Below are positions 1 through 62,182 of a stretch of DNA of 62,182 nucleotides, one piece after another. The stretch is taken from assembly GCA_045539625.1 (NCBI GenBank), contig JAZQFS010000125.1, positions 1 through 62,182 of the forward strand. The letters run 5' to 3'. This DNA comes from Eubacteriales bacterium. GTDB taxonomy: Bacteria; Bacillota; Clostridia; Oscillospirales; CAG-382. Every line of letters begins with the position of its first letter. Within the stretch, counting starts at the first letter, position 1. The notes beneath the pieces are model-generated. The model saw nothing but the letters and a program-made list of their open reading frames with translations. It was not told the DNA's origin and did not search any database. The position numbers were made by a program, and so were the translations under genes.

Positions 1-3000
1 TGCATCTGCAGAAAATATTACACTTCCTCTTGGCACAACAGTTATTAAAAATGATAACAGTGACTCTGTAGGTGTTGAAGTACCTGCTGCTAAGATTGGA
101 GACGTTATTTATACTGACCTCAATACCGCCATTGCTGCAGCACAGAACGGTGACGTTGTTACCATTTATCCCGGCGAATACAGTCCTATCGATATCCGCA
201 ATAAGAATATTACTATTCAGGGTACTGTAGGCGAAAACGGCGAGCTGCTCACCACAATCAAGGGCGGCAACCCTGCCATTAAAGGTCACTACTTTAACGG
301 CACAATTAAAGATATTAAAATAGTTGATGCGTTCAGGGTTATGTATGCAGAACCTGCAGGAAACGTAACTGTTGATAACATTTATGTAACCGGCGCCACC
401 TACGGCCTCCACCTTGTAGCATATTCCAAGGGCTTGACATGGACAATCCAGAATAGCTATATGGATCTGGCTTGGGCGAACTCCTTCGGTGTTTCCCAAA
501 ACGGTGATGCTGCGATTGTTGTTAAGGGTAACGAGTTTGTATCAACCAAGCCCTACTATGAAGATTACGGTGCTATTCATGTAAATTCCTTCTTGCCCAA
601 CGTAACTGTTGTAGACAACTACTTCGGTGAAAATGCAAAGATTTACATTGATGATAGCGTAACAGATTCTTCAATGCTCAACATTTCACAGAACTATCAC
701 GCAGACGGCGTTGAAAATGCTTTTGCAAACGATTCCGGCGTAACCGTTTATATTAACGAGTATTACGAAGATGCGAAAATGACTAACCTTGTAAAGCGTT
801 ATGCTCAAATCGGCGAAACCTACTATGAATCCCTTACAGCAGCTGCTGCAGCAGCTAAATCAGGCGACGAGATTATTGTTCTTGGCAACACAACCGAGGA
901 TGTTACCGTTCACGCAGGTGTTATCTTCAACGGTAACGGCAAGCAGGTTGGTGCAATTACTACTGAAGGCGAGATTACCTTCAAGGGTTATACCAAGGCA
1001 ACAAACTTCAGTGTTATGTACGTAGGTACTACTATCAATATCGGTGAAGGTGCTTGCCTTGAAATCACAGGTGGCGACAGAATGGTAATCGGTCACGGCT
1101 GTACCTTCAATATCACAGGCAGCATTGCTGATGCTAAGACTGCAAATACTGCAGAGCTTACACCTTCTCTTATTGTAAAGGCAGGTGCATCCTTCACTGG
1201 AAACAGCTTGAACTTTAAAGTAACCAATGCGTACATTAAGTTTAACGATAGCAGCACAAGCAAGAACAAGGCTGCAAACGGCACATTCAACTTTAAGCTC
1301 ACCAACAGTATTTTGGAACAGACCGGCAAATTTGCATTCAACGAACCCATCAACGGTATGGATCCTACCTTCAATCTTACTCTTGAGGATAGCGTTCTTA
1401 ACACTACCAGCCACCTTGTATTTGCAGTGACTAAGGGCGAGATTGTATTTGACAACTCCAACGTAAATGTTGGTACTTCAAGACAGATTGAAAACCGCAG
1501 CACAATGATCGTTAAGAACGGCTCTGTTGTAAACGGTGCTGTTGCTACAAGCGAAAATGCTAAAAACCCCGGTACTCTTATCGTTGAAAACGCAACCTAC
1601 AGCGTTACAGGTGAGTTCTCCGGTTCCGGTGAGGGAACAGGCACTATCGTAATTAAGGACGGAGCGAGCTTTACCGCAGGTAAGATTACAAAAGCCAATA
1701 TCCAAATCGATGCGACCAACTTGAATGTTGGTGATGTGATTAACAACCTTACAGCTGATCTTTCCAATCTGGAAGGTACTATCCAGGTTATTAACAACGA
1801 AAAGCTTAAAGCTGTGATTAATGATGAAGGCAAGATAGTTCTTGCTCCGTATATGGCTCAGAATGGCGAATATAAATATGATACACTTCAGGAAGCTATA
1901 GATAACGCCAAAGCAGGAGATACTATCAAACTGTTTTTTGATGTCAACGAAACCATCACCTTTAAGGCACTTGCAGCAGAAGCAAGCCTTATGGCAGAAA
2001 GCGAAGCTGTAACACTTGACCTTGGCGGAAATACATTAACAGGTCATGTTGATGTTGAAGCAGGTGCAGTAGTTAAGATCATTAAGGGTACAATTCTTGA
2101 CGGTACAAACGGAGCAAAGGATACAATCCTTTCCTTCGGTGACCTTACACTTGATGACGTAACAGTTGAAGGTGCACGTCACGTAGTACGTGCAAAGGGC
2201 GGTAAGCTCGCAATTGATGGCGGTACATATACTTACGGTGGTACTTCATTCGTTGATGGAACATATAACATCATCAACATCGGTGATGATGACACATCAG
2301 CAGCAGTTGAAGCAACAATCAACGGCGGCGAATTTGTAGGACCTTTAGGAAAGCCTATTGACAGCGGCTCCGCTCTTGTAGCACAGAAGGGTTCAACAGT
2401 AACTGTAAACGGCGGTCACTTCTCTAAGGGCTTTAACTATACAATTACTGCACAGGACGGTGCTTCTATTGAGATTAATGATGCAACAGTAGAAGGTCAG
2501 CTTAATGGTAGTGTTGTAGTATACGGCGGCAAGTATAGTGAAGATCCCGAGGAATATCTTGACAAAGAAAAAGTATGTGAAAGAAGAAAAATACGACATA
2601 AAATATCGTGTTACACCGAAGGAAGAAAGTGGATACGCAACAAAGACCGGAACAATAACTCTTGTAATAGAAGAACCTGTATATAAGGTAGAAGTAGTCA
2701 ATAATATGGCGACAAAACTTGGTGCATTTGACTACATAACAAATTATACAATGATACTTGTATACACAGATACTGATAAGGCTTACTTCACGTACGGAAC
2801 AGAAAATACAGTGATGTATGAGGTAAAGAATAGTACATATGAGTACAGAGAATATGAGGAAAACGGAACTCAGATTAAACCGGTAGACGAACATTCATAT
2901 AAACATATCTTTGCACTTATAGTACCTGCGATAGATGATAAGATAATGACCAGCTACGACGAAAGAGTCAAGACATACAAAGAAAATGTACATTTCACAT

Positions 3001-3236
3001 CAGACAGTACAAAGGCAGGAAAGATAATCAACAAGGATCCTGTAGAAGATGTAAATGGAACGGGCAAGGTAAATCTCAGTGACATTACAGCAGTGCTGAA
3101 TGTACAGAAGACAGAAAGCTCATATGTTCTTGCGCTTATGGAAATTATGATAAGAGCAGATGTAGATGGAAGCAAGTATGTAAATGGTGACGATTTAAGT
3201 ATGGTATCCAAGATAGCTTTTGCGTACGATAAATAA
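1..3236 (+). pseudogene. Large surface/adhesin-like protein (5'-truncated by window) with beta-helix-like modules and a C-terminal dockerin-like domain; interrupted by a frameshift near 2568-2572
   Basis: Frame 2 is open from base 2 through ORF 341..2686. Recurrent module caps (AKIGDVIYTDLNTAIAAAQNGDVVTI, AQIGETYYESLTAAAAAAKSGDEIIV, AQNGEYKYDTLQEAIDNAKAGDTIKL). Sensible sequence continues in frame 3 (ORF 2538..3236), ending in paired EF-hand-like repeats DVNGTGKVNLSD and DVDGSKYVNGDD. Confidence 0.7.
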
Positions 3237-3258
3237 TAAAATCACCAGATTATCCCCA

Positions 3259-3304
3259 ACGGGACTTCTTCTCCCCAAAAAGAGCAGAAGTTCCGTCTTC
3301 TTTG
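3259..3304 (+). terminator. Stem-loop after the adhesin gene (weak terminator or processing hairpin)
   Basis: acgggacttct...agaagttccgt inverted repeat followed by cttctttg. Confidence 0.45.
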
Positions 3305-3322
3305 TAGAAAGGAGAATAATGA

Positions 3323-5269
3323 ATGAAAAGAGTAATAGCATTGCTGATGGCAATGATTATGACGTTTTCATCAATGCCGTTGATATAAGCAGCATCACCA
3401 TGGGAAACAGAACTGAACTATGACTTAACGAGTGATGGAAAGCATATAGTAACGGTGCCAACAGGGACAGAGATAACTGTAGAATTCAGAATAGAGAACC
3501 CTGATGGCGAAGAATTCACGATGTATAACGCAGAAAATCAGATTTCATATGACCATACTTTTTTGGAATATATGGGAGATGAGAATACAGGAAAAATAAG
3601 CTGTTCAGACATATATGAAAGAACGTATTCTCACGGCGAACATAGAGTATTTGTGATAAGTTCATCAAAAAGAAACTGTCAACCTTCACAGTTGGTGGCG
3701 AGAATAAAGTTCAAGGTGATAGCGGAATCAGGTTCTACAACTTTGATTAGTAAGTCAATGGTTGGTTATGGAGTCGGATATGAGGCTTTTGAAATTGTGA
3801 CCGAAGACCTCACCGTCATCATCGGTGACGACGATAAAGAATCATGTGATATTGTTTATAATAATAAAGGAATATTATATAAAAAGGTTGTGGCAATTGT
3901 AAATGAAGAATATGTGATTCTATCGGCACTTCCGGCTCCTGAAGGATATGTGTTTGACGGCTGGTCTTACAACGGTAACATATATAAGCTCGGTGATAAA
4001 TTCATTCCTGACGGAGATACTACATTTGAAGCTGTTTGGAAAGAGAATAAACCTAAATTCACCCTCACCTTCAACACCAACGGCGGTTCAGAATTAAACC
4101 CCGTAAAAGCAGAGAAGGGAATAAAAATCGACCTTTCCGATTACACCCCCACACGTAACGGCTACACCTTTAAGGGCTGGTTCCTCAATAGCCTGCTTAC
4201 CAATGAGGTGAAGGAAATAACCCTTACCGAAGATACCACCGTTTACGCTAAGTGGGAAAAGAAGGAATCAGGCGGCGGTGGCGGCGGAGGAGGCGGCGGT
4301 GATACCGTCAAATTCGAAATCACCTTCGATACAAATGGCGGAGAAAAGATGGACTCCATCGTAGCTCCCGAAAATTTCGTTGTTGACCTTTCGCAGTATG
4401 TTCCCAAGAAGGACGGCTTTAAGTTTGATGGCTGGTATACCGATAAGAACCTTACAAAGGCTGTAGATAAACTTAAGTTTACTGATGAAATCACACTTTA
4501 TGCTAAGTGGATTGAGGTTGAAGACGGCGATGAAGACGATAAGAAGGACGATAAGAACGATGATAAGACACAAGGCAAAAATAATAAGCCTGCAATTCTT
4601 ACCGATGTTCATTTCGCTTATATCGTAGGCCGTGAGGACGGATATATCAGACCTAAGTTCAATCTTACCCGTGCGGAGGCAGCTACTATTTTCTTCCGTC
4701 TGCTTAATGACGATGTAAGAGATAAGGCAGTTACAACTGAAAATGAGTTTGATGACGTAAATGACGGTAATTGGTTTAATACTGCTGTTTCCACTCTCGC
4801 AAATCTTGAAATTATCAACGGTAGAACTGCAACAACCTTTGATCCCAATGCACCTATAACACGTGCAGAGCTTACAACAATTGTAGCAAGAATGTCCGAC
4901 GCTAAGTATGAAGGTGAAAACCTTTTTGACGATATTGACGGACATTGGGCTGAAGATTATATCAATACTGCCGCAAGTGTTAAGTGGATTGAGGGCGACG
5001 GTGACGGTAAGTTCAGACCTAATGATAATATTACAAGAGCCGAGGTTATGACGCTGGTTAACAGAGTGCTCGGAAGACAGCCCGAAAGTAAGGACGACTT
5101 GCTCGCAGGTATGACAAAGTGGCCTGATAATGCTGATGAAAAGGCTCGGTATTACCTTGCAATTCAGGAAGCAACCAATAGCCATGAATATGAGCTTAAG
5201 GCTGACGGTGTTCATGAAAGCTGGACAAAGCTTACACAAAACCCCGATTGGTCTAAGTACGAAAACTGA
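3323..5269 (+). pseudogene. Cell-surface anchor protein: signal peptide, cohesin-like domain, three Listeria-Bacteroides (InlB B-type) repeats, poly-Gly linker, SLH domains; in-frame TAA at 3386-3388
   Basis: SD AGAAAGGAG then ATG 3323, in frame with ORF 3455..5269, reads MKRVIALLMAMIMTFSSMPLI*AASP. Repeats of type TFNTNGG...PTRNGYTFKGW...TVYAKW. SLH motifs LTRAEAATIFFR, ITRAELTTIVAR, ITRAEVMTLVNR. Confidence 0.75.
4271..4300 (+). repeat. GGN trinucleotide run encoding a poly-Gly linker
   Basis: ggcggcggtggcggcggaggaggcggcggt = 10 Gly. Confidence 0.9.
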
Positions 5270-5286
5270 TTTAATTGGTTTGACAT

Positions 5287-5325
5287 ATCCCCGATGGAGA
5301 AATCTGTCGGGGATTTTGCTGTTTT
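5287..5325 (+). terminator. Intrinsic terminator after the SLH gene
   Basis: atccccgatgga-gaaa-tctgtcggggat followed by T-rich tract. Confidence 0.7.
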
Positions 5326-5333
5326 GTGACGAT

Positions 5334-5362
5334 TTGACAAACTCGTTTTCTTGTGGTATAAT
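5334..5362 (+). promoter_or_regulatory. Consensus sigmaA promoter of the GtrA-family gene
   Basis: TTGACA-17 bp-TATAAT with extended -10 TG. Confidence 0.85.
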
Positions 5363-5399
5363 AGTGAAAATGAAGCGAATAATTAAAGAAGGTTTTAAA

Positions 5400-5816
5400 G
5401 TGCTTAATAAAGTAAAAAAGACAAATCTCTTTATTTTTTGCAAATACTCTGTAGCTGGTATATTCAATACGTTGGTAGATCTTGTGACATTCTTTGTAAT
5501 GTGCGATGTACTGAACTTTGCCGAGGTTACGTCAAATATTGCGGCATATCTTTGCTGTGCCACCTCCAGCTACCTGATAAATTCACGCTATGTATATAAA
5601 GAGAACGGCTATTCTTTTAAGAGATATTTTCAGTTTGTAACAGGCAATTTTTTGGTGCTTGTAATATCAACGGCGGTAATAGTGTTTGTGTCTGACTTTG
5701 TAGAGCTGAAATTGATTGCAAAGCTGGTCGCAATGCCTGTTACGATATTGATGAATTTTACCATACAGCGTTTTCTTATTTTCCGAATCAGTGCAGATAA
5801 ACAGCTTAACGGTTGA
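5400..5816 (+). CDS. GtrA-family membrane protein (lipid-linked sugar flippase-like)
   Basis: Four hydrophobic segments, KYSVAGIFNTLVD and SYLINSRYVY-type motifs. GTG 5400 after AAGAAGG; ATG 5370 is an alternative start. Confidence 0.8.
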   Translation: MLNKVKKTNLFIFCKYSVAGIFNTLVDLVTFFVMCDVLNFAEVTSNIAAYLCCATSSYLINSRYVYKENGYSFKRYFQFVTGNFLVLVISTAVIVFVSDFVELKLIAKLVAMPVTILMNFTIQRFLIFRISADKQLNG

Positions 5817-5881
5817 TAAGTCATTTTTGATAATTGGCTGTAAGCCTTGCAAAACAAGTAAACCGATATGGCGGTTAATGT

Positions 5882-5926
5882 AAAAAAACACGGAGCTTTT
5901 TCATTTAAGAAGAAGCTCCGTTCTTT
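5882..5926. terminator. Bidirectional terminator between convergent genes
   Basis: acggagctt...aagctccgt flanked by A run and T-rich run. Confidence 0.7.
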
Positions 5927-6023
5927 GTGTTTGGCGAGAAATGTTACTCTCGACTTATGTAACTGTAAATGAATTTAAAACCGAAGACTGCAGTAAAACG
6001 ATATTTATATAATACTGCTCAGA

Positions 6024-6956
6024 TTATAAAATGATTTCCGACAGCCATAGCATAAACGGCATCGTCACAAGACAAAACAGCGTTGTAACGCCCACAAGCC
6101 TTGCTGCAAGGGCAGAGTCGTTGTCGTAAACCTCGGCAAGTACGGCTGTGTTTGCGGCAGAGGGAGCTGCACACATTGTAAGCCCCGTTATAGCAAGGAA
6201 AGAGGGAAGATTAAGAAGCTTTGCAAATATCAGCATAACAGCAGGTATTATAAGAAGCTTTAAAACCGAAAACAGATATACTGACGGGTGAGAAAGAATC
6301 TTAATAAGCTTCATATCCGCAAGCAGACTGCCTATGATAATCATGGAAAGGGGAAAGGTCATATCACCGAGCATCTGTAAGCCTTCCTTAAGTGTGGAAG
6401 GAAGCATTGTTTTTGTGAGGAATAAAGTCATACTTACAAGCACCGCAATAAGGGCAGGGTTGTAAATGAGCTTTTTCCAAGGGAGCTTGCCCTTTTCGGG
6501 ATTCATAACCACAATGCCGTGTGTCCAGTTGAAAAGATTGAATACGGTGGTGAAAATAACGCCGTAGAATAAGCCCTTTTCATCGCCGAATATTGCCATC
6601 ATAATGGGGTAGCCCATATATCCGCAGTTGGCATAGGTTAAGGCAAAGGAATAAACACTGCGGCTTCTGTGGTCCTTGTTCTTAATGAAAATCACATGGG
6701 ACACAACCGCCATAACAGTGTGAATGATAATTGACAGCACAAATACATAGCCTGCGATTATAAGTGTGTCCTTGCTGTACTCGGTCTGAAGAGAACAGAT
6801 AATAAGACAGGGGTTTGTAATGTAAGCAAGCATATTTGAAAGGGATTTTGTGCTTTTGCCGTCAAGAATACTGCTCTTTTTGCAGATGTAGCCTGCAATC
6901 ATGGCAATAAATAGAACAATAATTTTTTGAATAACTCTGATGCTGTAATTGCCCAT
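6024..6956 (-). CDS. AEC (auxin efflux carrier/malate permease) family transporter
   Basis: About 10 TM segments, NCGYMGYPI and LGDMTFPLSMIIIG motifs; ATG overlaps upstream stop (TAATG). Confidence 0.88.
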   Translation of the reverse strand: MGNYSIRVIQKIIVLFIAMIAGYICKKSSILDGKSTKSLSNMLAYITNPCLIICSLQTEYSKDTLIIAGYVFVLSIIIHTVMAVVSHVIFIKNKDHRSRSVYSFALTYANCGYMGYPIMMAIFGDEKGLFYGVIFTTVFNLFNWTHGIVVMNPEKGKLPWKKLIYNPALIAVLVSMTLFLTKTMLPSTLKEGLQMLGDMTFPLSMIIIGSLLADMKLIKILSHPSVYLFSVLKLLIIPAVMLIFAKLLNLPSFLAITGLTMCAAPSAANTAVLAEVYDNDSALAARLVGVTTLFCLVTMPFMLWLSEIIL

Positions 6957-7351
6957 TATTTGTCTTCCTTCTTTTCGCCCTCGCAAAGACCGCCTGTAAA
7001 GTAGCCTGCAAGATTAAGTGTTTTTTTGCCGTCTTCGATTTTGAAACCGAGAGCCTTGGCAAGCTTTTCATCGTCACCTGTGTAGATGACATCTTTTGCA
7101 CCCTGAAGGTCAAGAAAGTTAAGTGCTGCCTTGCCTAAAAGAAATCTGTCAATGTAGTCGTCATAGCCGTCGATAAGGCTCATAAGATAGATGTAGCCAA
7201 CCTCGCCCTCAGCTTTGACATAGGCAGTACCCACAAAACGTCCGCCGTTTCTTGCGGCAATTACGTGGCAGCCGTCCTCGGGGACAATTCCGAACATTTT
7301 CGTATATTCTTCACGCTCATAGGCGGTGTAAACAGGTCTTATTTCCAACAT
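6956..7351 (-). CDS. Hypothetical protein, possibly a degenerate GNAT fold
   Basis: 131 aa ORF with SD, in operon with rluB; LAKALGF resembles a GNAT C-terminal motif. Confidence 0.65.
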   Translation of the reverse strand: MLEIRPVYTAYEREEYTKMFGIVPEDGCHVIAARNGGRFVGTAYVKAEGEVGYIYLMSLIDGYDDYIDRFLLGKAALNFLDLQGAKDVIYTGDDEKLAKALGFKIEDGKKTLNLAGYFTGGLCEGEKKEDK

Positions 7352-7365
7352 TTTCTTTACCTCAA

Positions 7366-8082
7366 TTAAGACATATTCTTAAGAATACTGATTTCGTTGT
7401 AGTTCATATATTTCCACTTGCCAGGTCTTAACATACCAATAGTAAGTTCGCCCACGGCAACTCTCTTAAGACGTGTGATGGTAAGCTCTGCAATTTCACA
7501 CATTTTTCTTATCTGTCTGTTTCTGCCCTCGGAGAGAACAAATTTCAGAATGGTTGCGCCTTCCTTGCGCTCTATTATTGTTACCTTGACAGGTTTGATT
7601 TTGTAGCCGTCAAGCTCCATGGGACCGTTGAGAATCATCAGCTTTTCGGGATCTATCTCACCCTTGATTTTTACGTGATAAATCTTTTCAACATGGTGCT
7701 TGGGGTGCATAAGCTTGTTGGCAACCTCGCCGTCGTTGGTGAGAATAAGCAGACCTTCCGAGTCCATATCAAGCCTTCCGCAAGGATAGACACGCTCGGG
7801 CAAATCTTCCAAAAGCTCAGGAATACATTTTCTGCCTTCCTCGTCGTTCATGGTTGTAACATAGCCTCTTGGCTTGTACAGCATAACATAAACCTTTTTC
7901 TGACCGCCTTCAATTAGCTTGCCTTTGTATTCAACTGCGTCCTCTGCAGGATTGATTTTCTGACCGATGGTTGCCTTTACACCGTTTACCTTAAAGTGAC
8001 CAAGCTCGATTTCCTTTTCCGCCGCACGTCTTGACATAAGACCGCAGTCGGAAATGTATTTCTGTAATCTCATTTCTTCCAT
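7366..8082 (-). CDS. rluB: rRNA pseudouridine synthase (RsuA/RluB family)
   Basis: S4 domain MRLQKYIS..SRRAAE; catalytic GRLD; EGRNRQIRKM. Confidence 0.88.
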   Translation of the reverse strand: MEEMRLQKYISDCGLMSRRAAEKEIELGHFKVNGVKATIGQKINPAEDAVEYKGKLIEGGQKKVYVMLYKPRGYVTTMNDEEGRKCIPELLEDLPERVYPCGRLDMDSEGLLILTNDGEVANKLMHPKHHVEKIYHVKIKGEIDPEKLMILNGPMELDGYKIKPVKVTIIERKEGATILKFVLSEGRNRQIRKMCEIAELTITRLKRVAVGELTIGMLRPGKWKYMNYNEISILKNMS

Positions 8083-8150
8083 AATAAAAACCTCGTTAAT
8101 GAAAGACAGGCGAAGGTTTTTGTCCTCCGCCCGCCGTAGATGCTTTAAAA

Positions 8151-10241
8151 TTAGAAGCAGTCTTTTCTTGAAAGATTGAGTCTGCCCTTGTCGTCGATTT
8201 CAAGAACCTTAACCTTGATTTCGTCGCCAACGGTTACAACGTCTTCAACCTTTTCAACTCGCTTGGAATCAAGCTTTGAAATGTGTACAAGACCTTCCTT
8301 GCCGGGAGCAATTTCAACAAATGCGCCGAAGGACATAATTCTTGTTACCTTGCCTGTGAATATTGCACCGGGTTCGGGATCAAATGCAATTGCTTCAACA
8401 AGCGCCTTAGCCTTAAGACCTGCATTCTTGTCAACTGCTGCAATAAATACTGTTCCGTCGTCCTCAATGTCAATCTTTGCACCTGTCTCAGCAGTAATTG
8501 CCTGAATAACCTTGCCGCCCTTACCGATAACGTCGCCGATCTTTTCGGGATCGATGTTGATTGTAATCATCTTGGGAGCGTATTCGGAAACTTCAGCTCT
8601 GGGCTGTGCGATAGCCTTGAGCATTACTTCGTCAAGGATGTAATCTCTTGCTGTGTGAGTCTGAGCAAAAGCAGCCTTGATGATTTCGGGTGTAAGACCG
8701 TCAATCTTAAGGTCCATCTGAATAGCTGTGATACCCTTCTTTGTACCTGCAACCTTAAAGTCCATATCGCCGAAGAAGTCTTCAAGTCCCTGAATGTCAA
8801 CCATAGTCATCCATCTTTCTCCTTCGGTGATAAGACCGCAGGAAATACCTGCAACGGGTGCTGTAATCGGAACACCTGCATCCATGAGTGCAAGAGTAGA
8901 AGCACAGATTGAACCCTGTGATGTAGAACCGTTGGAGGAAACTACTTCAGAAACAAGTCTGATGGAGTAGGGAAACTCTTCAACGGAAGGAATTACGGGA
9001 ACAAGTGCACGTTCAGCAAGAGCACCGTGACCGATTTCACGTCTGCCGGGACCTCTTGAAGGCTTTGTTTCACCCACAGAGTATGAGGGCATGTTGTAGT
9101 GGTGCATATATCTCTTGTATTCTTCTTCGTCAATACCGTCAAGGAGCTGCTGTTCGCCTACAAGACCGAGGGTAGCAACTGTGAGAACCTGTGTCTGACC
9201 TCGTGTAAAGAGGGCAGAGCCGTGAGTTCTTGGGAGAATACCAACTTCGGAAGCTAAAGGTCTGATTTCATCAAGCTTTCTGCCGTCAACTCTCTTGCCT
9301 TCGTCAAGAAGCCATCTTCTTACAACGAACTTCTGGAGCTTGTAGAGACATTCGCCCATTTCAGCCTTTCTGTCTTCGTCAGGATACTGCTCTGCAACAA
9401 AGGCTTCAACATCGGCGTATACAGCGTTGAGTCTGTCTTCTCTGATGTTCTTGTCATCAGTGTCAAGAGCATACTTTACTTTGTCAATTGCGTATTCGGC
9501 AATCTTGTCGTAAAGGTCGTGGTCGACGTCGCAGGAAGCGTATTCAAACTTCTTCTTGCCGATTTCGCCTGTTACATGGTTGATGAACTTAACGATTTCC
9601 TGGTTGACCTCATGAGCCTTCATAATGGCGTTGAACATATCGTCGTCGGAAATTTCCTTGGCACCTGCTTCAATCATAACAACCTTCTTTTCGGAAGATG
9701 CTACTGTAAGCTCAAGGGTGGAAACTTCTCTCTGCGCCTTTGTGGGGTTGATAATAACTTCGCCGTCAACCATGCCTACAAATACGCTGGATACAGGACC
9801 GTTCCAGGGAATATCGGAAATGGAAAGAGCAAGAGAAGCACCGATAAGACCTGTTACTTCAGGTGAGCAGTCGGGATCAACCGAGAGCACAAGAAGATTA
9901 AGAGTTACGTCGTTTCTCAAATCCTTGGGGAAGAGAGGACGGATAGGTCTGTCGATTACTCTTGAAGTAAGGATAGCCTTTTCGCTGGGCTTGCCTTCTC
10001 TTTTAAGGAAAGAGCCGGGGATTTTGCCGACAGCGTAAAGTCTTTCTTCAAAATCAACGGAAAGGGGAAGGAAGTCAATTCCTTCTCTGGGAGCGGCACT
10101 TGCGGTAGCGGTGGCAAGGATTGCCGTGTCACCGTATCTTACAAGACAAGAGCCGTTTGCAAGCTGAGCAATTTTACCTGTTTCAACGGTAAGCTTTCTG
10201 CCAGCGAGTGTTGTAGAAAATACTCTGTAGTTTTCAAACAT
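8151..10241 (-). CDS. pnp: Polyribonucleotide nucleotidyltransferase
   Basis: RREIGHGALAERAL, GDMDFKVAGT, KH and S1 domains. Confidence 0.98.
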   Translation of the reverse strand: MFENYRVFSTTLAGRKLTVETGKIAQLANGSCLVRYGDTAILATATASAAPREGIDFLPLSVDFEERLYAVGKIPGSFLKREGKPSEKAILTSRVIDRPIRPLFPKDLRNDVTLNLLVLSVDPDCSPEVTGLIGASLALSISDIPWNGPVSSVFVGMVDGEVIINPTKAQREVSTLELTVASSEKKVVMIEAGAKEISDDDMFNAIMKAHEVNQEIVKFINHVTGEIGKKKFEYASCDVDHDLYDKIAEYAIDKVKYALDTDDKNIREDRLNAVYADVEAFVAEQYPDEDRKAEMGECLYKLQKFVVRRWLLDEGKRVDGRKLDEIRPLASEVGILPRTHGSALFTRGQTQVLTVATLGLVGEQQLLDGIDEEEYKRYMHHYNMPSYSVGETKPSRGPGRREIGHGALAERALVPVIPSVEEFPYSIRLVSEVVSSNGSTSQGSICASTLALMDAGVPITAPVAGISCGLITEGERWMTMVDIQGLEDFFGDMDFKVAGTKKGITAIQMDLKIDGLTPEIIKAAFAQTHTARDYILDEVMLKAIAQPRAEVSEYAPKMITINIDPEKIGDVIGKGGKVIQAITAETGAKIDIEDDGTVFIAAVDKNAGLKAKALVEAIAFDPEPGAIFTGKVTRIMSFGAFVEIAPGKEGLVHISKLDSKRVEKVEDVVTVGDEIKVKVLEIDDKGRLNLSRKDCF

Positions 10242-10268
10242 TTTTTGTTCCTCCTTGAATTTTCTTGC

Positions 10269-10371
10269 GTGCGAGGAACATTGATGGTAAATTTTGCACT
10301 TAGCTTCACATCTTATTTCATACTCTAAGGTGCAAAACTAAATGCTAAAGATACCGAAAATGCCCCTGCAC
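10269..10371 (-). promoter_or_regulatory. Long imperfect hairpin in the pnp 5' region (candidate RNase III autoregulatory site)
   Basis: Nested arms gtgcgaggaacatt/aatgcccctgcac and ttttgcactta/taaggtgcaaaa. Confidence 0.5.
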
Positions 10372-10383
10372 ATTTTGTGTCTT

Positions 10384-10432
10384 AAAACGAAAGACGGGGC
10401 GAAGCAGCATAACGCCAATTCGCCCGTTTTTT
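10384..10432 (-). terminator. Terminator hairpin after rpsO
   Basis: acggggcgaa...ttcgcccgt stem with U-rich tail on minus strand. Confidence 0.6.
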
Positions 10433-10436
10433 GTTA

Positions 10437-10703
10437 TTACTTTCTGAGGCCGAGCTTTTCAACGATTGCACGGTAACGCTCAATGTCAACCTTTGTGAGG
10501 TAAGCAAGAAGGTTTCTTCTGTGACCTACCATCTTAAGAAGACCGCGTCTTGAGTGATGGTCGTTGTGGTTTGCCTTGAGATGTTCGTTGAGAGTGTTGA
10601 TTCTGTAGGTAAGTACAGCAATCTGTACTTCGGGAGAACCTGTGTCGCCCTCATGAGTCTTGTACTGGTCGATGATGCTCTGCTTCATTTCCTTTGTAAG
10701 CAT
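10437..10703 (-). CDS. rpsO: 30S ribosomal protein S15
   Basis: [26 protein letters not shown]; ATG 10703 after AAGGTGG. Confidence 0.98.
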
Positions 10704-10719
10704 TGTGTTTTCCACCTTT

Positions 10720-10845
10720 CATAAATTTATTTGTAATCCCGAAAACTTAGCAAGCGGCAAGTGGATACCTCTTAACTCAAAATGAGTAAGGATTTGTCCG
10801 CAAACAAAGTAATGGGAAATTACGCTTACTGTAAAAGTATACCAT
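10720..10845 (-). promoter_or_regulatory. rpsO promoter (extended -10 TGGTATACT) and about 110 nt leader, probable S15 autoregulatory leader
   Basis: -10 box at about 10836-10841; S15 leaders are known at this position in Firmicutes; structure not verified. Confidence 0.4.
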
Positions 10846-10901
10846 AAACAAAAGAAAAAGTAAAGTGTTTTTCAAAATAATTATTAAATTTTTTGTGAAC
10901 A

Positions 10902-12092
10902 TCAATACTTCATTTTCTTTTTCTTCATTCTTCTTATAAACGTGATGATAATAAGAATGGTAAGGGCAAGCCCTAAAATTATGCCCACTATAACAAGCTC
11001 GCTTATGTCAAGTGCGCTTCTCACTTCAATCCAGCTTGAGTCGTACAGTGAGTTGATGTCGCCTGACAGGGCAATGTAGCTTTCGGCATTTTCAAGCTGT
11101 TCGTCGGTAGGATATATTCTTTCGTCCTTGCCAACAATTTCTGATGCCTTCATGTGGGGAGTAAAGTAGCAGATGTATTCACAGTTGGCAACGGCAATTT
11201 CCGTTTCGCAAAGGAAGTTGATGAAAGCCTCGGCGGCTTCCTTGTTCTTTGCACCCTTTGGAATACATATGGAGTCGATGAAAATATTAAAGCCTTCTTC
11301 GGGATAGTAGAAGTCAAGGTCTTCGTTAACGTCCATCATTGAAGCACAGTCGCCTGCATAGTAGGGAGCGGCATACGCCGATTCACCCTCCATCTTGTTG
11401 AAAATCTGATCCATTACATACGCCTGATTTACAAGACGTTGCTTTTTCAGCTCTTCTGTAGCTTTCTGAATTTCATCGGGATTTTCGCTGTTGAGAGAAT
11501 AGCCAAGCTTCTTGAGAGCAATGCCGTATGCATCTCTGGAGTTTGAGAACATAAGAATTGTACCTGCATACTTTTCGTTCCACAGTAAATCCCACGTGCC
11601 GATGTCTTCTTGGTCAACATACTTTGTGTTGTACACAACACCTACCGTACCCCAGGTGTAGGGAACGGAAAACTCGCCTGTTTTGTCAAAGTCGGGCGTT
11701 TTGTACTTGTCATCAATCATGGCGTAATTTGGAATGTTGTCATAATTGATTTTTTCAAGCATATCTTCATTAATCATTCTTGCTATCATATAGTCGGAAG
11801 GAATGATAATGTCGTATCTTGAGTTGCTGGAGGACAGCTTTGCATAAAGGTCCTCGTTTGTTTCGTAGGTGGTGTAGGTAACGTCAATGCCTGACAGCTC
11901 TTCAAATTCGGCTATAACGTCAATAGAGCCTTCGCCGCCGTCGGAAATGTATTCACCCCAGTTGTATACGTTAAGGGTGATGTCCTTGTCACGGAATTTT
12001 GCGTAGTAGCTTTCGTCTTCAACCTCAACCTTGGCACTGACAGTCAAAAGAGTGAGGCAGGAGAGGAGAAATGTAAATAAAACCTTTTTCAT
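10902..12092 (-). CDS. potD: Spermidine/putrescine ABC transporter substrate-binding protein
   Basis: LNVYNWGEYI, YDIIIPSDYM, PYTWGTVG; C-terminal TM helix and basic tail. Confidence 0.93.
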   Translation of the reverse strand: MKKVLFTFLLSCLTLLTVSAKVEVEDESYYAKFRDKDITLNVYNWGEYISDGGEGSIDVIAEFEELSGIDVTYTTYETNEDLYAKLSSSNSRYDIIIPSDYMIARMINEDMLEKINYDNIPNYAMIDDKYKTPDFDKTGEFSVPYTWGTVGVVYNTKYVDQEDIGTWDLLWNEKYAGTILMFSNSRDAYGIALKKLGYSLNSENPDEIQKATEELKKQRLVNQAYVMDQIFNKMEGESAYAAPYYAGDCASMMDVNEDLDFYYPEEGFNIFIDSICIPKGAKNKEAAEAFINFLCETEIAVANCEYICYFTPHMKASEIVGKDERIYPTDEQLENAESYIALSGDINSLYDSSWIEVRSALDISELVIVGIILGLALTILIIITFIRRMKKKKMKY

Positions 12093-12105
12093 ATTCGTTC
12101 CTCCC

Positions 12106-12909
12106 TTACTTTTTTGAAAACGCCGAAGCTTTTCTTTCTTCTTCCTTTTCCTTTTTTGCACCGATAACATTAACAGTTATGAGAATGGCAAAAACGATTA
12201 CAAAAAGAATTGTGGATAAAGCATTGATTTCGGGGCTGATACGCTTTTTTGTCATGGAATAAATGGTAATGGGTAAAGTCTGTGACTCGGGACCCGATGT
12301 AAAGTAGCTGATAATAAAGTCGTCGATGGAGTAGGTAAGAGCCATAAGAGCACCTGTTACAACACCGGGCATAATTTCGGGAAGAACAACCTTGAAAAAT
12401 GCCTGACGTCTGTTGCAGCCGAGGTCCATTGCCGCCTCATACAGATTTACATTCATTTGTCTGAGCTTAGGAAGAACGCTGAGAACAACCGTAGGAAGAC
12501 AGAAGGTGATGTGAGCAAGAATAAGCGTCACATACCCCGGTGTCATTCTGAAGAATGTAAATAACAGCATCAGAGAAATACCCGTTACAATTTCGGGGTT
12601 GAGGTTCTGAAGATAGGTTGCGTCCTTAAGTAAGGATTTGGGAAGCTTTTTCATATTGTGCATACCGAAAGCCGCCGCCGTACCTAAGACCGCCGAAACA
12701 AGAGCCGAAATAAGAGCGATAATAAGAGTGTTGAGAACAGAGGTTAAAATCAGCTCGTTGTGAATAAGCTCGTTGTACCACTTAAAGGAAAAACCTGTCC
12801 ATACGTTGCCCTTTGTTTCGTTGAAGGAAAACATAATGAGCACAAATATGGGAAGATAGAGAAAAGCAAAAACAAGGATAATGTAGAATTTGGAGAGAAA
12901 CTTTTTCAT
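12106..12909 (-). CDS. potC: Polyamine ABC permease
   Basis: EAAMDLG loop, SIDDFIISYF. Confidence 0.93.
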   Translation of the reverse strand: MKKFLSKFYIILVFAFLYLPIFVLIMFSFNETKGNVWTGFSFKWYNELIHNELILTSVLNTLIIALISALVSAVLGTAAAFGMHNMKKLPKSLLKDATYLQNLNPEIVTGISLMLLFTFFRMTPGYVTLILAHITFCLPTVVLSVLPKLRQMNVNLYEAAMDLGCNRRQAFFKVVLPEIMPGVVTGALMALTYSIDDFIISYFTSGPESQTLPITIYSMTKKRISPEINALSTILFVIVFAILITVNVIGAKKEKEEERKASAFSKK

Positions 12910-13730
12910 ACCATCGAATCCTCCATTTCATCGTTGTCAAAGCTGTTGAATATTCCCATGCTGATAAATACAACAACCATAAGAAGTAAGCTTGTTGCCG
13001 CACCGTAGTTGAGGTTGTACTCGTTGCCGAGGAACTGCTGCTGTATAAGGTCTCCGATAAGGAAGCAGTTGCTGCCGCCGAGAAGTCCCGAAATAACAAA
13101 GGTGCTGACAGCGGGTACAAATGTCATTGTAATACCCGTTAAAATACCGGGAAAACTGAGGGGAAGCACGATTTTGGTGATAACCTTTGTGGAGTTACAG
13201 CCTAAATCCTGTGCCGCCTCGATAACGCTTTTGTCAATCTTGGTCATAATTGAGTAAAGGGGCGTTATCATAAATGGCAGATAGTTGTATACCATACCCA
13301 GAACAACGGCAGCTCTGTTGTTGATAAGCTGAAGTCGGGGAAGACCGATGGATGCCAAAAAGTTGTTGATAATACCGTTGTTGTCAAGGATTGTAACCCA
13401 TGCATAGGTACGAAGCAGAAAGTTCATCCACATGGGAAGCATTACCATAAGCAGAAGAAGCCGCTGGGTACGCTTTGAACAGCGTGACATGGTAAATGCA
13501 AGGGGGTAGGCGATAACAAGACAGATAACCGTAGCAATAACAGCAAGATAAACCGAACGGATAAGGACGGGAAAATACTTGCTGGCATTTGCCAGGTTTT
13601 CAATACTTATAACGCCTGTGCTTTTTGAAGTAAAAGCAAAGTAAATAACAAGTAAAAAGGGCATAACCGTAAAGAACAGTACCCATAATACGTAGGGAAA
13701 TGCCGCAAATTTAGAACTGTTTTTCTTCAT
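12906..13730 (-). CDS. potB: Polyamine ABC permease
   Basis: [20 protein letters not shown]. Confidence 0.93.
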
Positions 13731-14820
13731 TTGCCATACCCCCGTCATCTACCTGTGCATCAATAACTACCTTGTTGGATTCTGTCTTGTGCATAATGTG
13801 AATGTCCTCGGGAGTGAGGCTCATACCGATAAAGGCACCGGGCTCTGCGGACTTTGTGGAGTGAATCTTCCACTTTGTGCCGAAGCAGTCAACAATAATT
13901 TCGTAGTGAACGCCCTTGAAGGTAACTGTCTCAACGGTGCCGTCGATGGTGTTTTCACCGGGAGGTCCGAATTTTATGTCTTCGGGACGGATAACAACGT
14001 CAACGGGAGTCATCTTGCCAAAGCCCTTGTCCACACAGACAAAGCGGTTTCCTGCAAACTCAACGTCAAAGTCGTCGTGCATAAGTCCCGATACAATGTT
14101 GCTCTCGCCAATAAACTTTGCAACAAAGGCATTGACAGGCTCGTTGTAGATGTCCTGAGGAGTACCGATCTGGTCGATAACGCCGCCGTTCATAACAACA
14201 ATTCTGTCGCTCATTGTAAGAGCTTCTTCCTGGTCGTGGGTAACATATATAAAAGTAATTCCAAGCTGCTGCTGAATCTTTTTAAGCTCAATCTGCATTT
14301 CTTTTCTCAGCTGTAAGTCAAGTGCACCCAGGGGCTCGTCAAGAAGCAGCATTCTCGGGTGATTAATCAAAGCACGTGCAATAGCCACTCGCTGCTGCTG
14401 ACCGCCCGAAAGGTAGTCAACACGCTTTGCCCCGTAGTTTTTGAGGTTAACCATTTCAAGCATTTCCATAACACGCTTGTGTACCTCGTTGTCGGGAGTC
14501 TTTTTAAGACGCAGACCGAAGGCTATGTTTTCGTATACGTTTAAATGTTGGAAAAGTGCATATTTCTGGAAAACAGTGTTTACCTGTCTTTTGTACGGCG
14601 GCACCTTGTTTATAAGCTTGCCGTCAAAATACACATTTCCCTCATTAGGCTCAATAAAACCTGCAATTATTCGCAGAGTTGTGGTTTTACCGCATCCCGA
14701 GGGACCAAGTAAAGTAATAAATTCCTTGTCGTGAATGTCAAGGTTGATTCCTTTCAGAATCTTTTCATCGTCGTATTTAACTACGAGATTTTCCAATTTT
14801 ACAATCACACTTTTGTCCAA
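13711..14820 (-). CDS. potA: Polyamine ABC transporter ATPase
   Basis: [32 protein letters not shown]-like C-terminus; TTG 14820 is 8 nt after GGAGG. Confidence 0.95.
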
Positions 14821-14828
14821 TCCTAACA

Positions 14829-14940
14829 CCTCCGTACCGTGTTGCTGTGCGGTACATTTTCTGCTGTATGATTACAGCTTGCTACGGAAACCCGTCTTTT
14901 GCAACATCAGGATTAAGACGAATTTGCACCCGTAACAAAT
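14829..14940 (-). ncRNA. Structured 5' leader of potABCD, candidate cis-regulatory RNA/riboswitch
   Basis: Four helices, complementary loops (UGUUGC/GCAACA) and an alternative anti-SD pairing; see findings. Confidence 0.55.
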
Positions 14941-14947
14941 CACGATA

Positions 14948-14976
14948 ATAATACTTATTTTGTCGAAAAAAATCTA
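14948..14976 (-). promoter_or_regulatory. Putative sigmaA promoter of the pot operon
   Basis: TAGATT-17 bp-TATTAT, placing +1 near 14940. Confidence 0.5.
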
Positions 14977-15070
14977 CTGCTTAACGATAAATAAAATGTG
15001 AATAATATTAACAATTTTCAAAATAAATCTTATGTTTAGTCATTTTTGGGCATTATACATCGTTATATGC

Positions 15071-15104
15071 AAAAAAAAGAGCCGCACCTTTTAAGATGCA
15101 GCTC
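15071..15104 (-). terminator. Intrinsic terminator after carB
   Basis: gagctgcatctt-aa-aaggtgcggctc then T8 on minus strand. Confidence 0.85.
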
Positions 15105-15127
15105 CCAATATTGTTGGGTATATATAC

Positions 15128-18100
15128 TTAAATCACAATTTCGCCCGTGAAGGTGATTTCGGCATTACCTGAAAGGAATACGCCCTCGTCTGTGTATCTT
15201 ACAATAAGGTCGCCGCCCTTTAGCTTTACGGTAATGTCTGTGTTCTTTTTGCAGTAGCCGCAAAGACAAGCCGCAACCGCCGCCGCACATGCACCTGTAC
15301 CGCACGCCATTGTTTCGCCGTTGCCACGCTCCCAAACACGCATCTTGAGAGTGTTTTCGTTGAGCACCTTTACAAACTCGGTGTTCACTCTTTCGGGGAA
15401 TAATTCGTGGCTTTCAAACATAGGACCTATTGTTGATACGTCTAAGTTTTCAAGGCTTTCGTCAGCACCGAAGAATACAACGCAGTGAGGGTTACCTATG
15501 GACACGCAGGTGATTCTGTAAGGTCTGTAGCCAACGTGAATGGGGAACGCCACAACCTTTTCGCCGGGAAGCGTCACGGGAATGTTTTCGGGATTGAGAA
15601 TTACCTTGCCCATATCAACACATGCAGACTGAACAACGCCCTGCTTAACCTCAAGAGCAACCTTCTTTACGCCCACGGGAGTTTCTATTGAGATGTCAGT
15701 TTTGTCAACCATGCCGTTGTCGTAGAGATACTTACCTACACATCTCAATGCGTTGCCGCTCATCATACCCGGTGTGCCGTCCTTGTTGTAGATAGTCATC
15801 TTAGCATCGGCAACCTTGGATTTTCTGATAAGAACAACACCGTCTCCGCCGATACCGAAGTGTCTGTCGGACAGCATTACGGCAAGTCCCTCGGGATTGT
15901 TGATTTTCTGCTTAAAGCAGTTAAAGTAAATGTAGTCATTTCCGCAGCCCTGCATCTTTGTAAACTGAAGCTTTTCTTTTTCGCTTCTCATATCGTTGAT
16001 GTTTACAAGCTCTGTAGAAACTGAGGTGTATCTTGATGTTAAGCTGTCTGCAACTGCGTGAGCCGTGTCTATGGCAGTAAGACAGGGGATACTTCTTTCA
16101 ATAGCCTTACGTCTTAAAATTACACTGTTTCTTGTGGGGATTCTGCCGTGGTCGCTTGTTGAAATAACGTAGTCAACCGCACCTTTGTCCATAAGAGCGA
16201 GCCTGTCTTCGCTGTTTTCCACGATTTCCACGGGAATGTCGGCGTTCTGGATAACCTTGCCCGTTCCGTCGGAGGCATAAATCTTAAAGCCGTTTTCGTG
16301 GAACTTTTCGGCAACGTCAACAATTTCCAGCTTGTCGCTGTTTCTTACCGTGATAAGAACTCCGCCCTTGGTGTGATTCATCTTGTAGCCTGCTGCAATA
16401 AGACCTTTACAGATAGCTTCCTTGATGGTGCTTGCAATACCTAAAACTTCACCTGTGGATTTCATTTCGGGACCGAGCATACTGTCAACACCGTGGAGCT
16501 TTTCAAAGGAGAATACAGGCACCTTTACGGCAACATAGGGCGAATCGGGATAAATGCCCGTTCCGAAGCCCATGCTTTCAAGGCTTTCGGTGTTTTCAGG
16601 CTCATTTTCCTTGCCAATCATTGTTCTTGTCGCAAGGTCAACCATAGGTATGCCTGTTACTTTGCTGATGTAAGGAATTGTTCTTGAAGAACGGGGATTA
16701 ACTTCAATTACATAAAGCTGTTCGTTGTTGATGAGGTACTGAATGTTTACAAGACCTCTTGTTTCAAGAGCAACTGCAAGCTTCTTTGTGCAGTCAAGCA
16801 CTTCTTCACGCATCTTGTCGCTGATACGCTTTGCAGGGTATATGGCAATTGAGTCGCCTGAGTGTACGCCTGTACGTTCAACGTGCTCCATAATACCGGG
16901 AATAAGAATGTCCTTGCCGTCGCAAATGGCGTCAACCTCAATTTCAAGTCCCATAAGATACTTGTCGATAAGAATGGGGTTCTTGTCGGTGTGGGTAAGG
17001 ATTATTTTCATATATTCCTTGATGTCATCGGGATTCTGAGCGATGATCATATTCTGACCGCCGAGAACATATGAAGGACGCATAAGAACGGGATAGCCGA
17101 TTTTGTCAGCAACCGACAGCGCTTCTTCTTCGGTAAATACCGTACAGCCCACGGGACGCTTGATGTTAAGCTTTTCAAGAAGAGCATCAAATATCTTTCT
17201 GTCTTCCGCCGCATCAATGCTTGAAGCACCCGTACCGAGAATCTTTATTCCGTTTTTGTCAAGGAAGCTTGTAAGCTTGATAGCTGTCTGACCGCCGAAA
17301 GCAACAACCGCACCGTAAGGCTTTTCGGTCTGTATAATGCTCATTACGTCCTCGTCTGTAAGAGGCTCAAAGTAAAGTCTGTCAGCCGTGTCAAAGTCTG
17401 TTGAAACGGTTTCGGGATTGTTGTTTACGATTACAACCTCGTAGCCAAGCTTTTTAAGTGAACGTACACAGTGAACGGAAGCATAGTCAAATTCGATACC
17501 CTGACCGATTCTGATAGGACCTGAGCCGAATACGATAATTGTTTTCTTTCTGTCCTTTTTGTTTGCAAGGAATTCGGCAGCTTCGTTTTCTTCGTCGAAG
17601 GTGGAGTAGAAGTAAGGTGTTTCTGCTGAGTATTCCGCAGCACAGGTGTCAACCATCTTGAAGGAAGCATACTTTTTGTTCTGTATCTTGCAGCCCGAAA
17701 GGTTTTCAATGTGCTTGTCGGGGAAGCCCATACGCTTTGCCGCCATATAAAGCTCGTCGGTGAGAACACCCTTCTGAAGCTCACGCTCCATACCGAGAAT
17801 GTTTGTAAGCTTTGTAAGGAAGAATTTGTCTATTTTGGTAAGCTCGTGAATGAATTCAATACTCTTGCCTCTCTTTAAGAATTCGTAAATGATAAAGAGA
17901 CGCTCGTCGGTACATTCTTTGAGACTTGCAAGCAAGTCCTCGTCGGAAACATCTGCAAGATTGTCCTGATTGAGGCTCATGTGCTTGATTTCGGCACCTC
18001 TTACAGCCTTCATAAGAGCTTCTTCAAAGCACTGACCGATGGACATAACCTCGCCCGTTGCCTTCATCTGTGTGCCCAGCTTTCTCTTTGCATAAACAAA

Positions 18101-19192
18101 CTTGTCAAAGGGCCACTTGGGGAACTTTACAACTACATAGTCGATTGTAGGCTCAAAGCAGGCAACGGTTTTGCCCGTTACCGCATTCTGAATTTCGTCA
18201 AGAGTGTAGCCTATTGCAATTTTTGTAGCAACCTTTGCGATTGGGTAGCCTGTTGCCTTTGAAGCAAGTGCAGATGAACGGGAAACTCTGGGGTTAACCT
18301 CAATTACCGCATATTCAAAGGAGTCGGGCTTGAGAGCAAACTGACAGTTACAGCCGCCTTCAACCTCAAGAGCGTTAACAATCTTGAGAGCCGCTTTTCT
18401 CAGCATTGAATATTCCTTGCTTGAGAGGGTAAGAGCGGGAGCTGCAACTATGGAGTCGCCTGTGTGAATACCTACAGGGTCAAAGTTTTCCATGGAGCAA
18501 ACGGTAATGGAATTGCCCTTGCTGTCACGGATAACCTCAAATTCGATTTCCTTCCAGCCCGAAATACACTTTTCAACAAGAATCTGTGTAATGGGGGAAA
18601 GTCGAAGACCGTTTGTACCGATTTCGGTAAGCTCTTCAACGTTTTCCGCAATACCGCCGCCTGTACCGCCCAAAGTAAATGCGGGACGTACAATTACGGG
18701 GTAGCCGATTTCTTCTGCAAAGGCAAGAGCGCTGTCAAGATCGGTTACAACCTTTGAAGGGATAATAGGCTGGTCAATGGACTCCATGGTGTCCTTGAAC
18801 ATCTGTCTGTCCTCGGCCTTGTCAATTGTTTCGGGCTTTGCACCGAGAAGCTTTACGCCCATCTTGTCAAGGAAGCCGTCCTTTGCAAGCTGCATTGAAA
18901 GGGTAAGACCTGTCTGTCCGCCAAGGGAGGAAAGAAGGCTGTCGGGACGTTCCTTTTCTATAATTCTCTTAACTGTTTCAAGGTTGAGAGGCTCGATGTA
19001 AATTTTGTCGGCCATTATGTTGTCTGTCATAATGGTAGCGGGGTTGGAGTTGACGAGGATAACCTCAAGACCTGCTTCCTTAAGAGCACGGCAAGCCTGA
19101 GTTCCCGCATAGTCAAACTCAGCCGCCTGACCGATAACGATAGGACCTGAGCCTATCACCATAACACGCTTTAATTCTTTATTTAACGGCAT
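15128..19192 (-). CDS. carB: Carbamoyl-phosphate synthetase large subunit fused to a C-terminal diaminopimelate epimerase (DapF)-like domain
   Basis: GSGPIVIGQAAEFDY, two ATP-grasp units, MGS domain, then FTKMQGCGNDY...GNPHCV...RVWERGNGETMACGTG. Confidence 0.95.
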   Translation of the reverse strand: MPLNKELKRVMVIGSGPIVIGQAAEFDYAGTQACRALKEAGLEVILVNSNPATIMTDNIMADKIYIEPLNLETVKRIIEKERPDSLLSSLGGQTGLTLSMQLAKDGFLDKMGVKLLGAKPETIDKAEDRQMFKDTMESIDQPIIPSKVVTDLDSALAFAEEIGYPVIVRPAFTLGGTGGGIAENVEELTEIGTNGLRLSPITQILVEKCISGWKEIEFEVIRDSKGNSITVCSMENFDPVGIHTGDSIVAAPALTLSSKEYSMLRKAALKIVNALEVEGGCNCQFALKPDSFEYAVIEVNPRVSRSSALASKATGYPIAKVATKIAIGYTLDEIQNAVTGKTVACFEPTIDYVVVKFPKWPFDKFVYAKRKLGTQMKATGEVMSIGQCFEEALMKAVRGAEIKHMSLNQDNLADVSDEDLLASLKECTDERLFIIYEFLKRGKSIEFIHELTKIDKFFLTKLTNILGMERELQKGVLTDELYMAAKRMGFPDKHIENLSGCKIQNKKYASFKMVDTCAAEYSAETPYFYSTFDEENEAAEFLANKKDRKKTIIVFGSGPIRIGQGIEFDYASVHCVRSLKKLGYEVVIVNNNPETVSTDFDTADRLYFEPLTDEDVMSIIQTEKPYGAVVAFGGQTAIKLTSFLDKNGIKILGTGASSIDAAEDRKIFDALLEKLNIKRPVGCTVFTEEEALSVADKIGYPVLMRPSYVLGGQNMIIAQNPDDIKEYMKIILTHTDKNPILIDKYLMGLEIEVDAICDGKDILIPGIMEHVERTGVHSGDSIAIYPAKRISDKMREEVLDCTKKLAVALETRGLVNIQYLINNEQLYVIEVNPRSSRTIPYISKVTGIPMVDLATRTMIGKENEPENTESLESMGFGTGIYPDSPYVAVKVPVFSFEKLHGVDSMLGPEMKSTGEVLGIASTIKEAICKGLIAAGYKMNHTKGGVLITVRNSDKLEIVDVAEKFHENGFKIYASDGTGKVIQNADIPVEIVENSEDRLALMDKGAVDYVISTSDHGRIPTRNSVILRRKAIERSIPCLTAIDTAHAVADSLTSRYTSVSTELVNINDMRSEKEKLQFTKMQGCGNDYIYFNCFKQKINNPEGLAVMLSDRHFGIGGDGVVLIRKSKVADAKMTIYNKDGTPGMMSGNALRCVGKYLYDNGMVDKTDISIETPVGVKKVALEVKQGVVQSACVDMGKVILNPENIPVTLPGEKVVAFPIHVGYRPYRITCVSIGNPHCVVFFGADESLENLDVSTIGPMFESHELFPERVNTEFVKVLNENTLKMRVWERGNGETMACGTGACAAAVAACLCGYCKKNTDITVKLKGGDLIVRYTDEGVFLSGNAEITFTGEIVI

Positions 19193-20267
19193 TGAAGTTT
19201 ACCTCCTTGACAGTATCGAGAAATTGTTCGTAAAGTGATTTTTCGCCTGTTGAAGACTCGGTTGTGTCGGGCCTGAACTGGCAAGTTATAACGGGCATAT
19301 CCGTGTACTTTAAGCCTTCGACGGTTTTGTCGTTGGCGTTTTCGTATGATATTACAGCACCCTTTGGCAGCTTGTCTGCACATACACAGTAGCCGTGATT
19401 CTGAGTGATGATGCTGAGAACTCCGCTTTGTGTGTTTTTGCAGGGACCGCTTGCACCTCTGTGTCCGTACTTGAGCTTGAAGGTGTCGCCGCCCTTTGCA
19501 AGAGCAATAAGAAGATGACCGAGACCCAGACCGAACATTGGCACATTCTTTTCGCAAAGCTTTGAGATTTCGGCGATTGCATCCTTGTTGTCCTTGGGAT
19601 TGCCGGGGCCGTCGGAAATAACTATTCCGTCAGGCTGTATTTCGAGTAAATCCTCAGCCTTGCTGTCGGCGGAAAATACGTAAACGTCGCAGTCAAGTGA
19701 GGCGAAGGTATCAATTACGCTCTTGCCTGTGCCGAAATCGTAAAGAGCAAGCTTTGTCTTTGACAGAGGATGAGTGTAAACCGCATTTTCAAGTCCGAGA
19801 GCCGATACGGGGTTTTCGCACTTGTGAGCCTTTATCTGCTTTATAAGTGAATCAATGTCCGAGGCTTCAGAGCAAATCATGGCGTTCATTGAGCCTTCTT
19901 CACGTAAAACTCTTGTGAGTGCTCTTGTGTCAATTCCGCATATTCCCACAACGCCGCTGTTTTTGAGGTATTCGTCAAGTGTGCCCTCGCATCTGAAGTT
20001 TGAAGGAGCGTCGCACATTTCTCTTACAACATAGCCTGCGACCGTTGCCTTTTCGCCTTCAAAGTCCTCGGCGATAACACCGTAGTTACCAATCATGGGG
20101 AAGGTCTGCACAACAATCTGACCGAAGTTGTTTTTGTCGGTAAGAGTTTCAAGATAACCCACCATACCTGTGTTGAATACAGCTTCGCCAAGGGCTGTGC
20201 CTTCCTTGCCGATGGAAGTGCCTTCAAAGACCTTTCCGTTTTCTAAAATCAAATAAGCTTTTGACAC
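19179..20267 (-). CDS. carA: Carbamoyl-phosphate synthetase small subunit, glutaminase triad degenerate
   Basis: AYLILENGKVFEG, FNTGMVGY, GIDTRALTR, QNHGY; FGLGLGHL and QFRPD replace FGICLGHQ and QFHPE; GTG 20267 after GGAGG. Confidence 0.93.
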   Translation of the reverse strand: MSKAYLILENGKVFEGTSIGKEGTALGEAVFNTGMVGYLETLTDKNNFGQIVVQTFPMIGNYGVIAEDFEGEKATVAGYVVREMCDAPSNFRCEGTLDEYLKNSGVVGICGIDTRALTRVLREEGSMNAMICSEASDIDSLIKQIKAHKCENPVSALGLENAVYTHPLSKTKLALYDFGTGKSVIDTFASLDCDVYVFSADSKAEDLLEIQPDGIVISDGPGNPKDNKDAIAEISKLCEKNVPMFGLGLGHLLIALAKGGDTFKLKYGHRGASGPCKNTQSGVLSIITQNHGYCVCADKLPKGAVISYENANDKTVEGLKYTDMPVITCQFRPDTTESSTGEKSLYEQFLDTVKEVNFNAVK

Positions 20268-20309
20268 GAATAATACCTCCAAATCTATAATAAACAAATA
20301 ATAAACTCT

Positions 20310-20341
20310 AAAAAAACAGGTGTCGGAAATACCAACACCTG
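20310..20341 (-). terminator. Attenuator-type terminator in the carA leader
   Basis: caggtgttgg-tattt-ccgacacctg followed by T7, 43 nt before the carA start. Confidence 0.85.
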
Positions 20342-20354
20342 AAAAAAGCAATAA

Positions 20355-20471
20355 CTATACCTGCATTATCTGAGAAACTGAGATAATGAGGCAATTTGTC
20401 ATGTTAGGTGAAAAAAGGGAATAGGACGCCGCAAAAGGGGTTACGCTTTGCTTGCACGACATCTTCATCAT
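20355..20471 (-). CDS. Putative 38-aa leader peptide (uORF) of carAB
   Basis: SD GAAAGGTGA, then MMKMSCKQSVTPFAASYSLFSPNMTNCLIISVSQIMQV*, between promoter and terminator. Confidence 0.5.
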   Translation of the reverse strand: MMKMSCKQSVTPFAASYSLFSPNMTNCLIISVSQIMQV

Positions 20472-20533
20472 AATAATCACCTTTCACATTTATTGAAAGA
20501 CGAACTTCAAAAAGCTCTGCTTTCTGAAAATAT

Positions 20534-20562
20534 ATTATACAATAATTTGCCGGTTTTGTCAA
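20534..20562 (-). promoter_or_regulatory. Consensus sigmaA promoter of carAB
   Basis: TTGACA-17 bp-TATAAT. Confidence 0.88.
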
Positions 20563-20722
20563 TACGTTTTTTTTATATTTCACGCCGATATTTTACAATA
20601 TTTTCACTCTGCTTTTATACAAGTTGACAAAAAGCAAAAAGTATCAAAAGAGTAAAAGACGGTACTTGAAATTCCGTGCTTAAAATGATACAATGTTATA
20701 AACACAAATCGAAAGGAAAAAT

Positions 20723-21067
20723 ATGATGGGATTTCTTGATAACCTTAAAAACAAACTGTCGCCCGTGTCAAAAAACGCAAAGCAGTCAAGAGCCATAGCC
20801 TCAAAGCTCAATGACAGCCACATAAAATACGCAAGCGACAAGACAGACGGCGAAGAAATCATAGTCGGCAGAAGCGGTCACGTAAACATTGTTGACGGAG
20901 ATTGCTTTGAGCTGGTGTTCGGCGTTGAGAGCATCTTTAAATTCAAAATAGACGAAATGACCATATGGGAATTTATGAGCCTTGACGGAGCAACCGTCGG
21001 CGGCACCGACCTTAATACAGGCAAAGAAAAGACCTTTATCCTGTACTACGATAAGCACCTGACATAA
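20723..21067 (+). CDS. Hypothetical protein
   Basis: SD GAAAGGA; upstream TTGAAA-17-TACAAT promoter. Confidence 0.75.
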   Translation: MMGFLDNLKNKLSPVSKNAKQSRAIASKLNDSHIKYASDKTDGEEIIVGRSGHVNIVDGDCFELVFGVESIFKFKIDEMTIWEFMSLDGATVGGTDLNTGKEKTFILYYDKHLT

Positions 21068-21070
21068 TAA

Positions 21071-21613
21071 TTATTTGCAGAAATTTTCGATGTAGTTGTC
21101 AATAGCCGATTCGATAATCTTTACGGCCTCCTCGCGTCCCTTTACCTCGTCAACGGCAGTTGTTTTGTGCTCAAGGTTCTTGTAAACCGTGAAAAAGTGC
21201 TTCATCTCGTCGAAGATGTGCATGGGAAGCTGGTCAATATCAGTGTACATATTGTAGTTTGGATCATTGAAGGGAATGGCGATAATCTTTTCGTCGTTTC
21301 TGCCGTTGTCAACCATGGTGATAACGCCGATGGGGTAGGCACGTACAAGCGTCAGCGGCTCAAGAGGCTCAGCACACACAAGAAGGACGTCCAACGGGTC
21401 TCCGTCATCACCGTAGGTGCGGGGAATAAAGCCGCAGTTTGCAGGATAGTGGGTTGATGTATAAAGAATTCTGTCCAGCATAATGTAGCCTGTTTCCTTG
21501 TCAAGCTCGTACTTCTTTTTGCTGTTTTTGGATATTTCGATAACGCAGATAAAATCCTCACTGCTTATTCTTTTTGGTGAAATGTCATGCCAGATGTTTG
21601 ACACATTAATCAT
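21071..21613 (-). CDS. ppa: Family I inorganic pyrophosphatase
   Basis: KYELDKE, DGDPLDV, DEKIIA, HFFTVYK; start may be GTG 21604. Confidence 0.93.
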   Translation of the reverse strand: MINVSNIWHDISPKRISSEDFICVIEISKNSKKKYELDKETGYIMLDRILYTSTHYPANCGFIPRTYGDDGDPLDVLLVCAEPLEPLTLVRAYPIGVITMVDNGRNDEKIIAIPFNDPNYNMYTDIDQLPMHIFDEMKHFFTVYKNLEHKTTAVDEVKGREEAVKIIESAIDNYIENFCK

Positions 21614-21682
21614 TCCTTTCTGTAGTTGATTGAATTATAGCATAATTCGGTGAAAAATTCAATACAATTTTACTTAATTTGC

Positions 21683-21711
21683 TTGACAGAGGCATATTTA
21701 TATAATAAAAT
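21683..21711 (+). promoter_or_regulatory. sigmaA promoter of rubrerythrin
   Basis: TTGACA-17 bp-TAAAAT. Confidence 0.7.
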
Positions 21712-21739
21712 GTAATTAAAATAATTGGAGGTTAGGACT

Positions 21740-22399
21740 ATGACTAAGTACAAGTGCAAAGTCTGCGGCGAAGTTTTTGAAGCAGCAGACGGACAGGAAG
21801 CAGAATGCCCCAAGTGCAAAATGAAGGGCGATAAGCTTGAAAAAATACAGGAGGAAAAGAAAATGAACAAGTACGCAGGTACACAGACAGAAAAGAATCT
21901 TGAAGCCGCATTTGCTGGCGAATCACAGGCAAGAAACAAGTATACATACTTTGCATCAGTTGCAAAGAAGGAAGGCTATGAGCAGATATCAGCCCTATTC
22001 CTTAAGACAGCCGATAACGAAAAGGAACACGCAAAGTTGTGGTTCAAGGAATTGGAAGGTATTGGCGATACAGCGGCAAATCTTCTTGAAGCGGCAAACG
22101 GCGAAAACTATGAATGGACAGATATGTACGAAGGCTTTGCAAAGACAGCAGACGAAGAAGGTTTTCACGACCTTGCAAGAAAGTTCAGACTCGTAGCTGC
22201 TGTCGAAAAGCATCACGAGGAAAGATACCGTGCACTTTTAAAGAACGTTGAAACAGCACAGGTATTTGAAAAGAGCGAGGTTAAGGTTTGGGAGTGCCGT
22301 AACTGCGGACACATTATTGTCGGCACAAAGGCTCCCGAGGTTTGTCCCACCTGTGCTCATCCCAAGAGCTACTTTGAAGTTCACGCCGAAAACTATTAA
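21740..22399 (+). CDS. rbr: Rubrerythrin with an extra N-terminal CxxC..CxxC metal-ribbon domain
   Basis: [23 protein letters not shown]-terminal CRNCG..CPTC; N-terminal CKVCG..CPKC. Confidence 0.93.
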
Positions 22400-22422
22400 T
22401 TACTGTTTTGCTTTGAAAAACG

Positions 22423-22458
22423 CTGTCTTTGCTCTTGCGGGTAAAGACAGTTTTTTTT
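22423..22458 (+). terminator. Intrinsic terminator
   Basis: ctgtctttgc...gtaaagacag + T8. Confidence 0.85.
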
Positions 22459-22540
22459 GTGAAAATAATGTTGGTTATTTCCTCTTTACAAATCGGGCAA
22501 AATGTAGTACAATGTAAAAAAAGACGAAAGGAAGAAGAAA

Positions 22541-22762
22541 ATGAAAAAGCTTCACCGTTCAAAGAAAAACAGATGGCTCACAGGTCTTTGCGGAGGACTC
22601 GGCGAGTATTTTAACATTGATCCCATAATAATCAGAATAGTTGCGGTTTTGCTTGAGCTGTCAATATTCGGACTTATTGCGTATTTTCTGCTGTCCTATT
22701 ATGTTCCCGAGGACGACGGCGTAATAGAGGCGCAGTCGACAGATGCAGATGAAACAAAATGA
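22541..22762 (+). CDS. PspC domain protein
   Basis: KKLHRSKKNRWLTGLCGGLGEYFNIDPIIIRI. Confidence 0.88.
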   Translation: MKKLHRSKKNRWLTGLCGGLGEYFNIDPIIIRIVAVLLELSIFGLIAYFLLSYYVPEDDGVIEAQSTDADETK

Positions 22763-23438
22763 GCTTTGCCACAGGGTAAGACAGTACCTTTTTTCCTGTG
22801 CCGATTTGCAATACCGTGATTTTCAATCAAAGCTTATGCCTACCGTGGATAAGGAGAAAATAATCGGCGTGCGTACTCCCTTTCTCAGAAAATATGCGAA
22901 AGAGCTTTTCAAAAGCGGTGAGTACCAAGAGTTTCTTTCTGACCTTCCCCATAAATATTATGAAGAGGATAATCTTCACGGCTTTCTGCTTGAACAGATT
23001 TCAGACGCCGATGAGTGCATTTTGCGCCTTGATGAATTTCTGCACTTTGTTGATAACTGGGCAACCTGTGACGGCATAAAGCCACGGTGCTTTAAGAAAA
23101 ATCCCGATAAAGCACTGATGGCGGCATACAGGTGGATTGACGGAAAAGAAATCTATGTTGTCCGCTTCGGCATCGGTGTTCTGATGAATTATTTTCTTGA
23201 CGGTAATTTTGATGAACGCTTTTGTGAGAGGGTTGCTTCGGTACACAGCGGCGAGTACTATATCAATATGATGTGCGGCTGGTATTTTGCAACGGCGCTT
23301 GCAAAGCAGTATGACACGGCAATAGTGTATCTTCGTGACAGACGCCTTGATGAAACTGTGCATAAAATTACGGTACGTAAGGCAATAGAGAGCTTTCGTA
23401 TAAGCGAAGAGAAGAAAAAGTATATACGTTCCTTGTAA
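22749..23438 (+). CDS. DNA alkylation repair protein (AlkD-like)
   Basis: IGVRTPFLRK, VDNWATCD, YYINMMCGWYFATALAKQ. Confidence 0.85.
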   Translation: MKQNELCHRVRQYLFSCADLQYRDFQSKLMPTVDKEKIIGVRTPFLRKYAKELFKSGEYQEFLSDLPHKYYEEDNLHGFLLEQISDADECILRLDEFLHFVDNWATCDGIKPRCFKKNPDKALMAAYRWIDGKEIYVVRFGIGVLMNYFLDGNFDERFCERVASVHSGEYYINMMCGWYFATALAKQYDTAIVYLRDRRLDETVHKITVRKAIESFRISEEKKKYIRSL

Positions 23439-23441
23439 AAT

Positions 23442-23515
23442 GAGGGCTGTTTCCTTGAAACAGTTCTTTTTTTGTGCAAAAAAACTGCCTTTACCCCATA
23501 AAGTAAAGACAGCTC
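23442..23515. terminator. Back-to-back terminators between convergent genes
   Basis: ggctgtttc/gaaacagtt + T run, then A run + ctgcctttac/gtaaagacag. Confidence 0.75.
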
Positions 23516-23524
23516 TTGAATTTT

Positions 23525-26278
23525 TTATGCCTTTGTCGCAATAATAACCCTGATTTTTCCGCCCTTTTCGGGAGTTTTGTCGTAGTAAGCTTCGTATGTA
23601 AAATCGCCGATAATGGCATCGTTTAGAGAAATGCTTTTATATGTGCCATCTTTATACTGGAATACTACAACATTGTCCCATATGGGAAATTCGTTGTCTT
23701 CTACATCGTAGACTGTTGTTGCAGTTATAAAATCAAGGTCTTCTACAGCAAACAGGTTTCGGAAATTGCTTACAGCACCGTCTGTATATTGAATTATTAC
23801 CGGGCCTGCTGTGATTTTTTTGCCGGTAAAACTCAGTTTTTTCGTAGTGTGTTCGGTAACGTAAGTTACATGAGATACAGTTGGAGAATCGTCACTATCT
23901 TCTTTTGAGGCTTTTGAAACAGTAGATATAACGCCGTACTCATTCAAATCTCCCGTGAAGTTGTTGAGAATAAGCTCGCTTAAATTGTTGTTTTCGTCAA
24001 AGGAGCAGTACAGAATAAGCTTTGAATAAAGGAAAGCCTCAATGTCAAGCTTTGCACCGTCAAAACGTGAGGGGTAAATCTTTGCAACTGTGGTATCGTT
24101 TATCTCTATAATTTTGCAGTCATCGGCAAAGCGACCTTCGTTGATGGCGTTGATTACAGTGGCAAGAGTGTTTCTGCCCAAGGTTGTTGACTGCTCGGTA
24201 AGCTTCACCGTATCTCCCACGGCAACTCTTACAATGTCGCCGATACCCAAATTCTTGTTGAGGTGCTCATAGGTGTAGGATTTTGTGCTTGTGTCGGTGA
24301 CAGTTACGTATTCTGCGGTATATGTGTCGCCGTCGCTGTCGGTGAACTGCTTTTCTCCACGGCCTGTGACAACGCCGTAGTAAACTCGAGAAACGCTGTC
24401 AACACTCACAACACCTGCAACCTTTCCGTTCATATCAAGCAAAAGCGTTGCCTTGTCTCCCACACGGAAAGCACCGAAGGTGGATAAATCGTAGGAAGCC
24501 TGTGATGTTTCAACGCCGTAGGTGTTGCCCGAAAGGGTGACGGAGGTAGGCGATGACAGGGGAGCTATTGCCTCAATTGTACCGCTTACCGTGTCTCTGT
24601 AAATCCATACCGTGTTAAGTACGGGCGAGAAGTAGTAAACGTCATAGGGTGCAATTTCCTTAGCCTGAATCACAGTGTTGCTCTTGTATACGGTAGCCGA
24701 AGCAAGGTCAAGCGTCAGCTTATCCATGCTGCCGTCCGTTCCTACAATGTACGGACCTTTAAGCGAGCCTGAAACGACCTCGGAATAAGTGGCGTCGTTG
24801 TCCTTCTTTCCGATTTCGTCGGGATTTGCCGACAGTATGCTTATAACCTCGTCGTTCTTGCCGAGGATAAGCTTTACATAATCGTCCGCCTTAAACTGAC
24901 CGTAGGTGGAAACGGCAATTTTTGCTTCATCCGTTGCAAGGGAATAGGTTTTGTTTGCTATGCTGACCGTCGACGAAGAAAGTGATGAAATGTTGCCTGC
25001 AACGGTTTCTCTGTAAACCCAGACGCTGTTAAAGGGCTTTGCATAGTAAAGAACATCAGCGACAGCGGGAGTGTAGCTGTCTGCCGGAACACCGTTTATG
25101 AAAATTTCTGCCGTGTCTGTGTCAAAGGGAATACTGTTCTTCCATAAAGCAATTTCGCTTTCACTTGCTATGTAAAGCGGAAGACTTATAACAGCATCAA
25201 TCATGGATATGTAGGAGGCGTTGTCGGAGTTGTCGGTGATTTTGCTCTTGTCGCCGTCAACTATGTCTGCAACCTCATCGTTAAGACCTAACAGCAAGGT
25301 CACAAAGCTGTGCTTTTCGCTGTATTTTCCGCCGAGAGAAAGCTTGCTTCTTGCTTCGTTTGTTCTGACGGAATAGGTCTTGTTTCCCGTGAGAGTCACA
25401 GCGGAATTTCCGCTTTTTGAGGTGATAATACCTGTTGCGGTTTTTCTGAAGGCGAAAACAGAATTGATTTTTTCGCTGAAATAAATGACGTCGCCTTCCT
25501 TTATCTGCGAAAGGGAAGAGGAAACGCTGTTAAGATTGTACTGCGTTTTGCTGTCAGAACTAAAGCCCGTAATTTCGTCAACGGTTTTGCCCTGTGTGAG
25601 AATAAAGGGACCTTCCAGCTCTTTTTGCAGCAGGGCGTTGTAGTCGATTTTGCATTCGCTGTCTGTTTCGTAGCCGAGGGTTGTGCAGTAAACGGCTCCG
25701 CTTTTGGTTTTTGCAGATAACGTATTGTAAAGCAGAATCATACATTCTTCACGTGTAAGAAGCTGACCTTTAACTGCGGATATGTTTTCATCAAGCTCCT
25801 TTTCGTGGTACTTTTCAAGCTGTGATGAGGGGTATGTACCCTTGAAATCACCTGTTGTGTAGCCGAGAAGACGCAGAACAATGGTTGCCGCTTCCTCTAA
25901 GGTCACATAGCCCGAGGGCTTGAAGGTGCCGTCAAGATAGCCGTTGACAAGTCCTGCCTCAATGGCAGTTGATATAAAGCCTGCACCCCAGAAGTCCGCC
26001 TTGACGTCGGGAAACAGGGAATAGCTGACAACGCTGTTTTTTGCCTTGTCCTTGTTAACAGAGGCGCTTACAGCCATCTTTACAAATTCGGCACGGGTTA
26101 CGTTGCTTGAAAAATTCATATTGCCGTTTTCGTCGCCTGAGGCAATTTCAAGAATTTTTACGGTGTTTATTACTTCGCTGTCGGCAACTGAGGGCACTTC
26201 TTCTGCCAAAGTGGAAAAGGAGACGCAGCAAAGTATGAGAGCAATGCTTAAAATCAGCTTGCAAAAATTTCTTTTCAT
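23525..26278 (-). CDS. Secreted SLH-domain surface protein with three internal repeats
   Basis: Signal peptide; VTRAEFVKM, GYLDGTFKPSGYVTLEEA, LTREEC; repeats DVIYFS..SVFAFR, DVLYYA..SVWVYR, DVYYFS..TVWIYR. Confidence 0.85.
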   Translation of the reverse strand: MKRNFCKLILSIALILCCVSFSTLAEEVPSVADSEVINTVKILEIASGDENGNMNFSSNVTRAEFVKMAVSASVNKDKAKNSVVSYSLFPDVKADFWGAGFISTAIEAGLVNGYLDGTFKPSGYVTLEEAATIVLRLLGYTTGDFKGTYPSSQLEKYHEKELDENISAVKGQLLTREECMILLYNTLSAKTKSGAVYCTTLGYETDSECKIDYNALLQKELEGPFILTQGKTVDEITGFSSDSKTQYNLNSVSSSLSQIKEGDVIYFSEKINSVFAFRKTATGIITSKSGNSAVTLTGNKTYSVRTNEARSKLSLGGKYSEKHSFVTLLLGLNDEVADIVDGDKSKITDNSDNASYISMIDAVISLPLYIASESEIALWKNSIPFDTDTAEIFINGVPADSYTPAVADVLYYAKPFNSVWVYRETVAGNISSLSSSTVSIANKTYSLATDEAKIAVSTYGQFKADDYVKLILGKNDEVISILSANPDEIGKKDNDATYSEVVSGSLKGPYIVGTDGSMDKLTLDLASATVYKSNTVIQAKEIAPYDVYYFSPVLNTVWIYRDTVSGTIEAIAPLSSPTSVTLSGNTYGVETSQASYDLSTFGAFRVGDKATLLLDMNGKVAGVVSVDSVSRVYYGVVTGRGEKQFTDSDGDTYTAEYVTVTDTSTKSYTYEHLNKNLGIGDIVRVAVGDTVKLTEQSTTLGRNTLATVINAINEGRFADDCKIIEINDTTVAKIYPSRFDGAKLDIEAFLYSKLILYCSFDENNNLSELILNNFTGDLNEYGVISTVSKASKEDSDDSPTVSHVTYVTEHTTKKLSFTGKKITAGPVIIQYTDGAVSNFRNLFAVEDLDFITATTVYDVEDNEFPIWDNVVVFQYKDGTYKSISLNDAIIGDFTYEAYYDKTPEKGGKIRVIIATKA

Positions 26279-26305
26279 ATATATTAAATCCTTTCTTTGC
26301 ACGTA

Positions 26306-27499
26306 TCAGTCGTGCCTTAAAGCTTCAATAGGATTAAGCTTTGCAGCTTTGTTGGCAGGTAAGTATCCGAACAAAACTCCGATTGCCACCGATATTCCAA
26401 AGGATACACCAATTGAAGTAAGTGTTGGAATTGCCACCATTTCAAGAGAGGCAAGAAGCGTTTTTGTAACAAGTGATGAAACGGCAATACCAAGACCTAT
26501 GCCAAGCAATCCTCCAAGCGCACTTGTGGTTGCAGCCTCTATAACAAACTGCATTCTTATGTGCCTGCCTTTTGCTCCGAGGGCTTTTCTGATGCCGATT
26601 TCACGTGTTCTTTCCGTTACCGATACAAGCATTATGTTCATAATACCAATGCCGCCGACAACAAGGGAAATACCTGCAATTGCCGCAAGCACAAGCACCA
26701 TGGTGTCCATCATTTCGTTCATAATGTCAAGCACCTCCGTAAGACTTGTTACGGAGTAATAATCGTCGCTTCTGAAGGTCTCGTACAGCCTTGCATCAAT
26801 AAGGTCGATACAGCCTTCAACATCGTCTTCGCTTTTTGCAACAAAGGTAAATGTGCCGATTGTGCTTGAGCGAGACAGATACCTTGCTGCCGTGGAGTAG
26901 GGAACATATACAAAGTTGTCAATTCCCGTTTCGCTTGTTTTGTCGTTCTGTTCTTCAACAGCACCGATGATAAGATACCTGTCGCCGTTTATTTTCAAGT
27001 ATTTGCCAACAGCATTTCCGCCGTATACCGTATGGTTGTAGAATGCGCCTACAATACATACTTTTTTGTTCTGCAGAATGTCAACATAACAGATGTTGCT
27101 GCCGTTTTCAAGAGTGTAGTCCTTGATGCCGAGATACTCCTCGCTGATGCCCGTGATGGCTGGGGTGTACAGCTCGTTGTCGGCGCCTCTTACCTGTGCT
27201 CTTGTTGTGACGGTGGGGGACATATAGTTGAAAACGTCCTTGTTTTCATCGTAAAGCTCATACATATCCTCAACACTTACCGTTCTTGATGAGCCTCTGC
27301 CCACAATGTTTACCGAAATGTTTGTAGTACCCATGCTGGCAAAGCTGTCATTCATAAATACCGTCATACCGTTGCCGAGAGCCATAATGATTATAACCGC
27401 CGCAACGCCTATGATAATACCAAGCATTGTAAGGAAGGAACGCATTTTGCTTGTGGACAGGCTTTTGAATGCCATTATAAAGCATTGAAAAACATTCAT
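26306..27499 (-). CDS. MacB/YknZ-family ABC permease
   Basis: RSFLTMLGIIIGV, GGIGIMNIMLVSVTERTREIGIRKALGA, LNPIEALR. Confidence 0.93.
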   Translation of the reverse strand: MNVFQCFIMAFKSLSTSKMRSFLTMLGIIIGVAAVIIIMALGNGMTVFMNDSFASMGTTNISVNIVGRGSSRTVSVEDMYELYDENKDVFNYMSPTVTTRAQVRGADNELYTPAITGISEEYLGIKDYTLENGSNICYVDILQNKKVCIVGAFYNHTVYGGNAVGKYLKINGDRYLIIGAVEEQNDKTSETGIDNFVYVPYSTAARYLSRSSTIGTFTFVAKSEDDVEGCIDLIDARLYETFRSDDYYSVTSLTEVLDIMNEMMDTMVLVLAAIAGISLVVGGIGIMNIMLVSVTERTREIGIRKALGAKGRHIRMQFVIEAATTSALGGLLGIGLGIAVSSLVTKTLLASLEMVAIPTLTSIGVSFGISVAIGVLFGYLPANKAAKLNPIEALRHD

Positions 27500-28251
27500 G
27501 ACTTGCTCTCTCCTTTCTTTTTCAAAAGGGGATCGTCGTCAAATGCTACGTGCGCCTGAACGGTAGCACCGTCGCCGTCAGAGGGACCGTCGTATACCAC
27601 ACAGCCGTCATGAAGACGAACAATTCTCTTTGCGGAATGTGCGATTGAATTGTCGTGGGTGATAAGAACTATAGTGTTTCCTTCGGCGTTGAGCTTCTGT
27701 AAAAATTCCAGCACCTCTCTGCCTGTGCGTGAGTCAAGAGCACCTGTCGGCTCGTCTGCAAGAATAACCGAAGGATTTCCTGCAAGAGCACGGGCAATGG
27801 AAACTCTTTGCTGCTGACCGCCTGATAGCTGAGACGGATAGTTTTTCTCTTTACCTGAAAGACCTACTCTTACAAGCGATTCCTTTGCTCTTTCGTGACG
27901 CTCGTCGGCATCAACGCCTGCATATAACAGAGGAAGCTCTACATTTTCCTGAACTGTAAGTTTTGGAATTAGGTTGTATTGCTGAAAAATAAAGCCAAGC
28001 ATTTTGTTTCTTATTTCCGCAAGCTCGTCATCCTCCATGGTTGATACGTCTATTCCGTTGAGAAGATACGTGCCTTGTGTCGGAACGTCAAGACAGCCGA
28101 TAATGTTCATAAGTGTTGACTTTCCGCAGCCCGACTGACCGACAATTGCAACAAATTCGCCCTTGTCGATGTGCAGGTTAACTCCGTTTGAAGCATAGGT
28201 GGTGGTGTCGCCGTTTACATAAATCTTGTAAATGTCTTTAAGTGTAATCAA
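27496..28251 (-). CDS. MacB/LolD/YknY-family ABC ATPase
   Basis: [28 protein letters not shown]. Confidence 0.93.
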   Translation of the reverse strand: MITLKDIYKIYVNGDTTTYASNGVNLHIDKGEFVAIVGQSGCGKSTLMNIIGCLDVPTQGTYLLNGIDVSTMEDDELAEIRNKMLGFIFQQYNLIPKLTVQENVELPLLYAGVDADERHERAKESLVRVGLSGKEKNYPSQLSGGQQQRVSIARALAGNPSVILADEPTGALDSRTGREVLEFLQKLNAEGNTIVLITHDNSIAHSAKRIVRLHDGCVVYDGPSDGDGATVQAHVAFDDDPLLKKKGESKS

Positions 28252-28268
28252 AGCATTTCACCCCGTAA

Positions 28269-30503
28269 CTATCTCGGAATACCGCCGCCCATATTGCCAC
28301 CCATGTTTCTGCCGCCTGCCATACCGCCGCCGTAGCCGCCCGGCATTCCGCCCATACCCATAGCGGGCATTCCGCCCATGCCCATCATACCGAATATGGA
28401 GCTTTGTGTTCTCTGGGTATTTTCAATAATGATAACATCACCGACTTCAAGTCCGTCAATAATTTCGATGTATTCTTCATCGCTGATACCCACGCTTACT
28501 CTTACTTCCTCATATTCCGAATCGATGGGAGCCGTTCCGTATGCGTTGACTCTTGATCCTTGAGGACGAGCGGCTTGTGCACTGTCTGTGGGTGCTTGTG
28601 CTTGCTCTGAATTGAAGGACGGTGCACCGGACATATTTTCCGAGGCGTTGATGTTGGGCTTTGTCTGTGAAACATCTTCCTTTGCAGTTTTGTCATCTGC
28701 CGAGTCAGCGCTGTCGGCTTTTGTGTTCTTAAGCACCTTTACCGTGTTTCCTCTGCCGATTGCCGTAACGGGAACGGCAAGAATGTTTTCACGCTTTTCG
28801 ACGATTATTTCAGCATCGATGTTCATGCCGGGACGAAGCATTTTCTTTTCGTTTCTCACTTCCACCGTCATAGTGCCGAAATTGTCGTCAAAGGAGTAAA
28901 CGCTTGTGCCTGTAATGTAAGAGCTTTCGGTATAATTGTTGAGCTTTTCATCGCCTATGTATAAGGAATAACCGCCGTCATAGGATACCTTCTTTATAAC
29001 AGTTCCGTCGCTGTAGGTGTAAACAGATGCGCCTTGGGCAAGAGAGGTGTCTTCAAGAACGTATGTATTTTCCGTGCTTGTCATACCCGTCTTGTAAACC
29101 TTGCTGACAGTGCCGTCCTCAAGAACGGTTCTTTTTGATAAATCCTCAACGTTTTCAATTGTCACCTCTACGGGATAAACGGTAGTGCCGCTTGTGGTTG
29201 TGCCTTGAATACTTACATTGGTGACAACGCCCGTGTAGGTCTGACCTTCACGTGAGTCGCTGGTGATAATAACCTGCTGACCTTCCACAAGACTGTCAAT
29301 GTCAAGCTCATCAATGCTCATTGTGAATTTAAGCGCCGACATATCGTAAATCACGGCAAGTGAGGAGGAATTGTTTCCGCCGCCGCCTCCGATTGTGTCG
29401 CCCGCCTTGTAATTCTTTGAAATCACAGTACCCGAAATGGGGGAGGTGATGTTGTAGTTGTCGTAAGCATCAAGTGCGTCCTCAAGATTTGTTTCGGCGT
29501 TTTCCACATTAATTTCAAGGGATTCAATCTGGTTGTTGAGTGAGGTGCTTTCAAGTCTTAAAAGAATACTTCCTTTGTTTATTCTCTGACCTTCCTGAAA
29601 ATATATTTGGGAAACATCGCCTGCAATCTCGGAGTACACCGAGCCCTTGTCGCTGTAGTCGAATGAGCCGTGAGAGGTACATACAGCGTCACCTACGGTG
29701 GCAACACCCAAGGTTGAAGGAGTAATAGCACCCGTGTTGTTTACGGCAATGCTTACCTTTCGTGTTGTTGCACCTATTGAGCTTACCGCTGTAACGGGAC
29801 TTATTTCGTCAACAACCCCTTCAAGAACTTCGGGAGAGTCGATAAACGAAACAAAAGCCTTGTCGCCGATATTCATTTGCTTTGTATCAACGTCAAGAAA
29901 AGGCACTTCAAGAATCATTGTACTGCTGTCAATAATATCTGCAATAAGTGTGCCTGCTCCTATTTCGTCGCCTACCTCAACGTGCAGCTTCTCAATAACG
30001 CCCGTAACCTCAGAGTCAACATTGAGCTTTTCAAGCTTTTCGTATGCTTCGTCAAGATTTGTCTTTGCGGTTTTAAGTGAGTTTCTTGCTTTTGTGACGT
30101 TGGAATCCAGAGAGTCCGATTCAATTTCGTATAAAAGCTGATCTTCTACAACCGTGTCGCCTTTGTTGAAATGGTCTGATAAAATCTCGCCGCTTACAAG
30201 TGCTGTTATTGTGTACTGTTCGTTAGGCTCAATTGTGCCCGTGCTTGTAAGCACTTTTGTGATGGTGCGGTATGCAGTCCGGTCGGTAAGAGCGTATGTG
30301 GTAAGGGTTGAGGCACTTGCTTCGTCCTTGCCCAAAAGCTTGTCAAACATACCTGCCTTGTACAGACCAAAAATTACAATTAATGCAACTATCACAATAA
30401 TTATAACGGTTTTAATTATCTTTTTCCTTTTCTTTTTATTGTAGGATTTTAAGGAATTTTGGCGGGACTGCTGCTTGTCTGCAGTCTCTTGGGTGTTGTT
30501 CAT
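28269..30503 (-). CDS. Membrane fusion/adaptor protein (MacA/YknX-like), unusually long
   Basis: N-terminal TM anchor, two lipoyl-hairpin sets, LRPGMN, VSVGISDEEYIEIIDGL, Gly/Met tail. Confidence 0.88.
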   Translation of the reverse strand: MNNTQETADKQQSRQNSLKSYNKKKRKKIIKTVIIIVIVALIVIFGLYKAGMFDKLLGKDEASASTLTTYALTDRTAYRTITKVLTSTGTIEPNEQYTITALVSGEILSDHFNKGDTVVEDQLLYEIESDSLDSNVTKARNSLKTAKTNLDEAYEKLEKLNVDSEVTGVIEKLHVEVGDEIGAGTLIADIIDSSTMILEVPFLDVDTKQMNIGDKAFVSFIDSPEVLEGVVDEISPVTAVSSIGATTRKVSIAVNNTGAITPSTLGVATVGDAVCTSHGSFDYSDKGSVYSEIAGDVSQIYFQEGQRINKGSILLRLESTSLNNQIESLEINVENAETNLEDALDAYDNYNITSPISGTVISKNYKAGDTIGGGGGNNSSSLAVIYDMSALKFTMSIDELDIDSLVEGQQVIITSDSREGQTYTGVVTNVSIQGTTTSGTTVYPVEVTIENVEDLSKRTVLEDGTVSKVYKTGMTSTENTYVLEDTSLAQGASVYTYSDGTVIKKVSYDGGYSLYIGDEKLNNYTESSYITGTSVYSFDDNFGTMTVEVRNEKKMLRPGMNIDAEIIVEKRENILAVPVTAIGRGNTVKVLKNTKADSADSADDKTAKEDVSQTKPNINASENMSGAPSFNSEQAQAPTDSAQAARPQGSRVNAYGTAPIDSEYEEVRVSVGISDEEYIEIIDGLEVGDVIIIENTQRTQSSIFGMMGMGGMPAMGMGGMPGGYGGGMAGGRNMGGNMGGGIPR

Positions 30504-30739
30504 AGAAAGCATCCTTTCACTCAATAAATTTACGGTAATTATGTTAGCAGTATTTTGTGAATTGGAAAAGTGTTTAATGTGATGGTAATATGTTTTTTTA
30601 AAGTAATTTTGTTTACAATTTCCCGATTTAAGGCAAAAAGGGTGATTGTTAAAAGATTATTTATAATTATGTGTAGATAATAACAGATAAATCTATTATA
30701 CTAACATAAGTTACGATAAAATGTACGGAGGTAGTATAA

Positions 30740-31567
30740 ATGGCAGACAATTGTACACATGATTGCAGTACCTGCTCTGAGAATTGTTCTTCGAGAGATA
30801 AAACAAGCTTGCTCGAGCCTCTTAACGCACACAGCAGCGTTAAAAAGGTAATAGGCATTGTCAGCGGTAAGGGCGGCGTAGGTAAGTCTATGGTAACCTC
30901 GCTTCTTGCTTCACTTATGGCAAGAAAGGGCTATAACGTAGGTATTCTCGATGCAGATATCACAGGTCCTTCAATTCCCAAGGCTTTTGGCGTAAAGGGA
31001 CAGATTACAGGCTTTGACGGCTTTATGGTGCCCAAGCTCAGCCACAGCGGAATTAAGATTATGTCAGCAAACCTTCTTCTTGAAAAGGAAGATGTGCCTG
31101 TTATATGGAGAGGCGCAATGATTGCAGGAGCTGTCAAGCAGTTCTGGACAGACACAGTATGGGAAGATCTTGACTTTATGTTTATCGATATGCCTCCAGG
31201 AACAGGCGACGTGCCCCTTACCGTGTTCCAGTCAATCCCCTTGGACGGTATTGTAATGGTAACAAGTCCTCAGGAGCTTGTATCGCTTGTTGTTGCAAAG
31301 GCTGTAAATATGGCAAAGACCATGGAAATACCGATTATCGGTCTTGTTGAAAACATGAGCTATGCAGAATGTCCCGACTGCGGCAAGAAGATTGAAATCT
31401 TCGGTAAGAGCAAGACAGAGGAAACAGCAAACAAGGAAGGTCTCGAGCTTCTTGCAAGAGTACCCTTCAATCCTCAGATAGCTGCCCTTGCAGACAGCGG
31501 TGAAATCGAAAAGTTCAGCGGCGACTACTTTGATAAGCTGGTTGATACTGTTGAAAAGATGCTTTAA
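30740..31567 (+). CDS. Mrp/ApbC/NBP35 Fe-S carrier ATPase
   Basis: SGKGGVGKS, DADITGPS, DMPPGTGD, ENMS..CPDC. Confidence 0.93.
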   Translation: MADNCTHDCSTCSENCSSRDKTSLLEPLNAHSSVKKVIGIVSGKGGVGKSMVTSLLASLMARKGYNVGILDADITGPSIPKAFGVKGQITGFDGFMVPKLSHSGIKIMSANLLLEKEDVPVIWRGAMIAGAVKQFWTDTVWEDLDFMFIDMPPGTGDVPLTVFQSIPLDGIVMVTSPQELVSLVVAKAVNMAKTMEIPIIGLVENMSYAECPDCGKKIEIFGKSKTEETANKEGLELLARVPFNPQIAALADSGEIEKFSGDYFDKLVDTVEKML

Positions 31568-31587
31568 GATATTTTGAATACTTTTTT

Positions 31588-31696
31588 GAAAACTGTCTTT
31601 ACGTATGTAAGGGCAGTTTTTTTGTTTCTGTTTTATTGAAGTGGCAAAGGAAGAAGAAAAAAACTGCTCTCACCGTCAGTGAAAGCAGTAAAAAAA
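31588..31696. terminator. Two terminators for convergent mrp and rnf
   Basis: aaaactgtctttac/gtaagggcagtttt + T run; A run + actgctctcac/gtgaaagcagt. Confidence 0.75.
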
Positions 31697-31707
31697 TTAA
31701 CCGTAAA

Positions 31708-32553
31708 TCAGCCCTGCGTCAAATCCTGCTTGAAACGGATAATACCGTCCTCGCCCTGCGAACGAGCCGACCAGATGATTTTTCTCGGACACTTGCTTTC
31801 GCAAAGTCCGCAGCCGTCGCACTTGGAATAGTCAATTTCAGCAAGAGTACCTGTAACCTTGATGGCTTCGTTGGGACACGCCTTTTCGCAGATTTTGCAG
31901 CCGATACAGCCAACATTGCAGTAGCTCTTTGTTACCGCACCCTTGTCGGCACTGGAACAGCCTACCCAATGCTTTGCATCATAGGGGATAAGCTTAATTA
32001 TACCCTTTGGACATGCCGCAACGCACATACCGCAGGCAACGCATTTTTCATAGTCGACAGCCGCAACGCCGTTGATAATGTGTATGGCATCAAACTTGCA
32101 CGCCGAAGCACAGGTTCCAAGACCGATACAGCCGTTGGGACAAAGCTTGTCGCCGCCCGAAAGCTTGTTTGCGCTTACACAGTCGTGAATACCTTGGTAA
32201 ACGTACTTCTTGACAGCAAGCTCGTGAGTGCCCGAACACATAACCTGTGCTCTTTGACGAACTCTTGTACCGTCAACAGACTTGCCCATAATTTCGCCGA
32301 TTTTTGCAACAACCTCGTCTGAAACCGAGTTGCAGGCTGTCATGGGAGCTTCGCCCTTAACTATAGCTTCTGCAAGAGCAGCACAGCCTGTGTATCCGCA
32401 GCCGCCGCAGTTTGCACCGGGAAGAAGCTCGGAAATTCTTTCAATTCGCTCGTCTGTTTTTACAAAGAACAGCTTTGAAGCTGTGGCAAGTATAAGACCT
32501 AAAACGCCGCTTATAACGGCAAAGCATAAAAATGCTTTAAGTATAGCAATCAT
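31708..32553 (-). CDS. rnfB: Rnf complex subunit B
   Basis: LPGANCGGCGYTGC and polyferredoxin CxxCxxCxxxCP motifs. Confidence 0.95.
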   Translation of the reverse strand: MIAILKAFLCFAVISGVLGLILATASKLFFVKTDERIERISELLPGANCGGCGYTGCAALAEAIVKGEAPMTACNSVSDEVVAKIGEIMGKSVDGTRVRQRAQVMCSGTHELAVKKYVYQGIHDCVSANKLSGGDKLCPNGCIGLGTCASACKFDAIHIINGVAAVDYEKCVACGMCVAACPKGIIKLIPYDAKHWVGCSSADKGAVTKSYCNVGCIGCKICEKACPNEAIKVTGTLAEIDYSKCDGCGLCESKCPRKIIWSARSQGEDGIIRFKQDLTQG

Positions 32554-32581
32554 TATTCTCTATCCTTTCAAGTGTTATCGG

Positions 32582-33172
32582 CTAAAAGGGAAGCTCAACG
32601 CCCTGGAAGCCTGCAAATGCCATAGCTATAAGACAAGCGGTGACAAGTGCAATAGGTGTTCCTTTAAAGCACTTTGGAGTGTCTGCAAAGATTACTCTTG
32701 CACGCACGCCTGCAAAGATGATGATGGCAATTGTCCAGCCCACAGCCGAGCCGAAGCTGAAGATTACCGATTCAAGCAGATTGTAGCCGTTCTGTATACA
32801 TAACAGCGCAGCACCGAGAATTGCGCAGTTTGTTGTGATAAGGGGAAGGTAAATACCAAGCGCCGAATACAGTGACGGAACAGACTTTTTAAGGAACATT
32901 TCTATAAGCTGAACAAGACTTGCGATAATGAGAATGAAGGCTATGGTCTTTAAGTATTCAAGCTCCAAGGGAACAAGAACAAAGTGGTAAATAAGCCACG
33001 TAATAACCGAGGAAAGTGTCATAACAAAGGTTACGGCACAGCCCATACCGAAAGCAGTTGACGGCTTTTCGGAAAGTCCGAGAAAAGGACATATACCCAA
33101 GAAGCGTGAAAATACATAGTTTTCAATAAGTACGGAGGAAATAAGTATAGCGATAAGTGAGCCGAAAGTCAT
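32582..33172 (-). CDS. rnfA: Rnf complex subunit A
   Basis: FLGICPFLG, LPLITTNCAILG. Confidence 0.95.
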   Translation of the reverse strand: MTFGSLIAILISSVLIENYVFSRFLGICPFLGLSEKPSTAFGMGCAVTFVMTLSSVITWLIYHFVLVPLELEYLKTIAFILIIASLVQLIEMFLKKSVPSLYSALGIYLPLITTNCAILGAALLCIQNGYNLLESVIFSFGSAVGWTIAIIIFAGVRARVIFADTPKCFKGTPIALVTACLIAMAFAGFQGVELPF

Positions 33173-33795
33173 TACTTTTTACCTCCTTTTCTGTTTTTAG
33201 CATAAGTGAGAATTGCATTTACCGCCGCAATAAGACAGCCAAGTGTCAGGAATGCGCCAGCAGGCAGTACAAAGAATAACATGGGCTTGTAGCCGGGAAT
33301 TGCAAATCCCATAACTGTTCCCGAGCCCAAAAGCTCTCTTATAAAGCCCAAAATTCCAAGAGCAAAGGTAAAGCCGATACCCATAAATAAACCGTCAAGC
33401 ATTGAAGGAACAGGACCGTTCTTTGAAGCAAAGGCTTCGGCTCTTGCAAGGATTATGCAGTTTACGACTATAAGGGGAATGAAAAGACCGAGAGACTTGT
33501 CAAGGGCAGGTAAGAAAGCCTTGATAAGAAGCTCGACACAGGTTACAAAGCCTGAAATAATTACTATGTAAGCTGCAATTCGCACCTGCTTGGGAATAAA
33601 CTTTCTGAGTAAAGAAATAAGAAGGTTTGACAGAATCAGTACCGCCGTTGCCGAAATACCCATACCCAGACCGTTGATAAGCGATGTAGAGGTAGCAAGC
33701 GTGGGACAAGTACCGAGAAGCTGTACAAGAATGGGGTTTTGGTCAAAAAGGGAGCTTAAAAAATGCTGTTTTGCATTGAATTTTTCACCGCTCAT
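33172..33795 (-). CDS. rnfE: Rnf complex subunit E
   Basis: LLGTCPTLATS, FIPLIVVNCIILARAE. Confidence 0.95.
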   Translation of the reverse strand: MSGEKFNAKQHFLSSLFDQNPILVQLLGTCPTLATSTSLINGLGMGISATAVLILSNLLISLLRKFIPKQVRIAAYIVIISGFVTCVELLIKAFLPALDKSLGLFIPLIVVNCIILARAEAFASKNGPVPSMLDGLFMGIGFTFALGILGFIRELLGSGTVMGFAIPGYKPMLFFVLPAGAFLTLGCLIAAVNAILTYAKNRKGGKK

Positions 33796-34415
33796 TACTT
33801 GTCACCTCCCACAGTTGTTTTGTATACAAATACCTGATTGCAGGCATTTGCAACGGCATCGATAACAGGCTTTGAGGTTTTGGTTGCACCTGAGATGATG
33901 TCAACATTTTTCGCTTCTGTTTCGTTTTTGCCTGCAAACTTGGATAAGAAGCCGCTGTCCTGTGCCTTTGTGCCGATACCGCTTGTTTCGGACATTGAAA
34001 CGATTTTCACACCCTTAACCGTAAGGTCGGGATTTATTGCAACAAGCATGTTGATTTCTGCTTTGAAGCCCATGGGCGCAACAGATACGCCGTAGAATAA
34101 AGGCTCGCTGTTGTGGTTTTCTATAACGTAAAGTGCTTTTACGTCCTTGTTGAGAGTACAGTCGGCAATTACGCATTTTGCAATTGTCTCACCGTCTTCT
34201 TCAATGATGAAATCTTCTCCCGAAACTTCAAAGGAATGACCGTCAAAGTCGTCCTTGAAAATGTCTGTCAAAGCTTCTGCCGTGCTGACACGCACATTGT
34301 ACTTGATTCTGTCCTTGGTAATAAAGTTGACAAAAGCAACAATAAGTGCAACAAGCGCGCAGATAACAAGAAGCTTTAAAGTAATTACGGCAATGTCTTT
34401 GTTTTTACTTTGCAT
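33795..34415 (-). CDS. rnfG: Rnf complex subunit G
   Basis: N-terminal TM, ETSGIG, FMN site ISGATKTS. Confidence 0.92.
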   Translation of the reverse strand: MQSKNKDIAVITLKLLVICALVALIVAFVNFITKDRIKYNVRVSTAEALTDIFKDDFDGHSFEVSGEDFIIEEDGETIAKCVIADCTLNKDVKALYVIENHNSEPLFYGVSVAPMGFKAEINMLVAINPDLTVKGVKIVSMSETSGIGTKAQDSGFLSKFAGKNETEAKNVDIISGATKTSKPVIDAVANACNQVFVYKTTVGGDK

Positions 34416-35412
34416 CTTTCTTTGCACCTCCGAACTTTACGGGCTTTGTGCCCTTGTCAAGATACCATACAAACAGGTTCATAATAAGTATTGCAAAGGA
34501 TACACCCTCGGGATATCCTCCGAAATAACGGATAAATACGGTAATAAGACCGCAGCCAATACCGTAAATGATTCTGCCTTTCTTAGTGACAGGGCTTGTA
34601 ACGTAGTCGGTTGCCATAAAGATTGCACCCAGCATAAGACCGCCGCTGAAAAGCTGATATTGCATAAATGAAAGATGGGAAAAATCTCCTGCGGGGAAGA
34701 TAAAGGAAATAATAGCAACGGTTGCAAGATAGGTTACGGGAATGTGCCAGGAAATAACCTTTCTGCAGATGAGATACACACCGCCGAGAATAAGCAGAGT
34801 TGCGCTTACTTCGCCGATACAGCCCGAAACTCCGCCCAAAAGACAGGACATCGAGGAGTCGGCGGGGACAGTTCCCGATTTCAGTCCCACAAGGGGAGTA
34901 GCTCCTGCCATAATGTCGCTTGAAGCGTCAATGCTGATTTTAAAGGCAGGATGATGAACGTAAGGCTTTGTGAAGGCTGTAAGCTCACCGGGGTATGCTA
35001 TAAATAAGAATACTCTTGCCGCAAGTGCGGGGTTTACGATGTTTTTACCCACACCGCCGTAAAGCTGCTTTACAATTACAATTGCAAAGAATGCACCCAC
35101 TGCGGGAATCCATAACGGCACCGAAACAGGAAGAGAAAAAGCAAGTAAAATACCTGTAACAACGGCAGATAAATCGCCGATTGTGTTGGATTTTTTCATT
35201 ATCTTTCTGTAAAGATATTCAAATACAACGCAGGAAATAACGCTTACAGCAGTAAGAACGGCACTTCTGAAGCCGAAAACGTATACCGCCCAGAAAAGTG
35301 CAGGCATAAGTGCGAGAATAACGTCGCCCATTATGTTGGTTGTTCTGACGGGACTCTTAAGATGGGGAGATGCCGTCATTGTAAGAAATTTGTTCTGAGA
35401 GCCTTGTGTCAT
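34405..35412 (-). CDS. rnfD: Rnf complex subunit D
   Basis: SPH, AGATPL FMN site, MATDYVTSP, YPEGVSFAIL. Confidence 0.95.
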   Translation of the reverse strand: MTQGSQNKFLTMTASPHLKSPVRTTNIMGDVILALMPALFWAVYVFGFRSAVLTAVSVISCVVFEYLYRKIMKKSNTIGDLSAVVTGILLAFSLPVSVPLWIPAVGAFFAIVIVKQLYGGVGKNIVNPALAARVFLFIAYPGELTAFTKPYVHHPAFKISIDASSDIMAGATPLVGLKSGTVPADSSMSCLLGGVSGCIGEVSATLLILGGVYLICRKVISWHIPVTYLATVAIISFIFPAGDFSHLSFMQYQLFSGGLMLGAIFMATDYVTSPVTKKGRIIYGIGCGLITVFIRYFGGYPEGVSFAILIMNLFVWYLDKGTKPVKFGGAKKDAK

Positions 35413-36767
35413 TGTGCCTTAGCCTCCTTTTCCTTTGCGGCTTTTTCTGCCGCAGCCTTCTTTTTGTCTGCGATAATCTGTCCCTTTACCGTCCTTATGT
35501 ACTGAACAATGGGAACACGTGCAGGACAGTTGTAGGTACAGCTTCCGCACTCAACGCAGGAAAGAATACCGAATTCTTCTGCATTTTCCTTGTCGCCCAG
35601 CTTTGAAAAGGCTGCAAGATAGTTTGGCATAAGGTGCATGGGACACACGCCTATGCACTTTCCGCAATGGATACAGTCGCCCTCCTTGTTGTCCTGAGTT
35701 TTGTCAGACAGTGCAAGAATGGCACTTGTGTTTTTCATAATAACGGAATTCATATCCCACTGTGCCGTGCCCATCATAGGACCGCCGCTCACGATTTTGC
35801 AAAGATTGTCCTTTGCACCGCCGCACGCTTCAAGTACCTCGCCGATGGAAACGCCCACGGGAATTCTGAAGTTCTGAGGCTTTTCAACAGCATCGCCGTC
35901 AATTGTGACAACCGTGCTGATAAGAGGCATGCCGTTGTATACTGCGTGATATACCGCAACACAGGTCTCGGCGTTGAAGATAACACAGCCAACATCTGCA
36001 GGAAGCTTGCCCTGAGGCATCTCAATTCCCTTTATTGCGTACATAAGCTGTCTTTCGTCGCCCTGAGGGTACTTTGTTTTAAGCACCTGTACGCAGGCAT
36101 TGGGAGCTTCACCAAGCTTTTCGCTCATAACGGAGACAGCGTCCATCTTGTTGTTTTCGATAGCTACCGTCATGTGAGAAGCACCCGTGGCTTTCATAAG
36201 AATACGCGCACCGCCAAGTATGTACTGCGGCTCTTCAAGCATAAGTCTGTGGTTTTCCGTTATGTACGGCTCGCACTCGGCACAGTTTATGATAATCTCG
36301 CTTGCCTTGCCGATTGCCGACTGAATTTTTGCATATGTGGGGAAGGACGCACCGCCAAGTCCGCACACACCTGCTTTACGTACAAGCTCGATAATTTCTT
36401 CGGCACCTGCCGTCATCGGGTCGCCGTCATACGGCTTTATGAAGTCGTCAAGTGTATCGGTAAAATCGTTTTCAATGATTATGTGAGCAGTCTTGCCGTA
36501 TCCCGTGTAGGAATTTCTCATTTCTATGTCGCACACCGTTCCCGAAACCGAAGCGTGAATGGGGCAGGAAAGACCGTTTTCAAAACTGCCTATAAGCTGT
36601 CCTTTTTTTACATAGTCGCCCTTTGCAACAAGAGGCACGGCAGGAGCGCCGATGTGCTGCTGCATGGGTATTGCAACCTTTTGCGGCTGAGGGAAATCCG
36701 TTATGGGACAATTTCGGGTATTTTTGTTGTCGGGCATATGCAATCCGCCCTTGAATGTCTTTAACAT
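35409..36767 (-). CDS. rnfC: Rnf complex subunit C
   Basis: QHIGAP, GLGGASFPT, NCAECEPY, two 4Fe-4S motifs. Confidence 0.95.
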   Translation of the reverse strand: MLKTFKGGLHMPDNKNTRNCPITDFPQPQKVAIPMQQHIGAPAVPLVAKGDYVKKGQLIGSFENGLSCPIHASVSGTVCDIEMRNSYTGYGKTAHIIIENDFTDTLDDFIKPYDGDPMTAGAEEIIELVRKAGVCGLGGASFPTYAKIQSAIGKASEIIINCAECEPYITENHRLMLEEPQYILGGARILMKATGASHMTVAIENNKMDAVSVMSEKLGEAPNACVQVLKTKYPQGDERQLMYAIKGIEMPQGKLPADVGCVIFNAETCVAVYHAVYNGMPLISTVVTIDGDAVEKPQNFRIPVGVSIGEVLEACGGAKDNLCKIVSGGPMMGTAQWDMNSVIMKNTSAILALSDKTQDNKEGDCIHCGKCIGVCPMHLMPNYLAAFSKLGDKENAEEFGILSCVECGSCTYNCPARVPIVQYIRTVKGQIIADKKKAAAEKAAKEKEAKAQ

Positions 36768-36976
36768 TGTACCAATCCTTTCGTTAAAGATTTGTCAATA
36801 TACCGCTGTTTTCTTCAATTAATTAATTATATCACGAAAATCAAATCTGTTCAAGATGTTTTTTGCAATTTCGGACGATTTTTGTATAAATAATTTTAAG
36901 TGTTCACCAAAACAGGTAGAAATGTGTAAAATTATGTGTTATTATTTTGAAAGATTGTAAACCGAGGTGTATAATA

Positions 36977-37510
36977 ATGGACGGAGAAAGAGTAATTTAC
37001 AGCGGAAGACCGCAAGGAGAAGTCACTGAAACGGAAAAACAGATTTATGATTTTCTTGACGGGCACAATATAAGCTTTTCAAGGCTTGACAGAATAAAAA
37101 GCGACGGCGAAACAGAGGACGTTTATACAATCCTCGGCATACGCCGTCTTAAAAATCTTTTGCTGTGTAACGCACAGAGAAGCGCTTTTTATCTGCTTGT
37201 AATGCCTGCCGACGTGCCCTTTAAATCTGCGGTGCTGTCAGCACAGATGGGAACAAGCCGCTTTAAGTTTGCTCCCGAAGAATATCTTGACAGGTATCTT
37301 CATGCACACCCCGGAACTTCAAGCATTATGGGACTTGTTTTCGATAAGGAAAATAAGGTAAAGCTTCTCATTGACAGCAGAGTGCTTGAGGAAAAGTACA
37401 TCGGCTGTCTGCCATGCACCGAAAACGCAAGCCTGAGATTTGAAAAGGATGATATTCTTAATAAATTCCTGCCTGCCGTCTTACATGATTATACTGTTGT
37501 AACTATGTAA
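36977..37510 (+). CDS. YbaK/ProX-family aminoacyl-tRNA editing protein
   Basis: KNLLLCNAQR, PGTSSIMGL, LPCTENASL. Confidence 0.8.
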   Translation: MDGERVIYSGRPQGEVTETEKQIYDFLDGHNISFSRLDRIKSDGETEDVYTILGIRRLKNLLLCNAQRSAFYLLVMPADVPFKSAVLSAQMGTSRFKFAPEEYLDRYLHAHPGTSSIMGLVFDKENKVKLLIDSRVLEEKYIGCLPCTENASLRFEKDDILNKFLPAVLHDYTVVTM

Positions 37511-38161
37511 TTATTCGCAGAGCAAAGTGAAAAGCTCATCTACAGTGTCGGCAATTTTGTATGCACCAGCTTCGCTGAGCTCTTCTTTTGAGCCAAAGCC
37601 GAAGGTGACGCCTACCGTTTTTATGCCGAACTCTGCCGCTCCTTCAACGTCGTGCAGTCTGTCGCCTACCATAAGAACGGTGTCAGACGGCGGATTTCCG
37701 ATGCTTTCAAGGGCGTACTGTATAACCTCCGACTTTTTTGTGCGTGAGTTGCTCATAAGAGCACCTGCAACAAAGTCAAAGTACTGTGACAAATTAAAGT
37801 GATCAAGTATGATTTTTGCAAATTTTTCCGGCTTTGATGTGGCAAGTACAATTTTTTTGCCCATCTTTTTAAGCTTGTCAAGCATTTGGGGTATACCCTC
37901 GTAAACCTCGTTCTGGTATATGCCCTTTACGGAATAGTATTCACGGTATTTTGCAACATATTCTTCGCCTTTTTCTCTGTCAACACCGCAGTAAAGCATA
38001 AACTGCTCACGAAGGGGAGGACCGATGAAGGGACGAAGTGCTTTTTTGCTTTCGTACCCGTTTCCGAAAAAGTCAAGAGCATATGCAACAGCCGTTGTAA
38101 TGCCTTCCTCGGGATTTGTAATTGTGCCGTCAAGGTCGAAAAGTAAAGTTGTGTATTTCAT
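37511..38161 (-). CDS. HAD-family phosphatase
   Basis: FDLDGT, ATSK, MVGDRLHDVEGA. Confidence 0.9.
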   Translation of the reverse strand: MKYTTLLFDLDGTITNPEEGITTAVAYALDFFGNGYESKKALRPFIGPPLREQFMLYCGVDREKGEEYVAKYREYYSVKGIYQNEVYEGIPQMLDKLKKMGKKIVLATSKPEKFAKIILDHFNLSQYFDFVAGALMSNSRTKKSEVIQYALESIGNPPSDTVLMVGDRLHDVEGAAEFGIKTVGVTFGFGSKEELSEAGAYKIADTVDELFTLLCE

Positions 38162-38256
38162 GGGATTACCTCCGTTTTTGACAGTATAGCAGTTTTGTGT
38201 GAATATATTTTTTATGTACTGTAAAATTTAGTTTTAAAAGTTTTGCCCTCTCAGTA

Positions 38257-38285
38257 TTGACAAAAGAGTCTTTGCAACATATAAT
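38257..38285 (+). promoter_or_regulatory. Consensus sigmaA promoter of the hydrolase-murF-ddl operon
   Basis: TTGACA-17 bp-TATAAT. Confidence 0.88.
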
Positions 38286-38315
38286 TATAATAGCTTTTTA
38301 TGTGAGGTTGTAAAT

Positions 38316-39089
38316 TTGATAGTAGAATATAAAGGCGATAAACTCAATGTAAACTTAATAGACAAGGGAGAGGGAGAGGCTGTTCTTCTTCTTCACGGCT
38401 GGGGTGCAAGGGCGGAGATTTACCACTCGGTCATAAATCCCATTGCAGGACATTACCGAGTAATTGCCCCCGATCTTCCCGGCTTTGGCGGAACAGATGA
38501 GCCGTCTTTTCCTTATGCAATTGAGGATTATGCAGGCTTTGTGTGTGAGCTTCTGAATGTGCTTGGCATTGAAAAGGTGCACCTTATGGGACACTCCCAC
38601 GGAGGAAGAACGGTGCTTGAACTGCTGACAGGCTCATACGGACTTGATGTTGGTAAGGTTGTGCTTCTTGACAGTGCGGGAATACCCCCGAAGAAGACCT
38701 TCAAAAAGACGTTAAGAATTAAAACCTATAAGCTTTTAAAGAAAATTGTGCTGCTTGCACCTGTGCGTAAAATGTTCCCGTCGGCACTTGACAGACTGCA
38801 GAAAAAATTCGGCTCTGCCGATTACGGTGCGGCGTCCTCTGTTATGCGACAGAGTATGGTAAAGGTGCTAAATACCGATTATACTCGTAAGCTCTCCGAG
38901 ATTAAAAATCCCACACTTCTCATATGGGGCGAAAACGATACCGCAACGCCTCTTTCTGACGGTCTTGTGATGGAAAAGCTTATACCCGATGCGGGACTTG
39001 TGAAAATCGGCGGAGCAGGTCATTTTTCCTTTGCCGAAAACCCCGCTCTTACCGACAGAGTTTTAAAATCATTCTTTAAAATAGGTTAG
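38316..39089 (+). CDS. Alpha/beta hydrolase
   Basis: LLHGWG, DLPGFG, GHSHGG nucleophile, WGEND, GHFSF. Confidence 0.92.
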   Translation: MIVEYKGDKLNVNLIDKGEGEAVLLLHGWGARAEIYHSVINPIAGHYRVIAPDLPGFGGTDEPSFPYAIEDYAGFVCELLNVLGIEKVHLMGHSHGGRTVLELLTGSYGLDVGKVVLLDSAGIPPKKTFKKTLRIKTYKLLKKIVLLAPVRKMFPSALDRLQKKFGSADYGAASSVMRQSMVKVLNTDYTRKLSEIKNPTLLIWGENDTATPLSDGLVMEKLIPDAGLVKIGGAGHFSFAENPALTDRVLKSFFKIG

Positions 39090-39097
39090 GAGAAAAT

Positions 39098-40639
39098 ATG
39101 CTTATAAACATTTTGTACACAGCCTCCTGCGCCGTGGTATTTGCTCTTGCAAGTATTTACTATATACATATGTTTCAGCTTAACGGCTACCACCGAGACG
39201 GACATATGAAGTGGTTCTTTGATACCTTGGGTGTCAGTGCCGCAAAGCTTACACCTGCTTTTATTGCACTTGTCCTTTCTGCAATACCCTTTGATATCTG
39301 CAAAGCGGCTGCAGTTGTGCTTAACATTATCGGAATATTTTTCCTGCTTCCCGAAAGAGGAGCAAAAAAGCCTCTTGTTTTCACTTCACGTGTGAAAAGA
39401 CTGCTTGTGACGGAAATTGTGCTGTTTACACTTATGTGCGTAATGGCAAGTATTCTGCCTTTTGTGTCGTTTCTTACAACGCTTGCCGTATTTTTGTCAA
39501 ACTTCTTTGTTCTTGCGGCGGATATTATAAACGCACCCCTTGAAAAGGCGGTAAAGCAGAAATTTATTAACGAGGCAAAGAAAATACTTGCCGAGCGTAA
39601 AAGCCTTAAGATTATCGGCATTACTGGAAGCTACGGCAAAACAAGCTGTAAAAACTATCTGTGTAAACTTCTTTCTCCCAAATATAACGTGCTTATTACA
39701 CCTGCAAGCTACAATACCCCCATGGGCGTGGTAAAGACGGTGAGAGAGCATCTTAAAAACAGCCACGAAATTTTCATATGCGAAATGGGCGCAAAGAATG
39801 TAGGGGACATAAAGGAGCTGTGTGACATTGTTCACCCCCATATGGGACTTATAACAAGCGTAGGACCTCAGCACCTTGAAAGCTTCAAGACAATTGAAAA
39901 CGTTACAAAGACAAAGTTTGAGCTTTATGATGCTGTACCCCTTGACGGCAAGGTTTACCTCAACGGCGACAACGAGTACATAAATTCCGTAAAGGTTGCA
40001 GACAACGCCGTGAAATTCGGAACTGACAAGGATACTTCTGCGTGCGTTGCGAAAAATATTTTGCTGTCATCTAAGGGCACTGATTTTGATATTGAGTATA
40101 ACGGCAAAACGGTGCATTTTTCAACAAAGCTTCTGGGACGTCATAATGTGCAGAATCTTGCAGGCTGTATTGCCATTGCACTTGATATGGGCGTTGAGGA
40201 AAGCGAGCTTGTGCTTGCAGTAAAACGTCTTGAAACGGTTCAGCACAGACTTCAGATAATCGACGGCGGCAGTATTACCATAATTGACGATGCCTTTAAT
40301 GCAAACCCCGGAGGTACAAAGGCGGCACTTGAGGTGCTGAGCTCCTTTGACGGCGAAAAGATAATAGTCACACCGGGTATGATTGAGCTTGGCGATAAGC
40401 AAAAGCAGCTCAATATGGAATTTGGTATAAACTGCGCTTCTGTCTGCGATTATATCCTGCTTGTTGGCGGCAGAATTGCCGATGAGGTTTACGAAGGCGT
40501 AATGACCACGTCTTTTGATAAAGAAAAGCTGCTTAGATTTGATAAGGTTGAAGAAGCTGTTGCTTTTGCAAGAGCTTTGCACAGCGAAAAACGCAAGTAC
40601 GTGCTTCTTGAAAACGACCTTCCCGATAATTATAAGTAA
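39098..40639 (+). CDS. murF: MurF-like ligase with N-terminal membrane segments
   Basis: GITGSYGKTS, SYNTPMG, CEMGA, IIDDAFNANP; about 4 N-terminal hydrophobic helices. Confidence 0.85.
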   Translation: MLINILYTASCAVVFALASIYYIHMFQLNGYHRDGHMKWFFDTLGVSAAKLTPAFIALVLSAIPFDICKAAAVVLNIIGIFFLLPERGAKKPLVFTSRVKRLLVTEIVLFTLMCVMASILPFVSFLTTLAVFLSNFFVLAADIINAPLEKAVKQKFINEAKKILAERKSLKIIGITGSYGKTSCKNYLCKLLSPKYNVLITPASYNTPMGVVKTVREHLKNSHEIFICEMGAKNVGDIKELCDIVHPHMGLITSVGPQHLESFKTIENVTKTKFELYDAVPLDGKVYLNGDNEYINSVKVADNAVKFGTDKDTSACVAKNILLSSKGTDFDIEYNGKTVHFSTKLLGRHNVQNLAGCIAIALDMGVEESELVLAVKRLETVQHRLQIIDGGSITIIDDAFNANPGGTKAALEVLSSFDGEKIIVTPGMIELGDKQKQLNMEFGINCASVCDYILLVGGRIADEVYEGVMTTSFDKEKLLRFDKVEEAVAFARALHSEKRKYVLLENDLPDNYK

Positions 40640-40665
40640 TAAGGTGCGAAAGGAAGAACTGTAAT

Positions 40666-41895
40666 ATGTCAGATAAAATAAGAGTAGGCGTGTTTTTCGG
40701 CGGAAAAAGCGTTGAGCACGAGGTTTCGGTAATATCGGGACTTCAGGCGGTTTATGCCATGGATACCGAAAAGTACGAGCCTGTGCCCGTTTACATAAGC
40801 AAGAACGGAAGTATGTATGCAGGCGGAAACGTGGGCGAAATAGAGGCGTACAAGGATATAAAAAAGCTGGTGTCCGAAAGCGTAAGAGTAAATCTTATAA
40901 AGGACGGCACTTGCTTCAGCCTTGTAAGATATCCTGCAAAGAAATTCGGCAGCAACATTGTTGACACAATAGAGGTTGCACTTCCCGTTGTTCACGGCAC
41001 AAATGTTGAGGACGGTACTCTTCAGGGATATTTGCACGCAATCGGTATTCCATATGCGGGCTGTGATGTATTTGCAAGTGCGGTTTGTATGGATAAGGAA
41101 GCCTCAAAGCTTATTATGAAGGCTAAGGGAATACCTGTTCTTGACTGCGTGACGATTAACTGCAAGCAGTATTCTGCCGAAGAAAACGAAACTCTGTCAC
41201 TTATTGAAGAAAAGACAACATATCCCGTTATAGTAAAGCCTGTAAATTTAGGCTCAAGCGTTGGTATCAAGAAGGCGAAGGACAGAGAAGCGCTTGTAAC
41301 GGCTCTTGAATATGCCTTTGAATACTCAAATGTTGTGCTTATAGAAAATGCTGTTGAAAACCTTAAGGAAATCAACTGCTCGGTGCTTGGCGATATATAC
41401 GAGGCTGAAACCTCGGTTTGCGAAGAGCCTATAAACAACGATGAAATATTAAGCTATGCCGATAAATACTTAAGCGGCGGAAGTAAGGACTCAAAGCTTG
41501 GTGCAAAGAGCGGTGCGAAATTCTCAGGCTCAAAGGGCTCAAGCGGTATGGCTGACCTTAAGCGTAAGCTTCCTGCAGATATTTCGAGGGAGCTTGAAGA
41601 AAAGGTAAGATACTACGCTAAGGCGGCATTTCAGTCACTTGGCTGCAGCGGTGTAACACGTGTTGATTTTCTTTACAACACCGTAACCGAGGAGCTTTAC
41701 GTAAACGAGCTTAATACAATTCCCGGCTCGCTTTCCTTCTATCTTTGGGAGGCTACGGGAAAGAGCTTTGCACAGCTTCTTGACGATATGATAAAGCTTG
41801 CCTTCAAGCGTGAGCGTCAGCAGGAAGAGCTGAACTTCTCCTTTGACACAAACCTGCTTCAGGGTATTACTCTTTCAAGAGGGAACAATAAATAA
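40666..41895 (+). CDS. ddl: D-alanine--D-alanine ligase family protein
   Basis: GGKSVEHEVS, HGTNVEDG, GSSVGI, YADKY, ELNTIPGS. Confidence 0.9.
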   Translation: MSDKIRVGVFFGGKSVEHEVSVISGLQAVYAMDTEKYEPVPVYISKNGSMYAGGNVGEIEAYKDIKKLVSESVRVNLIKDGTCFSLVRYPAKKFGSNIVDTIEVALPVVHGTNVEDGTLQGYLHAIGIPYAGCDVFASAVCMDKEASKLIMKAKGIPVLDCVTINCKQYSAEENETLSLIEEKTTYPVIVKPVNLGSSVGIKKAKDREALVTALEYAFEYSNVVLIENAVENLKEINCSVLGDIYEAETSVCEEPINNDEILSYADKYLSGGSKDSKLGAKSGAKFSGSKGSSGMADLKRKLPADISRELEEKVRYYAKAAFQSLGCSGVTRVDFLYNTVTEELYVNELNTIPGSLSFYLWEATGKSFAQLLDDMIKLAFKRERQQEELNFSFDTNLLQGITLSRGNNK

Positions 41896-41909
41896 CGTAA
41901 AATGACAAA

Positions 41910-41945
41910 GGTCTGCAGCAAATGATTGTTGCAGACCCTGTTTTT
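41910..41945 (+). terminator. Intrinsic terminator after ddl
   Basis: ggtctgcagcaa/ttgttgcagacc + T run. Confidence 0.8.
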
Positions 41946-41964
41946 GTGTAAATAGATATTTTTC

Positions 41965-41991
41965 GTAGGGGTCGATGCCCACATCGACCCG
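41965..41991 (+). repeat. GTAG-type REP-like palindrome
   Basis: GTAG followed by perfect 9-bp stem gggtcgatg-ccca-catcgaccc. Confidence 0.55.
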
Positions 41992-42006
41992 TTAATTTTT
42001 GCTTTG

Positions 42007-43005
42007 TTATTCAAGAAAACCCTTTGCCTTTTCCAAGAATAATTCTTTTGCCTTTTGTGCACTGTCGGCAAATACCGTACAGCCTGCCGCTTTTTTGTGA
42101 CCTCCGCCTATTCCGCAGGAGGAACAAAGAACAGAAACATCTGCTTCACTGTTGCACCTTACCGAAATCTTGTATTCGTCATCTGCTTTTTCCCTCATGT
42201 ATGCCGCAATCTGTACACCCTCAATGCCTCTGCCAAGCTGACTCACCGTTTCGGTGTCGCTTACCTTTGCACCGATATCCTCAAGCATCTGTGAGGATAG
42301 ATAAATAAAGGAAATTCTGCCGTCTTCGTAAAACTCAATGCTCTTGTATGCAAGACTTTCAACCGCAATCTGAACAGAGGATTTAAGGTCAAAAAGACGG
42401 TAGTTTATATCACGGCTGTCTGCGTTCTTTTCTATAAGACAAGCGGCAATTCGGTGGGTTTCGGGCGTTGTGTTGCCGTATTTGAAGCAGCCTGTGTCGG
42501 AGCTTATTGCACCGAAAACAGAGCAGGCAACATTTTGGTCAAACAGACTTTCGTCGGTAATTTCTTCAAGCTGGCAGATGATTTTGTATACAATCTCTCC
42601 TGCCGCCGAGGCGGTGCTTTCAACGTAACTTTTTTTTGCAGTGACCGTGTTTATTTCGTGATGGTCAATGGCAAAAGCGTTGTTTGCCTGAAAAACGTCA
42701 GCAAGGTCGCCCAGAAGGTGGTCGGAGGCCACATCTACCGTAATGTAGGTGCTCTTTTCGTCCTTGATTTTTTCGTAGCCGTCACGGGTTTCCAGTACCT
42801 CGACGTCGGAATAGTTAAGAAAATGAAGCCTTTTCGGAATAGGGTTGGGAGAAAGAATTTTACACTTTTTTCCAAGCTTTGACAGTGACGCCGAAAGACC
42901 GCACGCCGAGCCGAAGCAGTCACCGTCGGGATTTGCGTGTATGCCTATAACGTAATTGTCCTTTTCAAGCAAAAAACGGGATACGCTGAAAATACTTTCG
43001 TTCAT
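42007..43005 (-). CDS. DHH/DHHA1 phosphoesterase (NrnA-like)
   Basis: HANPDGD, IDHH, SDTGCFKY, GGGHKKAAG. Confidence 0.9.
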   Translation of the reverse strand: MNESIFSVSRFLLEKDNYVIGIHANPDGDCFGSACGLSASLSKLGKKCKILSPNPIPKRLHFLNYSDVEVLETRDGYEKIKDEKSTYITVDVASDHLLGDLADVFQANNAFAIDHHEINTVTAKKSYVESTASAAGEIVYKIICQLEEITDESLFDQNVACSVFGAISSDTGCFKYGNTTPETHRIAACLIEKNADSRDINYRLFDLKSSVQIAVESLAYKSIEFYEDGRISFIYLSSQMLEDIGAKVSDTETVSQLGRGIEGVQIAAYMREKADDEYKISVRCNSEADVSVLCSSCGIGGGHKKAAGCTVFADSAQKAKELFLEKAKGFLE

Positions 43006-43653
43006 TTACATTAACTCCTTGTAGCTTCTTATATGATATTCGCAGTGCTCTTTAATTTCCTTTGTTATGATGGAGGAACGGAATCCGTCGTGTACAATTG
43101 CGTACCTGAAGCCGTGTGCTTTGAGGGTGTTCAGTGCATAATATGCATCTTCAAATATCAGCGTATCTTCCTTGTTTGCTCCGATAAGCTCCATGGCTTT
43201 GAGGTAAACGTCGGGGTGATATTTGTTTTTGCCCACTTCGCTTGTTGACACAAAAGCATCGACGGCACCAAGCAATCCCGTTCTGTCAAGACATTTGCGG
43301 CAGTATTCAATGGAAGTGGCTGTGGCAATTGCCGTTTTTACACCGTTTTTTCTAAGCATTGCCAGATAATCCATGGCACCGTCAACGGGGGCGATGGGAG
43401 TACTGTCATAATGGGCATTCATCAAAACGTGCATATATTCATGAGCTTTTTTTACGTCGAAATCCTTGCCTGAAAGCAGACGGGCTCTGTTCTCCATTTC
43501 TTCAAGCGTTTTGTATGTGATTTTAGACTCCTCTTCGCTTAACAGGTCTATACCGCATATTTCACCGAGAGCCTGCCTTTCGCATAAGTCCCAGTAGTAC
43601 ATGGAATCAAGAAGTGTTCCGTCCATATCGAACACGGCATATTTAAAATTCAT
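43006..43653 (-). CDS. HAD-family phosphatase
   Basis: FDMDGTLLDS, IFED. Confidence 0.88.
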   Translation of the reverse strand: MNFKYAVFDMDGTLLDSMYYWDLCERQALGEICGIDLLSEEESKITYKTLEEMENRARLLSGKDFDVKKAHEYMHVLMNAHYDSTPIAPVDGAMDYLAMLRKNGVKTAIATATSIEYCRKCLDRTGLLGAVDAFVSTSEVGKNKYHPDVYLKAMELIGANKEDTLIFEDAYYALNTLKAHGFRYAIVHDGFRSSIITKEIKEHCEYHIRSYKELM

Positions 43654-43662
43654 AGTCTTCTC

Positions 43663-44178
43663 CTAAATCCTTTTATTAAGCTTCGGTCTGATTTTTTTGA
43701 TGTATATAAAGGCGAAAACGTCAAGTGCGTAGTCAAAGCACAAAAAGAATACGTTTGCCGTTACAATAAGCACGATGTACATTGTGTACGGCTCGTTCTG
43801 AAGTGCAAATACCGCCTTGAATACAAGATACAACAGCACCATTGAAATATTAAAAACACCAAAGCATATAAGCTTTGAAAATATCTTTTTCATCTTACGA
43901 AGTCGGTAACGCAGAATGGGGTAATATCCGAAAAACGCCGCATAATAAAGACTTGCGCTTGACAGGGGTATGAGTATAAGCGACAGAACGCTTGACGTAA
44001 GATATATGAGAAAGGGATACTTGCCCTTTATTTCAATCATTGAAATGTATACTGCAAGAGCACCGAAGGCGGCACAGGACAGGTCAAGCAGCTCAAAAAG
44101 ACTGCCCGCAATTATAAGTGCCACGGTAAGTCCGCTGAAAATTGACGAAAGCGTGATTTTTCTTATTTCCTTTGACAC
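43663..44178 (-). CDS. Hypothetical membrane protein
   Basis: About 5 TM segments, FFGYYPIL; SD GGAGG. Confidence 0.8.
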   Translation of the reverse strand: MSKEIRKITLSSIFSGLTVALIIAGSLFELLDLSCAAFGALAVYISMIEIKGKYPFLIYLTSSVLSLILIPLSSASLYYAAFFGYYPILRYRLRKMKKIFSKLICFGVFNISMVLLYLVFKAVFALQNEPYTMYIVLIVTANVFFLCFDYALDVFAFIYIKKIRPKLNKRI

Positions 44179-44344
44179 TCCGATACGCCTCCTTTACCTA
44201 CAAGATTATAACCTCTAATAGTTAAAATTTCTACCCGATTTTAAGTATAAAAGGTATAGTTTACAATCTGTTAATCAAAATGTTTTGCTTTAGCTTTGCA
44301 AAAAACGGTTATGTGTGATATTATGTTACAAAGGTGGTATTAAA

Positions 44345-44809
44345 ATGAAAAAAACAGGACTTTTTTTATCGGCTCTCGTAAGAAGACTTACGCTGTGCTT
44401 TACACTTATTGTAATGACATTTACAGCCGTTGGAATAATAGCAAATGTTGAAGGAATGGGTAAAGGTCTTGCTGTGGGACAGCTTATGGACTTCTTTGTG
44501 TTCTCCCTTCTTTTTGCAATTTCATTCGGTATTGCGGATTTTGTAAAAAATAATGTAATTATCCGCAGAGCACTTCAGTTTGTGCTTTCACTTGCAAGTC
44601 TTATTGCCGTATTTCTTACAGGCGACAGCTTTAAAAGCTATCTTGCCGAAATGCAGAATCCGCTTTTCAGCATTGTTGCAATAACCCTGTTCTTTGTTGT
44701 GGTGTACACGGCAATTGCTCTTGTTGTACTTGTCTTCGGTTACATAAGAAATAAAATTACAAACTCAGACAAGGAATACGAGAATATGTTTGAGGGCTCA
44801 AAGCAGTAA
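44345..44809 (+). CDS. Hypothetical membrane protein
   Basis: Four TM segments; SD AAGGTGG before ATG 44345. Confidence 0.75.
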   Translation: MKKTGLFLSALVRRLTLCFTLIVMTFTAVGIIANVEGMGKGLAVGQLMDFFVFSLLFAISFGIADFVKNNVIIRRALQFVLSLASLIAVFLTGDSFKSYLAEMQNPLFSIVAITLFFVVVYTAIALVVLVFGYIRNKITNSDKEYENMFEGSKQ

Positions 44810-44819
44810 AAATCACACA

Positions 44820-44856
44820 AGCTGTCCGTTTGATTTACAGCGGACGGCTGTTTTTG
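44820..44856 (+). terminator. Terminator-like hairpin
   Basis: agctgtccgtt/gcggacggct + T run. Confidence 0.6.
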
Positions 44857-44881
44857 TTATTTTGTATAAGAGAGGTAAAAT

Positions 44882-46012
44882 ATGAGCGCACAGTTTAACT
44901 ACGTTGCAACCTGTCTTTTCGGACTTGAAAGGCTGGTGGGAGAGGAGATAGATGCTCTCGGCTATAAGAGAACGGAAACCATCGACGGCAGAGTGTATTT
45001 TTCGGGCACCCCCGATGCAGTTGCAAGGTGCAACATAAATTTCAGAACGGCAGAGCGTGTGTTTATCGAGCTTGCTTCCTTCAAAGCCGAGACCTTTACT
45101 CAGCTTTTCGATAATGTTGCAAAGATACCGTGGGAGCTGATTATTGGCAAGGACGATGCTTTTCCCGTTAAGGGACACTCCATAAAATCAACACTTCATT
45201 CGGTGCCCGATTGCCAGAGCATAATAAAAAAGGCGGTAGTAAAAAGACTTTCTCAAAAGTACGGCGTGGAATGGTTTGAGGAAACGGGAGTTACTTATCA
45301 GATTGAGTTTTTCATACTTAACGATAAGGTGTCAATAATGCTTGATACCAGCGGAAATCCCCTTCATAAAAGAGGCTATAGACCGTCAAGCGGTGCGGCA
45401 CCTTTGCGTGAAACACTTGCGGCGGCTCTTGTTCTTCTTTCAAGACCGAGAGAGAATGTCCGCCTTTGGGATCCTTTCTGCGGCTCGGGAACAATTGCAA
45501 TTGAGGCTGCTCTCATTATGACAAACACAGCACCCGGTATGGGCAGAAAATTTGCGGCTGAAAAGTATGCTTTTCTTCCAAAAAAAATCTGGGACGAGGC
45601 AAGAGAGGAAGCAAAGAATAACGTTAAGGAAACGGAATTTCGTGCCTTTGCATCTGATATTGACGATGAAGTGCTGTCTGTAGCAAAAGGAAACATCAGA
45701 CGGGCAGGTATGGAAAAGTATATTAAGCTTTTCAAAAAGGACGCAAAAACAATCGAAAAGGACGGTGTGAGAACAACCATCGTTTGCAATCCGCCTTACG
45801 GTGAAAGACTTGATACCGTAAAAGAGGCAAGAGAGCTGTACAAGAAAATGGGAAAGTGCTTTTCAAAGCTTGCACCGTGGCAGATTTATGTAATTACCAG
45901 CGAGGAAGAATTTGAAAAGCTGTACGGAAAACGTGCCGATAAGGTGAGAAAGCTTTATAACGGTATGATAAAGTGTGATTATTATCAGTTCTTCAAAAAC
46001 AATGACCGTTGA
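44882..46012 (+). CDS. THUMP-domain rRNA methyltransferase (RlmL/YpsC-like)
   Basis: LHKRGYR, APLRETLAA, DPFCGSGT, NPPYGER. Confidence 0.92.
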   Translation: MSAQFNYVATCLFGLERLVGEEIDALGYKRTETIDGRVYFSGTPDAVARCNINFRTAERVFIELASFKAETFTQLFDNVAKIPWELIIGKDDAFPVKGHSIKSTLHSVPDCQSIIKKAVVKRLSQKYGVEWFEETGVTYQIEFFILNDKVSIMLDTSGNPLHKRGYRPSSGAAPLRETLAAALVLLSRPRENVRLWDPFCGSGTIAIEAALIMTNTAPGMGRKFAAEKYAFLPKKIWDEAREEAKNNVKETEFRAFASDIDDEVLSVAKGNIRRAGMEKYIKLFKKDAKTIEKDGVRTTIVCNPPYGERLDTVKEARELYKKMGKCFSKLAPWQIYVITSEEEFEKLYGKRADKVRKLYNGMIKCDYYQFFKNNDR

Positions 46013-46094
46013 GGAATAATTTTTTTTGTTTGATGAAGTTAACGGATATTAGTTGAAATATTTGTTAATATTATGTAAAAAACAGGCAAAAGCC

Positions 46095-46123
46095 TTGATT
46101 TTTAAAACTACGGGGTATAAAAT
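46095..46123 (+). promoter_or_regulatory. sigmaA promoter of groESL
   Basis: TTGATT-17 bp-TAAAAT. Confidence 0.7.
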
Positions 46124-46134
46124 ATCTCTTGTAT

Positions 46135-46161
46135 TTAGCACTCAGGACTTCCGAGTGCTAA
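46135..46161 (+). promoter_or_regulatory. CIRCE element (HrcA operator)
   Basis: Perfect TTAGCACTC-N9-GAGTGCTAA. Confidence 0.98.
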
Positions 46162-46175
46162 CCTAAAAATCGTAA

Positions 46176-46481
<306 letters not shown>

Positions 46482-46510
46482 TTGCATTTATTGATTTTTG
46501 GAGGTAATGA

Positions 46511-48133
<1,623 letters not shown>

Positions 48134-48148
48134 TCAGATATATAATTT

Positions 48149-48183
48149 GAGGCTGTCTCACAAAATGAGACAGCTTCTTTTTT
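48149..48183 (+). terminator. Intrinsic terminator after groEL
   Basis: gaggctgtctca/tgagacagcttc + T6. Confidence 0.85.
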
Positions 48184-48304
48184 GCATCAGACGTTAAGTG
48201 GTTAAATCTTTATATTTTTTTGTGTGTATTTGTATTGAAAAAAGCAAAAGCTTGTGTTATACTTTAACGTATAAACAGAGCAAACGAATTTAAGGTGATA
48301 TATA

Positions 48305-49099
48305 ATGAATTACAATCTTCATACCCATACCTACAGATGCCACCACGCTTCAGAGACGCCCGAAGAGTATGTACTGCGTGCCATAGAGTGTGGTGTAAAA
48401 TACTTTGGCTTTTCAGACCACGTGCCGTTAAAATTTCATGACGGAACACAGTCGGGACACAGAGTTTACGTTGAAGAAGCCAAAGCATACTGTGACGAAA
48501 TCAAGGCTCTTGCCGAAAAGTACAGTGATAAAATTGAAATTCACGTTGGCTTTGAAGCAGAGTTTTACGCCGAATATATTGATGATATGATTAACAATGT
48601 CATTGACTGGGGAGCAGAGTACCTGATACTCGGTCCTCACTTTACAGCACCCGAAAATGAGCCCGGAAATCAACATTCCATAAAAGATACAGACTCGCCC
48701 GTTGCACTTAAAAAGTTTGTCAATATGGTAATATCGGGTATGTCGGAGGGAGTTTTCACCTATGTTGCCCACCCCGATATGTTCAATTTTCAGGGAGACG
48801 AGGCGGTATATGAGCGTGAAATAACCCGTCTTTGTCAGTCGGGAAAAAACTACAATATGCCTTTTGAGCTTAATTTTCTCGGCATACGTGACAGACGTGT
48901 TTACCCAAATGAGAAGTTCTGGGAAATTGCAGGACGGTGCGGAGTTCCCGTAACCTTCGGCTTTGATTCTCACGATGCCATGGCGGCATATGATGGTCAG
49001 TCGCTTGTGAAAGCACTTGATATGGTTGAAAAATTTAAGCTCAACTACATCGGCAGAGCACCGCTTGTTAAGCGTGAAAAGCGGAATTATTGCCGATAA
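48305..49099 (+). CDS. PHP-family phosphatase (HisJ/HisK histidinol-phosphatase-like)
   Basis: HTHT, SDH, AHPD, DSH; upstream TTGAAA-17-TATACT promoter. Confidence 0.88.
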   Translation: MNYNLHTHTYRCHHASETPEEYVLRAIECGVKYFGFSDHVPLKFHDGTQSGHRVYVEEAKAYCDEIKALAEKYSDKIEIHVGFEAEFYAEYIDDMINNVIDWGAEYLILGPHFTAPENEPGNQHSIKDTDSPVALKKFVNMVISGMSEGVFTYVAHPDMFNFQGDEAVYEREITRLCQSGKNYNMPFELNFLGIRDRRVYPNEKFWEIAGRCGVPVTFGFDSHDAMAAYDGQSLVKALDMVEKFKLNYIGRAPLVKREKRNYCR

Positions 49100-49142
49100 G
49101 ACGAGTGTGATAACATAGTAGTTTATAATTTAGGAGGAAGTT

Positions 49143-50474
49143 ATGGAAAAGCTTCTTTTGGCTGCCGACAAAAACAGACAGCTTATACTTGATACCGAAC
49201 GCTATATCTGGTGTCACCCCGAAACGGGATATAAGGAATTTGAAACCAACAAATATATGGCGGACACCTTCAGAAGTCTTGGCTATGATATAGTTGAAGC
49301 CGAGGGGATAACAGGCTTTTATACTGTTGTGGATACAGGCAGAGAAGGTCCCGAGGTTTTAATCTTGGGTGAGCTTGACTCTGTTGTCTGTGCCGAGCAC
49401 CCCGATGCCAACCCCGAAACGGGAGCTGTTCATGCCTGCGGTCATAACGCACAGTGTGCTGCACTTGTGGGAATTGCGGCGGCTTTGAAGGAAGAAGGGG
49501 CACTTGAAGGCCTTTGCGGACGTATAAGACTCTGTGCCGTTCCTGCAGAGGAGCTTCTTGAAATTGAGTACAGAACAAAGCTCAAGGAAGAAGGCAAGAT
49601 AAAGTATTTCGGCGGAAAAAGCGAGTTTTTGCACAGAGGATATTTTGACGGCGTTGACATTGCATTTATGGTGCACACTGCCGATATTTTCTACGTTAAC
49701 GCAGGGTATATAGGCTGTATTGCAAAGAAAATTACATATAAGGGTGTGTCTGCTCATGCAGGCGGTGCACCTTGGGCGGGTGTAAATGCACTGTATGCCG
49801 CAAACTGCGGAATAAATGCTGCAAATGCTCTTCGTGAAACCTTTAAGGAAAAGGACATTATAAGATTTCACCCCATAATTACAAGCGGCGGATATATTGT
49901 CAATGCCATTCCCGAAAGATGTGTCATTGAAAGCTATGTGAGAGGCAAGAGCTTTGAGGCGATTGTTGATGCAAATACAAGAATCAACAGAGCACTTTGC
50001 GGTGCGGCACTGTCACTTGGAGCAAATGTTGACATTGACGATACACCCGGCTATGCGCCCATGGTTAATGATGAAGGTATGATTAAACTTTGTATTGATG
50101 CTGCCGGCATGGCAATACCTCACCGAAAATTTACTGTCAGCGACTCATATTCATCGGGAAGCACCGATATGGGCGACCTTTCCTGTATTATGCCTATAGT
50201 TCACCCTCATGCAGGAGGACAGACGGGTACGGGACACGGAAGTAATTTCTGTATTGCAGATGCTGAGGCGGCGTGTGTTGACAGTGCCAAAATGCAGCTT
50301 GGTATGCTGTATTTACTGCTGTCAGACGGTGCAAAACGTGCAAAGGAAATACTTAAAAACTTTAAGCCGAGATTTGCTTCCAAGAAGGAATATCTTGACT
50401 ATGTTGACTCCCTTAATTCGCAAGGGGACAGAATTAACTATAACGGCGATACTGTAACGGTAAATGTAAAGTAA
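49143..50474 (+). CDS. M20-family amidohydrolase
   Basis: HPETGYKE, ELD, HACGH, PAEE, GSTDMGD. Confidence 0.9.
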   Translation: MEKLLLAADKNRQLILDTERYIWCHPETGYKEFETNKYMADTFRSLGYDIVEAEGITGFYTVVDTGREGPEVLILGELDSVVCAEHPDANPETGAVHACGHNAQCAALVGIAAALKEEGALEGLCGRIRLCAVPAEELLEIEYRTKLKEEGKIKYFGGKSEFLHRGYFDGVDIAFMVHTADIFYVNAGYIGCIAKKITYKGVSAHAGGAPWAGVNALYAANCGINAANALRETFKEKDIIRFHPIITSGGYIVNAIPERCVIESYVRGKSFEAIVDANTRINRALCGAALSLGANVDIDDTPGYAPMVNDEGMIKLCIDAAGMAIPHRKFTVSDSYSSGSTDMGDLSCIMPIVHPHAGGQTGTGHGSNFCIADAEAACVDSAKMQLGMLYLLLSDGAKRAKEILKNFKPRFASKKEYLDYVDSLNSQGDRINYNGDTVTVNVK

Positions 50475-50492
50475 AGAAAAGGAGAATTGACG

Positions 50493-51047
50493 ATGAAAAA
50501 ACTGACACTTTTAGGTGATTCCATAAGACAGATAGGCTATGGTATGCACGTTCCCAAAATGCTGGAGGGCGAATTTGAGGTTTACCAGCCTGCCGAAAAC
50601 TGCCGTTTTTCAAAGTATACCCTTCGAGGCGTGCTTCACGAATGGAAAAATGATATGTCGGGAAGCGATATAATCCATTGGAACAATGGTCATTGGGACC
50701 ACTGTGACCTTGGCGACGGACCTTTTTCACCAAAGGAAGAATACGCCGCAAATATGGTTAGAATTGCAAAGCTTCTTTTGGCGCAGGCAAAGGTGGTTAT
50801 TTTTGCTACCACAACTCCTGTGTGTAAAGAAGAAACCAAAAAGAATGAAAGAATTATTGAGTATAACGAATATATTGTTCCCATTCTCCGTGATATGGGC
50901 GTAGTTATCAATGACCTTCACTCACTTGTCAATCCACATATTGATGAGTATATCTGCGACGATAGAATCCACCTTTCACAGGAAGGTGCAAAAGTTTGTG
51001 CAGAACAGGTTGTAAAGGTAGTTAAGGAAGCCGAAAAATTACTTTGA
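50493..51047 (+). CDS. SGNH/GDSL hydrolase
   Basis: LLGDSI, NNGHWD, DRIH. Confidence 0.88.
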   Translation: MKKLTLLGDSIRQIGYGMHVPKMLEGEFEVYQPAENCRFSKYTLRGVLHEWKNDMSGSDIIHWNNGHWDHCDLGDGPFSPKEEYAANMVRIAKLLLAQAKVVIFATTTPVCKEETKKNERIIEYNEYIVPILRDMGVVINDLHSLVNPHIDEYICDDRIHLSQEGAKVCAEQVVKVVKEAEKLL

Positions 51048-51940
51048 AAGGTTGTGTAGCCATGATGACTTTTGGATTATTGGAAAAAATCGGTTTTACC
51101 GAGGAACAGATTTGTAAATATAATGAACTGGATAAGCTTTACGGTGAAGAAATAGAAGGCTTTTCCAAAGCTTTTATGGTGGAAGAAGCAGAATTTAAAG
51201 CGGTTGCGGAAAAGCTCCACGCTGATTTTTCAGGAAGACTTCACGAGTACACGGCAAATCTTTTGTTTGTTCTTCACTGTACTGAGTTTGTAAGGCAGAA
51301 ATATATTGAAAGAAGCCTTGATGAAGATCTGTTTTACAATATGACTAAGGATATAAAGTATAAGTGCGACGAATGTCTGAATGTGTATAATGTATTGGGA
51401 ATTGAGCCTGTAAGCTGGTATGTGGGATTCTTTATGCTAAACCGTTTTGCTGTCGGCAGACTTCAGTACGATGTCACAACCTTCAGCTGGGATAAAATTA
51501 CCGTTGACGGCTTTGAAATAGAGCCTCAGGATAACGCCCTTGGCTGTCACATTCCGTCAGGCTCACCGCTTTTGCAGGACTCTTGCCTTGAATCTTATAA
51601 GATGGCATATAAGTTGTTTCCTCAGTGCGTAAAGAACGGCGTGCTGATAATCCGCTGTGCTTCGTGGCTTTTGTATCCCGATTATCTTCCCGTATTCGGT
51701 GAAAACTCCAACACGGGACTGTTTGCAAGAAATTTTAAGGTTTTTGAAAGTGTTGAAGACGTCGAATTTAAAAATTGCTGGCGTGTTTTCGGCATCGGCT
51801 ATACCGATGATATTTCAAAATATCCTCTTGACACATCTATGCGGCGTAATTTTGCCGAATATATCAAAAACGGCGGACGACACGGAGTGGGCAAGGGCGT
51901 AATTCTTTTTGACGGCGAAAAAATACTTACCAATCACTGA
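51044..51940 (+). CDS. Putative acyltransferase-domain (GNAT-like C-terminal) protein
   Basis: GRLQY, HIPSGSPL, CASWLL, TSMRR motifs; exact start uncertain. Confidence 0.65.
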   Translation: MKGCVAMMTFGLLEKIGFTEEQICKYNELDKLYGEEIEGFSKAFMVEEAEFKAVAEKLHADFSGRLHEYTANLLFVLHCTEFVRQKYIERSLDEDLFYNMTKDIKYKCDECLNVYNVLGIEPVSWYVGFFMLNRFAVGRLQYDVTTFSWDKITVDGFEIEPQDNALGCHIPSGSPLLQDSCLESYKMAYKLFPQCVKNGVLIIRCASWLLYPDYLPVFGENSNTGLFARNFKVFESVEDVEFKNCWRVFGIGYTDDISKYPLDTSMRRNFAEYIKNGGRHGVGKGVILFDGEKILTNH

Positions 51941-51957
51941 AAACGGACGGTGAAACA

Positions 51958-52539
51958 ATGGCTAAGAAAGCAAATAATACAAAGCTTAAAATAATAAATG
52001 CCGCCTGGAAGCTTTTTTATGAGCAGGGCTATGACGATACTACCGTTGACGAGATTATTGCGGAGTCGGGCACATCAAAGGGCTCGTTTTACCATCATTT
52101 TCCGTCAAAGGACTCGCTTCTCGGCTCACTTTCCTACATATTTGACGAAAAGTATAAGGAGCTTGAAGCAAATCTTACTGAAGGTCAGACCTGCTTTGAA
52201 AAGCTGATGTATCTCAATCACGAAATTTTCACAATGATTGAGAATAAGGTTGACATACACCTGCTTTCGGGGCTTCTGTCAACACAGCTTACAACCAAGG
52301 GCGAAAAGAATCTGCTTGATTATACACGATACTACTACCGGCTTATCCGCAGAATAGTGGAGGAGGGCAAGGCAAAGGGTGAAATCAAAACAGAGGTTTC
52401 GGTGAGTGAAATTGTAAAGCTGTACTCCATGTGCGAGCGTGCTCTTATGTACGATTGGTGTATATGCGACGGAGAGTATTCTCTCACAAGCTACGCCAAA
52501 AACGTATTGCCTATGCTCTTTGACGATATGATGGTGTGA
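51958..52539 (+). CDS. TetR/AcrR-family regulator
   Basis: GYDDTTVDEII..SKGSFYHHFPSKD HTH. Confidence 0.92.
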   Translation: MAKKANNTKLKIINAAWKLFYEQGYDDTTVDEIIAESGTSKGSFYHHFPSKDSLLGSLSYIFDEKYKELEANLTEGQTCFEKLMYLNHEIFTMIENKVDIHLLSGLLSTQLTTKGEKNLLDYTRYYYRLIRRIVEEGKAKGEIKTEVSVSEIVKLYSMCERALMYDWCICDGEYSLTSYAKNVLPMLFDDMMV

Positions 52540-52610
52540 ACTAATTGTAAACATTGAGCTTGGTACAGTTTACAGTACAGCTTGAAAATTCAACAATAAC
52601 TTTAAATACT

Positions 52611-52689
52611 AAGACGTAACACATTTGCAGTATAGACTTTAGTCTGTTTTGCGTTTTGTGTTGCGTTTTTTACTTTAATATGGTAAAAT
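52611..52689 (+). promoter_or_regulatory. putP upstream region: imperfect hairpin with AGACT-tt-AGTCT core, overlapping a sigmaA promoter
   Basis: Palindrome 52634-52645; TTGCGT-17 bp-TAAAAT with extended TG. Confidence 0.55.
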
Positions 52690-52723
52690 CTTGGTAATAT
52701 TTTTGTTAGGAGTGTTGTTTTTT

Positions 52724-54301
52724 ATGACAAATGTTCAGATTCTGATTGCCATGATAGCGTATATGTGCGTTGTTATCGGCATTGGCGTTTACTTTATGAA
52801 ACGCTCACAGAAAAATCCCGAAAACTATTTTCTCGGCGGACGTTCTCTCGGTCCTTGGGTTGCGGCAATGAGTGCGGAAGCAAGTGACATGAGCGGCTGG
52901 CTTCTTATGGGACTTCCCGGTGTTGCTTACTGGTGCGGTCTTGCAGATGCTGCGTGGACAGCTATCGGTCTTGCAATCGGTACATATGTAAACTGGTTGA
53001 TTGTTTCAAAGAGACTGCGTAACTATTCTGCAATTGCAGGCAATGCAATTACGCTGCCCGACTTCTTCAGCAACAGATTTAAAGAAAACAAAAAGGTTAT
53101 TCTCGGTATTGCGTCTCTCTTTATTCTTGTATTCTTCGCAGTATACGCATCAAGCTGTTTTGTAACCTGCGGAAAGCTCTTTGCAGGACTTTTCGATATG
53201 GATTACCACCTTATGCTTGTAATCGGTGCGGTATTCGTGCTTATCTACACACTTATCGGCGGATTCCTTGCTGAAAGTGCTTCCGACTTTATGCAGTCAA
53301 TAGTTATGCTTGTGGCATTGCTTGGCGTGCTTATCTTCGGTGTAAATGAGGCAGGCGGTGTAGGTGCTGTTGTTGAAAATGCAAAGAACATTGACGGCTA
53401 CCTTTCACTTACTCATCTTGCTACTCCCGTAACCGATGCAGGCGGCGTTCAGCAGTTTGCGGCAGGTGTTCCCTTGTTCGGTGAAGCTGCTCCTTACGGA
53501 CTTCTCACAATCTTCTCAATGCTTGCTTGGGGACTCGGTTACTTCGGTATGCCTCAGGTACTTCTCAGATTTATGGCTATCAGAAAGGCTGATGAGCTTA
53601 AGCGCTCAAGAAGAATTGCAACAGTATGGGTTGTAATCTCACTTACAGCAGGCGTTCTTATCGGTATTGTCGGCAGAGCAGTTATGCTTAATCACCCCGA
53701 GCTTACTTCAGGTCTTGCAACAAAGAGCCTTGCTGAAAACGTATTTGCGGTTTTGGGCGAAATTCTCTTCCACCCTGTAGTTGCAGGTGTAATTATGGCA
53801 GGTATTCTTGCTGCCACAATCAGTTCTTCCGACTCATACCTTCTTATCGCAGGCTCTGCGGTATCTCAGGGACTTTATAAGGGTATCTTCAAGAAGAATG
53901 CAAGCGACAAGCAGGTTATGTGGATGTCAAGAGCAGTAATTCTTCTTATTGCAATTGTCGGTGTTGTAATAGCTTGGGACGACAAGAGTGTTATTTTCAC
54001 CATCGTATCCTTTGCATGGGCAGGCTTCGGTGCAACCTTCGGTCCTCTTATGCTGTTCTCGCTGTTCTGGAAGAGAACAACAAGAGCAGGTGCCGTTGCA
54101 GGTATGATTGCAGGTGCGTTCATGGTATTCTTCTGGAAGTTCGTGCTCAATCCTCTTGGCGGTGCGTGGGCTATCTATGAATTACTTCCCGCATTCATCT
54201 TCTCAAGTATCTTTATCGTTGTTGTTTCACTTCTCACACCTGCTCCCTCACAGGAAATTCAGGACGAGTTTGAAAAGGCAAAGAATTACGTTGAAGCATA
54301 A
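52724..54301 (+). CDS. putP: Sodium/proline symporter (SSS family)
   Basis: YFLGGRSLGPWVAAMSAEASDMSGWLLMGLPG, WGLGYFGMPQ, WAGFGATFGP. Confidence 0.9.
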   Translation: MTNVQILIAMIAYMCVVIGIGVYFMKRSQKNPENYFLGGRSLGPWVAAMSAEASDMSGWLLMGLPGVAYWCGLADAAWTAIGLAIGTYVNWLIVSKRLRNYSAIAGNAITLPDFFSNRFKENKKVILGIASLFILVFFAVYASSCFVTCGKLFAGLFDMDYHLMLVIGAVFVLIYTLIGGFLAESASDFMQSIVMLVALLGVLIFGVNEAGGVGAVVENAKNIDGYLSLTHLATPVTDAGGVQQFAAGVPLFGEAAPYGLLTIFSMLAWGLGYFGMPQVLLRFMAIRKADELKRSRRIATVWVVISLTAGVLIGIVGRAVMLNHPELTSGLATKSLAENVFAVLGEILFHPVVAGVIMAGILAATISSSDSYLLIAGSAVSQGLYKGIFKKNASDKQVMWMSRAVILLIAIVGVVIAWDDKSVIFTIVSFAWAGFGATFGPLMLFSLFWKRTTRAGAVAGMIAGAFMVFFWKFVLNPLGGAWAIYELLPAFIFSSIFIVVVSLLTPAPSQEIQDEFEKAKNYVEA

Positions 54302-54320
54302 TTCAATTAAAGCAATATTT

Positions 54321-54344
54321 AAAGCACCCTTCGGGGTGCTTTTT
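54321..54344. terminator. Bidirectional terminator
   Basis: aaagcaccc-ttcg-gggtgcttt. Confidence 0.85.
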
Positions 54345-54347
54345 CAT

Positions 54348-55121
54348 TTAATGCAAGCCGTTCCTGTACTGCATCGGCGACATACCGTGGTGCTTTTTAA
54401 AGGAATTTGAAAAATAGTAAACCTCGTCAAAACCGCACCTTTGCGAAATTTCCCCGATGGAGTAGGTGGTGGTTGCAAGGAGCTTTCGAGCCTTTTTCAT
54501 TCTCATTTCGTTGATGTACTGCCATGTTGAAAGCCCTGTCACTTTTCTGAAGCGGTAGTTGAGCGTTGAAGCGTTGGTTCCCAGATTTCGGCAAAGTGAA
54601 TCAATCGAAATTTTCTCCGCAATACTGTTTTCGATGTACCGAGAAGCGACGGTCAGCAGACTGTCACTCACAACAGATATATCGCTTTCCGAGCTTTGCG
54701 GTGCATTTTCGGCAATAATCTGCAGAATAATGTCACACAGCAGATGATTGCGGTAGTTTGATGAAAGCCTGCTGTCAATTTCAAGATACTTTTCAAAAAG
54801 TGAGATGGTATTAATAAATCTTTCTTTGTCACGGAAGTCGATTTTGCCGTAGGGAAGTGCACCGAAATCCGATAATTTCTCTGATGTGAATTTTATGTAT
54901 AAAAAGGTTATTTTGCTTTTTACACTTCGCTTAAAGTGAAGGTAATCGGGGAAAATTACACAGTCGCCGCTACTTATCTCCTGCTTGTCGCCGTCAATTT
55001 CCATTGTAAAGCTTCCTTCTTTGATGAAAAGAAGGGCATTTGTTGGCTGAGTTCCGTCGGTTACATCAAACTGATTGCGCTTTCCGATTTTGGATTCTAT
55101 AATTCTGAATGGATAATCCAC
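54348..55121 (-). CDS. AraC-family regulator
   Basis: Cupin N-terminus; CGFDEVYYFSNSFKKHHGMSPMQYR. Confidence 0.92.
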   Translation of the reverse strand: MDYPFRIIESKIGKRNQFDVTDGTQPTNALLFIKEGSFTMEIDGDKQEISSGDCVIFPDYLHFKRSVKSKITFLYIKFTSEKLSDFGALPYGKIDFRDKERFINTISLFEKYLEIDSRLSSNYRNHLLCDIILQIIAENAPQSSESDISVVSDSLLTVASRYIENSIAEKISIDSLCRNLGTNASTLNYRFRKVTGLSTWQYINEMRMKKARKLLATTTYSIGEISQRCGFDEVYYFSNSFKKHHGMSPMQYRNGLH

Positions 55122-55234
55122 TTAATTCACCTCCTGTATTGTCGGATATTATAAATTTAAGTTTAGCATATTATATTGTAATTGTCAACAAAAAGCTTTA
55201 CAATAATGCCATAAAGCAAAAAGGAGAAACGTAA

Positions 55235-56578
55235 ATGAATGTTACTTTAAATGTTGAAAAGGAATATAACTGTGACGTACTTGTTTGCGGCGGAGGTGTT
55301 GCAGGCTTTGCGGCAGCGGTTTCGGCGGCAAGAAACGGCGCCGATGTTATACTTGTGGAAAGCGGCGGTTACTTGGGCGGTACTGCAACAAAGGGACTTG
55401 TGGGACCGTTTATGACTTGCTATGACCGTGAAGGAAAACAGCAGATAATTAAAGGCTTGTTTGAAGAGCTTGTTCAGAGAATGGTCGCCGACGGGGGAGC
55501 AATTGACCATAGATTTTGCCGAGGCGGTGACTCAAGAAGCGGATACAGAACGGCAGGACATATCGGCGTGACGCCCTTTAACGTAGAGTGTTTAAAGAGA
55601 GTTACCGAGCAGATGTGCCTTGAGTCGGGAGTTAAGCTCTTATACCATACAACAATTATAGGTTGCCACAGAGAAGACAACATAATTAAGACTGTTTATG
55701 CCGCCGACAGCGAGAAAATTGTTGCAATAAACGGTAAGATGTTTGTTGATACCACGGGAAATGCTTCTCTCACCGCAAAAGCAGGAGGAACGACGACAAG
55801 AGGTGATGAGGAAGGCTTTGTACAGACCTCATCAATGTTTTTTATAATATCGGGTGTTGATAAAGCAAAGCTTGATAAGCATATGGAAGAAAACACCGAG
55901 ATGAGAGCACGTTTCTTTATGGATATTTTCGAGAATGGTATCGAAAGCGGAGAATTTCCCTGCGGAACTTTGAAATTACGTATATTTGAAAACCCCGACG
56001 GCACGTGGACAGTTAATATGGCACAAAATGACGAGCAAATTGACGAGCTTGACAGCGAGGTTGTCACCGATGTTGAGATAACCCAAAGACAGCAAATTGT
56101 AAAAATCGTGGACTTTCTTAGAAAGAACATCACGGGGCTTGAAAACATAACGCTTTTGTCAACAGCTTCGGATTTGGGAATACGAGAAAGCCGCAGAATG
56201 GCGGGAAAGACAGTGTTCTGCCTTGAAGATATACTGAACGGCAGATTTTTCGAAGACAGAATTGCAGTATGTGCAAATTCCGTTGACGTTCATCAGAAAA
56301 AGGGCGTTGCATACACACCCCATTCGGGCGGTAATTATACCATTCCGCTGTCATGCCTTGTTTCAAAGGATATAGATAATCTTCTTTCGGCAGGCAAATG
56401 TCTTTCTGCCGATAAATACGCCTTTGCCGCAGTTCGTGTAATACCTCCGTCAATTGCCATGGGACAGGCGGCGGGAGTGTGTGCTTCAATTGCAGTTAAA
56501 ACAGGTGTTAACGCTGGTGACGTGCCGTATGCCGATGTTCAAAAGATACTTCTTGAAAACGGAGCTTACCTTGGATAA
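55235..56578 (+). CDS. FAD-dependent oxidoreductase
   Basis: VCGGGVAG, VDTTGNA, GIRESRR, AGKCLS, MGQAAG. Confidence 0.9.
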   Translation: MNVTLNVEKEYNCDVLVCGGGVAGFAAAVSAARNGADVILVESGGYLGGTATKGLVGPFMTCYDREGKQQIIKGLFEELVQRMVADGGAIDHRFCRGGDSRSGYRTAGHIGVTPFNVECLKRVTEQMCLESGVKLLYHTTIIGCHREDNIIKTVYAADSEKIVAINGKMFVDTTGNASLTAKAGGTTTRGDEEGFVQTSSMFFIISGVDKAKLDKHMEENTEMRARFFMDIFENGIESGEFPCGTLKLRIFENPDGTWTVNMAQNDEQIDELDSEVVTDVEITQRQQIVKIVDFLRKNITGLENITLLSTASDLGIRESRRMAGKTVFCLEDILNGRFFEDRIAVCANSVDVHQKKGVAYTPHSGGNYTIPLSCLVSKDIDNLLSAGKCLSADKYAFAAVRVIPPSIAMGQAAGVCASIAVKTGVNAGDVPYADVQKILLENGAYLG

Positions 56579-56586
56579 ATGAAAGC

Positions 56587-56621
56587 AAAAAGTCTCGGAC
56601 GAAAAATCCGAGACTCATTTT
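56587..56621. terminator. Bidirectional terminator
   Basis: agtctcgga/tccgagact between convergent genes. Confidence 0.75.
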
Positions 56622-56622
56622 A

Positions 56623-58485
56623 TTAAAGTGTAATTTTAAGTACCGTCATATCGCACACGGGAATACTGTCAAGACTTCCGTGAAGCACTTCGCACTTGGA
56701 GTGAGGCTTGATGTCAAGCTGAGGATTAACATCTGCTCCTGAGTAATTCATTGCTATAACAACACATTCCTTGTCATTGAAGGGATGTACGGTAACTCCG
56801 ACATCGGGAACGGGACTCTTTGCAAACTTGTTTTCTATTGCTTTTTCTGCACACTTTGCGTAAATCTTGTAGAAAGGATACTTTTCAGCATCTCTCATAA
56901 TCACTTCGCTGTTGAAAATGATTCTCTCCATGGGAAAGCCCAGATAGTATACATAGCCTTCGCCGATTTTGTTGCGTGAGAATACAACATTTCCTTCGTC
57001 GTCCTTTGTAAGAACTTCGGCTGTGGTGGGACGCATTATAAATTCCTTTTCGTATCTTACGGGAAGAACGTCGCCGTCGAAATCAACCTGCTTTGTAACA
57101 TTGCTGTTTCTCATGCCGTCGCTGATAAGACCGAGAGTTTTTTCACTCTGAGCAAGCATACCGCTTCCAACCGTAAACAGTACGGACGCACCTTTTTTAG
57201 CTCTTTCAATAAGGAAGCTGTAGCACTCAAGGTCAAGACACGCCCAGCCCTGAATACAGGGAACAATGTATAAATCAACCTCGGGAAGAGTCTGATGCTG
57301 CTGTCGGTAAGTCATTTCAAGACCTGCCTGCTTGCACAGCATATAGGGTATCTGCTTTTCACCCAGAGACGCTCCTTTTGCTTCGCCTGTAAGAATACAA
57401 ACTGCATCGTACTTCTTTGCGGGAAGCTCTTCAAAAGGCATACCCGACAGCACGTCCTGACATTCCTTCATCTGAAGGGCTACGGGCTTTGGCGAATAGT
57501 CCTCATAAAGAAGTCCCAGCTCACGTTCAATCATACTCCAGCTGTAGGGAGGATAGGGCAGAAGAACTTGCTCATGAGCACACCACCAGATGTAACCAAG
57601 CCCGCCGTTTGCCCAGCCTGAATACAGACACATCTTCATAAACTGAGCCGCCATATCTTTGTTGCCAACCATGTCATTGAAGGTGCCGCACTCCTGAATA
57701 ATGGCAGGCTTTCCGCCTACACCGCTGTAGTACTCAAGCATCTGTGTTGTAACATAGCTTGTTCTCGGACCTGTCATTACGTCCATATCGCCGTTAACGG
57801 TGGGAGACGGATAGGGGTGAGGTGTGAGGACGTTGCAAAATTCCGCCTGATCCTGAATTGTCCATACGCCGCTTGTGTAAAGTGAGTGCATACCCGACTG
57901 AATCTTTCTTGAATGGTCCTCACTTCTTATTGCATTTGCAATTGTTGCCGTCCACATATAAGCTTCTTCTTCGGTGTTGGCAGGTGAAAGACAGTTGCAT
58001 TCGTTGCCTAAATCCCAGTATTCAATAACATCGCTGTCCTTGAAACGGCGTACAAAGCCGCGTACAAACTTTACTTCAAATTTAAGTGCCTCAGGGTCAG
58101 ATATAAGGTTTTTGTCGTGGATTGCGGGAGGTGCAAACATTCTGCCGCTCATCCAGCCCGTAAGCACCGAAACAATAACCTTCATGCCGTGCTTTTTAAC
58201 ATAGCCGAGGAATTCTTCAAAGTGGTTCATACAGTCTTCGTCAAGACCGAATTCATCAGTCATAAGCTTTTCGCCGTGGAGTCTGTATTCTCTCTTTAAA
58301 TTGCTGTACATATGAAGCTTTTCAAGGGGCTGGAAATCACGCCAGTTCGGGAAAACTCTCATGTACTTTACACCGTACTTTGAAAGTACCTCCAAATCCT
58401 TGTCAACGCTCTCGCCGTCCCAGTACTTCCACATTTCCGTGCCGTACTTTGAACCCCAGTAGTTACAGCCTATCATATAATTCAT
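56623..58485 (-). CDS. Clan GH-A glycoside hydrolase (GH5/GH42-like), paralog B
   Basis: MRVFPNW, WDLGNE acid/base, IQECG nucleophile, WWC; no signal peptide. Confidence 0.82.
   Translation of the reverse strand: MNYMIGCNYWGSKYGTEMWKYWDGESVDKDLEVLSKYGVKYMRVFPNWRDFQPLEKLHMYSNLKREYRLHGEKLMTDEFGLDEDCMNHFEEFLGYVKKHGMKVIVSVLTGWMSGRMFAPPAIHDKNLISDPEALKFEVKFVRGFVRRFKDSDVIEYWDLGNECNCLSPANTEEEAYMWTATIANAIRSEDHSRKIQSGMHSLYTSGVWTIQDQAEFCNVLTPHPYPSPTVNGDMDVMTGPRTSYVTTQMLEYYSGVGGKPAIIQECGTFNDMVGNKDMAAQFMKMCLYSGWANGGLGYIWWCAHEQVLLPYPPYSWSMIERELGLLYEDYSPKPVALQMKECQDVLSGMPFEELPAKKYDAVCILTGEAKGASLGEKQIPYMLCKQAGLEMTYRQQHQTLPEVDLYIVPCIQGWACLDLECYSFLIERAKKGASVLFTVGSGMLAQSEKTLGLISDGMRNSNVTKQVDFDGDVLPVRYEKEFIMRPTTAEVLTKDDEGNVVFSRNKIGEGYVYYLGFPMERIIFNSEVIMRDAEKYPFYKIYAKCAEKAIENKFAKSPVPDVGVTVHPFNDKECVVIAMNYSGADVNPQLDIKPHSKCEVLHGSLDSIPVCDMTVLKITL
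57484..57588. repeat. 105-bp exact repeat shared with 59508..59612
   Basis: Base-by-base identity, offset 2024 bp. Confidence 0.9.
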
Positions 58486-58530
58486 AGCCGCTTCCTCCTT
58501 ATATGTCGGGAATATTATAGTGTTTATTTG

Positions 58531-58559
58531 ATTATAAAATTTATTAAACGGTTTGTCAA
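58531..58559 (-). promoter_or_regulatory. Consensus sigmaA promoter of GH paralog B
   Basis: TTGACA-17 bp-TATAAT. Confidence 0.85.
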
Positions 58560-58601
58560 TACAATTTTGGCTACAAATTCAACGTGAAAATTAGTCTCTT
58601 G

Positions 58602-58637
58602 AAAAAATAGAATAAGGCAACCCTCTCGGATTGCCTT
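58602..58637 (-). terminator. Terminator between the GH paralogs
   Basis: aaggcaatcc/ggttgcctt stem with U-rich tail on minus strand. Confidence 0.65.
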
Positions 58638-58646
58638 GTGTATGCG

Positions 58647-60509
58647 TTAAAATGTAATTTTAAGCACCGTCATATCGCACATTGGAATGTTGTCAACACT
58701 TCCGTGAAGCACCTCGCACTTTGAGTGAGGCTTCAGGTCAAGAGCAGGGGCCACGTCCTTGCCTGAGTAGTTCATGGCAATTATAATACATTCCTTGTCA
58801 TTGAGCCAATGCTCAGTAACACCCACATCGGGAACGGGACTTTTTGCAAACTTGTTTTCAATTACTTTTTCGGCACACTTTGCGTAAATCTTGTAATAAG
58901 GATACTTTTCAGCATCACGTGGTATTTCTTCACTGCCTGCAATAAGTCTTTCCATGGGGAATGCAAGGTAATAGATGTAGCCTTCACCGTACTTGTTGCA
59001 AGAAAATACAACGTTACCGTCGTCGTCAGTTGCAAGAACTTCGGCAGTTTCAGTGTACATGAGATACTCTTTTTCATAGCGTACGGGAAGCTTTACGCCG
59101 TCAAAGTCAACAAGGAAGGTTTTGCTGTTGTTTCTCATTCCGCGGCTGCGAAGGCCAAGGGTTTTGATGCTTTCGCCAATCATGGCAGAGCCGACGGTAA
59201 AGAGAACGGAAGCACCATTCTTTGCTTTTTCACGCAGTCTGTTGTAGTTTGCAATGTCAAGACAACCCCAGCCGTCAACACAGGGAACAATGTAAAGTGC
59301 CGCATCGGGAAATTCCTGATTTTGATAGCGGTAAGTCATTTCAAGTCCTGCCTGCTTGCACAGCATGTAAGGAATCTGAATTTCTGCAAAGGAAGGACCG
59401 TATTTTTCGCTTCTGGTGATACAAACAGCATCGTATTTCTTGGCAGGAAGCTCATCAAAAGGCATGGACGAAAGCACGTCCTGTACCTCCTTCATGGCAA
59501 GAGCTATGGGCTTTGGCGAATAGTCCTCATAAAGAAGTCCCAGCTCACGTTCAATCATACTCCAGCTGTAGGGAGGATAGGGCAGAAGAACTTGCTCATG
59601 AGCACACCACCAAAGGTAGCCGAGAGAGCCGTTTGCCCAGCCTGAATACATACACATCTTTGCAAACTGTGCCGCAAGAGTCGGCTCGCCCACCATATCC
59701 GAGAATGTACCTGTCTCCTGAACCATGGCAGGCTTTTGACCAACACCTGAATAATATTCAACCATCTGAGTTGTAATATAGCTTGTCCGGGGACCGGTGA
59801 AAACATCCTTGTCGCCGTTAACTGTTGGAGAAGGATAGGGGTGAGGTGTGAGAATGTCGCATATTTCAGCCTGGTCGGGAATGTTCCATACGCCTTCCGA
59901 ATGAATGCCGTGAAGACCTGAGTGAATCTTTCTTGTGTTGTCCTCACTGCGGATTGCATTTGCAATGGTGGCAGTCCATACATAAGCCTGTTCTCTTGTT
60001 TGAACAGACGAAAGATTGTTGCACTCGTTGCCTATATCCCAGTATTCTATAACATCGCTGTTTTTAAAGCGTCTTACAAAGCCTTTTACAAACTTTATTT
60101 CAAACATTACCGCTTCAGGGTCAAGAATGAGATTCTTACCTGCAAGTGCCGGCGGAGTAAACATCCTGCCGCTCATCCAACCTGTAAGTACAGCAACAAT
60201 TACCTTCATGCCGTGTTTTTTAACATATCCCAAAAATTCTTCGAAATGATTCATCATTTCTTCGTCAAGCCAGAATTCATCCGTGAGAACCGTTTTGCCG
60301 TGTAATCTGTATTCTCTCTTTGTGTTTTGTCCCTTGTAAAGGGTTTCAACCGGCTGAAAATCACGCCAGTTGGGAAAAACTCTCATATATTTTACGCCGT
60401 ACTTTGAAAGTACCTCCAAATCCTTGTCAACGCTCTCGCCGTCCCAGTTTGCCCACATTTCGGTTCCGTATTTTGAACCCCAGTAGTTGCATCCAATCAT
60501 GTAATTCAT
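58647..60509 (-). CDS. Clan GH-A glycoside hydrolase (GH5/GH42-like), paralog A
   Basis: WDIGNE, VQETG; colinear 620-aa paralog of 56623..58485. Confidence 0.82.
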   Translation of the reverse strand: MNYMIGCNYWGSKYGTEMWANWDGESVDKDLEVLSKYGVKYMRVFPNWRDFQPVETLYKGQNTKREYRLHGKTVLTDEFWLDEEMMNHFEEFLGYVKKHGMKVIVAVLTGWMSGRMFTPPALAGKNLILDPEAVMFEIKFVKGFVRRFKNSDVIEYWDIGNECNNLSSVQTREQAYVWTATIANAIRSEDNTRKIHSGLHGIHSEGVWNIPDQAEICDILTPHPYPSPTVNGDKDVFTGPRTSYITTQMVEYYSGVGQKPAMVQETGTFSDMVGEPTLAAQFAKMCMYSGWANGSLGYLWWCAHEQVLLPYPPYSWSMIERELGLLYEDYSPKPIALAMKEVQDVLSSMPFDELPAKKYDAVCITRSEKYGPSFAEIQIPYMLCKQAGLEMTYRYQNQEFPDAALYIVPCVDGWGCLDIANYNRLREKAKNGASVLFTVGSAMIGESIKTLGLRSRGMRNNSKTFLVDFDGVKLPVRYEKEYLMYTETAEVLATDDDGNVVFSCNKYGEGYIYYLAFPMERLIAGSEEIPRDAEKYPYYKIYAKCAEKVIENKFAKSPVPDVGVTEHWLNDKECIIIAMNYSGKDVAPALDLKPHSKCEVLHGSVDNIPMCDMTVLKITF

Positions 60510-60553
60510 GATGTTACCTCCTTTGCATTAAAAGAAAATTGTTTTCTGTAAAT

Positions 60554-60609
60554 ATTATAAATGCAATGAATTTTGAGGTCAATGTAAATTGTGATGATGT
60601 TTTTGTAAA
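60554..60609 (-). promoter_or_regulatory. GH paralog A promoter with TTTACA direct repeat (candidate AraC site)
   Basis: TTGACC-17-TATAAT; TTTACA twice at 21-bp spacing abutting the -35. Confidence 0.65.
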
Positions 60610-60621
60610 AACGAACTATGC

Positions 60622-61395
60622 TTATTTACGATTCTTTACATACTGTCCCGGTGATAACCCAATAGTGGCTTTAAAGGATTTTGAAAAATGATAGGCATCA
60701 CAGTAACCTAAATGTGCTGCAATTTCCTTTAAAGTAAAGTGACCGCTTTCCAGCATTTCACGTGCAGAGCTTATCCTTAGTCTGTCACGGTATTCAGAAA
60801 TAGTTACTCCGGTGTATTTTTTGAATTTTGAACGCATGTATGACGGAGATATAGAAAGAATTCTGCAAAGCTCGTCAAAAGAGTAGTTATTACCGAAGTT
60901 TTTATGAATGTACTGAATTGCTTTGTTAATATCACTGTCATTGTTTTCATCCACGTTGCGTAATTGACGGAAAATTTCTACATATAGACTTGTCAGCTTT
61001 GCACGGCAGATAATAATTGAGTCCCAGGTATGCCTCTGCCATATTTCGCATATTTCTTCAATTGCACGGTACAGCTTTTCATTGTCTGTGACTTTTGACG
61101 GTAATTCGGGAATTTCTTTTCCGTCGGTGCTGTAAATATCGTAGGCACTTGTTATATAGCAGCAAGAGCCGATTGAATGTATCTCGTATCTGTCACCTTT
61201 TTTTAATGGAAGAAGCGTTCCTTTGGAAAAAGAATATACGTCACCTTTTCTGTCACGGAAAGTACCGTTTCCATCGGTAAACAGTACAAAACCGTCCCAT
61301 TGACGTCTGGGGTTCACAAAGTGAAAATCTCCAATTTCACGTTTTTGTATGATTGTATAAATATCAGAAATGTAAAAATCAAGTATGCCTTCCAT
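60622..61395 (-). CDS. AraC-family regulator
   Basis: LGYCDAYHFSKSFKATIGLSPGQY; ATG 61395 after GAGGTG. Confidence 0.92.
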   Translation of the reverse strand: MEGILDFYISDIYTIIQKREIGDFHFVNPRRQWDGFVLFTDGNGTFRDRKGDVYSFSKGTLLPLKKGDRYEIHSIGSCCYITSAYDIYSTDGKEIPELPSKVTDNEKLYRAIEEICEIWQRHTWDSIIICRAKLTSLYVEIFRQLRNVDENNDSDINKAIQYIHKNFGNNYSFDELCRILSISPSYMRSKFKKYTGVTISEYRDRLRISSAREMLESGHFTLKEIAAHLGYCDAYHFSKSFKATIGLSPGQYVKNRK

Positions 61396-61497
61396 ATATA
61401 ACACCTCGCCTACAGTATAATTATACATCAAAAATGAGTAATAATCAATAGAATAAAACGTAAAATCGGGCAAAATTAGAATTAATGACAGTCGAAT

Positions 61498-61553
61498 TTT
61501 ACATTGATTGAATTTAAATTTACATTGTATACAGTATGTGTGTATGCTATAAT
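61498..61553 (+). promoter_or_regulatory. Promoter with TTTACATTG direct repeat (candidate AraC site)
   Basis: TTTACATTG at 61498 and 61519; TTGTAT-17-TATAAT. Confidence 0.65.
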
Positions 61554-61571
61554 CACATCTGAGGTGATAAA

Positions 61572-62182
61572 ATGCTTACATTTACCGATGTAATTCTGAA
61601 AAGTGCAACTCTCGGCGAGGAGAGTCTTATACCGGATATTCATGACGCATCTGCAAATCCTTTTTTCAACTGCGATGAAAGCATGAAGGATTACCCCCTT
61701 GAAAATCTTGGCAAGGGTTTGGTTAAAACCACGCTTCCGTATAAAATGCAGAATATGTATACAAGAACTCTTGAAGAAAAAAAGTATAAGGCAGCAATTC
61801 TTGAAAACGACTGTCTGAAAGCGGTTTTTCTTCCCGAGCTTGGAGGGCGTCTTTGGAAGCTCTACGATAAAAAGGAAGAGCGTGATATTGTTTATGAAAA
61901 TGATGCCGTAATTTTTGCAAATCTGGGATATTCAAACGTATGGTTTGCAGGCGGTGTTGAATTCAATGTGGGTATGCGTGGACACAGTGCCTTTGGTTGC
62001 AGAAGTCTGTTTACACGTAAGCTTGAAGGAACATGCGGCAACGACATTCTTCAGATGTATGAGTACGAAGAAAAAAGAGGAGTTGTGTATTGCATAAATG
62101 CTACACTTGACGGTGATATGCTTCTTATCCATCCCGAAATTCATAATGTTTCAGGCAATGATACATATATGTACTGGTGGAG
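61572..62182 (+). CDS. DUF5107-like protein, 3'-truncated by window (not in ORF track)
   Basis: SD GAGGTG, ATG 61572, open to window end: LENDCLKAVFLPELGGRLWKLYDK...WFAGGVEFN...YMYWW. Confidence 0.8.
   Translation, partial: MLTFTDVILKSATLGEESLIPDIHDASANPFFNCDESMKDYPLENLGKGLVKTTLPYKMQNMYTRTLEEKKYKAAILENDCLKAVFLPELGGRLWKLYDKKEERDIVYENDAVIFANLGYSNVWFAGGVEFNVGMRGHSAFGCRSLFTRKLEGTCGNDILQMYEYEEKRGVVYCINATLDGDMLLIHPEIHNVSGNDTYMYWW

Follow-up and report, generated by a model that had tools for sequence, protein, structure and literature searches.

A candidate cis-regulatory RNA family with kissing loops in the potABCD leader of uncultured Clostridia

Two hairpins whose loops pair with each other precede the ribosome-binding site of a potABCD operon in the window (the whole stretch of 62,182 nt of DNA analysed here), and the same arrangement recurs in front of potA in related genomes. 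Compensatory changes among these relatives leave us highly confident that the leader is a conserved structured cis element with kissing loops. Judged from its sequence, it is a candidate for a new family of cis-regulatory RNAs, of a general kind already known and most likely translational. The reading that we prefer, with a probability of roughly 50%, is a new family of cis-acting structured potABCD leaders in which the kissing fold restricts the access of the 30S subunit and is modulated by an effector. To our knowledge the regulation of polyamine uptake in Gram-positive anaerobes is largely unknown. The leader, an RNA of about 110 nt whose tertiary kissing contact is mapped by natural compensatory changes, is a concrete candidate, and one that can be tested, for polyamine homeostasis at the level of RNA in uncultured Clostridia of the gut and rumen. 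Its general importance is limited by a narrow range of four genera.

Operon, promoter and predicted fold of the leader

The leader occupies positions 14938-14834 of the minus strand, immediately 5' of potABCD, within the gap of 308 nt that separates the upstream open reading frame (15128-19192) from the four-gene operon. The products of the operon (10902..14820, minus strand) were assigned with NCBIfam as PotA, PotB, PotC and PotD, a spermidine/putrescine ABC importer. The features of the region, all on the minus strand, are as follows.

15287-15272, minus strand: terminator-like site (terminator scan)
15106-15077, minus strand: terminator-like site at the end of the upstream gene, with a strong hairpin (terminator scan)
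14945..14976, minus strand: probable promoter, with a -35-like TAGATT (14976-14971) and a -10-like TATTAT (14953-14948; TATTATTAT to 14945)
14938-14930 with 14887-14879 (span 14879..14938), minus strand: helix P1, UUGUUACGG/CCGUAGCAA, with one U-G pair; present in the minimum free energy (MFE) fold
14922-14915 with 14898-14891 (span 14891..14922), minus strand: stem of helix P2, UUCGUCUU/AAGACGGG, with two U-G pairs
14901..14906, minus strand: first kissing strand, UGUUGC, in the 3' half of the P2 loop
14878-14873 with 14868-14863, minus strand: helix P3, GCUGUA/UACAGC, loop AUCA; an optional, variable insert in the linker
14856..14862, minus strand: purine-rich linker AGAAAAU, aligned with GRAAA in most relatives
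14855-14850 with 14839-14834, minus strand: helix P4, GUACCG/CGGUAC, with GGAGG (14833-14829) directly 3' of it
14845-14840, minus strand: second kissing strand, GCAACA, the 3' six bases of the P4 loop
14818..14833, minus strand: translation initiation region, with the Shine-Dalgarno (SD) sequence GGAGGUG (14833-14827), a spacer and the UUG start (14820-14818)
14820-13711, minus strand: potA (NCBIfam MMSYN1_0197, 2.4e-165; TIGR01187 above its cut-off)
14677-14660, minus strand: terminator-like site inside potA (terminator scan)
13748-12906, minus strand: potB (NCBIfam, 2.9e-60, below the strict E. coli-type equivalog cut-off)
12909-12106, minus strand: potC (NCBIfam, 2.8e-72, below the strict E. 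coli-type equivalog cut-off)
12170-10902, minus strand: potD (NCBIfam, 9.9e-59, below the strict E. coli-type equivalog cut-off)

The program listing the open reading frames placed the start of potA at GTG 14829. We took the UUG at 14820-14818 as the start because PotA alignments begin there in 31 of 32 relatives, and the gap between GGAGG and this codon is 8 nt in all 32 leaders. The same UUG is present in relatives from genera g9 and g10 that do not carry the motif, and its presence is therefore not linked to the RNA element. In the secondary-structure ensembles of seven representatives the mean probability of the SD being unpaired was 0.40-0.82. Within the region 14818-14795 of the minus strand of the window, and in relatives, the UUG codon itself was often paired with codons 4-7 of potA, its probability of being unpaired ranging from 0.01 to 0.67 in the seven leaders. 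As a separate observation, the upstream frame (minus strand) encodes a single product of 1354 amino acids in which a carbamoyl-phosphate synthase large subunit (residues 1-1055) is followed by the diaminopimelate epimerase DapF (residues 1076-1352) with no intervening stop; an unusual fusion or a read-through from sequencing or assembly would explain it.

The earlier note on this DNA had put the transcription start at the beginning of P1. The promoter elements recognized by eye, separated by a spacer of 17 nt, and the same layout in relatives, which carry TG-TATTAT or, in the g4 genomes, TTGACA-17-TATAGT at this position, agree with such a placement, but the consensus promoter scan does not, as it gave no minus-strand promoter (none of its three promoter-like sites lies on this strand). 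A start at about 14941, just 5' of P1, is therefore put forward as plausible. Contigs from a bovine-gut metatranscriptome (four runs of one study), derived from a relative and differing from the window at 14-15 positions over ~395 nt, cover 14483-14878 and extend ~40-48 nt past 14878 in unlike sequence that contains the P2-loop motif; they may include DNA and establish neither transcription nor the position of a 5' end.

Two further sequence features were noticed around the promoter. Its spacer holds a near-palindrome of a T-run and an A-run, TTTTTCGACAAAA (14970-14958, minus strand), which reads TTTTGTCGATAAAA in relatives and AAATCGACAAAAAA in g4, where a second copy lies 5' of the -35 element. 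It is kept, by eye, across g1, g8 and g4 and could serve as the operator of a DNA-binding regulator that would act alongside the RNA. Some 20 nt 5' of the -35 element, at ~14985-15003 of the minus strand, most genomes of the genus (leaders L002 and L005-L012) share a conserved block TTGTTCACATAAAGTTAAT, which is TTATTCACATTTTATTTAT in the window.

Read on the minus strand, P1 to P4 all lie where the earlier note had drawn them, and the MFE structure calculated with RNAfold contains the same four helices. P1 encloses an asymmetric internal loop and P2. The P2 loop comprises 16 nt (AAUCCUGAUGUUGCAA, 14914-14899) and the P4 loop 10 nt (CACAGCAACA, 14849-14840); the kissing contact proposed there proved to be exact, UGUUGC (14906-14901) being fully complementary to GCAACA (14845-14840), and it is retained in all 33 leaders collected. 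Taken by themselves, the fold and the loop complementarity of the window sequence are no more than chance: the stability of the fold corresponds to z = -1.43, with 14 of 200 shuffled sequences as stable (RNAfold), and a complement of 6 nt to the P4 loop occurs within the upstream 93 nt in 83 of 1000 shuffles of the window leader (4-17% of shuffles in the other leaders with 6-bp kissing helices). The helices and the loop-loop pairing are judged to be under selection because the comparison with relatives shows it.

On the plus strand, P4 appears at 14834-14855 as its reverse complement, with ATTTTCT after it, and this was scored as a terminator-like site. The scan is probably misled here, since there is no upstream plus-strand gene and the G-U pairs in P4 of the relatives favour the minus strand.

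Conservation and distribution of the element

Among 61 related genomes searched at the DNA level, 12 of the 14 that belong to the genus (the window genome, G000, included) gave the leader in full, 71-94% identical. In G003, another member of this genus, and in three genomes from two other genera the match was limited to the 3' part (P4, SD and start). Sixteen leaders were then aligned and converted into a covariance model with P2, P3 and P4. Of 151 family genomes, 31 matched the model, each of them exactly once. These are distributed over four genera (g1, 12 of 13 in addition to G000; g4, six of seven; g8, 11 of 13; g9, one of three), and no match was obtained in 114 genomes of the 11 other genera of the family. 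At the level of the order three of 151 genomes matched, two of them from g1; the third, G059 (E 0.0055), has no P4 and no PotA match and was excluded from all counts. Among 151 genomes at the level of the class G000 alone was found. A scan of a genome collection for exact patterns yielded 43 loci, 24 of which have the motif, with bit scores equal to those of leaders already known, and the remaining 19 gave no match to the covariance model; the 24 come from metagenome-assembled genomes labelled Clostridia, Eubacteriales or Oscillospiraceae, several of them from animal or human gut samples. The same kind of scan in metagenomes gave nine loci with eight model matches and two new sequences. In total 33 distinct leaders were assembled, including that of G034, which was read by hand.

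The motif is directly followed by potA in all 32 copies examined. The importer is far commoner in the family than the RNA element, PotD orthologues being present in 47 of 61 family genomes and in 13 of 15 genera. Close orthologues of potA and potD, with the UUG start and with neither P2 nor P4, are found in g10 (motif in none of ten genomes) and in two of the three g9 genomes, hence the element is not essential for the regulation of pot genes. In these g9 and g10 leaders (L112-L117, from G021, G071, G022, G035, G082 and G092), all lacking P2 and P4, the UUG is kept, and those of g10 have ACACGGAGGU in front of it. From its sequence, the g10 leader looks like a derivative that has lost the P4 stem.

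Comparison of the structure in related potA leaders had been set as a check by the earlier note, and the fold passed it: the structure is conserved, and P2, P3 and P4 covary in a shuffle test. In the model-made alignment of 31 distinct leaders 93.0% of the pair cells hold standard pairs against 78.0% in shuffled alignments, 17 of 25 pairs have changes on both sides, and none of 500 shuffles matched the real alignment in any of five measures; sliding the partner strand by 1-3 columns reduced pairing to 30-50%. The alignment was fitted to P2, P3 and P4 and therefore flatters the values for P2 (89.6% of cells paired; double-sided changes in six of the seven modelled pairs), P3 (double-sided changes in six of six pairs) and P4 (99.4% of cells paired; double-sided changes in three of six pairs). 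It was not fitted to the kissing helix, for which 95.5% of cells are paired. P2 was located by looking for the sequence complementary to the P4 loop, a procedure that is circular with respect to the placement of P2 but not to the shuffle test, and in five of 32 leaders its stem and loop were set by eye. The frequent G-U and U-G pairs in P2 identify the minus, potA-sense, strand as the one that folds.

At least five contiguous Watson-Crick pairs can form between the loops in each of the 33 leaders (six pairs in 25, seven in five and five in three leaders). The P2 strand always comes from the 3' half of its loop, and the P4 strand from the 3' end of its own. UGUUGC/GCAACA is the commonest combination (22 leaders), followed by UGCUAUG/CAUAGCA (four) and GUUGC/GCAAC (three), and one leader each has UGUUAUG/CAUAACA (G067), UGCUGC/GCAGCA (G091), UGCUGU/ACAGCA (G030) and GCUGUG/CACAGC (G034). 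G091 differs from its own genus, g8, by one compensated pair, and compensated pairs set G067 and G030 each apart from the rest of g4; such changes inside genera indicate that the compensation arose several times. A matrix of cognate and non-cognate loops discriminated poorly between the two, as related loops pair in other registers, with off-diagonal values of up to 7, and is given no weight as evidence.

The comparison also separates a conserved core from its variable surroundings. An outer helix resembling P1 encloses P2 in 18 of 32 MFE folds, with differing sequences. In eight others a small 5' hairpin takes the place of P1, and most g4 leaders have neither and begin almost at P2. The lack of P1 concerns two of the four genera, g4 and a large share of g8. 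P3 is absent from G033, G138, G091 and most g4 leaders; several leaders of g8 lack it. On the alignment, P1 and P3 are lineage-specific and dispensable, and P2 and P4, joined by a variable linker, are the conserved core. Its invariant parts are a P2 loop of 14-19 nt with WAAU(C) in its 5' part and the kissing strand in its 3' part, a purine-rich linker, a P4 loop of 9-11 nt, and a fixed 3' order of P4, no spacer, GGAGGUG, a purine-rich gap and UUG. P4 ends at the SD in all 32 leaders and keeps its full stem of 6 bp in 31 of them (five of six pairs in G030). Conserved bases exposed in the loops are UAAUC and GA in P2 and NAMA in P4.

Mode of action and competing explanations

No terminator-like site was detected on the minus strand within 14940-14821, and a leader that attenuates transcription was discarded because the region from the promoter to the start codon holds no intrinsic terminator. 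From this and from the position of the conserved tertiary fold next to the ribosome-binding site, we infer that the element probably acts on the initiation of translation, a view held with somewhat better than even confidence. As the comparison shows, the P2 loop contributes its 3' half and the P4 loop its 3' side to a Watson-Crick kissing helix of 6-7 bp, and P4 ends exactly at the strong SD GGAGGUG, 8 nt (counted from GGAGG) before the weak UUG start. In the mechanism that we favour, this compact kissing fold would limit access of the 30S subunit to the SD/UUG region, and an effector would stabilise or remodel the fold. The most natural effector would be intracellular spermidine or putrescine, leading to feedback repression of the importer.

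A polyamine as the effector is a tentative proposal. The link, a plausible one, comes solely from the exclusive association of the element with potABCD. In the window genome (97% complete) no match above cut-off was obtained for the spermidine synthase gene speE, the SAM decarboxylase gene speD or the carboxy(nor)spermidine decarboxylase gene nspC, nor for either type of arginine decarboxylase, speA or the pyruvoyl enzyme; a single Orn/Lys/Arg decarboxylase (OKR_DC_1, C66:3368-4195) was found. Since speE, speD and nspC were not found, spermidine is probably imported, and on its gene content the organism may be a spermidine auxotroph dependent on PotABCD.

By the generic criterion for riboswitches, what we have is a conserved structured element with covariation, in cis to functionally coherent genes. 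We nevertheless consider it unlikely that the leader is a new riboswitch class in which spermidine or putrescine shuts off the translation of PotABCD through a kissing complex stabilised by the ligand or by polycations. If this were true, a transporter would for the first time have a polyamine riboswitch, the second class of polyamine-sensing RNA and one unrelated to SAM-I; with another effector the leader would still be a clean natural case of a loop-loop contact set against a ribosome-binding site. Several observations weigh against the effector-modulated kissing fold. No conserved alternative pairing accompanies it, the SD lies outside every covarying helix and is mostly unpaired in the ensembles, a kissing helix of 6-7 bp may form without any ligand, and it is loops, not a multi-helix junction, that hold the conserved bases. 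As P1 and P3 are dispensable, the element is also small for a selective aptamer.

The covarying, always formed P4 beside the SD speaks against the switch put forward in the earlier note, in which UUUCCGUA of the 3' strand of P1 (14890-14883) pairs with UACGGAGG (14836-14829) and occludes the SD at the cost of P1 and P4. The 8-bp pairing does exist in the window, and in G000, G001 and G013 no other upstream segment pairs better with the SD (-9.0 to -11.0 kcal/mol, shuffle fractions 0.02-0.11). It is confined to the window and its three closest relatives, leaders that are 89-94% identical, and is missing from 28 of 32 leaders. The SD of those 28 has its best upstream partner in another place, and for 27 of them this partner is no better than in shuffled sequences (fractions 0.15-0.96), the exception being G004 (0.05), which uses a different segment. 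Because the pairing is not conserved and P1 is absent from many members (g4 and much of g8), the switch was rejected as a feature of the family; we regard it as a very improbable account of the element, one that could at most persist as a peculiarity of the species group to which the window belongs. A covarying alternative helix that could serve as an expression platform was not found among the conserved leaders.

A further rival is an exchange of partners. Here the P2 loop would pair either with the P4 loop, leaving the initiation region free, or with the initiation region itself (UUAAUCC/GGAUUGG over the start codon and UUGCAC/GUGUGA after the SD), P4 acting as a decoy. Unconstrained RNAalifold prefers this long-range pairing. 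Its 13 pairs have 90.2% standard cells against 33-50% when slid, a contrast inflated because the structure was derived from the same sequences; the window duplex (-12.3 kcal/mol) is reached by 0.3% of shuffled loops, and the shuffle fraction is at most 0.1 in 14 of 32 leaders. Covariation, however, is lacking: 95 of 500 shuffles equal the paired percentage, two double-sided cells were counted where 1.0 is expected, and the columns hardly vary. The AAUCY/RGAUU part, which joins the 5' half of the P2 loop to the start codon and was also considered as a candidate on its own and rejected, has 84.5% of its cells paired with no double-sided change, a value equalled by 203 of 500 shuffles. Changes near the start in G091, G016 and G034 are not compensated in the P2 loop (by eye), and in g4 the pairing does not exceed chance (shuffle fractions of 0.15-0.50). 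On balance such an exchange seems quite improbable.

Two explanations dispense with a small-molecule sensor. P4 beside the SD, shaped by the kissing contact with P2, might be bound by a putative repressor, either dedicated or a moonlighting Pot protein, that competes with or traps the 30S subunit, as the bound protein does in ribosomal-protein and ThrRS operators. The conserved bases in exposed loops (UAAUC, GA and NAMA), the structure adjoining the SD and the failure to find a conserved alternative fold speak for such an operator, and the narrow taxonomic range would suit co-evolution with a lineage-specific protein. The near-palindrome in the promoter spacer suggests instead that a protein regulates the operon at the DNA level, and we consider an RNA operator unlikely. 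Alternatively, the element may sense nothing and set a fixed level of translation from the weak UUG, its 5' fold guarding the mRNA from 5'-end-dependent decay or keeping the SD away from the pyrimidine-rich sequence upstream. The mostly unpaired SD, a kissing helix long enough to be stable alone, the absence of the element from related genera, and P1 or a hairpin at the extreme 5' end in 26 of 32 leaders, where 5' stabilisers of mRNA have their structure, would all fit a constitutive role. Such a role, though, would need neither the zero-nucleotide spacing of P4 and SD nor non-pairing loop bases conserved across genera, nor a covarying tertiary contact, and we think it rather improbable.

A leader-peptide attenuator was also discarded: G010, G008 and L106 have AAGUUGC, CAGUUGC and UAGUUGC where the P2 loop of the window carries its AUG (GAUGUUGC), the lengths of the frames vary and no SD precedes the AUG (all by eye).

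Relation to known regulatory leaders

A search with all covariance models of Rfam 15 matched no family at its gathering threshold in the whole window, in line with the claim of novelty. Within 14700-15150 the best match overlapping the leader was RAGATH-30, at 17.4 bits against a gathering threshold of 59.5 (E 0.8), and the loci of six diverse relatives gave no Rfam match at E <= 0.1. The earlier note had not recognised the leader as SAM-I, and no SAM-I match was obtained even at E <= 10. The SAM-I aptamer is a four-helix junction, and the leader has no four-way junction because P3 and P4 lie outside P1. In the full-text literature no structured potA leader of the kissing type was found, a search to which a description given only in a supplement or unpublished would be invisible.

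The pseudoknotted translational operators of rpsO/S15 and of the alpha operon/S4 are bound by the encoded protein and have the SD or the start inside the pseudoknot. They resemble the leader in their non-AUG starts and in a tertiary fold at the SD or start that governs, here by inference, the binding of the 30S subunit. They differ from it in that the SD of the leader lies just outside the covarying helices.

Among RNAs connected with polyamines, the spermidine riboswitch, described as a variant of SAM-I on biosynthetic genes, is reported to be the only validated polyamine-sensing RNA of bacteria (Salvail et al. 2023, PMC10853860). It provides the same feedback 'off' logic for polyamine genes as proposed for our leader. 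However, it combines a SAM-I aptamer with transcription termination, whereas the leader has no SAM-I match and no terminator and precedes an importer; that text has no mention of potA or potD. The 'ABC-leader' of potABCD in Pasteurellaceae is, according to Naville and Gautheret (2010, PMC2965389), a conserved structured leader with a premature-terminator attenuator and an effector that is unknown. The two leaders share the position 5' of potABCD and a conserved structure; the ABC-leader belongs to Gammaproteobacteria, and ours has no terminator-like site and no sequence relation to it was found. In Borrelia, a truncation within potB is reported to depend on spermidine (PMC10319736).

In architecture the nearest analogue is the guanidine-II (mini-ykkC) riboswitch (PMC9300104). 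It too consists of two hairpins with a variable linker and a loop-loop contact, lies just 5' of the ribosome-binding site and controls translation. Its hairpins, though, carry two ACGR tetraloops whose kissing depends on the ligand, unlike the loops of 9-11 and 14-19 nt found here. Membership of the leader in this class was rejected, since its loops AAUCCUGAUGUUGCAA and CACAGCAACA are not ACGR tetraloops and no Rfam family was matched. The contact in the leader consists instead of 6-7 Watson-Crick pairs of freely covarying sequence, and its control of translation is a probable one.

Follow-up and report, generated by a model that had tools for sequence, protein, structure and literature searches.

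Can a carbamoyl-phosphate synthetase (CPS) whose small subunit has lost its Cys-His-Glu triad, and whose large subunit ends in a DapF domain without its first catalytic cysteine (Cys1), still serve its cell, and if so, on which nitrogen source and with what use for the extra domain? The question is raised by a carA-carB::dapF operon in a stretch of 62,182 nucleotides (hereafter the window, meaning the whole stretch analysed) from a gut Oscillospiraceae bacterium, whose genome, G000, is a 134-contig MAG and 97% complete. On balance, we think that this operon, the only credible CPS of the genome, probably encodes an ammonia-dependent enzyme in which CarA is structural and the DapF domain non-epimerising, with expression set by attenuation at a uORF. 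Its features are collected in Table 1.

Table 1. Features of the carA-carB::dapF operon, in window coordinates
Feature	Position	Strand	Basis or remark
Sigma-70 type promoter, TTGACA-17-TATAAT	20534..20562	minus	12/12 consensus match
5' leader stem-loop	20507..20527	minus	conserved hairpin, leader alignment columns 2-22
Hairpin pairing the uORF ribosome-binding site (GAAAGGUGA)	20477..20503	minus	structure prediction
uORF, 38 codons + TAG, pyrimidine-rich core	20355..20471	minus	translation
Leader intrinsic terminator, 10-bp stem + T7	20310..20341 (also delimited as 20341..20317)	minus	stem nearly invariant in 8/8 genomes
carA-like long ORF, TTG start	19179..20351	minus	ORF call
carA, CPS small subunit without Cys-His-Glu triad	19179..20267	minus	conserved GTG start at 20267
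carB::dapF fusion, 1354 aa	15128..19192	minus	14-nt overlap with carA stop
CarB part of fusion: two ATP-grasp halves, oligomerisation domain, MGS-like allosteric domain	16019..19192	minus	
DapF domain, residues 1076-1354: Ser1145 for Cys1, Cys1297, Asn1291 after ERG	15128..15967	minus	
Operon terminator, 13-bp stem + T run	15077..15106	minus	

A sequence-only reading of this DNA had singled out three anomalies, all of which are borne out: CarA carries Gly, Arg and Asp in place of its triad, DapF lacks Cys1, and a uORF with a leader terminator precedes the genes. The consensus promoter and the terminator said to bound the unit are equally real. Assembly error is ruled out, since seven other species, which with G000 form a clade of eight genomes, share the CarA and DapF substitutions, and near-identical contigs from an independent DNA run span 15000-20361. 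Near-identical contigs from an RNA run (181-225 nt) fall inside carB, none on the leader, and have no bearing on expression or termination. The designation as a new system did not hold: the CarB-DapF fusion, an ancestral and widespread arrangement, occurs in thousands of proteins, and none of the three anomalies is unique. The main texts of the open-access literature yielded no paper on such a fusion or on a bacterial CarA that naturally lacks the triad.

The small subunit matches TIGR01368 at 357.3 bits (cut-off 307.35), PF00988 at 166.9 bits and PF00117 at 117.7 bits, with an N-terminal CPSase small-chain domain and a class-I GATase fold. In alignment with E. coli CarA chains, Gly276, Arg360 and Asp362 (numbering starts at the long ORF's TTG; codons GGT, AGG and GAC by direct reading) fall on Cys269, His353 and Glu355. 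Judged by these residues, it is a CarA homologue by descent to which triad loss denies glutaminase status. Its GTG start is preceded by GGAGG at 20280-20276. Glycine is the favoured replacement at the former cysteine position, being found there in 31 of 43 triad-less CarA clades.

Reading frames are intact in all eight clade genomes, the one TAG in the carA match of G010 lying 5' of the ORF analysed. Values of dN/dS are 0.05-0.20 for carA within the clade, 0.03-0.10 for the DapF domain and 0.02-0.06 for the CarB part, all of them rough because dS is saturated (about 1-2); roughly read, they indicate that purifying selection still acts on both degenerate parts (0.03-0.20). These values, the intact frames and the invariant pocket residues of DapF argue against both parts being relics heading for loss with no remaining role, a very improbable reading, which draws on the dropping of CarA altogether in many relatives and on faster divergence relative to CarB than in intact forms (6.2 vs 2.6 for CarA; 2.6-3.0 vs 1.7-1.8 for DapF, the latter against Cys/Cys domains at equal divergence).

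CarB itself matches TIGR01369 at 1412.9 bits (cut-off 1027) over model positions 3-1050, which covers both ATP-grasp halves and the MGS-like domain. No second CarA was found in G000 or in its congener G005 (98% complete), and the only other GATase match considered in G000 was rejected as a C26-peptidase-like protein. A second carB, followed by pyrK-pyrD, lies on the 3.8-kb contig C51, whose end breaks inside the carB gene. G000 has its own pyrC-pyrK-pyrD on contig C101, without carB, as have G005, G011 and G009; because its pyrK and pyrD duplicate these, C51 is a probable binning contaminant, and its carB was rejected as a second CPS. That the cell has an intact carA which the assembly failed to capture, and with it a glutamine-dependent CPS, is extremely improbable: the 134 contigs and the break in C51 would allow it, but the C51 carB is of the orphan type that occurs inside pyr operons in the wider order and directly follows pyrC without carA in four relatives, and no CarA beyond the single triad-less one was found in any of the seven congeners that share it.

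PyrB and ArgF of G000 score above their cut-offs, and no carbamate kinase above cut-off was found there. The carB::dapF operon is the only credible CPS found in this genome. The proposal that the enzyme depends on ammonia is supported, given the missing triad, the want of any other CarA or credible CPS and the need of PyrB and ArgF for its product, and we consider it most likely: CarB would make carbamoyl phosphate from bicarbonate, ATP and free ammonia, while CarA, having lost glutamine hydrolysis, would be retained as its structural partner. Vertebrate CPS I, in which Ser294 replaces the catalytic Cys and ammonia is taken from solution, likewise has a folded glutaminase-like module without that cysteine (PMC4655335), and ammonia use would be the corresponding trait here. 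It differs in being a single polypeptide that requires N-acetylglutamate and works in the urea cycle, whereas the enzyme of the window has two subunits, Gly rather than Ser, replacements of His and Glu too and a DapF domain, and serves both pyrimidine and arginine synthesis. With E. coli CarAB (CPS II), it shares domain order, the carA-carB operon and scores above the equivalog cut-offs for both subunits; it differs in the absent triad, the C-terminal DapF domain and the control by another leader.

The appended domain is a DapF by homology, matching TIGR00652 at 263.2 bits (cut-off 114.65) over residues 1076-1352, with the two-domain fold, and the best solved DapF chain at E 7.5e-72. Aligned with solved DapF chains, it retains one of the two catalytic cysteines, Cys1297 (codon TGC), the other being Ser1145 (AGC). 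Fold and ligand-contact residues are shared with canonical DapF, from which it differs in the serine for Cys1, the asparagine after the ERG motif, the fusion to CarB and a genome in which no LL-DAP source was found. Eleven positions, which we take to be those of the DapF pocket, are conserved in 18 of 18 Cys1-less homologues with a single Thr-to-Ser exception, and almost every sequence retains Cys2. The asparagine after ERG occurs in 28/35 Cys-defective fusions versus 0/28 Cys/Cys fusions. Decay alone is unlikely, because the pocket is preserved and the second change, from Ser to Asn, is recurrent.

One use of such a pocket would be sensing, as the sequence-only reading had suggested: meso-DAP, LL-DAP or something closely similar would be bound but not converted, and the state of the cell wall or of lysine supply would in this way adjust how active the CPS is or how it assembles. 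We regard this reading as unlikely, though several observations are in its favour: pocket residues and Cys2 are maintained in the Cys1-less fusions examined, the recurrent asparagine adjoins the ligand-binding ERG motif, the domain directly follows the CarB allosteric domain, and DapF divergence relative to CarB in old Cys1-less clades resembles that of catalytic ones (ratio 1.56 vs 1.49). E. coli DapF is also a partner of RppH, a role outside its enzymatic one, according to two reports (PMC4227774, PMC6061791). Against it, the conserved residues could be structural, and the domain of the window's clade has a rate, measured against CarB, about 1.5 times that of Cys/Cys domains at equal divergence. 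In the predicted structure, most pLDDT values of the DapF domain exceed 90, and its packing against other domains is not confidently predicted; fixed docking on the allosteric domain is unsupported, because the low-confidence linker to CarB is flexible and pTM is 0.66.

The origin of the domain is apparent in two sister species (G002 and G007), which carry carA with an intact triad, carB::dapF with both cysteines and, 50 nt downstream, dapL, and which are sister to the window's clade in the CarA tree with support 1.00. Across the 80-locus set, dapL is in the locus for 18/25 Cys/Cys fusions versus 0/20 Cys-defective ones, and it was not found in the window's clade. G000 has Ddh (454 bits) and LysA; DapL, DapH and DapD, and with them a supply of LL-DAP, were not found in it, absences that are to be read as 'not found' only because the genome is a 134-contig MAG. 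Ddh probably supplies meso-DAP in this clade, as its gene content suggests. The potABCD operon downstream of carB::dapF, which had been taken to hint at polyamines, gives no such hint, because it occupies the place of dapL in the sister species and lies behind the terminator.

This pattern has a counterpart in Bacteroides thetaiotaomicron, where Ddh and the orphan CarB2 act at high ammonium and DapLF and CarAB at low ammonium, with carAB and dapLF at a common locus (PMC8121099). The likeness lies in ammonium-dependent versus -independent routes to both carbamoyl phosphate and meso-DAP and in the carAB/dapLF linkage, and the carA-carB::dapF-dapL operon of the sister species matches the low-ammonium pair (PMC8121099). 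B. thetaiotaomicron keeps both sets as separate genes. In the window, CarB is joined to DapF in a single protein, and the set for low ammonium has itself been converted, having lost the triad, Cys1 and dapL.

Under the reading we prefer, the DapF domain would have been inherited from an ancestral carA-carB::dapF-dapL operon that served as a low-ammonium route to carbamoyl phosphate and meso-DAP. In the window's clade, Ddh would make meso-DAP directly from ammonia, and glutamine- and glutamate-dependent chemistries would both have been abandoned. The operon thus looks like what remains of a nitrogen module for low ammonia in bacteria that have since come to rely on free ammonia, and its DapF domain, without a biosynthetic substrate but with its pocket preserved, would be a non-epimerising module, for ligand binding or single-base chemistry, instead of a decaying relic.

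The domain might also have kept catalytic activity, whether as a DAP epimerase in which another residue supplies the second base or as an enzyme that works on a DAP-like substrate with one base; we hold this to be rather improbable. If Cys1-less fusions were confined to genomes with Ddh or a standalone DapF, all 19 genomes of one set with a Cys-defective fusion should have one or the other; 12 do, and the remaining seven have DapL and neither of the two. These seven (five Treponema, one Faecalibacterium-labelled and one Oscillospiraceae; six with a LysA-like gene) have the Cys1-less fusion as their sole DapF homologue, and equating Cys1-less with inactive is therefore unsafe; in them, the Ala/Cys variant may be a working epimerase. 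The sampled Treponema genomes with Ala/Cys fusions are MAGs. Most Ala/Cys variants have a Cys at position 1108, and one lineage has Phe at the Cys1 position with Cys at 1291, which suggests a relocated catalytic residue. Single-Cys relatives of proline racemase, which act as dehydratases, provide a precedent for single-base chemistry. In the case at hand, no LL-DAP route was found in G000, which has Ser at both 1108 and 1145, and Gly or Ala, which other lineages have at the Cys1 position, could not act as a base. The domain of G024 is Gly/Cys, and that of the cultured Sporobacter termitidis DSM 10068, whose CarA is intact, is Gly/Ser. A non-homologous DAP epimerase, DapF2, is described in another report (PMC13759103).

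How often such conversion has occurred was surveyed in 401 genomes of the order, at least 33 of which carry a triad-less CarA; in a further 138, no CarA was detected at E<=1e-85. A working glutaminase is often lacking in the order, and its CarA has lost the triad on many separate occasions. No cultured carrier of a triad-less CarA was found in the samples. Among 29 resolved loci, triad-less CarA stands beside an unfused CarB in 15, a fused Cys-defective DapF in 11 and a fused Cys/Cys DapF in three. Cys1-less fusions with an intact CarA make up 18/80 loci. The suggested co-occurrence of triad loss with the CarB-DapF fusion thus stands as a tendency and fails as a strict tie, 15/29 loci having a plain CarB. 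That triad loss arises only on a Cys1-less fusion background, as four of four lineages had indicated at first, was overturned by the wider sample.

The promoter of the operon is conserved in 8/8 triad-less clade genomes and absent in G002 and G007, where coding sequence lies upstream. Each of the eight has a uORF of 33-42 codons that ends at most 1 nt inside or 15 nt short of the terminator stem (15 nt short in G000), a terminator within ribosome reach and a pyrimidine-rich tract, the richest 36-nt stretch of the uORF holding 29-33 pyrimidines against a background 95th percentile of 29. In E. coli pyrBI, whose attenuator is UTP-sensitive, a ribosome on the leader ORF can block a downstream intrinsic terminator preceded by a U/C-rich stretch. 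The present leader has a similar arrangement and no sequence similarity to pyrBI, and its uORF ends before the hairpin, whereas the pyrBI leader ORF runs through it. The uORF and terminator of the proposed attenuator are thus conserved throughout the clade, and from them we infer attenuation: the terminator stem would be masked by a ribosome that reaches the end of the uORF, which would set operon expression, and the pyrimidine richness of the uORF hints at a link with UTP/CTP supply. A single pair in the entire predicted leader structure shows compensatory change, no conserved antiterminator was found in the clade leader alignment, and positions 14000-22000 gave no Rfam match at E<=1. A related leader (L057) has the terminator and no long uORF.

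In a CPS review (PMC6022934) and the B. thetaiotaomicron paper (PMC8121099), bacterial CPS is treated as glutamine-dependent. Triad-less CarA and CarB-DapF proteins are currently named ordinary CarA and CarB, and metabolic models will therefore wrongly assign them glutamine dependence and DapF activity. The fusion independently ties CarAB to the DapL/DapF branch, as transposon genetics in Bacteroides did, and the Cys1-less domains form a natural series for studying enzyme-domain repurposing. More tentatively, the Cys1-less, Asn-bearing DapF, as a new functional state that evolved repeatedly, either a DAP sensor with a regulatory role or a single-base enzyme, and the Gly-for-Cys CarA, as a selected ammonia-intake subunit, could mark a class of ammonia-dependent bacterial CPS enzymes that is widespread among Clostridia and Treponema of gut and rumen and ties carbamoyl-phosphate supply to the state of cell-wall precursors, a possibility we put forward with considerable doubt. 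If the ammonia-dependent reading is true, such carbamoyl-phosphate synthesis may be common in this gut and rumen order, which would bear on the nitrogen economy of the gut.

The carA-like gene, its carB neighbor, and the DapF domain at residues 1076-1352 of the fusion all exceed the cut-offs of their family models (357.3 vs 307.35, 1412.9 vs 1027, and 263.2 vs 114.65 bits, respectively). Alignment to E. coli CarA chains places Gly, Arg, and Asp at Cys269, His353, and Glu355, and alignment to solved DapF chains places Ser at the first catalytic Cys (Cys1), the second being kept; direct codon reading confirmed both states. Identical substitutions occur in seven further species of the genus, and near-identical contigs are present in an independent DNA run, the runs in which the stretch occurs being animal gut metagenomes. 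The sequence-only reading of a CarA without its triad beside a fused DapF lacking one Cys was thus borne out. The TTG of the longest ORF was rejected as the CarA start in favor of a conserved GTG. In a model of residues 930-1354 (pTM 0.66), two domains are confidently predicted, the linker between them has low confidence, and the DapF domain shows no fixed docking.

Features of the carA-carB::dapF operon and of other parts of the window
Feature	Position	Strand	Remarks
Promoter	20562..20534	minus	TTGACA-17-TATAAT, perfect; upstream of leader
Leader	between promoter and carA-like gene	minus	260 nt
carA-like gene	start GTG 20267	minus	conserved start
carB::dapF	3' of carA-like gene	minus	1354 codons; DapF domain at end
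Operon terminator	15106..15077	minus	strong; after carB::dapF
MacB-like ABC transporter	23525-30524	minus	ATPase + permease, 751-aa HlyD-like adaptor, 925-aa ORF (no NCBIfam match)
rnfCDGEAB	31708-36767	minus	complete operon
781-aa ORF	341-2686	plus	no family match found
604-aa protein	3455-5269	plus	Listeria-Bacteroides repeat; weak match to leucine-rich-repeat protein model

The genome holding the window, G000 (97% complete, 134 contigs), contains one CarA and one DapF, the latter being the fused copy. Contig C51 (L005:1-3769; 3.8 kb) carries another carB ahead of pyrK and pyrD. This carB was rejected as a second carbamoyl-phosphate synthetase (CPS) of G000: C51 duplicates the pyrK and pyrD of contig C101, whose own pyrC-pyrK-pyrD operon lacks carB, as in the relatives G005, G011, and G009. 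Most likely, then, C51 entered the bin by contamination from a relative whose pyr operon includes an orphan carB. PyrB and ArgF of G000 exceed their cut-offs; no carbamate kinase reached its own. Given the single CarA, the likely contaminant status of C51, and the lack of a carbamate kinase over cut-off, the window operon is the only credible carbamoyl-phosphate source in G000. The proposal that its CPS is ammonia-dependent is well supported by comparison.

The designation “new system” was overstated. Cys-His-Glu was present in 39 of the 150 best CarA matches among 1.84 billion representatives, the triad-less share being inflated because fast-evolving sequences form more 50% clusters. With the triad columns masked, a tree of 243 CarA sequences contains 121 that lack the triad; parsimony requires at least 28 changes, and Gly occupies the Cys position in 31 of 43 maximal triad-less clades. 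In 401 genomes sampled evenly across the order, CarA was found at E<=1e-85 in 263 and not in the other 138; 30 of 36 loci drawn from among the lowest-scoring CarA were triad-less (29 genomes), and with G000, G005, G009, and G015 added the count reaches at least 33 of the 401. The anticipated co-occurrence with the fusion held only as a tendency, triad-less loci having an unfused CarB in 15 cases, a fused Cys-defective DapF (a catalytic Cys missing) in 11, and a fused Cys/Cys DapF (both kept) in three. CarB was found in 31/31 relatives. Four relatives, with CarA absent or only a dead one, carry orphan carB in the order pyrC-carB-pyrK-pyrD-pyrF-pyrE without carA (L113, L114, L115, and L116, from G006, G015, G014, and G030); no CarA was found anywhere in G014 and G030, and these carB genes look like orphan CarB of the CarB2 type. 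Separately, P0162 (611 aa; cluster of 16 members) is homologous to CarA, has Gly in place of the Cys, and bears a 250-residue N-terminal extension.

When the DapF part was searched by itself against long proteins only, 6702 protein clusters were obtained from 7991 scored candidates, with named matches in Ruminococcus, Oscillospiraceae, Christensenellales, and Eubacteriales. Cys1 is Cys in 102, Ser in 11, Gly in six, and Ala in one of the best 120, query included. Our literature search found no paper on CarB-DapF fusions, triad-less bacterial CarA, or related findings reported here.

Eleven DapF positions taken to be DAP contacts are unchanged in all Cys1-less fusions among these 120 homologues; in Cys1-less fusions from 18 genomes they vary at the first position alone, with Asp for Asn in two. 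On a tree of 63 fusions, a catalytic Cys must have been lost independently eight times or more, and the lost residue is almost always Cys1. Asn directly follows the ERG motif in 28/35 Cys-defective vs 0/28 Cys/Cys fusions, and in 11/18 Cys1-less vs 5/102 Cys1-bearing members of the 120. One lineage (L131, L136, and L145, from G148, G258, and G245) has Phe at Cys1, Cys after ERG, which may be a relocated catalytic cysteine, and Gly at the Cys position of the adjacent CarA; position 1108 bears an additional Cys in most Ala/Cys variants. A further 19 genomes have Cys-defective fusions, and 12 of these encode meso-DAP dehydrogenase (Ddh) or a standalone DapF. The other seven (five Treponema, one labelled Faecalibacterium, and one Oscillospiraceae) have neither, all with DapL and six with a LysA-like gene, which argues against a simple “dead domain”. 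Three possibilities then stand: ligand binding, altered catalysis, or an unseen analogue.

Within the clade of eight genomes with triad-less CarA, dN/dS is 0.02-0.06 for CarB, 0.03-0.10 for the DapF domain, and 0.05-0.20 for CarA, values that are rough because dS is saturated. Relative to CarB, triad-less CarA diverged ~2.2x faster than intact CarA at equal CarB divergence, and the Ser-bearing DapF ~1.5x faster than Cys/Cys domains; the DapF/CarB ratio is 1.56 in an old Cys1-less clade vs 1.49 in Cys/Cys fusions. Constraint is relaxed, not lost.

All eight genomes carry a leader uORF of 33-42 codons, whose stop falls from 1 nt inside to 15 nt short of a terminator stem that hardly varies. The peptide varies among species and the RNA remains pyrimidine-rich, the richest 36-nt window holding 29-33 pyrimidines vs 29 at the 95th percentile of the background. 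Conservation extends to two more hairpins, one of which pairs the uORF ribosome-binding site. We infer that attenuation is coupled to translation and probably responds to pyrimidine nucleotides, which would fit an enzyme serving as sole CPS. In a sister lineage (CarA Gly/Met/Asn), the region upstream of L057:7001 has a consensus-like promoter and leader terminator without a long uORF, an attenuator of different design.

The CarA clade of the window is sister (support 1.00) to G002 and G007, species that lack the uORF-terminator leader and have an intact CarA triad, a Cys/Cys DapF, and dapL 50 nt 3' of the fusion; argD, argF, and purA lie upstream in G002. The fusion is present at 45 of 80 loci taken from species-representative genomes, and dapL lies within the locus in 18/25 Cys/Cys vs 0/20 Cys-defective cases. 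Some Cys/Cys operons have an ANTAR regulator directly upstream of carA (L043:6387-6968, L052:6335-6904, and L036:6274-6840, one with a detected receiver domain) or pyrG between fusion and dapL (L033, L043, and L047), which suggests nitrogen-controlled antitermination. At L044:6962-8952 and L055:2392-4429, carA directly precedes a Cys/Cys dapF that stands alone, and no carB was detected at either locus.

In a genetic study, Liu et al. (PMC8121099) describe B. thetaiotaomicron as using Ddh and orphan CarB2 at high ammonium and DapLF and CarAB at low ammonium, with carAB and dapLF in one high-affinity-ammonium locus, a pairing matched by the carA-carB::dapF-dapL operons. The CarB-DapF fusion is a Rosetta-stone record of this pairing. 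Searches of the window's clade found no DapL, DapH, or DapD, pot genes stand in place of dapL, and Ddh is present in G000 and all 13 congeners (14/14 genomes of the genus): in this clade, the low-ammonium set is dismantled.

Follow-up and report, generated by a model that had tools for sequence, protein, structure and literature searches.

A carbamoyl phosphate synthetase small subunit lacking the glutaminase triad is maintained by selection beside a CarB-DapF fusion in a clade of Clostridia

Reviews describe, in the passages concerned, bacterial carbamoyl phosphate synthetase (CPS) as glutamine-dependent (CPS II) and the ammonia-only CPS as a vertebrate speciality (PMC6022934, PMC4655335, PMC6245113). 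For the E. coli enzyme, sections of one review state that Cys-269 and His-353 of the small subunit, CarA, are indispensable for hydrolyzing glutamine, that CarB itself produces carbamoyl phosphate from ammonia, and that this ammonia reaction requires very high, probably unphysiological concentrations (PMC6245113). In the corresponding sections of another, human CPS1 has an inactive glutaminase-like domain, with Ser294, and uses free ammonia as its substrate, tunnel-blocked CPS variants lose the use of glutamine but not of ammonia, and glutamine is used by every CPS type other than CPS1 (PMC4655335). As that account, in the part cited, exempts only CPS1 from glutamine use, the bacterial case described below lies outside it. 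An ammonia-adapted CPS III of Alcolapia fish is also described in part of a further report (PMC7657897).

The DNA analyzed here, referred to as the window, is a stretch of 62,182 nucleotides from the genome of a gut bacterium of the Clostridia (G000; contig JAZQFS010000125.1). It contains carA on the minus strand at 19179..20267, identified from its translation, Pfam domains and alignment with E. coli CarA. The gene starts with GTG at 20267 and ends with TAA at 19179, and the frame is open throughout and encodes 362 aa, a length that also occurs in homologues. A GGAGG sequence is located 8 nt upstream of the start codon. carA lies directly upstream of carB, and its end overlaps the carB ATG by 14 nt (19179..19192, minus strand); the gene coordinates of other members of the genus give the same overlap, and translational coupling is likely. 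The protein has the N-terminal CPSase small-chain domain, which is well conserved (residues 6-131; 19875..20252, minus strand), and the class I glutamine amidotransferase fold (residues 175-350; 19218..19745, minus strand). The former matched PF00988 at profile positions 1-126 of 126 with an E-value of 1.8e-49, and the latter matched PF00117 at positions 2-188 of 190 with an E-value of 5.2e-34.

A phmmer search against the PDB aligned residues 173-355 with residues 194-376 of E. coli CarA without a gap (1bxr_B and others, E ~1e-68), and the substitutions in the triad were evident from this alignment. Gly248 (codon GGT, 19524..19526, minus strand) occupies the position of the nucleophile Cys269, Leu252 that of Gln273, and Arg332-Pro333-Asp334 (AGG CCC GAC, 19266..19274, minus strand) that of His353-Pro-Glu355, with Arg332 for His353 and Asp334 for Glu355. 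No member of the class I amidotransferase triad, be it nucleophile, base or acid, is retained, and the Cys269-His353-Glu355 set by which glutamine-hydrolyzing CarA is recognized reads Gly248, Arg332 and Asp334. The original prediction had called this protein a pseudo-glutaminase encoded by an intact, full-length gene overlapping the carB start, on the basis of the motifs FGLGLGHL (GGT at 19526-19524, minus strand), QFRPD (AGG at 19274-19272, minus strand), SDGPGNP and HRGASGP. Both the gene structure and the four motifs were confirmed, and more positions that are invariant in canonical CarA proved to be switched. Asn, Gly, Asp and Leu are present at E. coli Ser47, Lys202, Asn240 and Gln273, respectively, which we take to be residues around the glutamine site and which are 96-100% conserved in the canonical set. 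Despite these replacements, the protein scored 357.7 bits against TIGR01368, the equivalog for glutamine-hydrolyzing CarA, and passed its curated cut-off of 307.35. Annotation pipelines therefore call such a CarA glutamine-hydrolyzing, as NCBI named the clade member P0036, and the scores of these proteins above the cut-off expose a systematic annotation error.

A sequencing or assembly error was ruled out by Logan contigs of X1, X3 and X8, runs from three other studies. The Gly248 codon is unchanged in all three, and Arg332 is kept in X1 and X8 with only a synonymous change from AGG to AGA. Within the genus, the identical substitutions in CarA occur in the genomes of eight more species. The original prediction, which had counted the three base differences between His and AGG against such an error, was thus right in its conclusion, although only one of the three must be non-synonymous (CAY to CGY) and synonymous steps can follow.

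The dead site is common to fifty CarA clusters defined at 90% identity, which are 62-100% identical and include the query. Switched positions were determined by comparing this 50-member clade with 54 canonical relatives. Fixed switches were found at E. coli CarA positions 47, 202, 240, 294, 315, 353, 355, 359, 362 and 367. Arg332 is present in 50/50 members and Asp334 in 46/50. The dN/dS values within the clade were about 0.07-0.26 for the amidotransferase domain, 0.03-0.17 for the N-terminal domain of CarA and 0.013-0.061 for CarB, all of them rough ratios because dS exceeded 1 for most pairs. For the least saturated pair, G000 and G013, the amidotransferase domain had a dN of 0.101 and a dS of 0.75, a ratio of 0.135. 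It is scarcely credible that carA is a neutral relic heading for loss and a pseudogene in all but its reading frame. The amidotransferase domain does evolve at two to five times the rate of CarB, and carA has been deleted outright in relatives, as a relic would predict; however, all 50 clusters and nine species of the genus, down to 62% identity, have an open frame, dN/dS is not near 1, and the start codon, the Shine-Dalgarno sequence and the overlap with carB are conserved. The dN/dS range and the open frames exclude a decaying pseudogene, in agreement with the earlier expectation that the subunit is retained and does not undergo neutral decay.

The substituted residues Arg332, Asp219, Ser273 and Cys294 are themselves invariant (50/50), and this sequence pattern could point to a new site for a ligand and not simply to a plugged one. 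In a regulatory sensor of this kind, the dead site would bind glutamine or another small molecule and, without hydrolyzing it, signal by allostery to CarB that it is occupied. The four invariant residues and the dN/dS of the amidotransferase domain, which is far under 1, are in its favor. On the other hand, the canonically invariant positions 47, 202 and 240 around the glutamine site are replaced, position 273 is relaxed to Gln, Glu or Leu, and CarB positions 258 and 262, described below, have become variable across lineages and not fixed on a new residue, so that we regard a sensor as unlikely. Cys294 (E. coli Ala315), which is Ala in 52/54 canonical relatives, might instead be the new nucleophile of a neo-functionalized hydrolase that frees ammonia from another amide. 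The complete conservation of this Cys fits such an enzyme, but Arg has taken the place of the general base His, the former nucleophile elbow can be either Gly or Ser, and the other independent dead-CarA lineages do not have the replacement residues of this clade, which makes a new hydrolase very improbable.

The partner gene at 15128..19192 on the minus strand is a carB-dapF fusion by Pfam and NCBIfam. It encodes 1354 aa, a complete CPS large subunit (NF003671, 1444 bits) followed by a C-terminal DapF-like domain (TIGR00652, 263 bits). The latter comprises residues 1076-1352 (15137..15967, minus strand), as delimited by PDB alignments and a comparison of 20 fusions. The catalytic cysteines of DapF are presumably Cys73 and Cys217 in E. 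coli/H. influenzae numbering. In the query, the first is replaced by Ser and the second is retained, and the domain therefore does not have the two catalytic cysteines expected of diaminopimelate epimerase. Among the 20 fusions compared, 18 have S, A or G in place of the first Cys, and the second is present in all 20.

On the CarB side, the ammonia gate residues Cys232, Ala251 and Ala314, named in PMC8674909, are retained. The helix residues Ser258 and Ser262 (E. coli Asp258 and Gln262; 18407..18421, minus strand) are at positions whose variation is confined to partners of a dead CarA. Position 258 is D or N in 31/31 partners of intact CarA vs. 7/40 partners of dead CarA, and position 262 is Q in 29/30 vs. 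7/40. When only phylogenetically independent comparisons were used, which left 7 well supported pairs, the sign test gave a median p of 0.06. The two positions are variable in the dead-CarA lineages, with no single new residue fixed across them, and this pattern looks like the loss of a coupling rather than the gain of a new one. A structural role of the two residues may be deduced from it; a full-text literature search for Asp-258 with CPS terms gave no paper containing that term. A bolder reading joins several claims. Dead CarA, the CarB 258/262 helix and CarA positions 359 and 362 would form a solvent-open port that captures free NH3, CarB would gain a physiologically useful Km for ammonia, an order of gut anaerobes would have repeatedly turned a glutamine-dependent CPS into an ammonia-dependent one, and the crippled DapF-like domain would be a second non-catalytic ligand-sensing module. 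As a whole, this combination is possible but doubtful.

The operon has its own signals, all on the minus strand. A consensus sigma-70 type promoter (TTGACA, 17 nt, TATAAT) upstream of carA at 20534..20562 is conserved in 8 aligned clade genomes. It is followed by a leader ORF (20355..20471) of 38 codons, which has a separate Shine-Dalgarno sequence and ends 13 nt before the stem of a terminator-like hairpin with a T-run (20310..20341). This hairpin is conserved in the clade alignment and is a candidate attenuator. Another terminator-like hairpin, 3' of carB-dapF at 15077..15106, marks the end of the operon. No Rfam family was detected at E <= 0.1 within positions 14800-21700 of the window. A location of carA-carB within an arg or pyr cluster was considered and rejected; the neighbors are potABCD, pnp, inorganic pyrophosphatase and rubrerythrin.

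The CPS gene complement was compared between this and sister genomes. G001, G005, G009 and G011 (91-98% complete) each contain a single CarA, which is dead, and a single CarB, which is the fusion; two transcarbamylase genes are present in each of G005, G009 and G011. No other CPS genes accompany argF and pyrB in such sister genomes. In G000, argF adjoins argD, and pyrB adjoins pyrE and pyrF. Carbamate kinase above the family cut-off was found in none of the five genomes tested. A tblastn search of G000 with CarA gave no second copy, and a second carB is present on a 3.8-kb contig that breaks off within the gene. The genomes are MAGs, and a second carA could lie in assembly gaps. The other PF00117 proteins detected in G000 were just HisH, encoded next to hisB, and a C26-like peptidase. 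Both keep Cys, His and Glu, and the loss of the glutaminase triad is therefore specific to CPS.

To assess how widespread the loss is, 151 genomes drawn evenly from the order were surveyed, and CarA loci were classified by the best phmmer-matching frame. CarB was present in 139 of the 151 genomes. Among these 139, 29 had no CarA, 22-24 had only a triad-less CarA, and a small subunit with an intact triad was absent from 51-53. The loss of the triad in the order has many separate origins. In the CarA-less CarB loci with flanking ORFs scanned, the gene order was pyrC-carB-pyrK in 9/10. These data also bear on the proposal that an unlinked glutaminase feeds ammonia to CarB, with dead CarA as merely its scaffold. 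Glutamine synthetase genes are present in this genome, and glutamine is accordingly available, a point that lends no direct support; the finding of just two other PF00117 proteins and of no second CarA copy in G000, and the lack of any CarA in 29/139 CPS-bearing genomes, count against it. We consider the proposal highly unlikely.

The explanation that we favor, and hold to be probably correct, is that a CarA without nucleophile and general base has been kept by purifying selection as a non-catalytic partner of an intact CarB, and that the holoenzyme uses free ammonia instead of glutamine. Because the small subunit is unable to split glutamine, the CPS most likely uses free ammonia, like the urea-cycle enzyme of humans, and the dead site, together with the sole CPS of G001, G005, G009 and G011, suggests that ammonia may be the only nitrogen donor. 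Dead CarA and CarB would still form a complex, and NH3 would reach CarB without passing through the former glutamine site. CarA would then be kept for the folding, stability, kinetics or allostery of CarB, consistent with the "structural or regulatory subunit" proposed from the sequence at the outset. The DapF-like domain on the partner CarB, the position of this enzyme as the sole CPS of several sister genomes and the wide occurrence of the loss in the order go beyond the original prediction. Since the ammonia reaction of E. coli CPS is probably unphysiological, a sole ammonia-dependent CPS implies a putative kinetic adaptation or a high-ammonia habitat. If confirmed, the system would be a natural and repeated experiment on the rewiring of an ammonia tunnel enzyme, on the purpose of retaining a pseudo-enzyme subunit and on the entry of nitrogen into arginine and pyrimidine synthesis in ammonia-rich guts.

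Compared with E. coli CarA (1bxr, 1jdb, 1c30), the protein shares the two-domain architecture, the length, the gene order and the overlap of carA with carB. It differs in having Gly, Arg, Asp and Leu in place of Cys269, His353, Glu355 and Gln273, and in the further switches at 47, 202, 240, 294, 315, 359, 362 and 367. Engineered E. coli CPS with a blocked or perforated ammonia tunnel was reportedly made by Huang & Raushel (2000) and Kim & Raushel (2004). Such variants likewise indicate that a CPS can lose the use of glutamine and keep that of ammonia; however, they are laboratory mutants with an intact glutaminase, whereas in this clade the glutaminase is dead, changes in the tunnel region (CarA 359/362, CarB 258/262) are also natural, and the state has been fixed by evolution. 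No description of a bacterial dead CarA or of a CarB-DapF fusion was found in the literature searched, subscription journals and supplements being outside the search. The CPS III of Alcolapia, as far as the report excerpted above goes, resembles this case in that a glutamine-type CPS has independently and convergently moved towards ammonia, but it is a single-chain urea-cycle enzyme of a eukaryote. The CarA-less CarB proteins of pyr operons belong to the same bacterial order and would have the same dependence on free ammonia. There the small subunit has been deleted, whereas its retention under selection in the present clade argues for a residual role with the CarB-DapF fusion. The query CarA (P0001) matches the N-terminal moiety of human CPS1 with an E-value of 2e-42, and CPS1 (5dot/5dou) has likewise kept an amidotransferase-like domain without the catalytic Cys, with Ser294 in its place. 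CPS I consists of a single chain, requires N-acetylglutamate and still has His and Glu, whereas the present enzyme is encoded by two genes, has all three triad residues replaced and carries a DapF-like domain on CarB. Judged from its sequence, it appears to be CPS I-like in its working yet, not being a single polypeptide, no member of the CPS I family, and it is best read as a bacterial parallel to vertebrate CPS I, with a predicted dependence on ammonia and a small subunit that is non-catalytic.

The carA gene (19179-20267, minus strand) starts with GTG, with GGAGG upstream, and its final 14 nt overlap the ATG of carB. Both CarA domains were detected in its 362-residue product, P0001: PF00988 spans residues 6-131 (E 1.8e-49) and PF00117 residues 175-350 (E 5.2e-34). 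The frame is intact and full-length and overlaps the carB start, as originally predicted. Residues 173-355 were aligned gap-free with residues 194-376 of E. coli CarA by phmmer against PDB sequences (E about 1e-68). In this alignment, Cys269, Gln273, His353 and Glu355 of E. coli CarA correspond to Gly248, Leu252, Arg332 and Asp334, respectively, and HHGGNHP is replaced by HRGASGP. The loss of the nucleophile and the His, read earlier from FGLGLGHL and QFRPD, and the HRGASGP reading were thereby borne out. A review describes Cys-269 and His-353 as indispensable to the thioester mechanism (PMC6245113). With Cys, His and Glu of the triad all replaced, the predicted pseudo-glutaminase is supported, and the active site is, as judged by these residues, dead. 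P0001 scored 357.7 with the "glutamine-hydrolyzing" model TIGR01368 (cut-off 307.35), and a related protein with the same dead site, P0036, bears the NCBI name of a glutamine-hydrolyzing CarA. Two other PF00117 proteins found in the same genome (G000) retain Cys, His and Glu.

Logan contigs from three other studies (runs X1, X3 and X8) had the Gly codon unchanged, and in X1 and X8 the Arg codon differed solely by the synonymous change AGG to AGA; as had been argued, the substitutions are not sequencing errors. The runs holding this stretch were animal-gut metagenomes, and several related contigs also came from animal guts. Among the best 120 90%-identity clusters plus the query, 50 sequences of 62-100% identity had the G/S...R...D pattern with open frames, 54 were canonical, and the other 17 were one member of the dead-site clade with EFRPD, 14 more without Cys, and two with Cys but without His. 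Comparison of the 50 (query included) with the 54 relatives having Cys-His-Glu revealed fixed switches in the clade, in E. coli numbering, at 47 (S to N), 202 (K to G), 240 (N to D), 294 (N to S), 315 (A to C), 353, 355, 359 (G to S), 362 (D to G) and 367 (F to Y). Relaxation to Q, E or L was seen at position 273, and at the nucleophile position most members had Gly and six had Ser. We take positions 47, 202, 240, 273 and 359 to serve glutamine binding and the tunnel, as described for E. coli. The new residues Arg332, Asp219, Ser273 and Cys294 (P0001 numbering) were each invariant in the clade (50/50). The dN/dS ratios (Nei-Gojobori, 28 pairs from eight clade species genomes), which are rough because dS exceeded 1 in most pairs, were 0.072-0.261 for the CarA amidotransferase domain, 0.034-0.174 for the CarA N-terminal domain, 0.013-0.061 for CarB and 0.023-0.108 for the DapF-like domain fused to CarB. 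In the least saturated pair (G000 and G013), the amidotransferase domain gave a dN of 0.101 and a dS of 0.75 (ratio 0.135). This domain is relaxed as compared with CarB, yet far from neutral. Neutral decay of a pseudogene fails to account for these ratios and for open frames in 50 sequences, and the dead CarA is kept by selection.

The partner gene, carB-dapF (15128-19192, minus strand; P0002, 1354 aa; NCBIfam NF003671, 1444 bits), encodes a complete large subunit of carbamoyl phosphate synthetase (CPS), with both ATP-grasp halves, the oligomerisation domain and the MGS-like allosteric domain, in which the ammonia gate Cys232/Ala251/Ala314 (PMC8674909) is intact. A DapF-like domain forms the C-terminus (15137-15967, minus strand; TIGR00652, 263 bits). 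Its first catalytic Cys is Ser in P0002 and, across 20 fusions (L037-L056), Ser in 10, Ala in 6, Gly in 2 and Cys in 2, while the second Cys was retained in all 20. The CarB fusion was the sole DapF match in five genomes tested, and meso-diaminopimelate dehydrogenase gave a strong match (about 450 bits) in all five. These features suggest that the DapF-like domain may serve the CPS as another non-catalytic module, possibly one that binds a ligand. Nothing relevant to the CarB-DapF fusion was found in a full-text search of the main text of freely accessible papers.

Dead CarA occupied four separate positions in a CarB tree built from 20 fusion operons, and in each case the sister operon had an intact CarA. 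At CarB residue 258 (E. coli Asp258), 9/9 fusions paired with an intact CarA had Asp, the clade had Ser, and the three other dead lineages had Pro, Ser and Ser. Among 71 CarA-CarB pairs, residue 258 was D or N in 31/31 partners of intact CarA versus 7/40 of dead CarA, and residue 262 (E. coli Gln262) was Q in 29/30 versus 7/40. The replacements (S, T, G, A, P, E, L and R) differ between lineages, and the pattern looks like a release of constraint where CarA is dead, not one new solution. CarA status switched at least 17 times on a FastTree tree; only seven independent pairs were well supported, and residue 258 followed the same direction in about five and the opposite in none (sign test over the seven, median p 0.06). 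Arg265 of CarB presumably borders the ammonia tunnel where the two subunits meet. Because residues 258 and 262 share its helix, we interpret them as belonging to the tunnel on the glutamine side or to the coupling surface. Ala258 and Asn262 are present in the second CarB of G000, in keeping with that CarB, too, having no active partner. The pattern would be a second, independent sign of lost CarA-CarB coupling.

Upstream of carA (20268-20562, minus strand), a perfect TTGACA-17-TATAAT promoter precedes a structured leader of 265 nt (fold z-score -4.2). Within it, a 38-codon ORF, which has its own Shine-Dalgarno sequence and no Arg codons, ends 13 nt before a terminator hairpin with a T-run; the hairpin stands some 40 nt ahead of the carA start. 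This layout is kept in eight clade genomes; the leader peptide sequence is not conserved. The region had no Rfam match and looks like a translation-coupled attenuator, T-rich and, we assume, resembling the UTP-sensitive pyrBI type. Downstream of the operon are pnp (8151-10241) and a potABCD-type spermidine/putrescine ABC transporter (10902-14829), both on the minus strand, and upstream are inorganic pyrophosphatase and rubrerythrin genes; given these neighbours, the operon lies outside any arg or pyr cluster. ORFs of 114 aa (20723-21067, plus strand), 231 aa (22743-23438, plus strand) and 925 aa (23525-26302, minus strand) had no NCBIfam match at E ≤ 1e-5.

G000, a 134-contig assembly of 97% completeness, encodes a single CarA and two CarBs. 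The second, unfused carB lies in the order carB-pyrK-pyrD on a 3.8-kb contig (C51, L003) that breaks off at CarB residue 190. G000 also carries glutamine synthetase genes and two transcarbamylase genes, argF beside argD and pyrB beside pyrE and pyrF. Nine of the 12 genus genomes with a CarA have the QFRP[DE]-type dead form; G006 has another dead type, and G007 and G002 have canonical CarA. All adjoin a CarB-DapF fusion where the contig allows. Four genomes of 91-98% completeness (G001, G005, G009 and G011) each encode a single CarA, of the dead type, and a single CarB, the fusion, and the last three each have two transcarbamylase genes. No carbamate kinase scored above the family cut-off in five genomes tested. 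For several species, therefore, no source of carbamoyl phosphate other than the dead CarA with CarB-DapF is visible to supply the two biosynthetic pathways.

Cys-His-Glu was kept in only 39 of the best 150 representatives of 50%-identity clusters, a list biased towards the dead query and with four incomplete sequences. We therefore used an even sample of 151 Oscillospirales genomes, 150 of them ≥90% complete and ≤5% contaminated. CarB was found in 139, CarA in 110 and neither in 12; 29 of the 139 CPS-bearing genomes had CarB without any CarA. The 134 CarA genes (113 loci newly fetched) were classified from MAFFT alignments of MAG sequences, in which the printed motif windows look consistent: 89 had Cys-His-Glu, two Cys-His-Asp, two were truncated, and 41 lacked at least one triad residue, mostly by Cys to Gly. 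By genome, CarA was intact only in 72, intact and dead in 12, dead only in 22, dead and truncated in two, and Cys-His-Asp only in two, so that 51-53 of the 139 have no small subunit with an intact triad. Nine of ten CarA-less CarB loci with scanned flanking ORFs (among L047, L060-L068 and L070) had the order pyrC-carB-pyrK, which looks like the B. subtilis pyr operon minus its small-subunit gene. G024 is intermediate, with pyrC-carA(Cys to Gly)-carB. Separately, several genomes of one family within the order share a very divergent CarA-like paralogue (L202-L205 and L059, in G164, G150, G135, G107 and G025). It has the motifs LGFGLGFR and HFLPC and scored only 83-87 bits with PF00988, with no CarB next to it in the two loci checked (G164 and G107).

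The simplest reading is that the CPS of dead CarA and CarB-DapF would use free ammonia, a mechanism that we infer from sequence. According to the review, CarB itself catalyses carbamoyl phosphate synthesis from ammonia and the small subunit contacts the carboxyphosphate and oligomerisation domains (PMC6245113). Blocked-tunnel E. coli variants lost glutamine use but not ammonia use, according to a structure paper (PMC4655335). The dead CarA could be kept to stabilise those two domains, to shape ammonia entry or to sense a ligand; its clade-invariant new residues, and pyr-operon CarBs that manage without a small subunit, leave room for the more interesting options.

Bacterial CPS is classed as glutamine-using CPS II (PMC6022934), and the structure paper ascribes glutamine use to every CPS type other than CPS1 (PMC4655335). 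The full-text literature, with the same scope, gave nothing relevant on bacterial dead CarA or ammonia-dependent bacterial CPS. The dead CarA is confirmed and its interpretation supported, and the observation extends to a widespread, repeatedly evolved and apparently ammonia-dependent form of bacterial CPS. Vertebrate CPS I, in which the glutaminase-like domain also lacks the Cys, is the nearest parallel.
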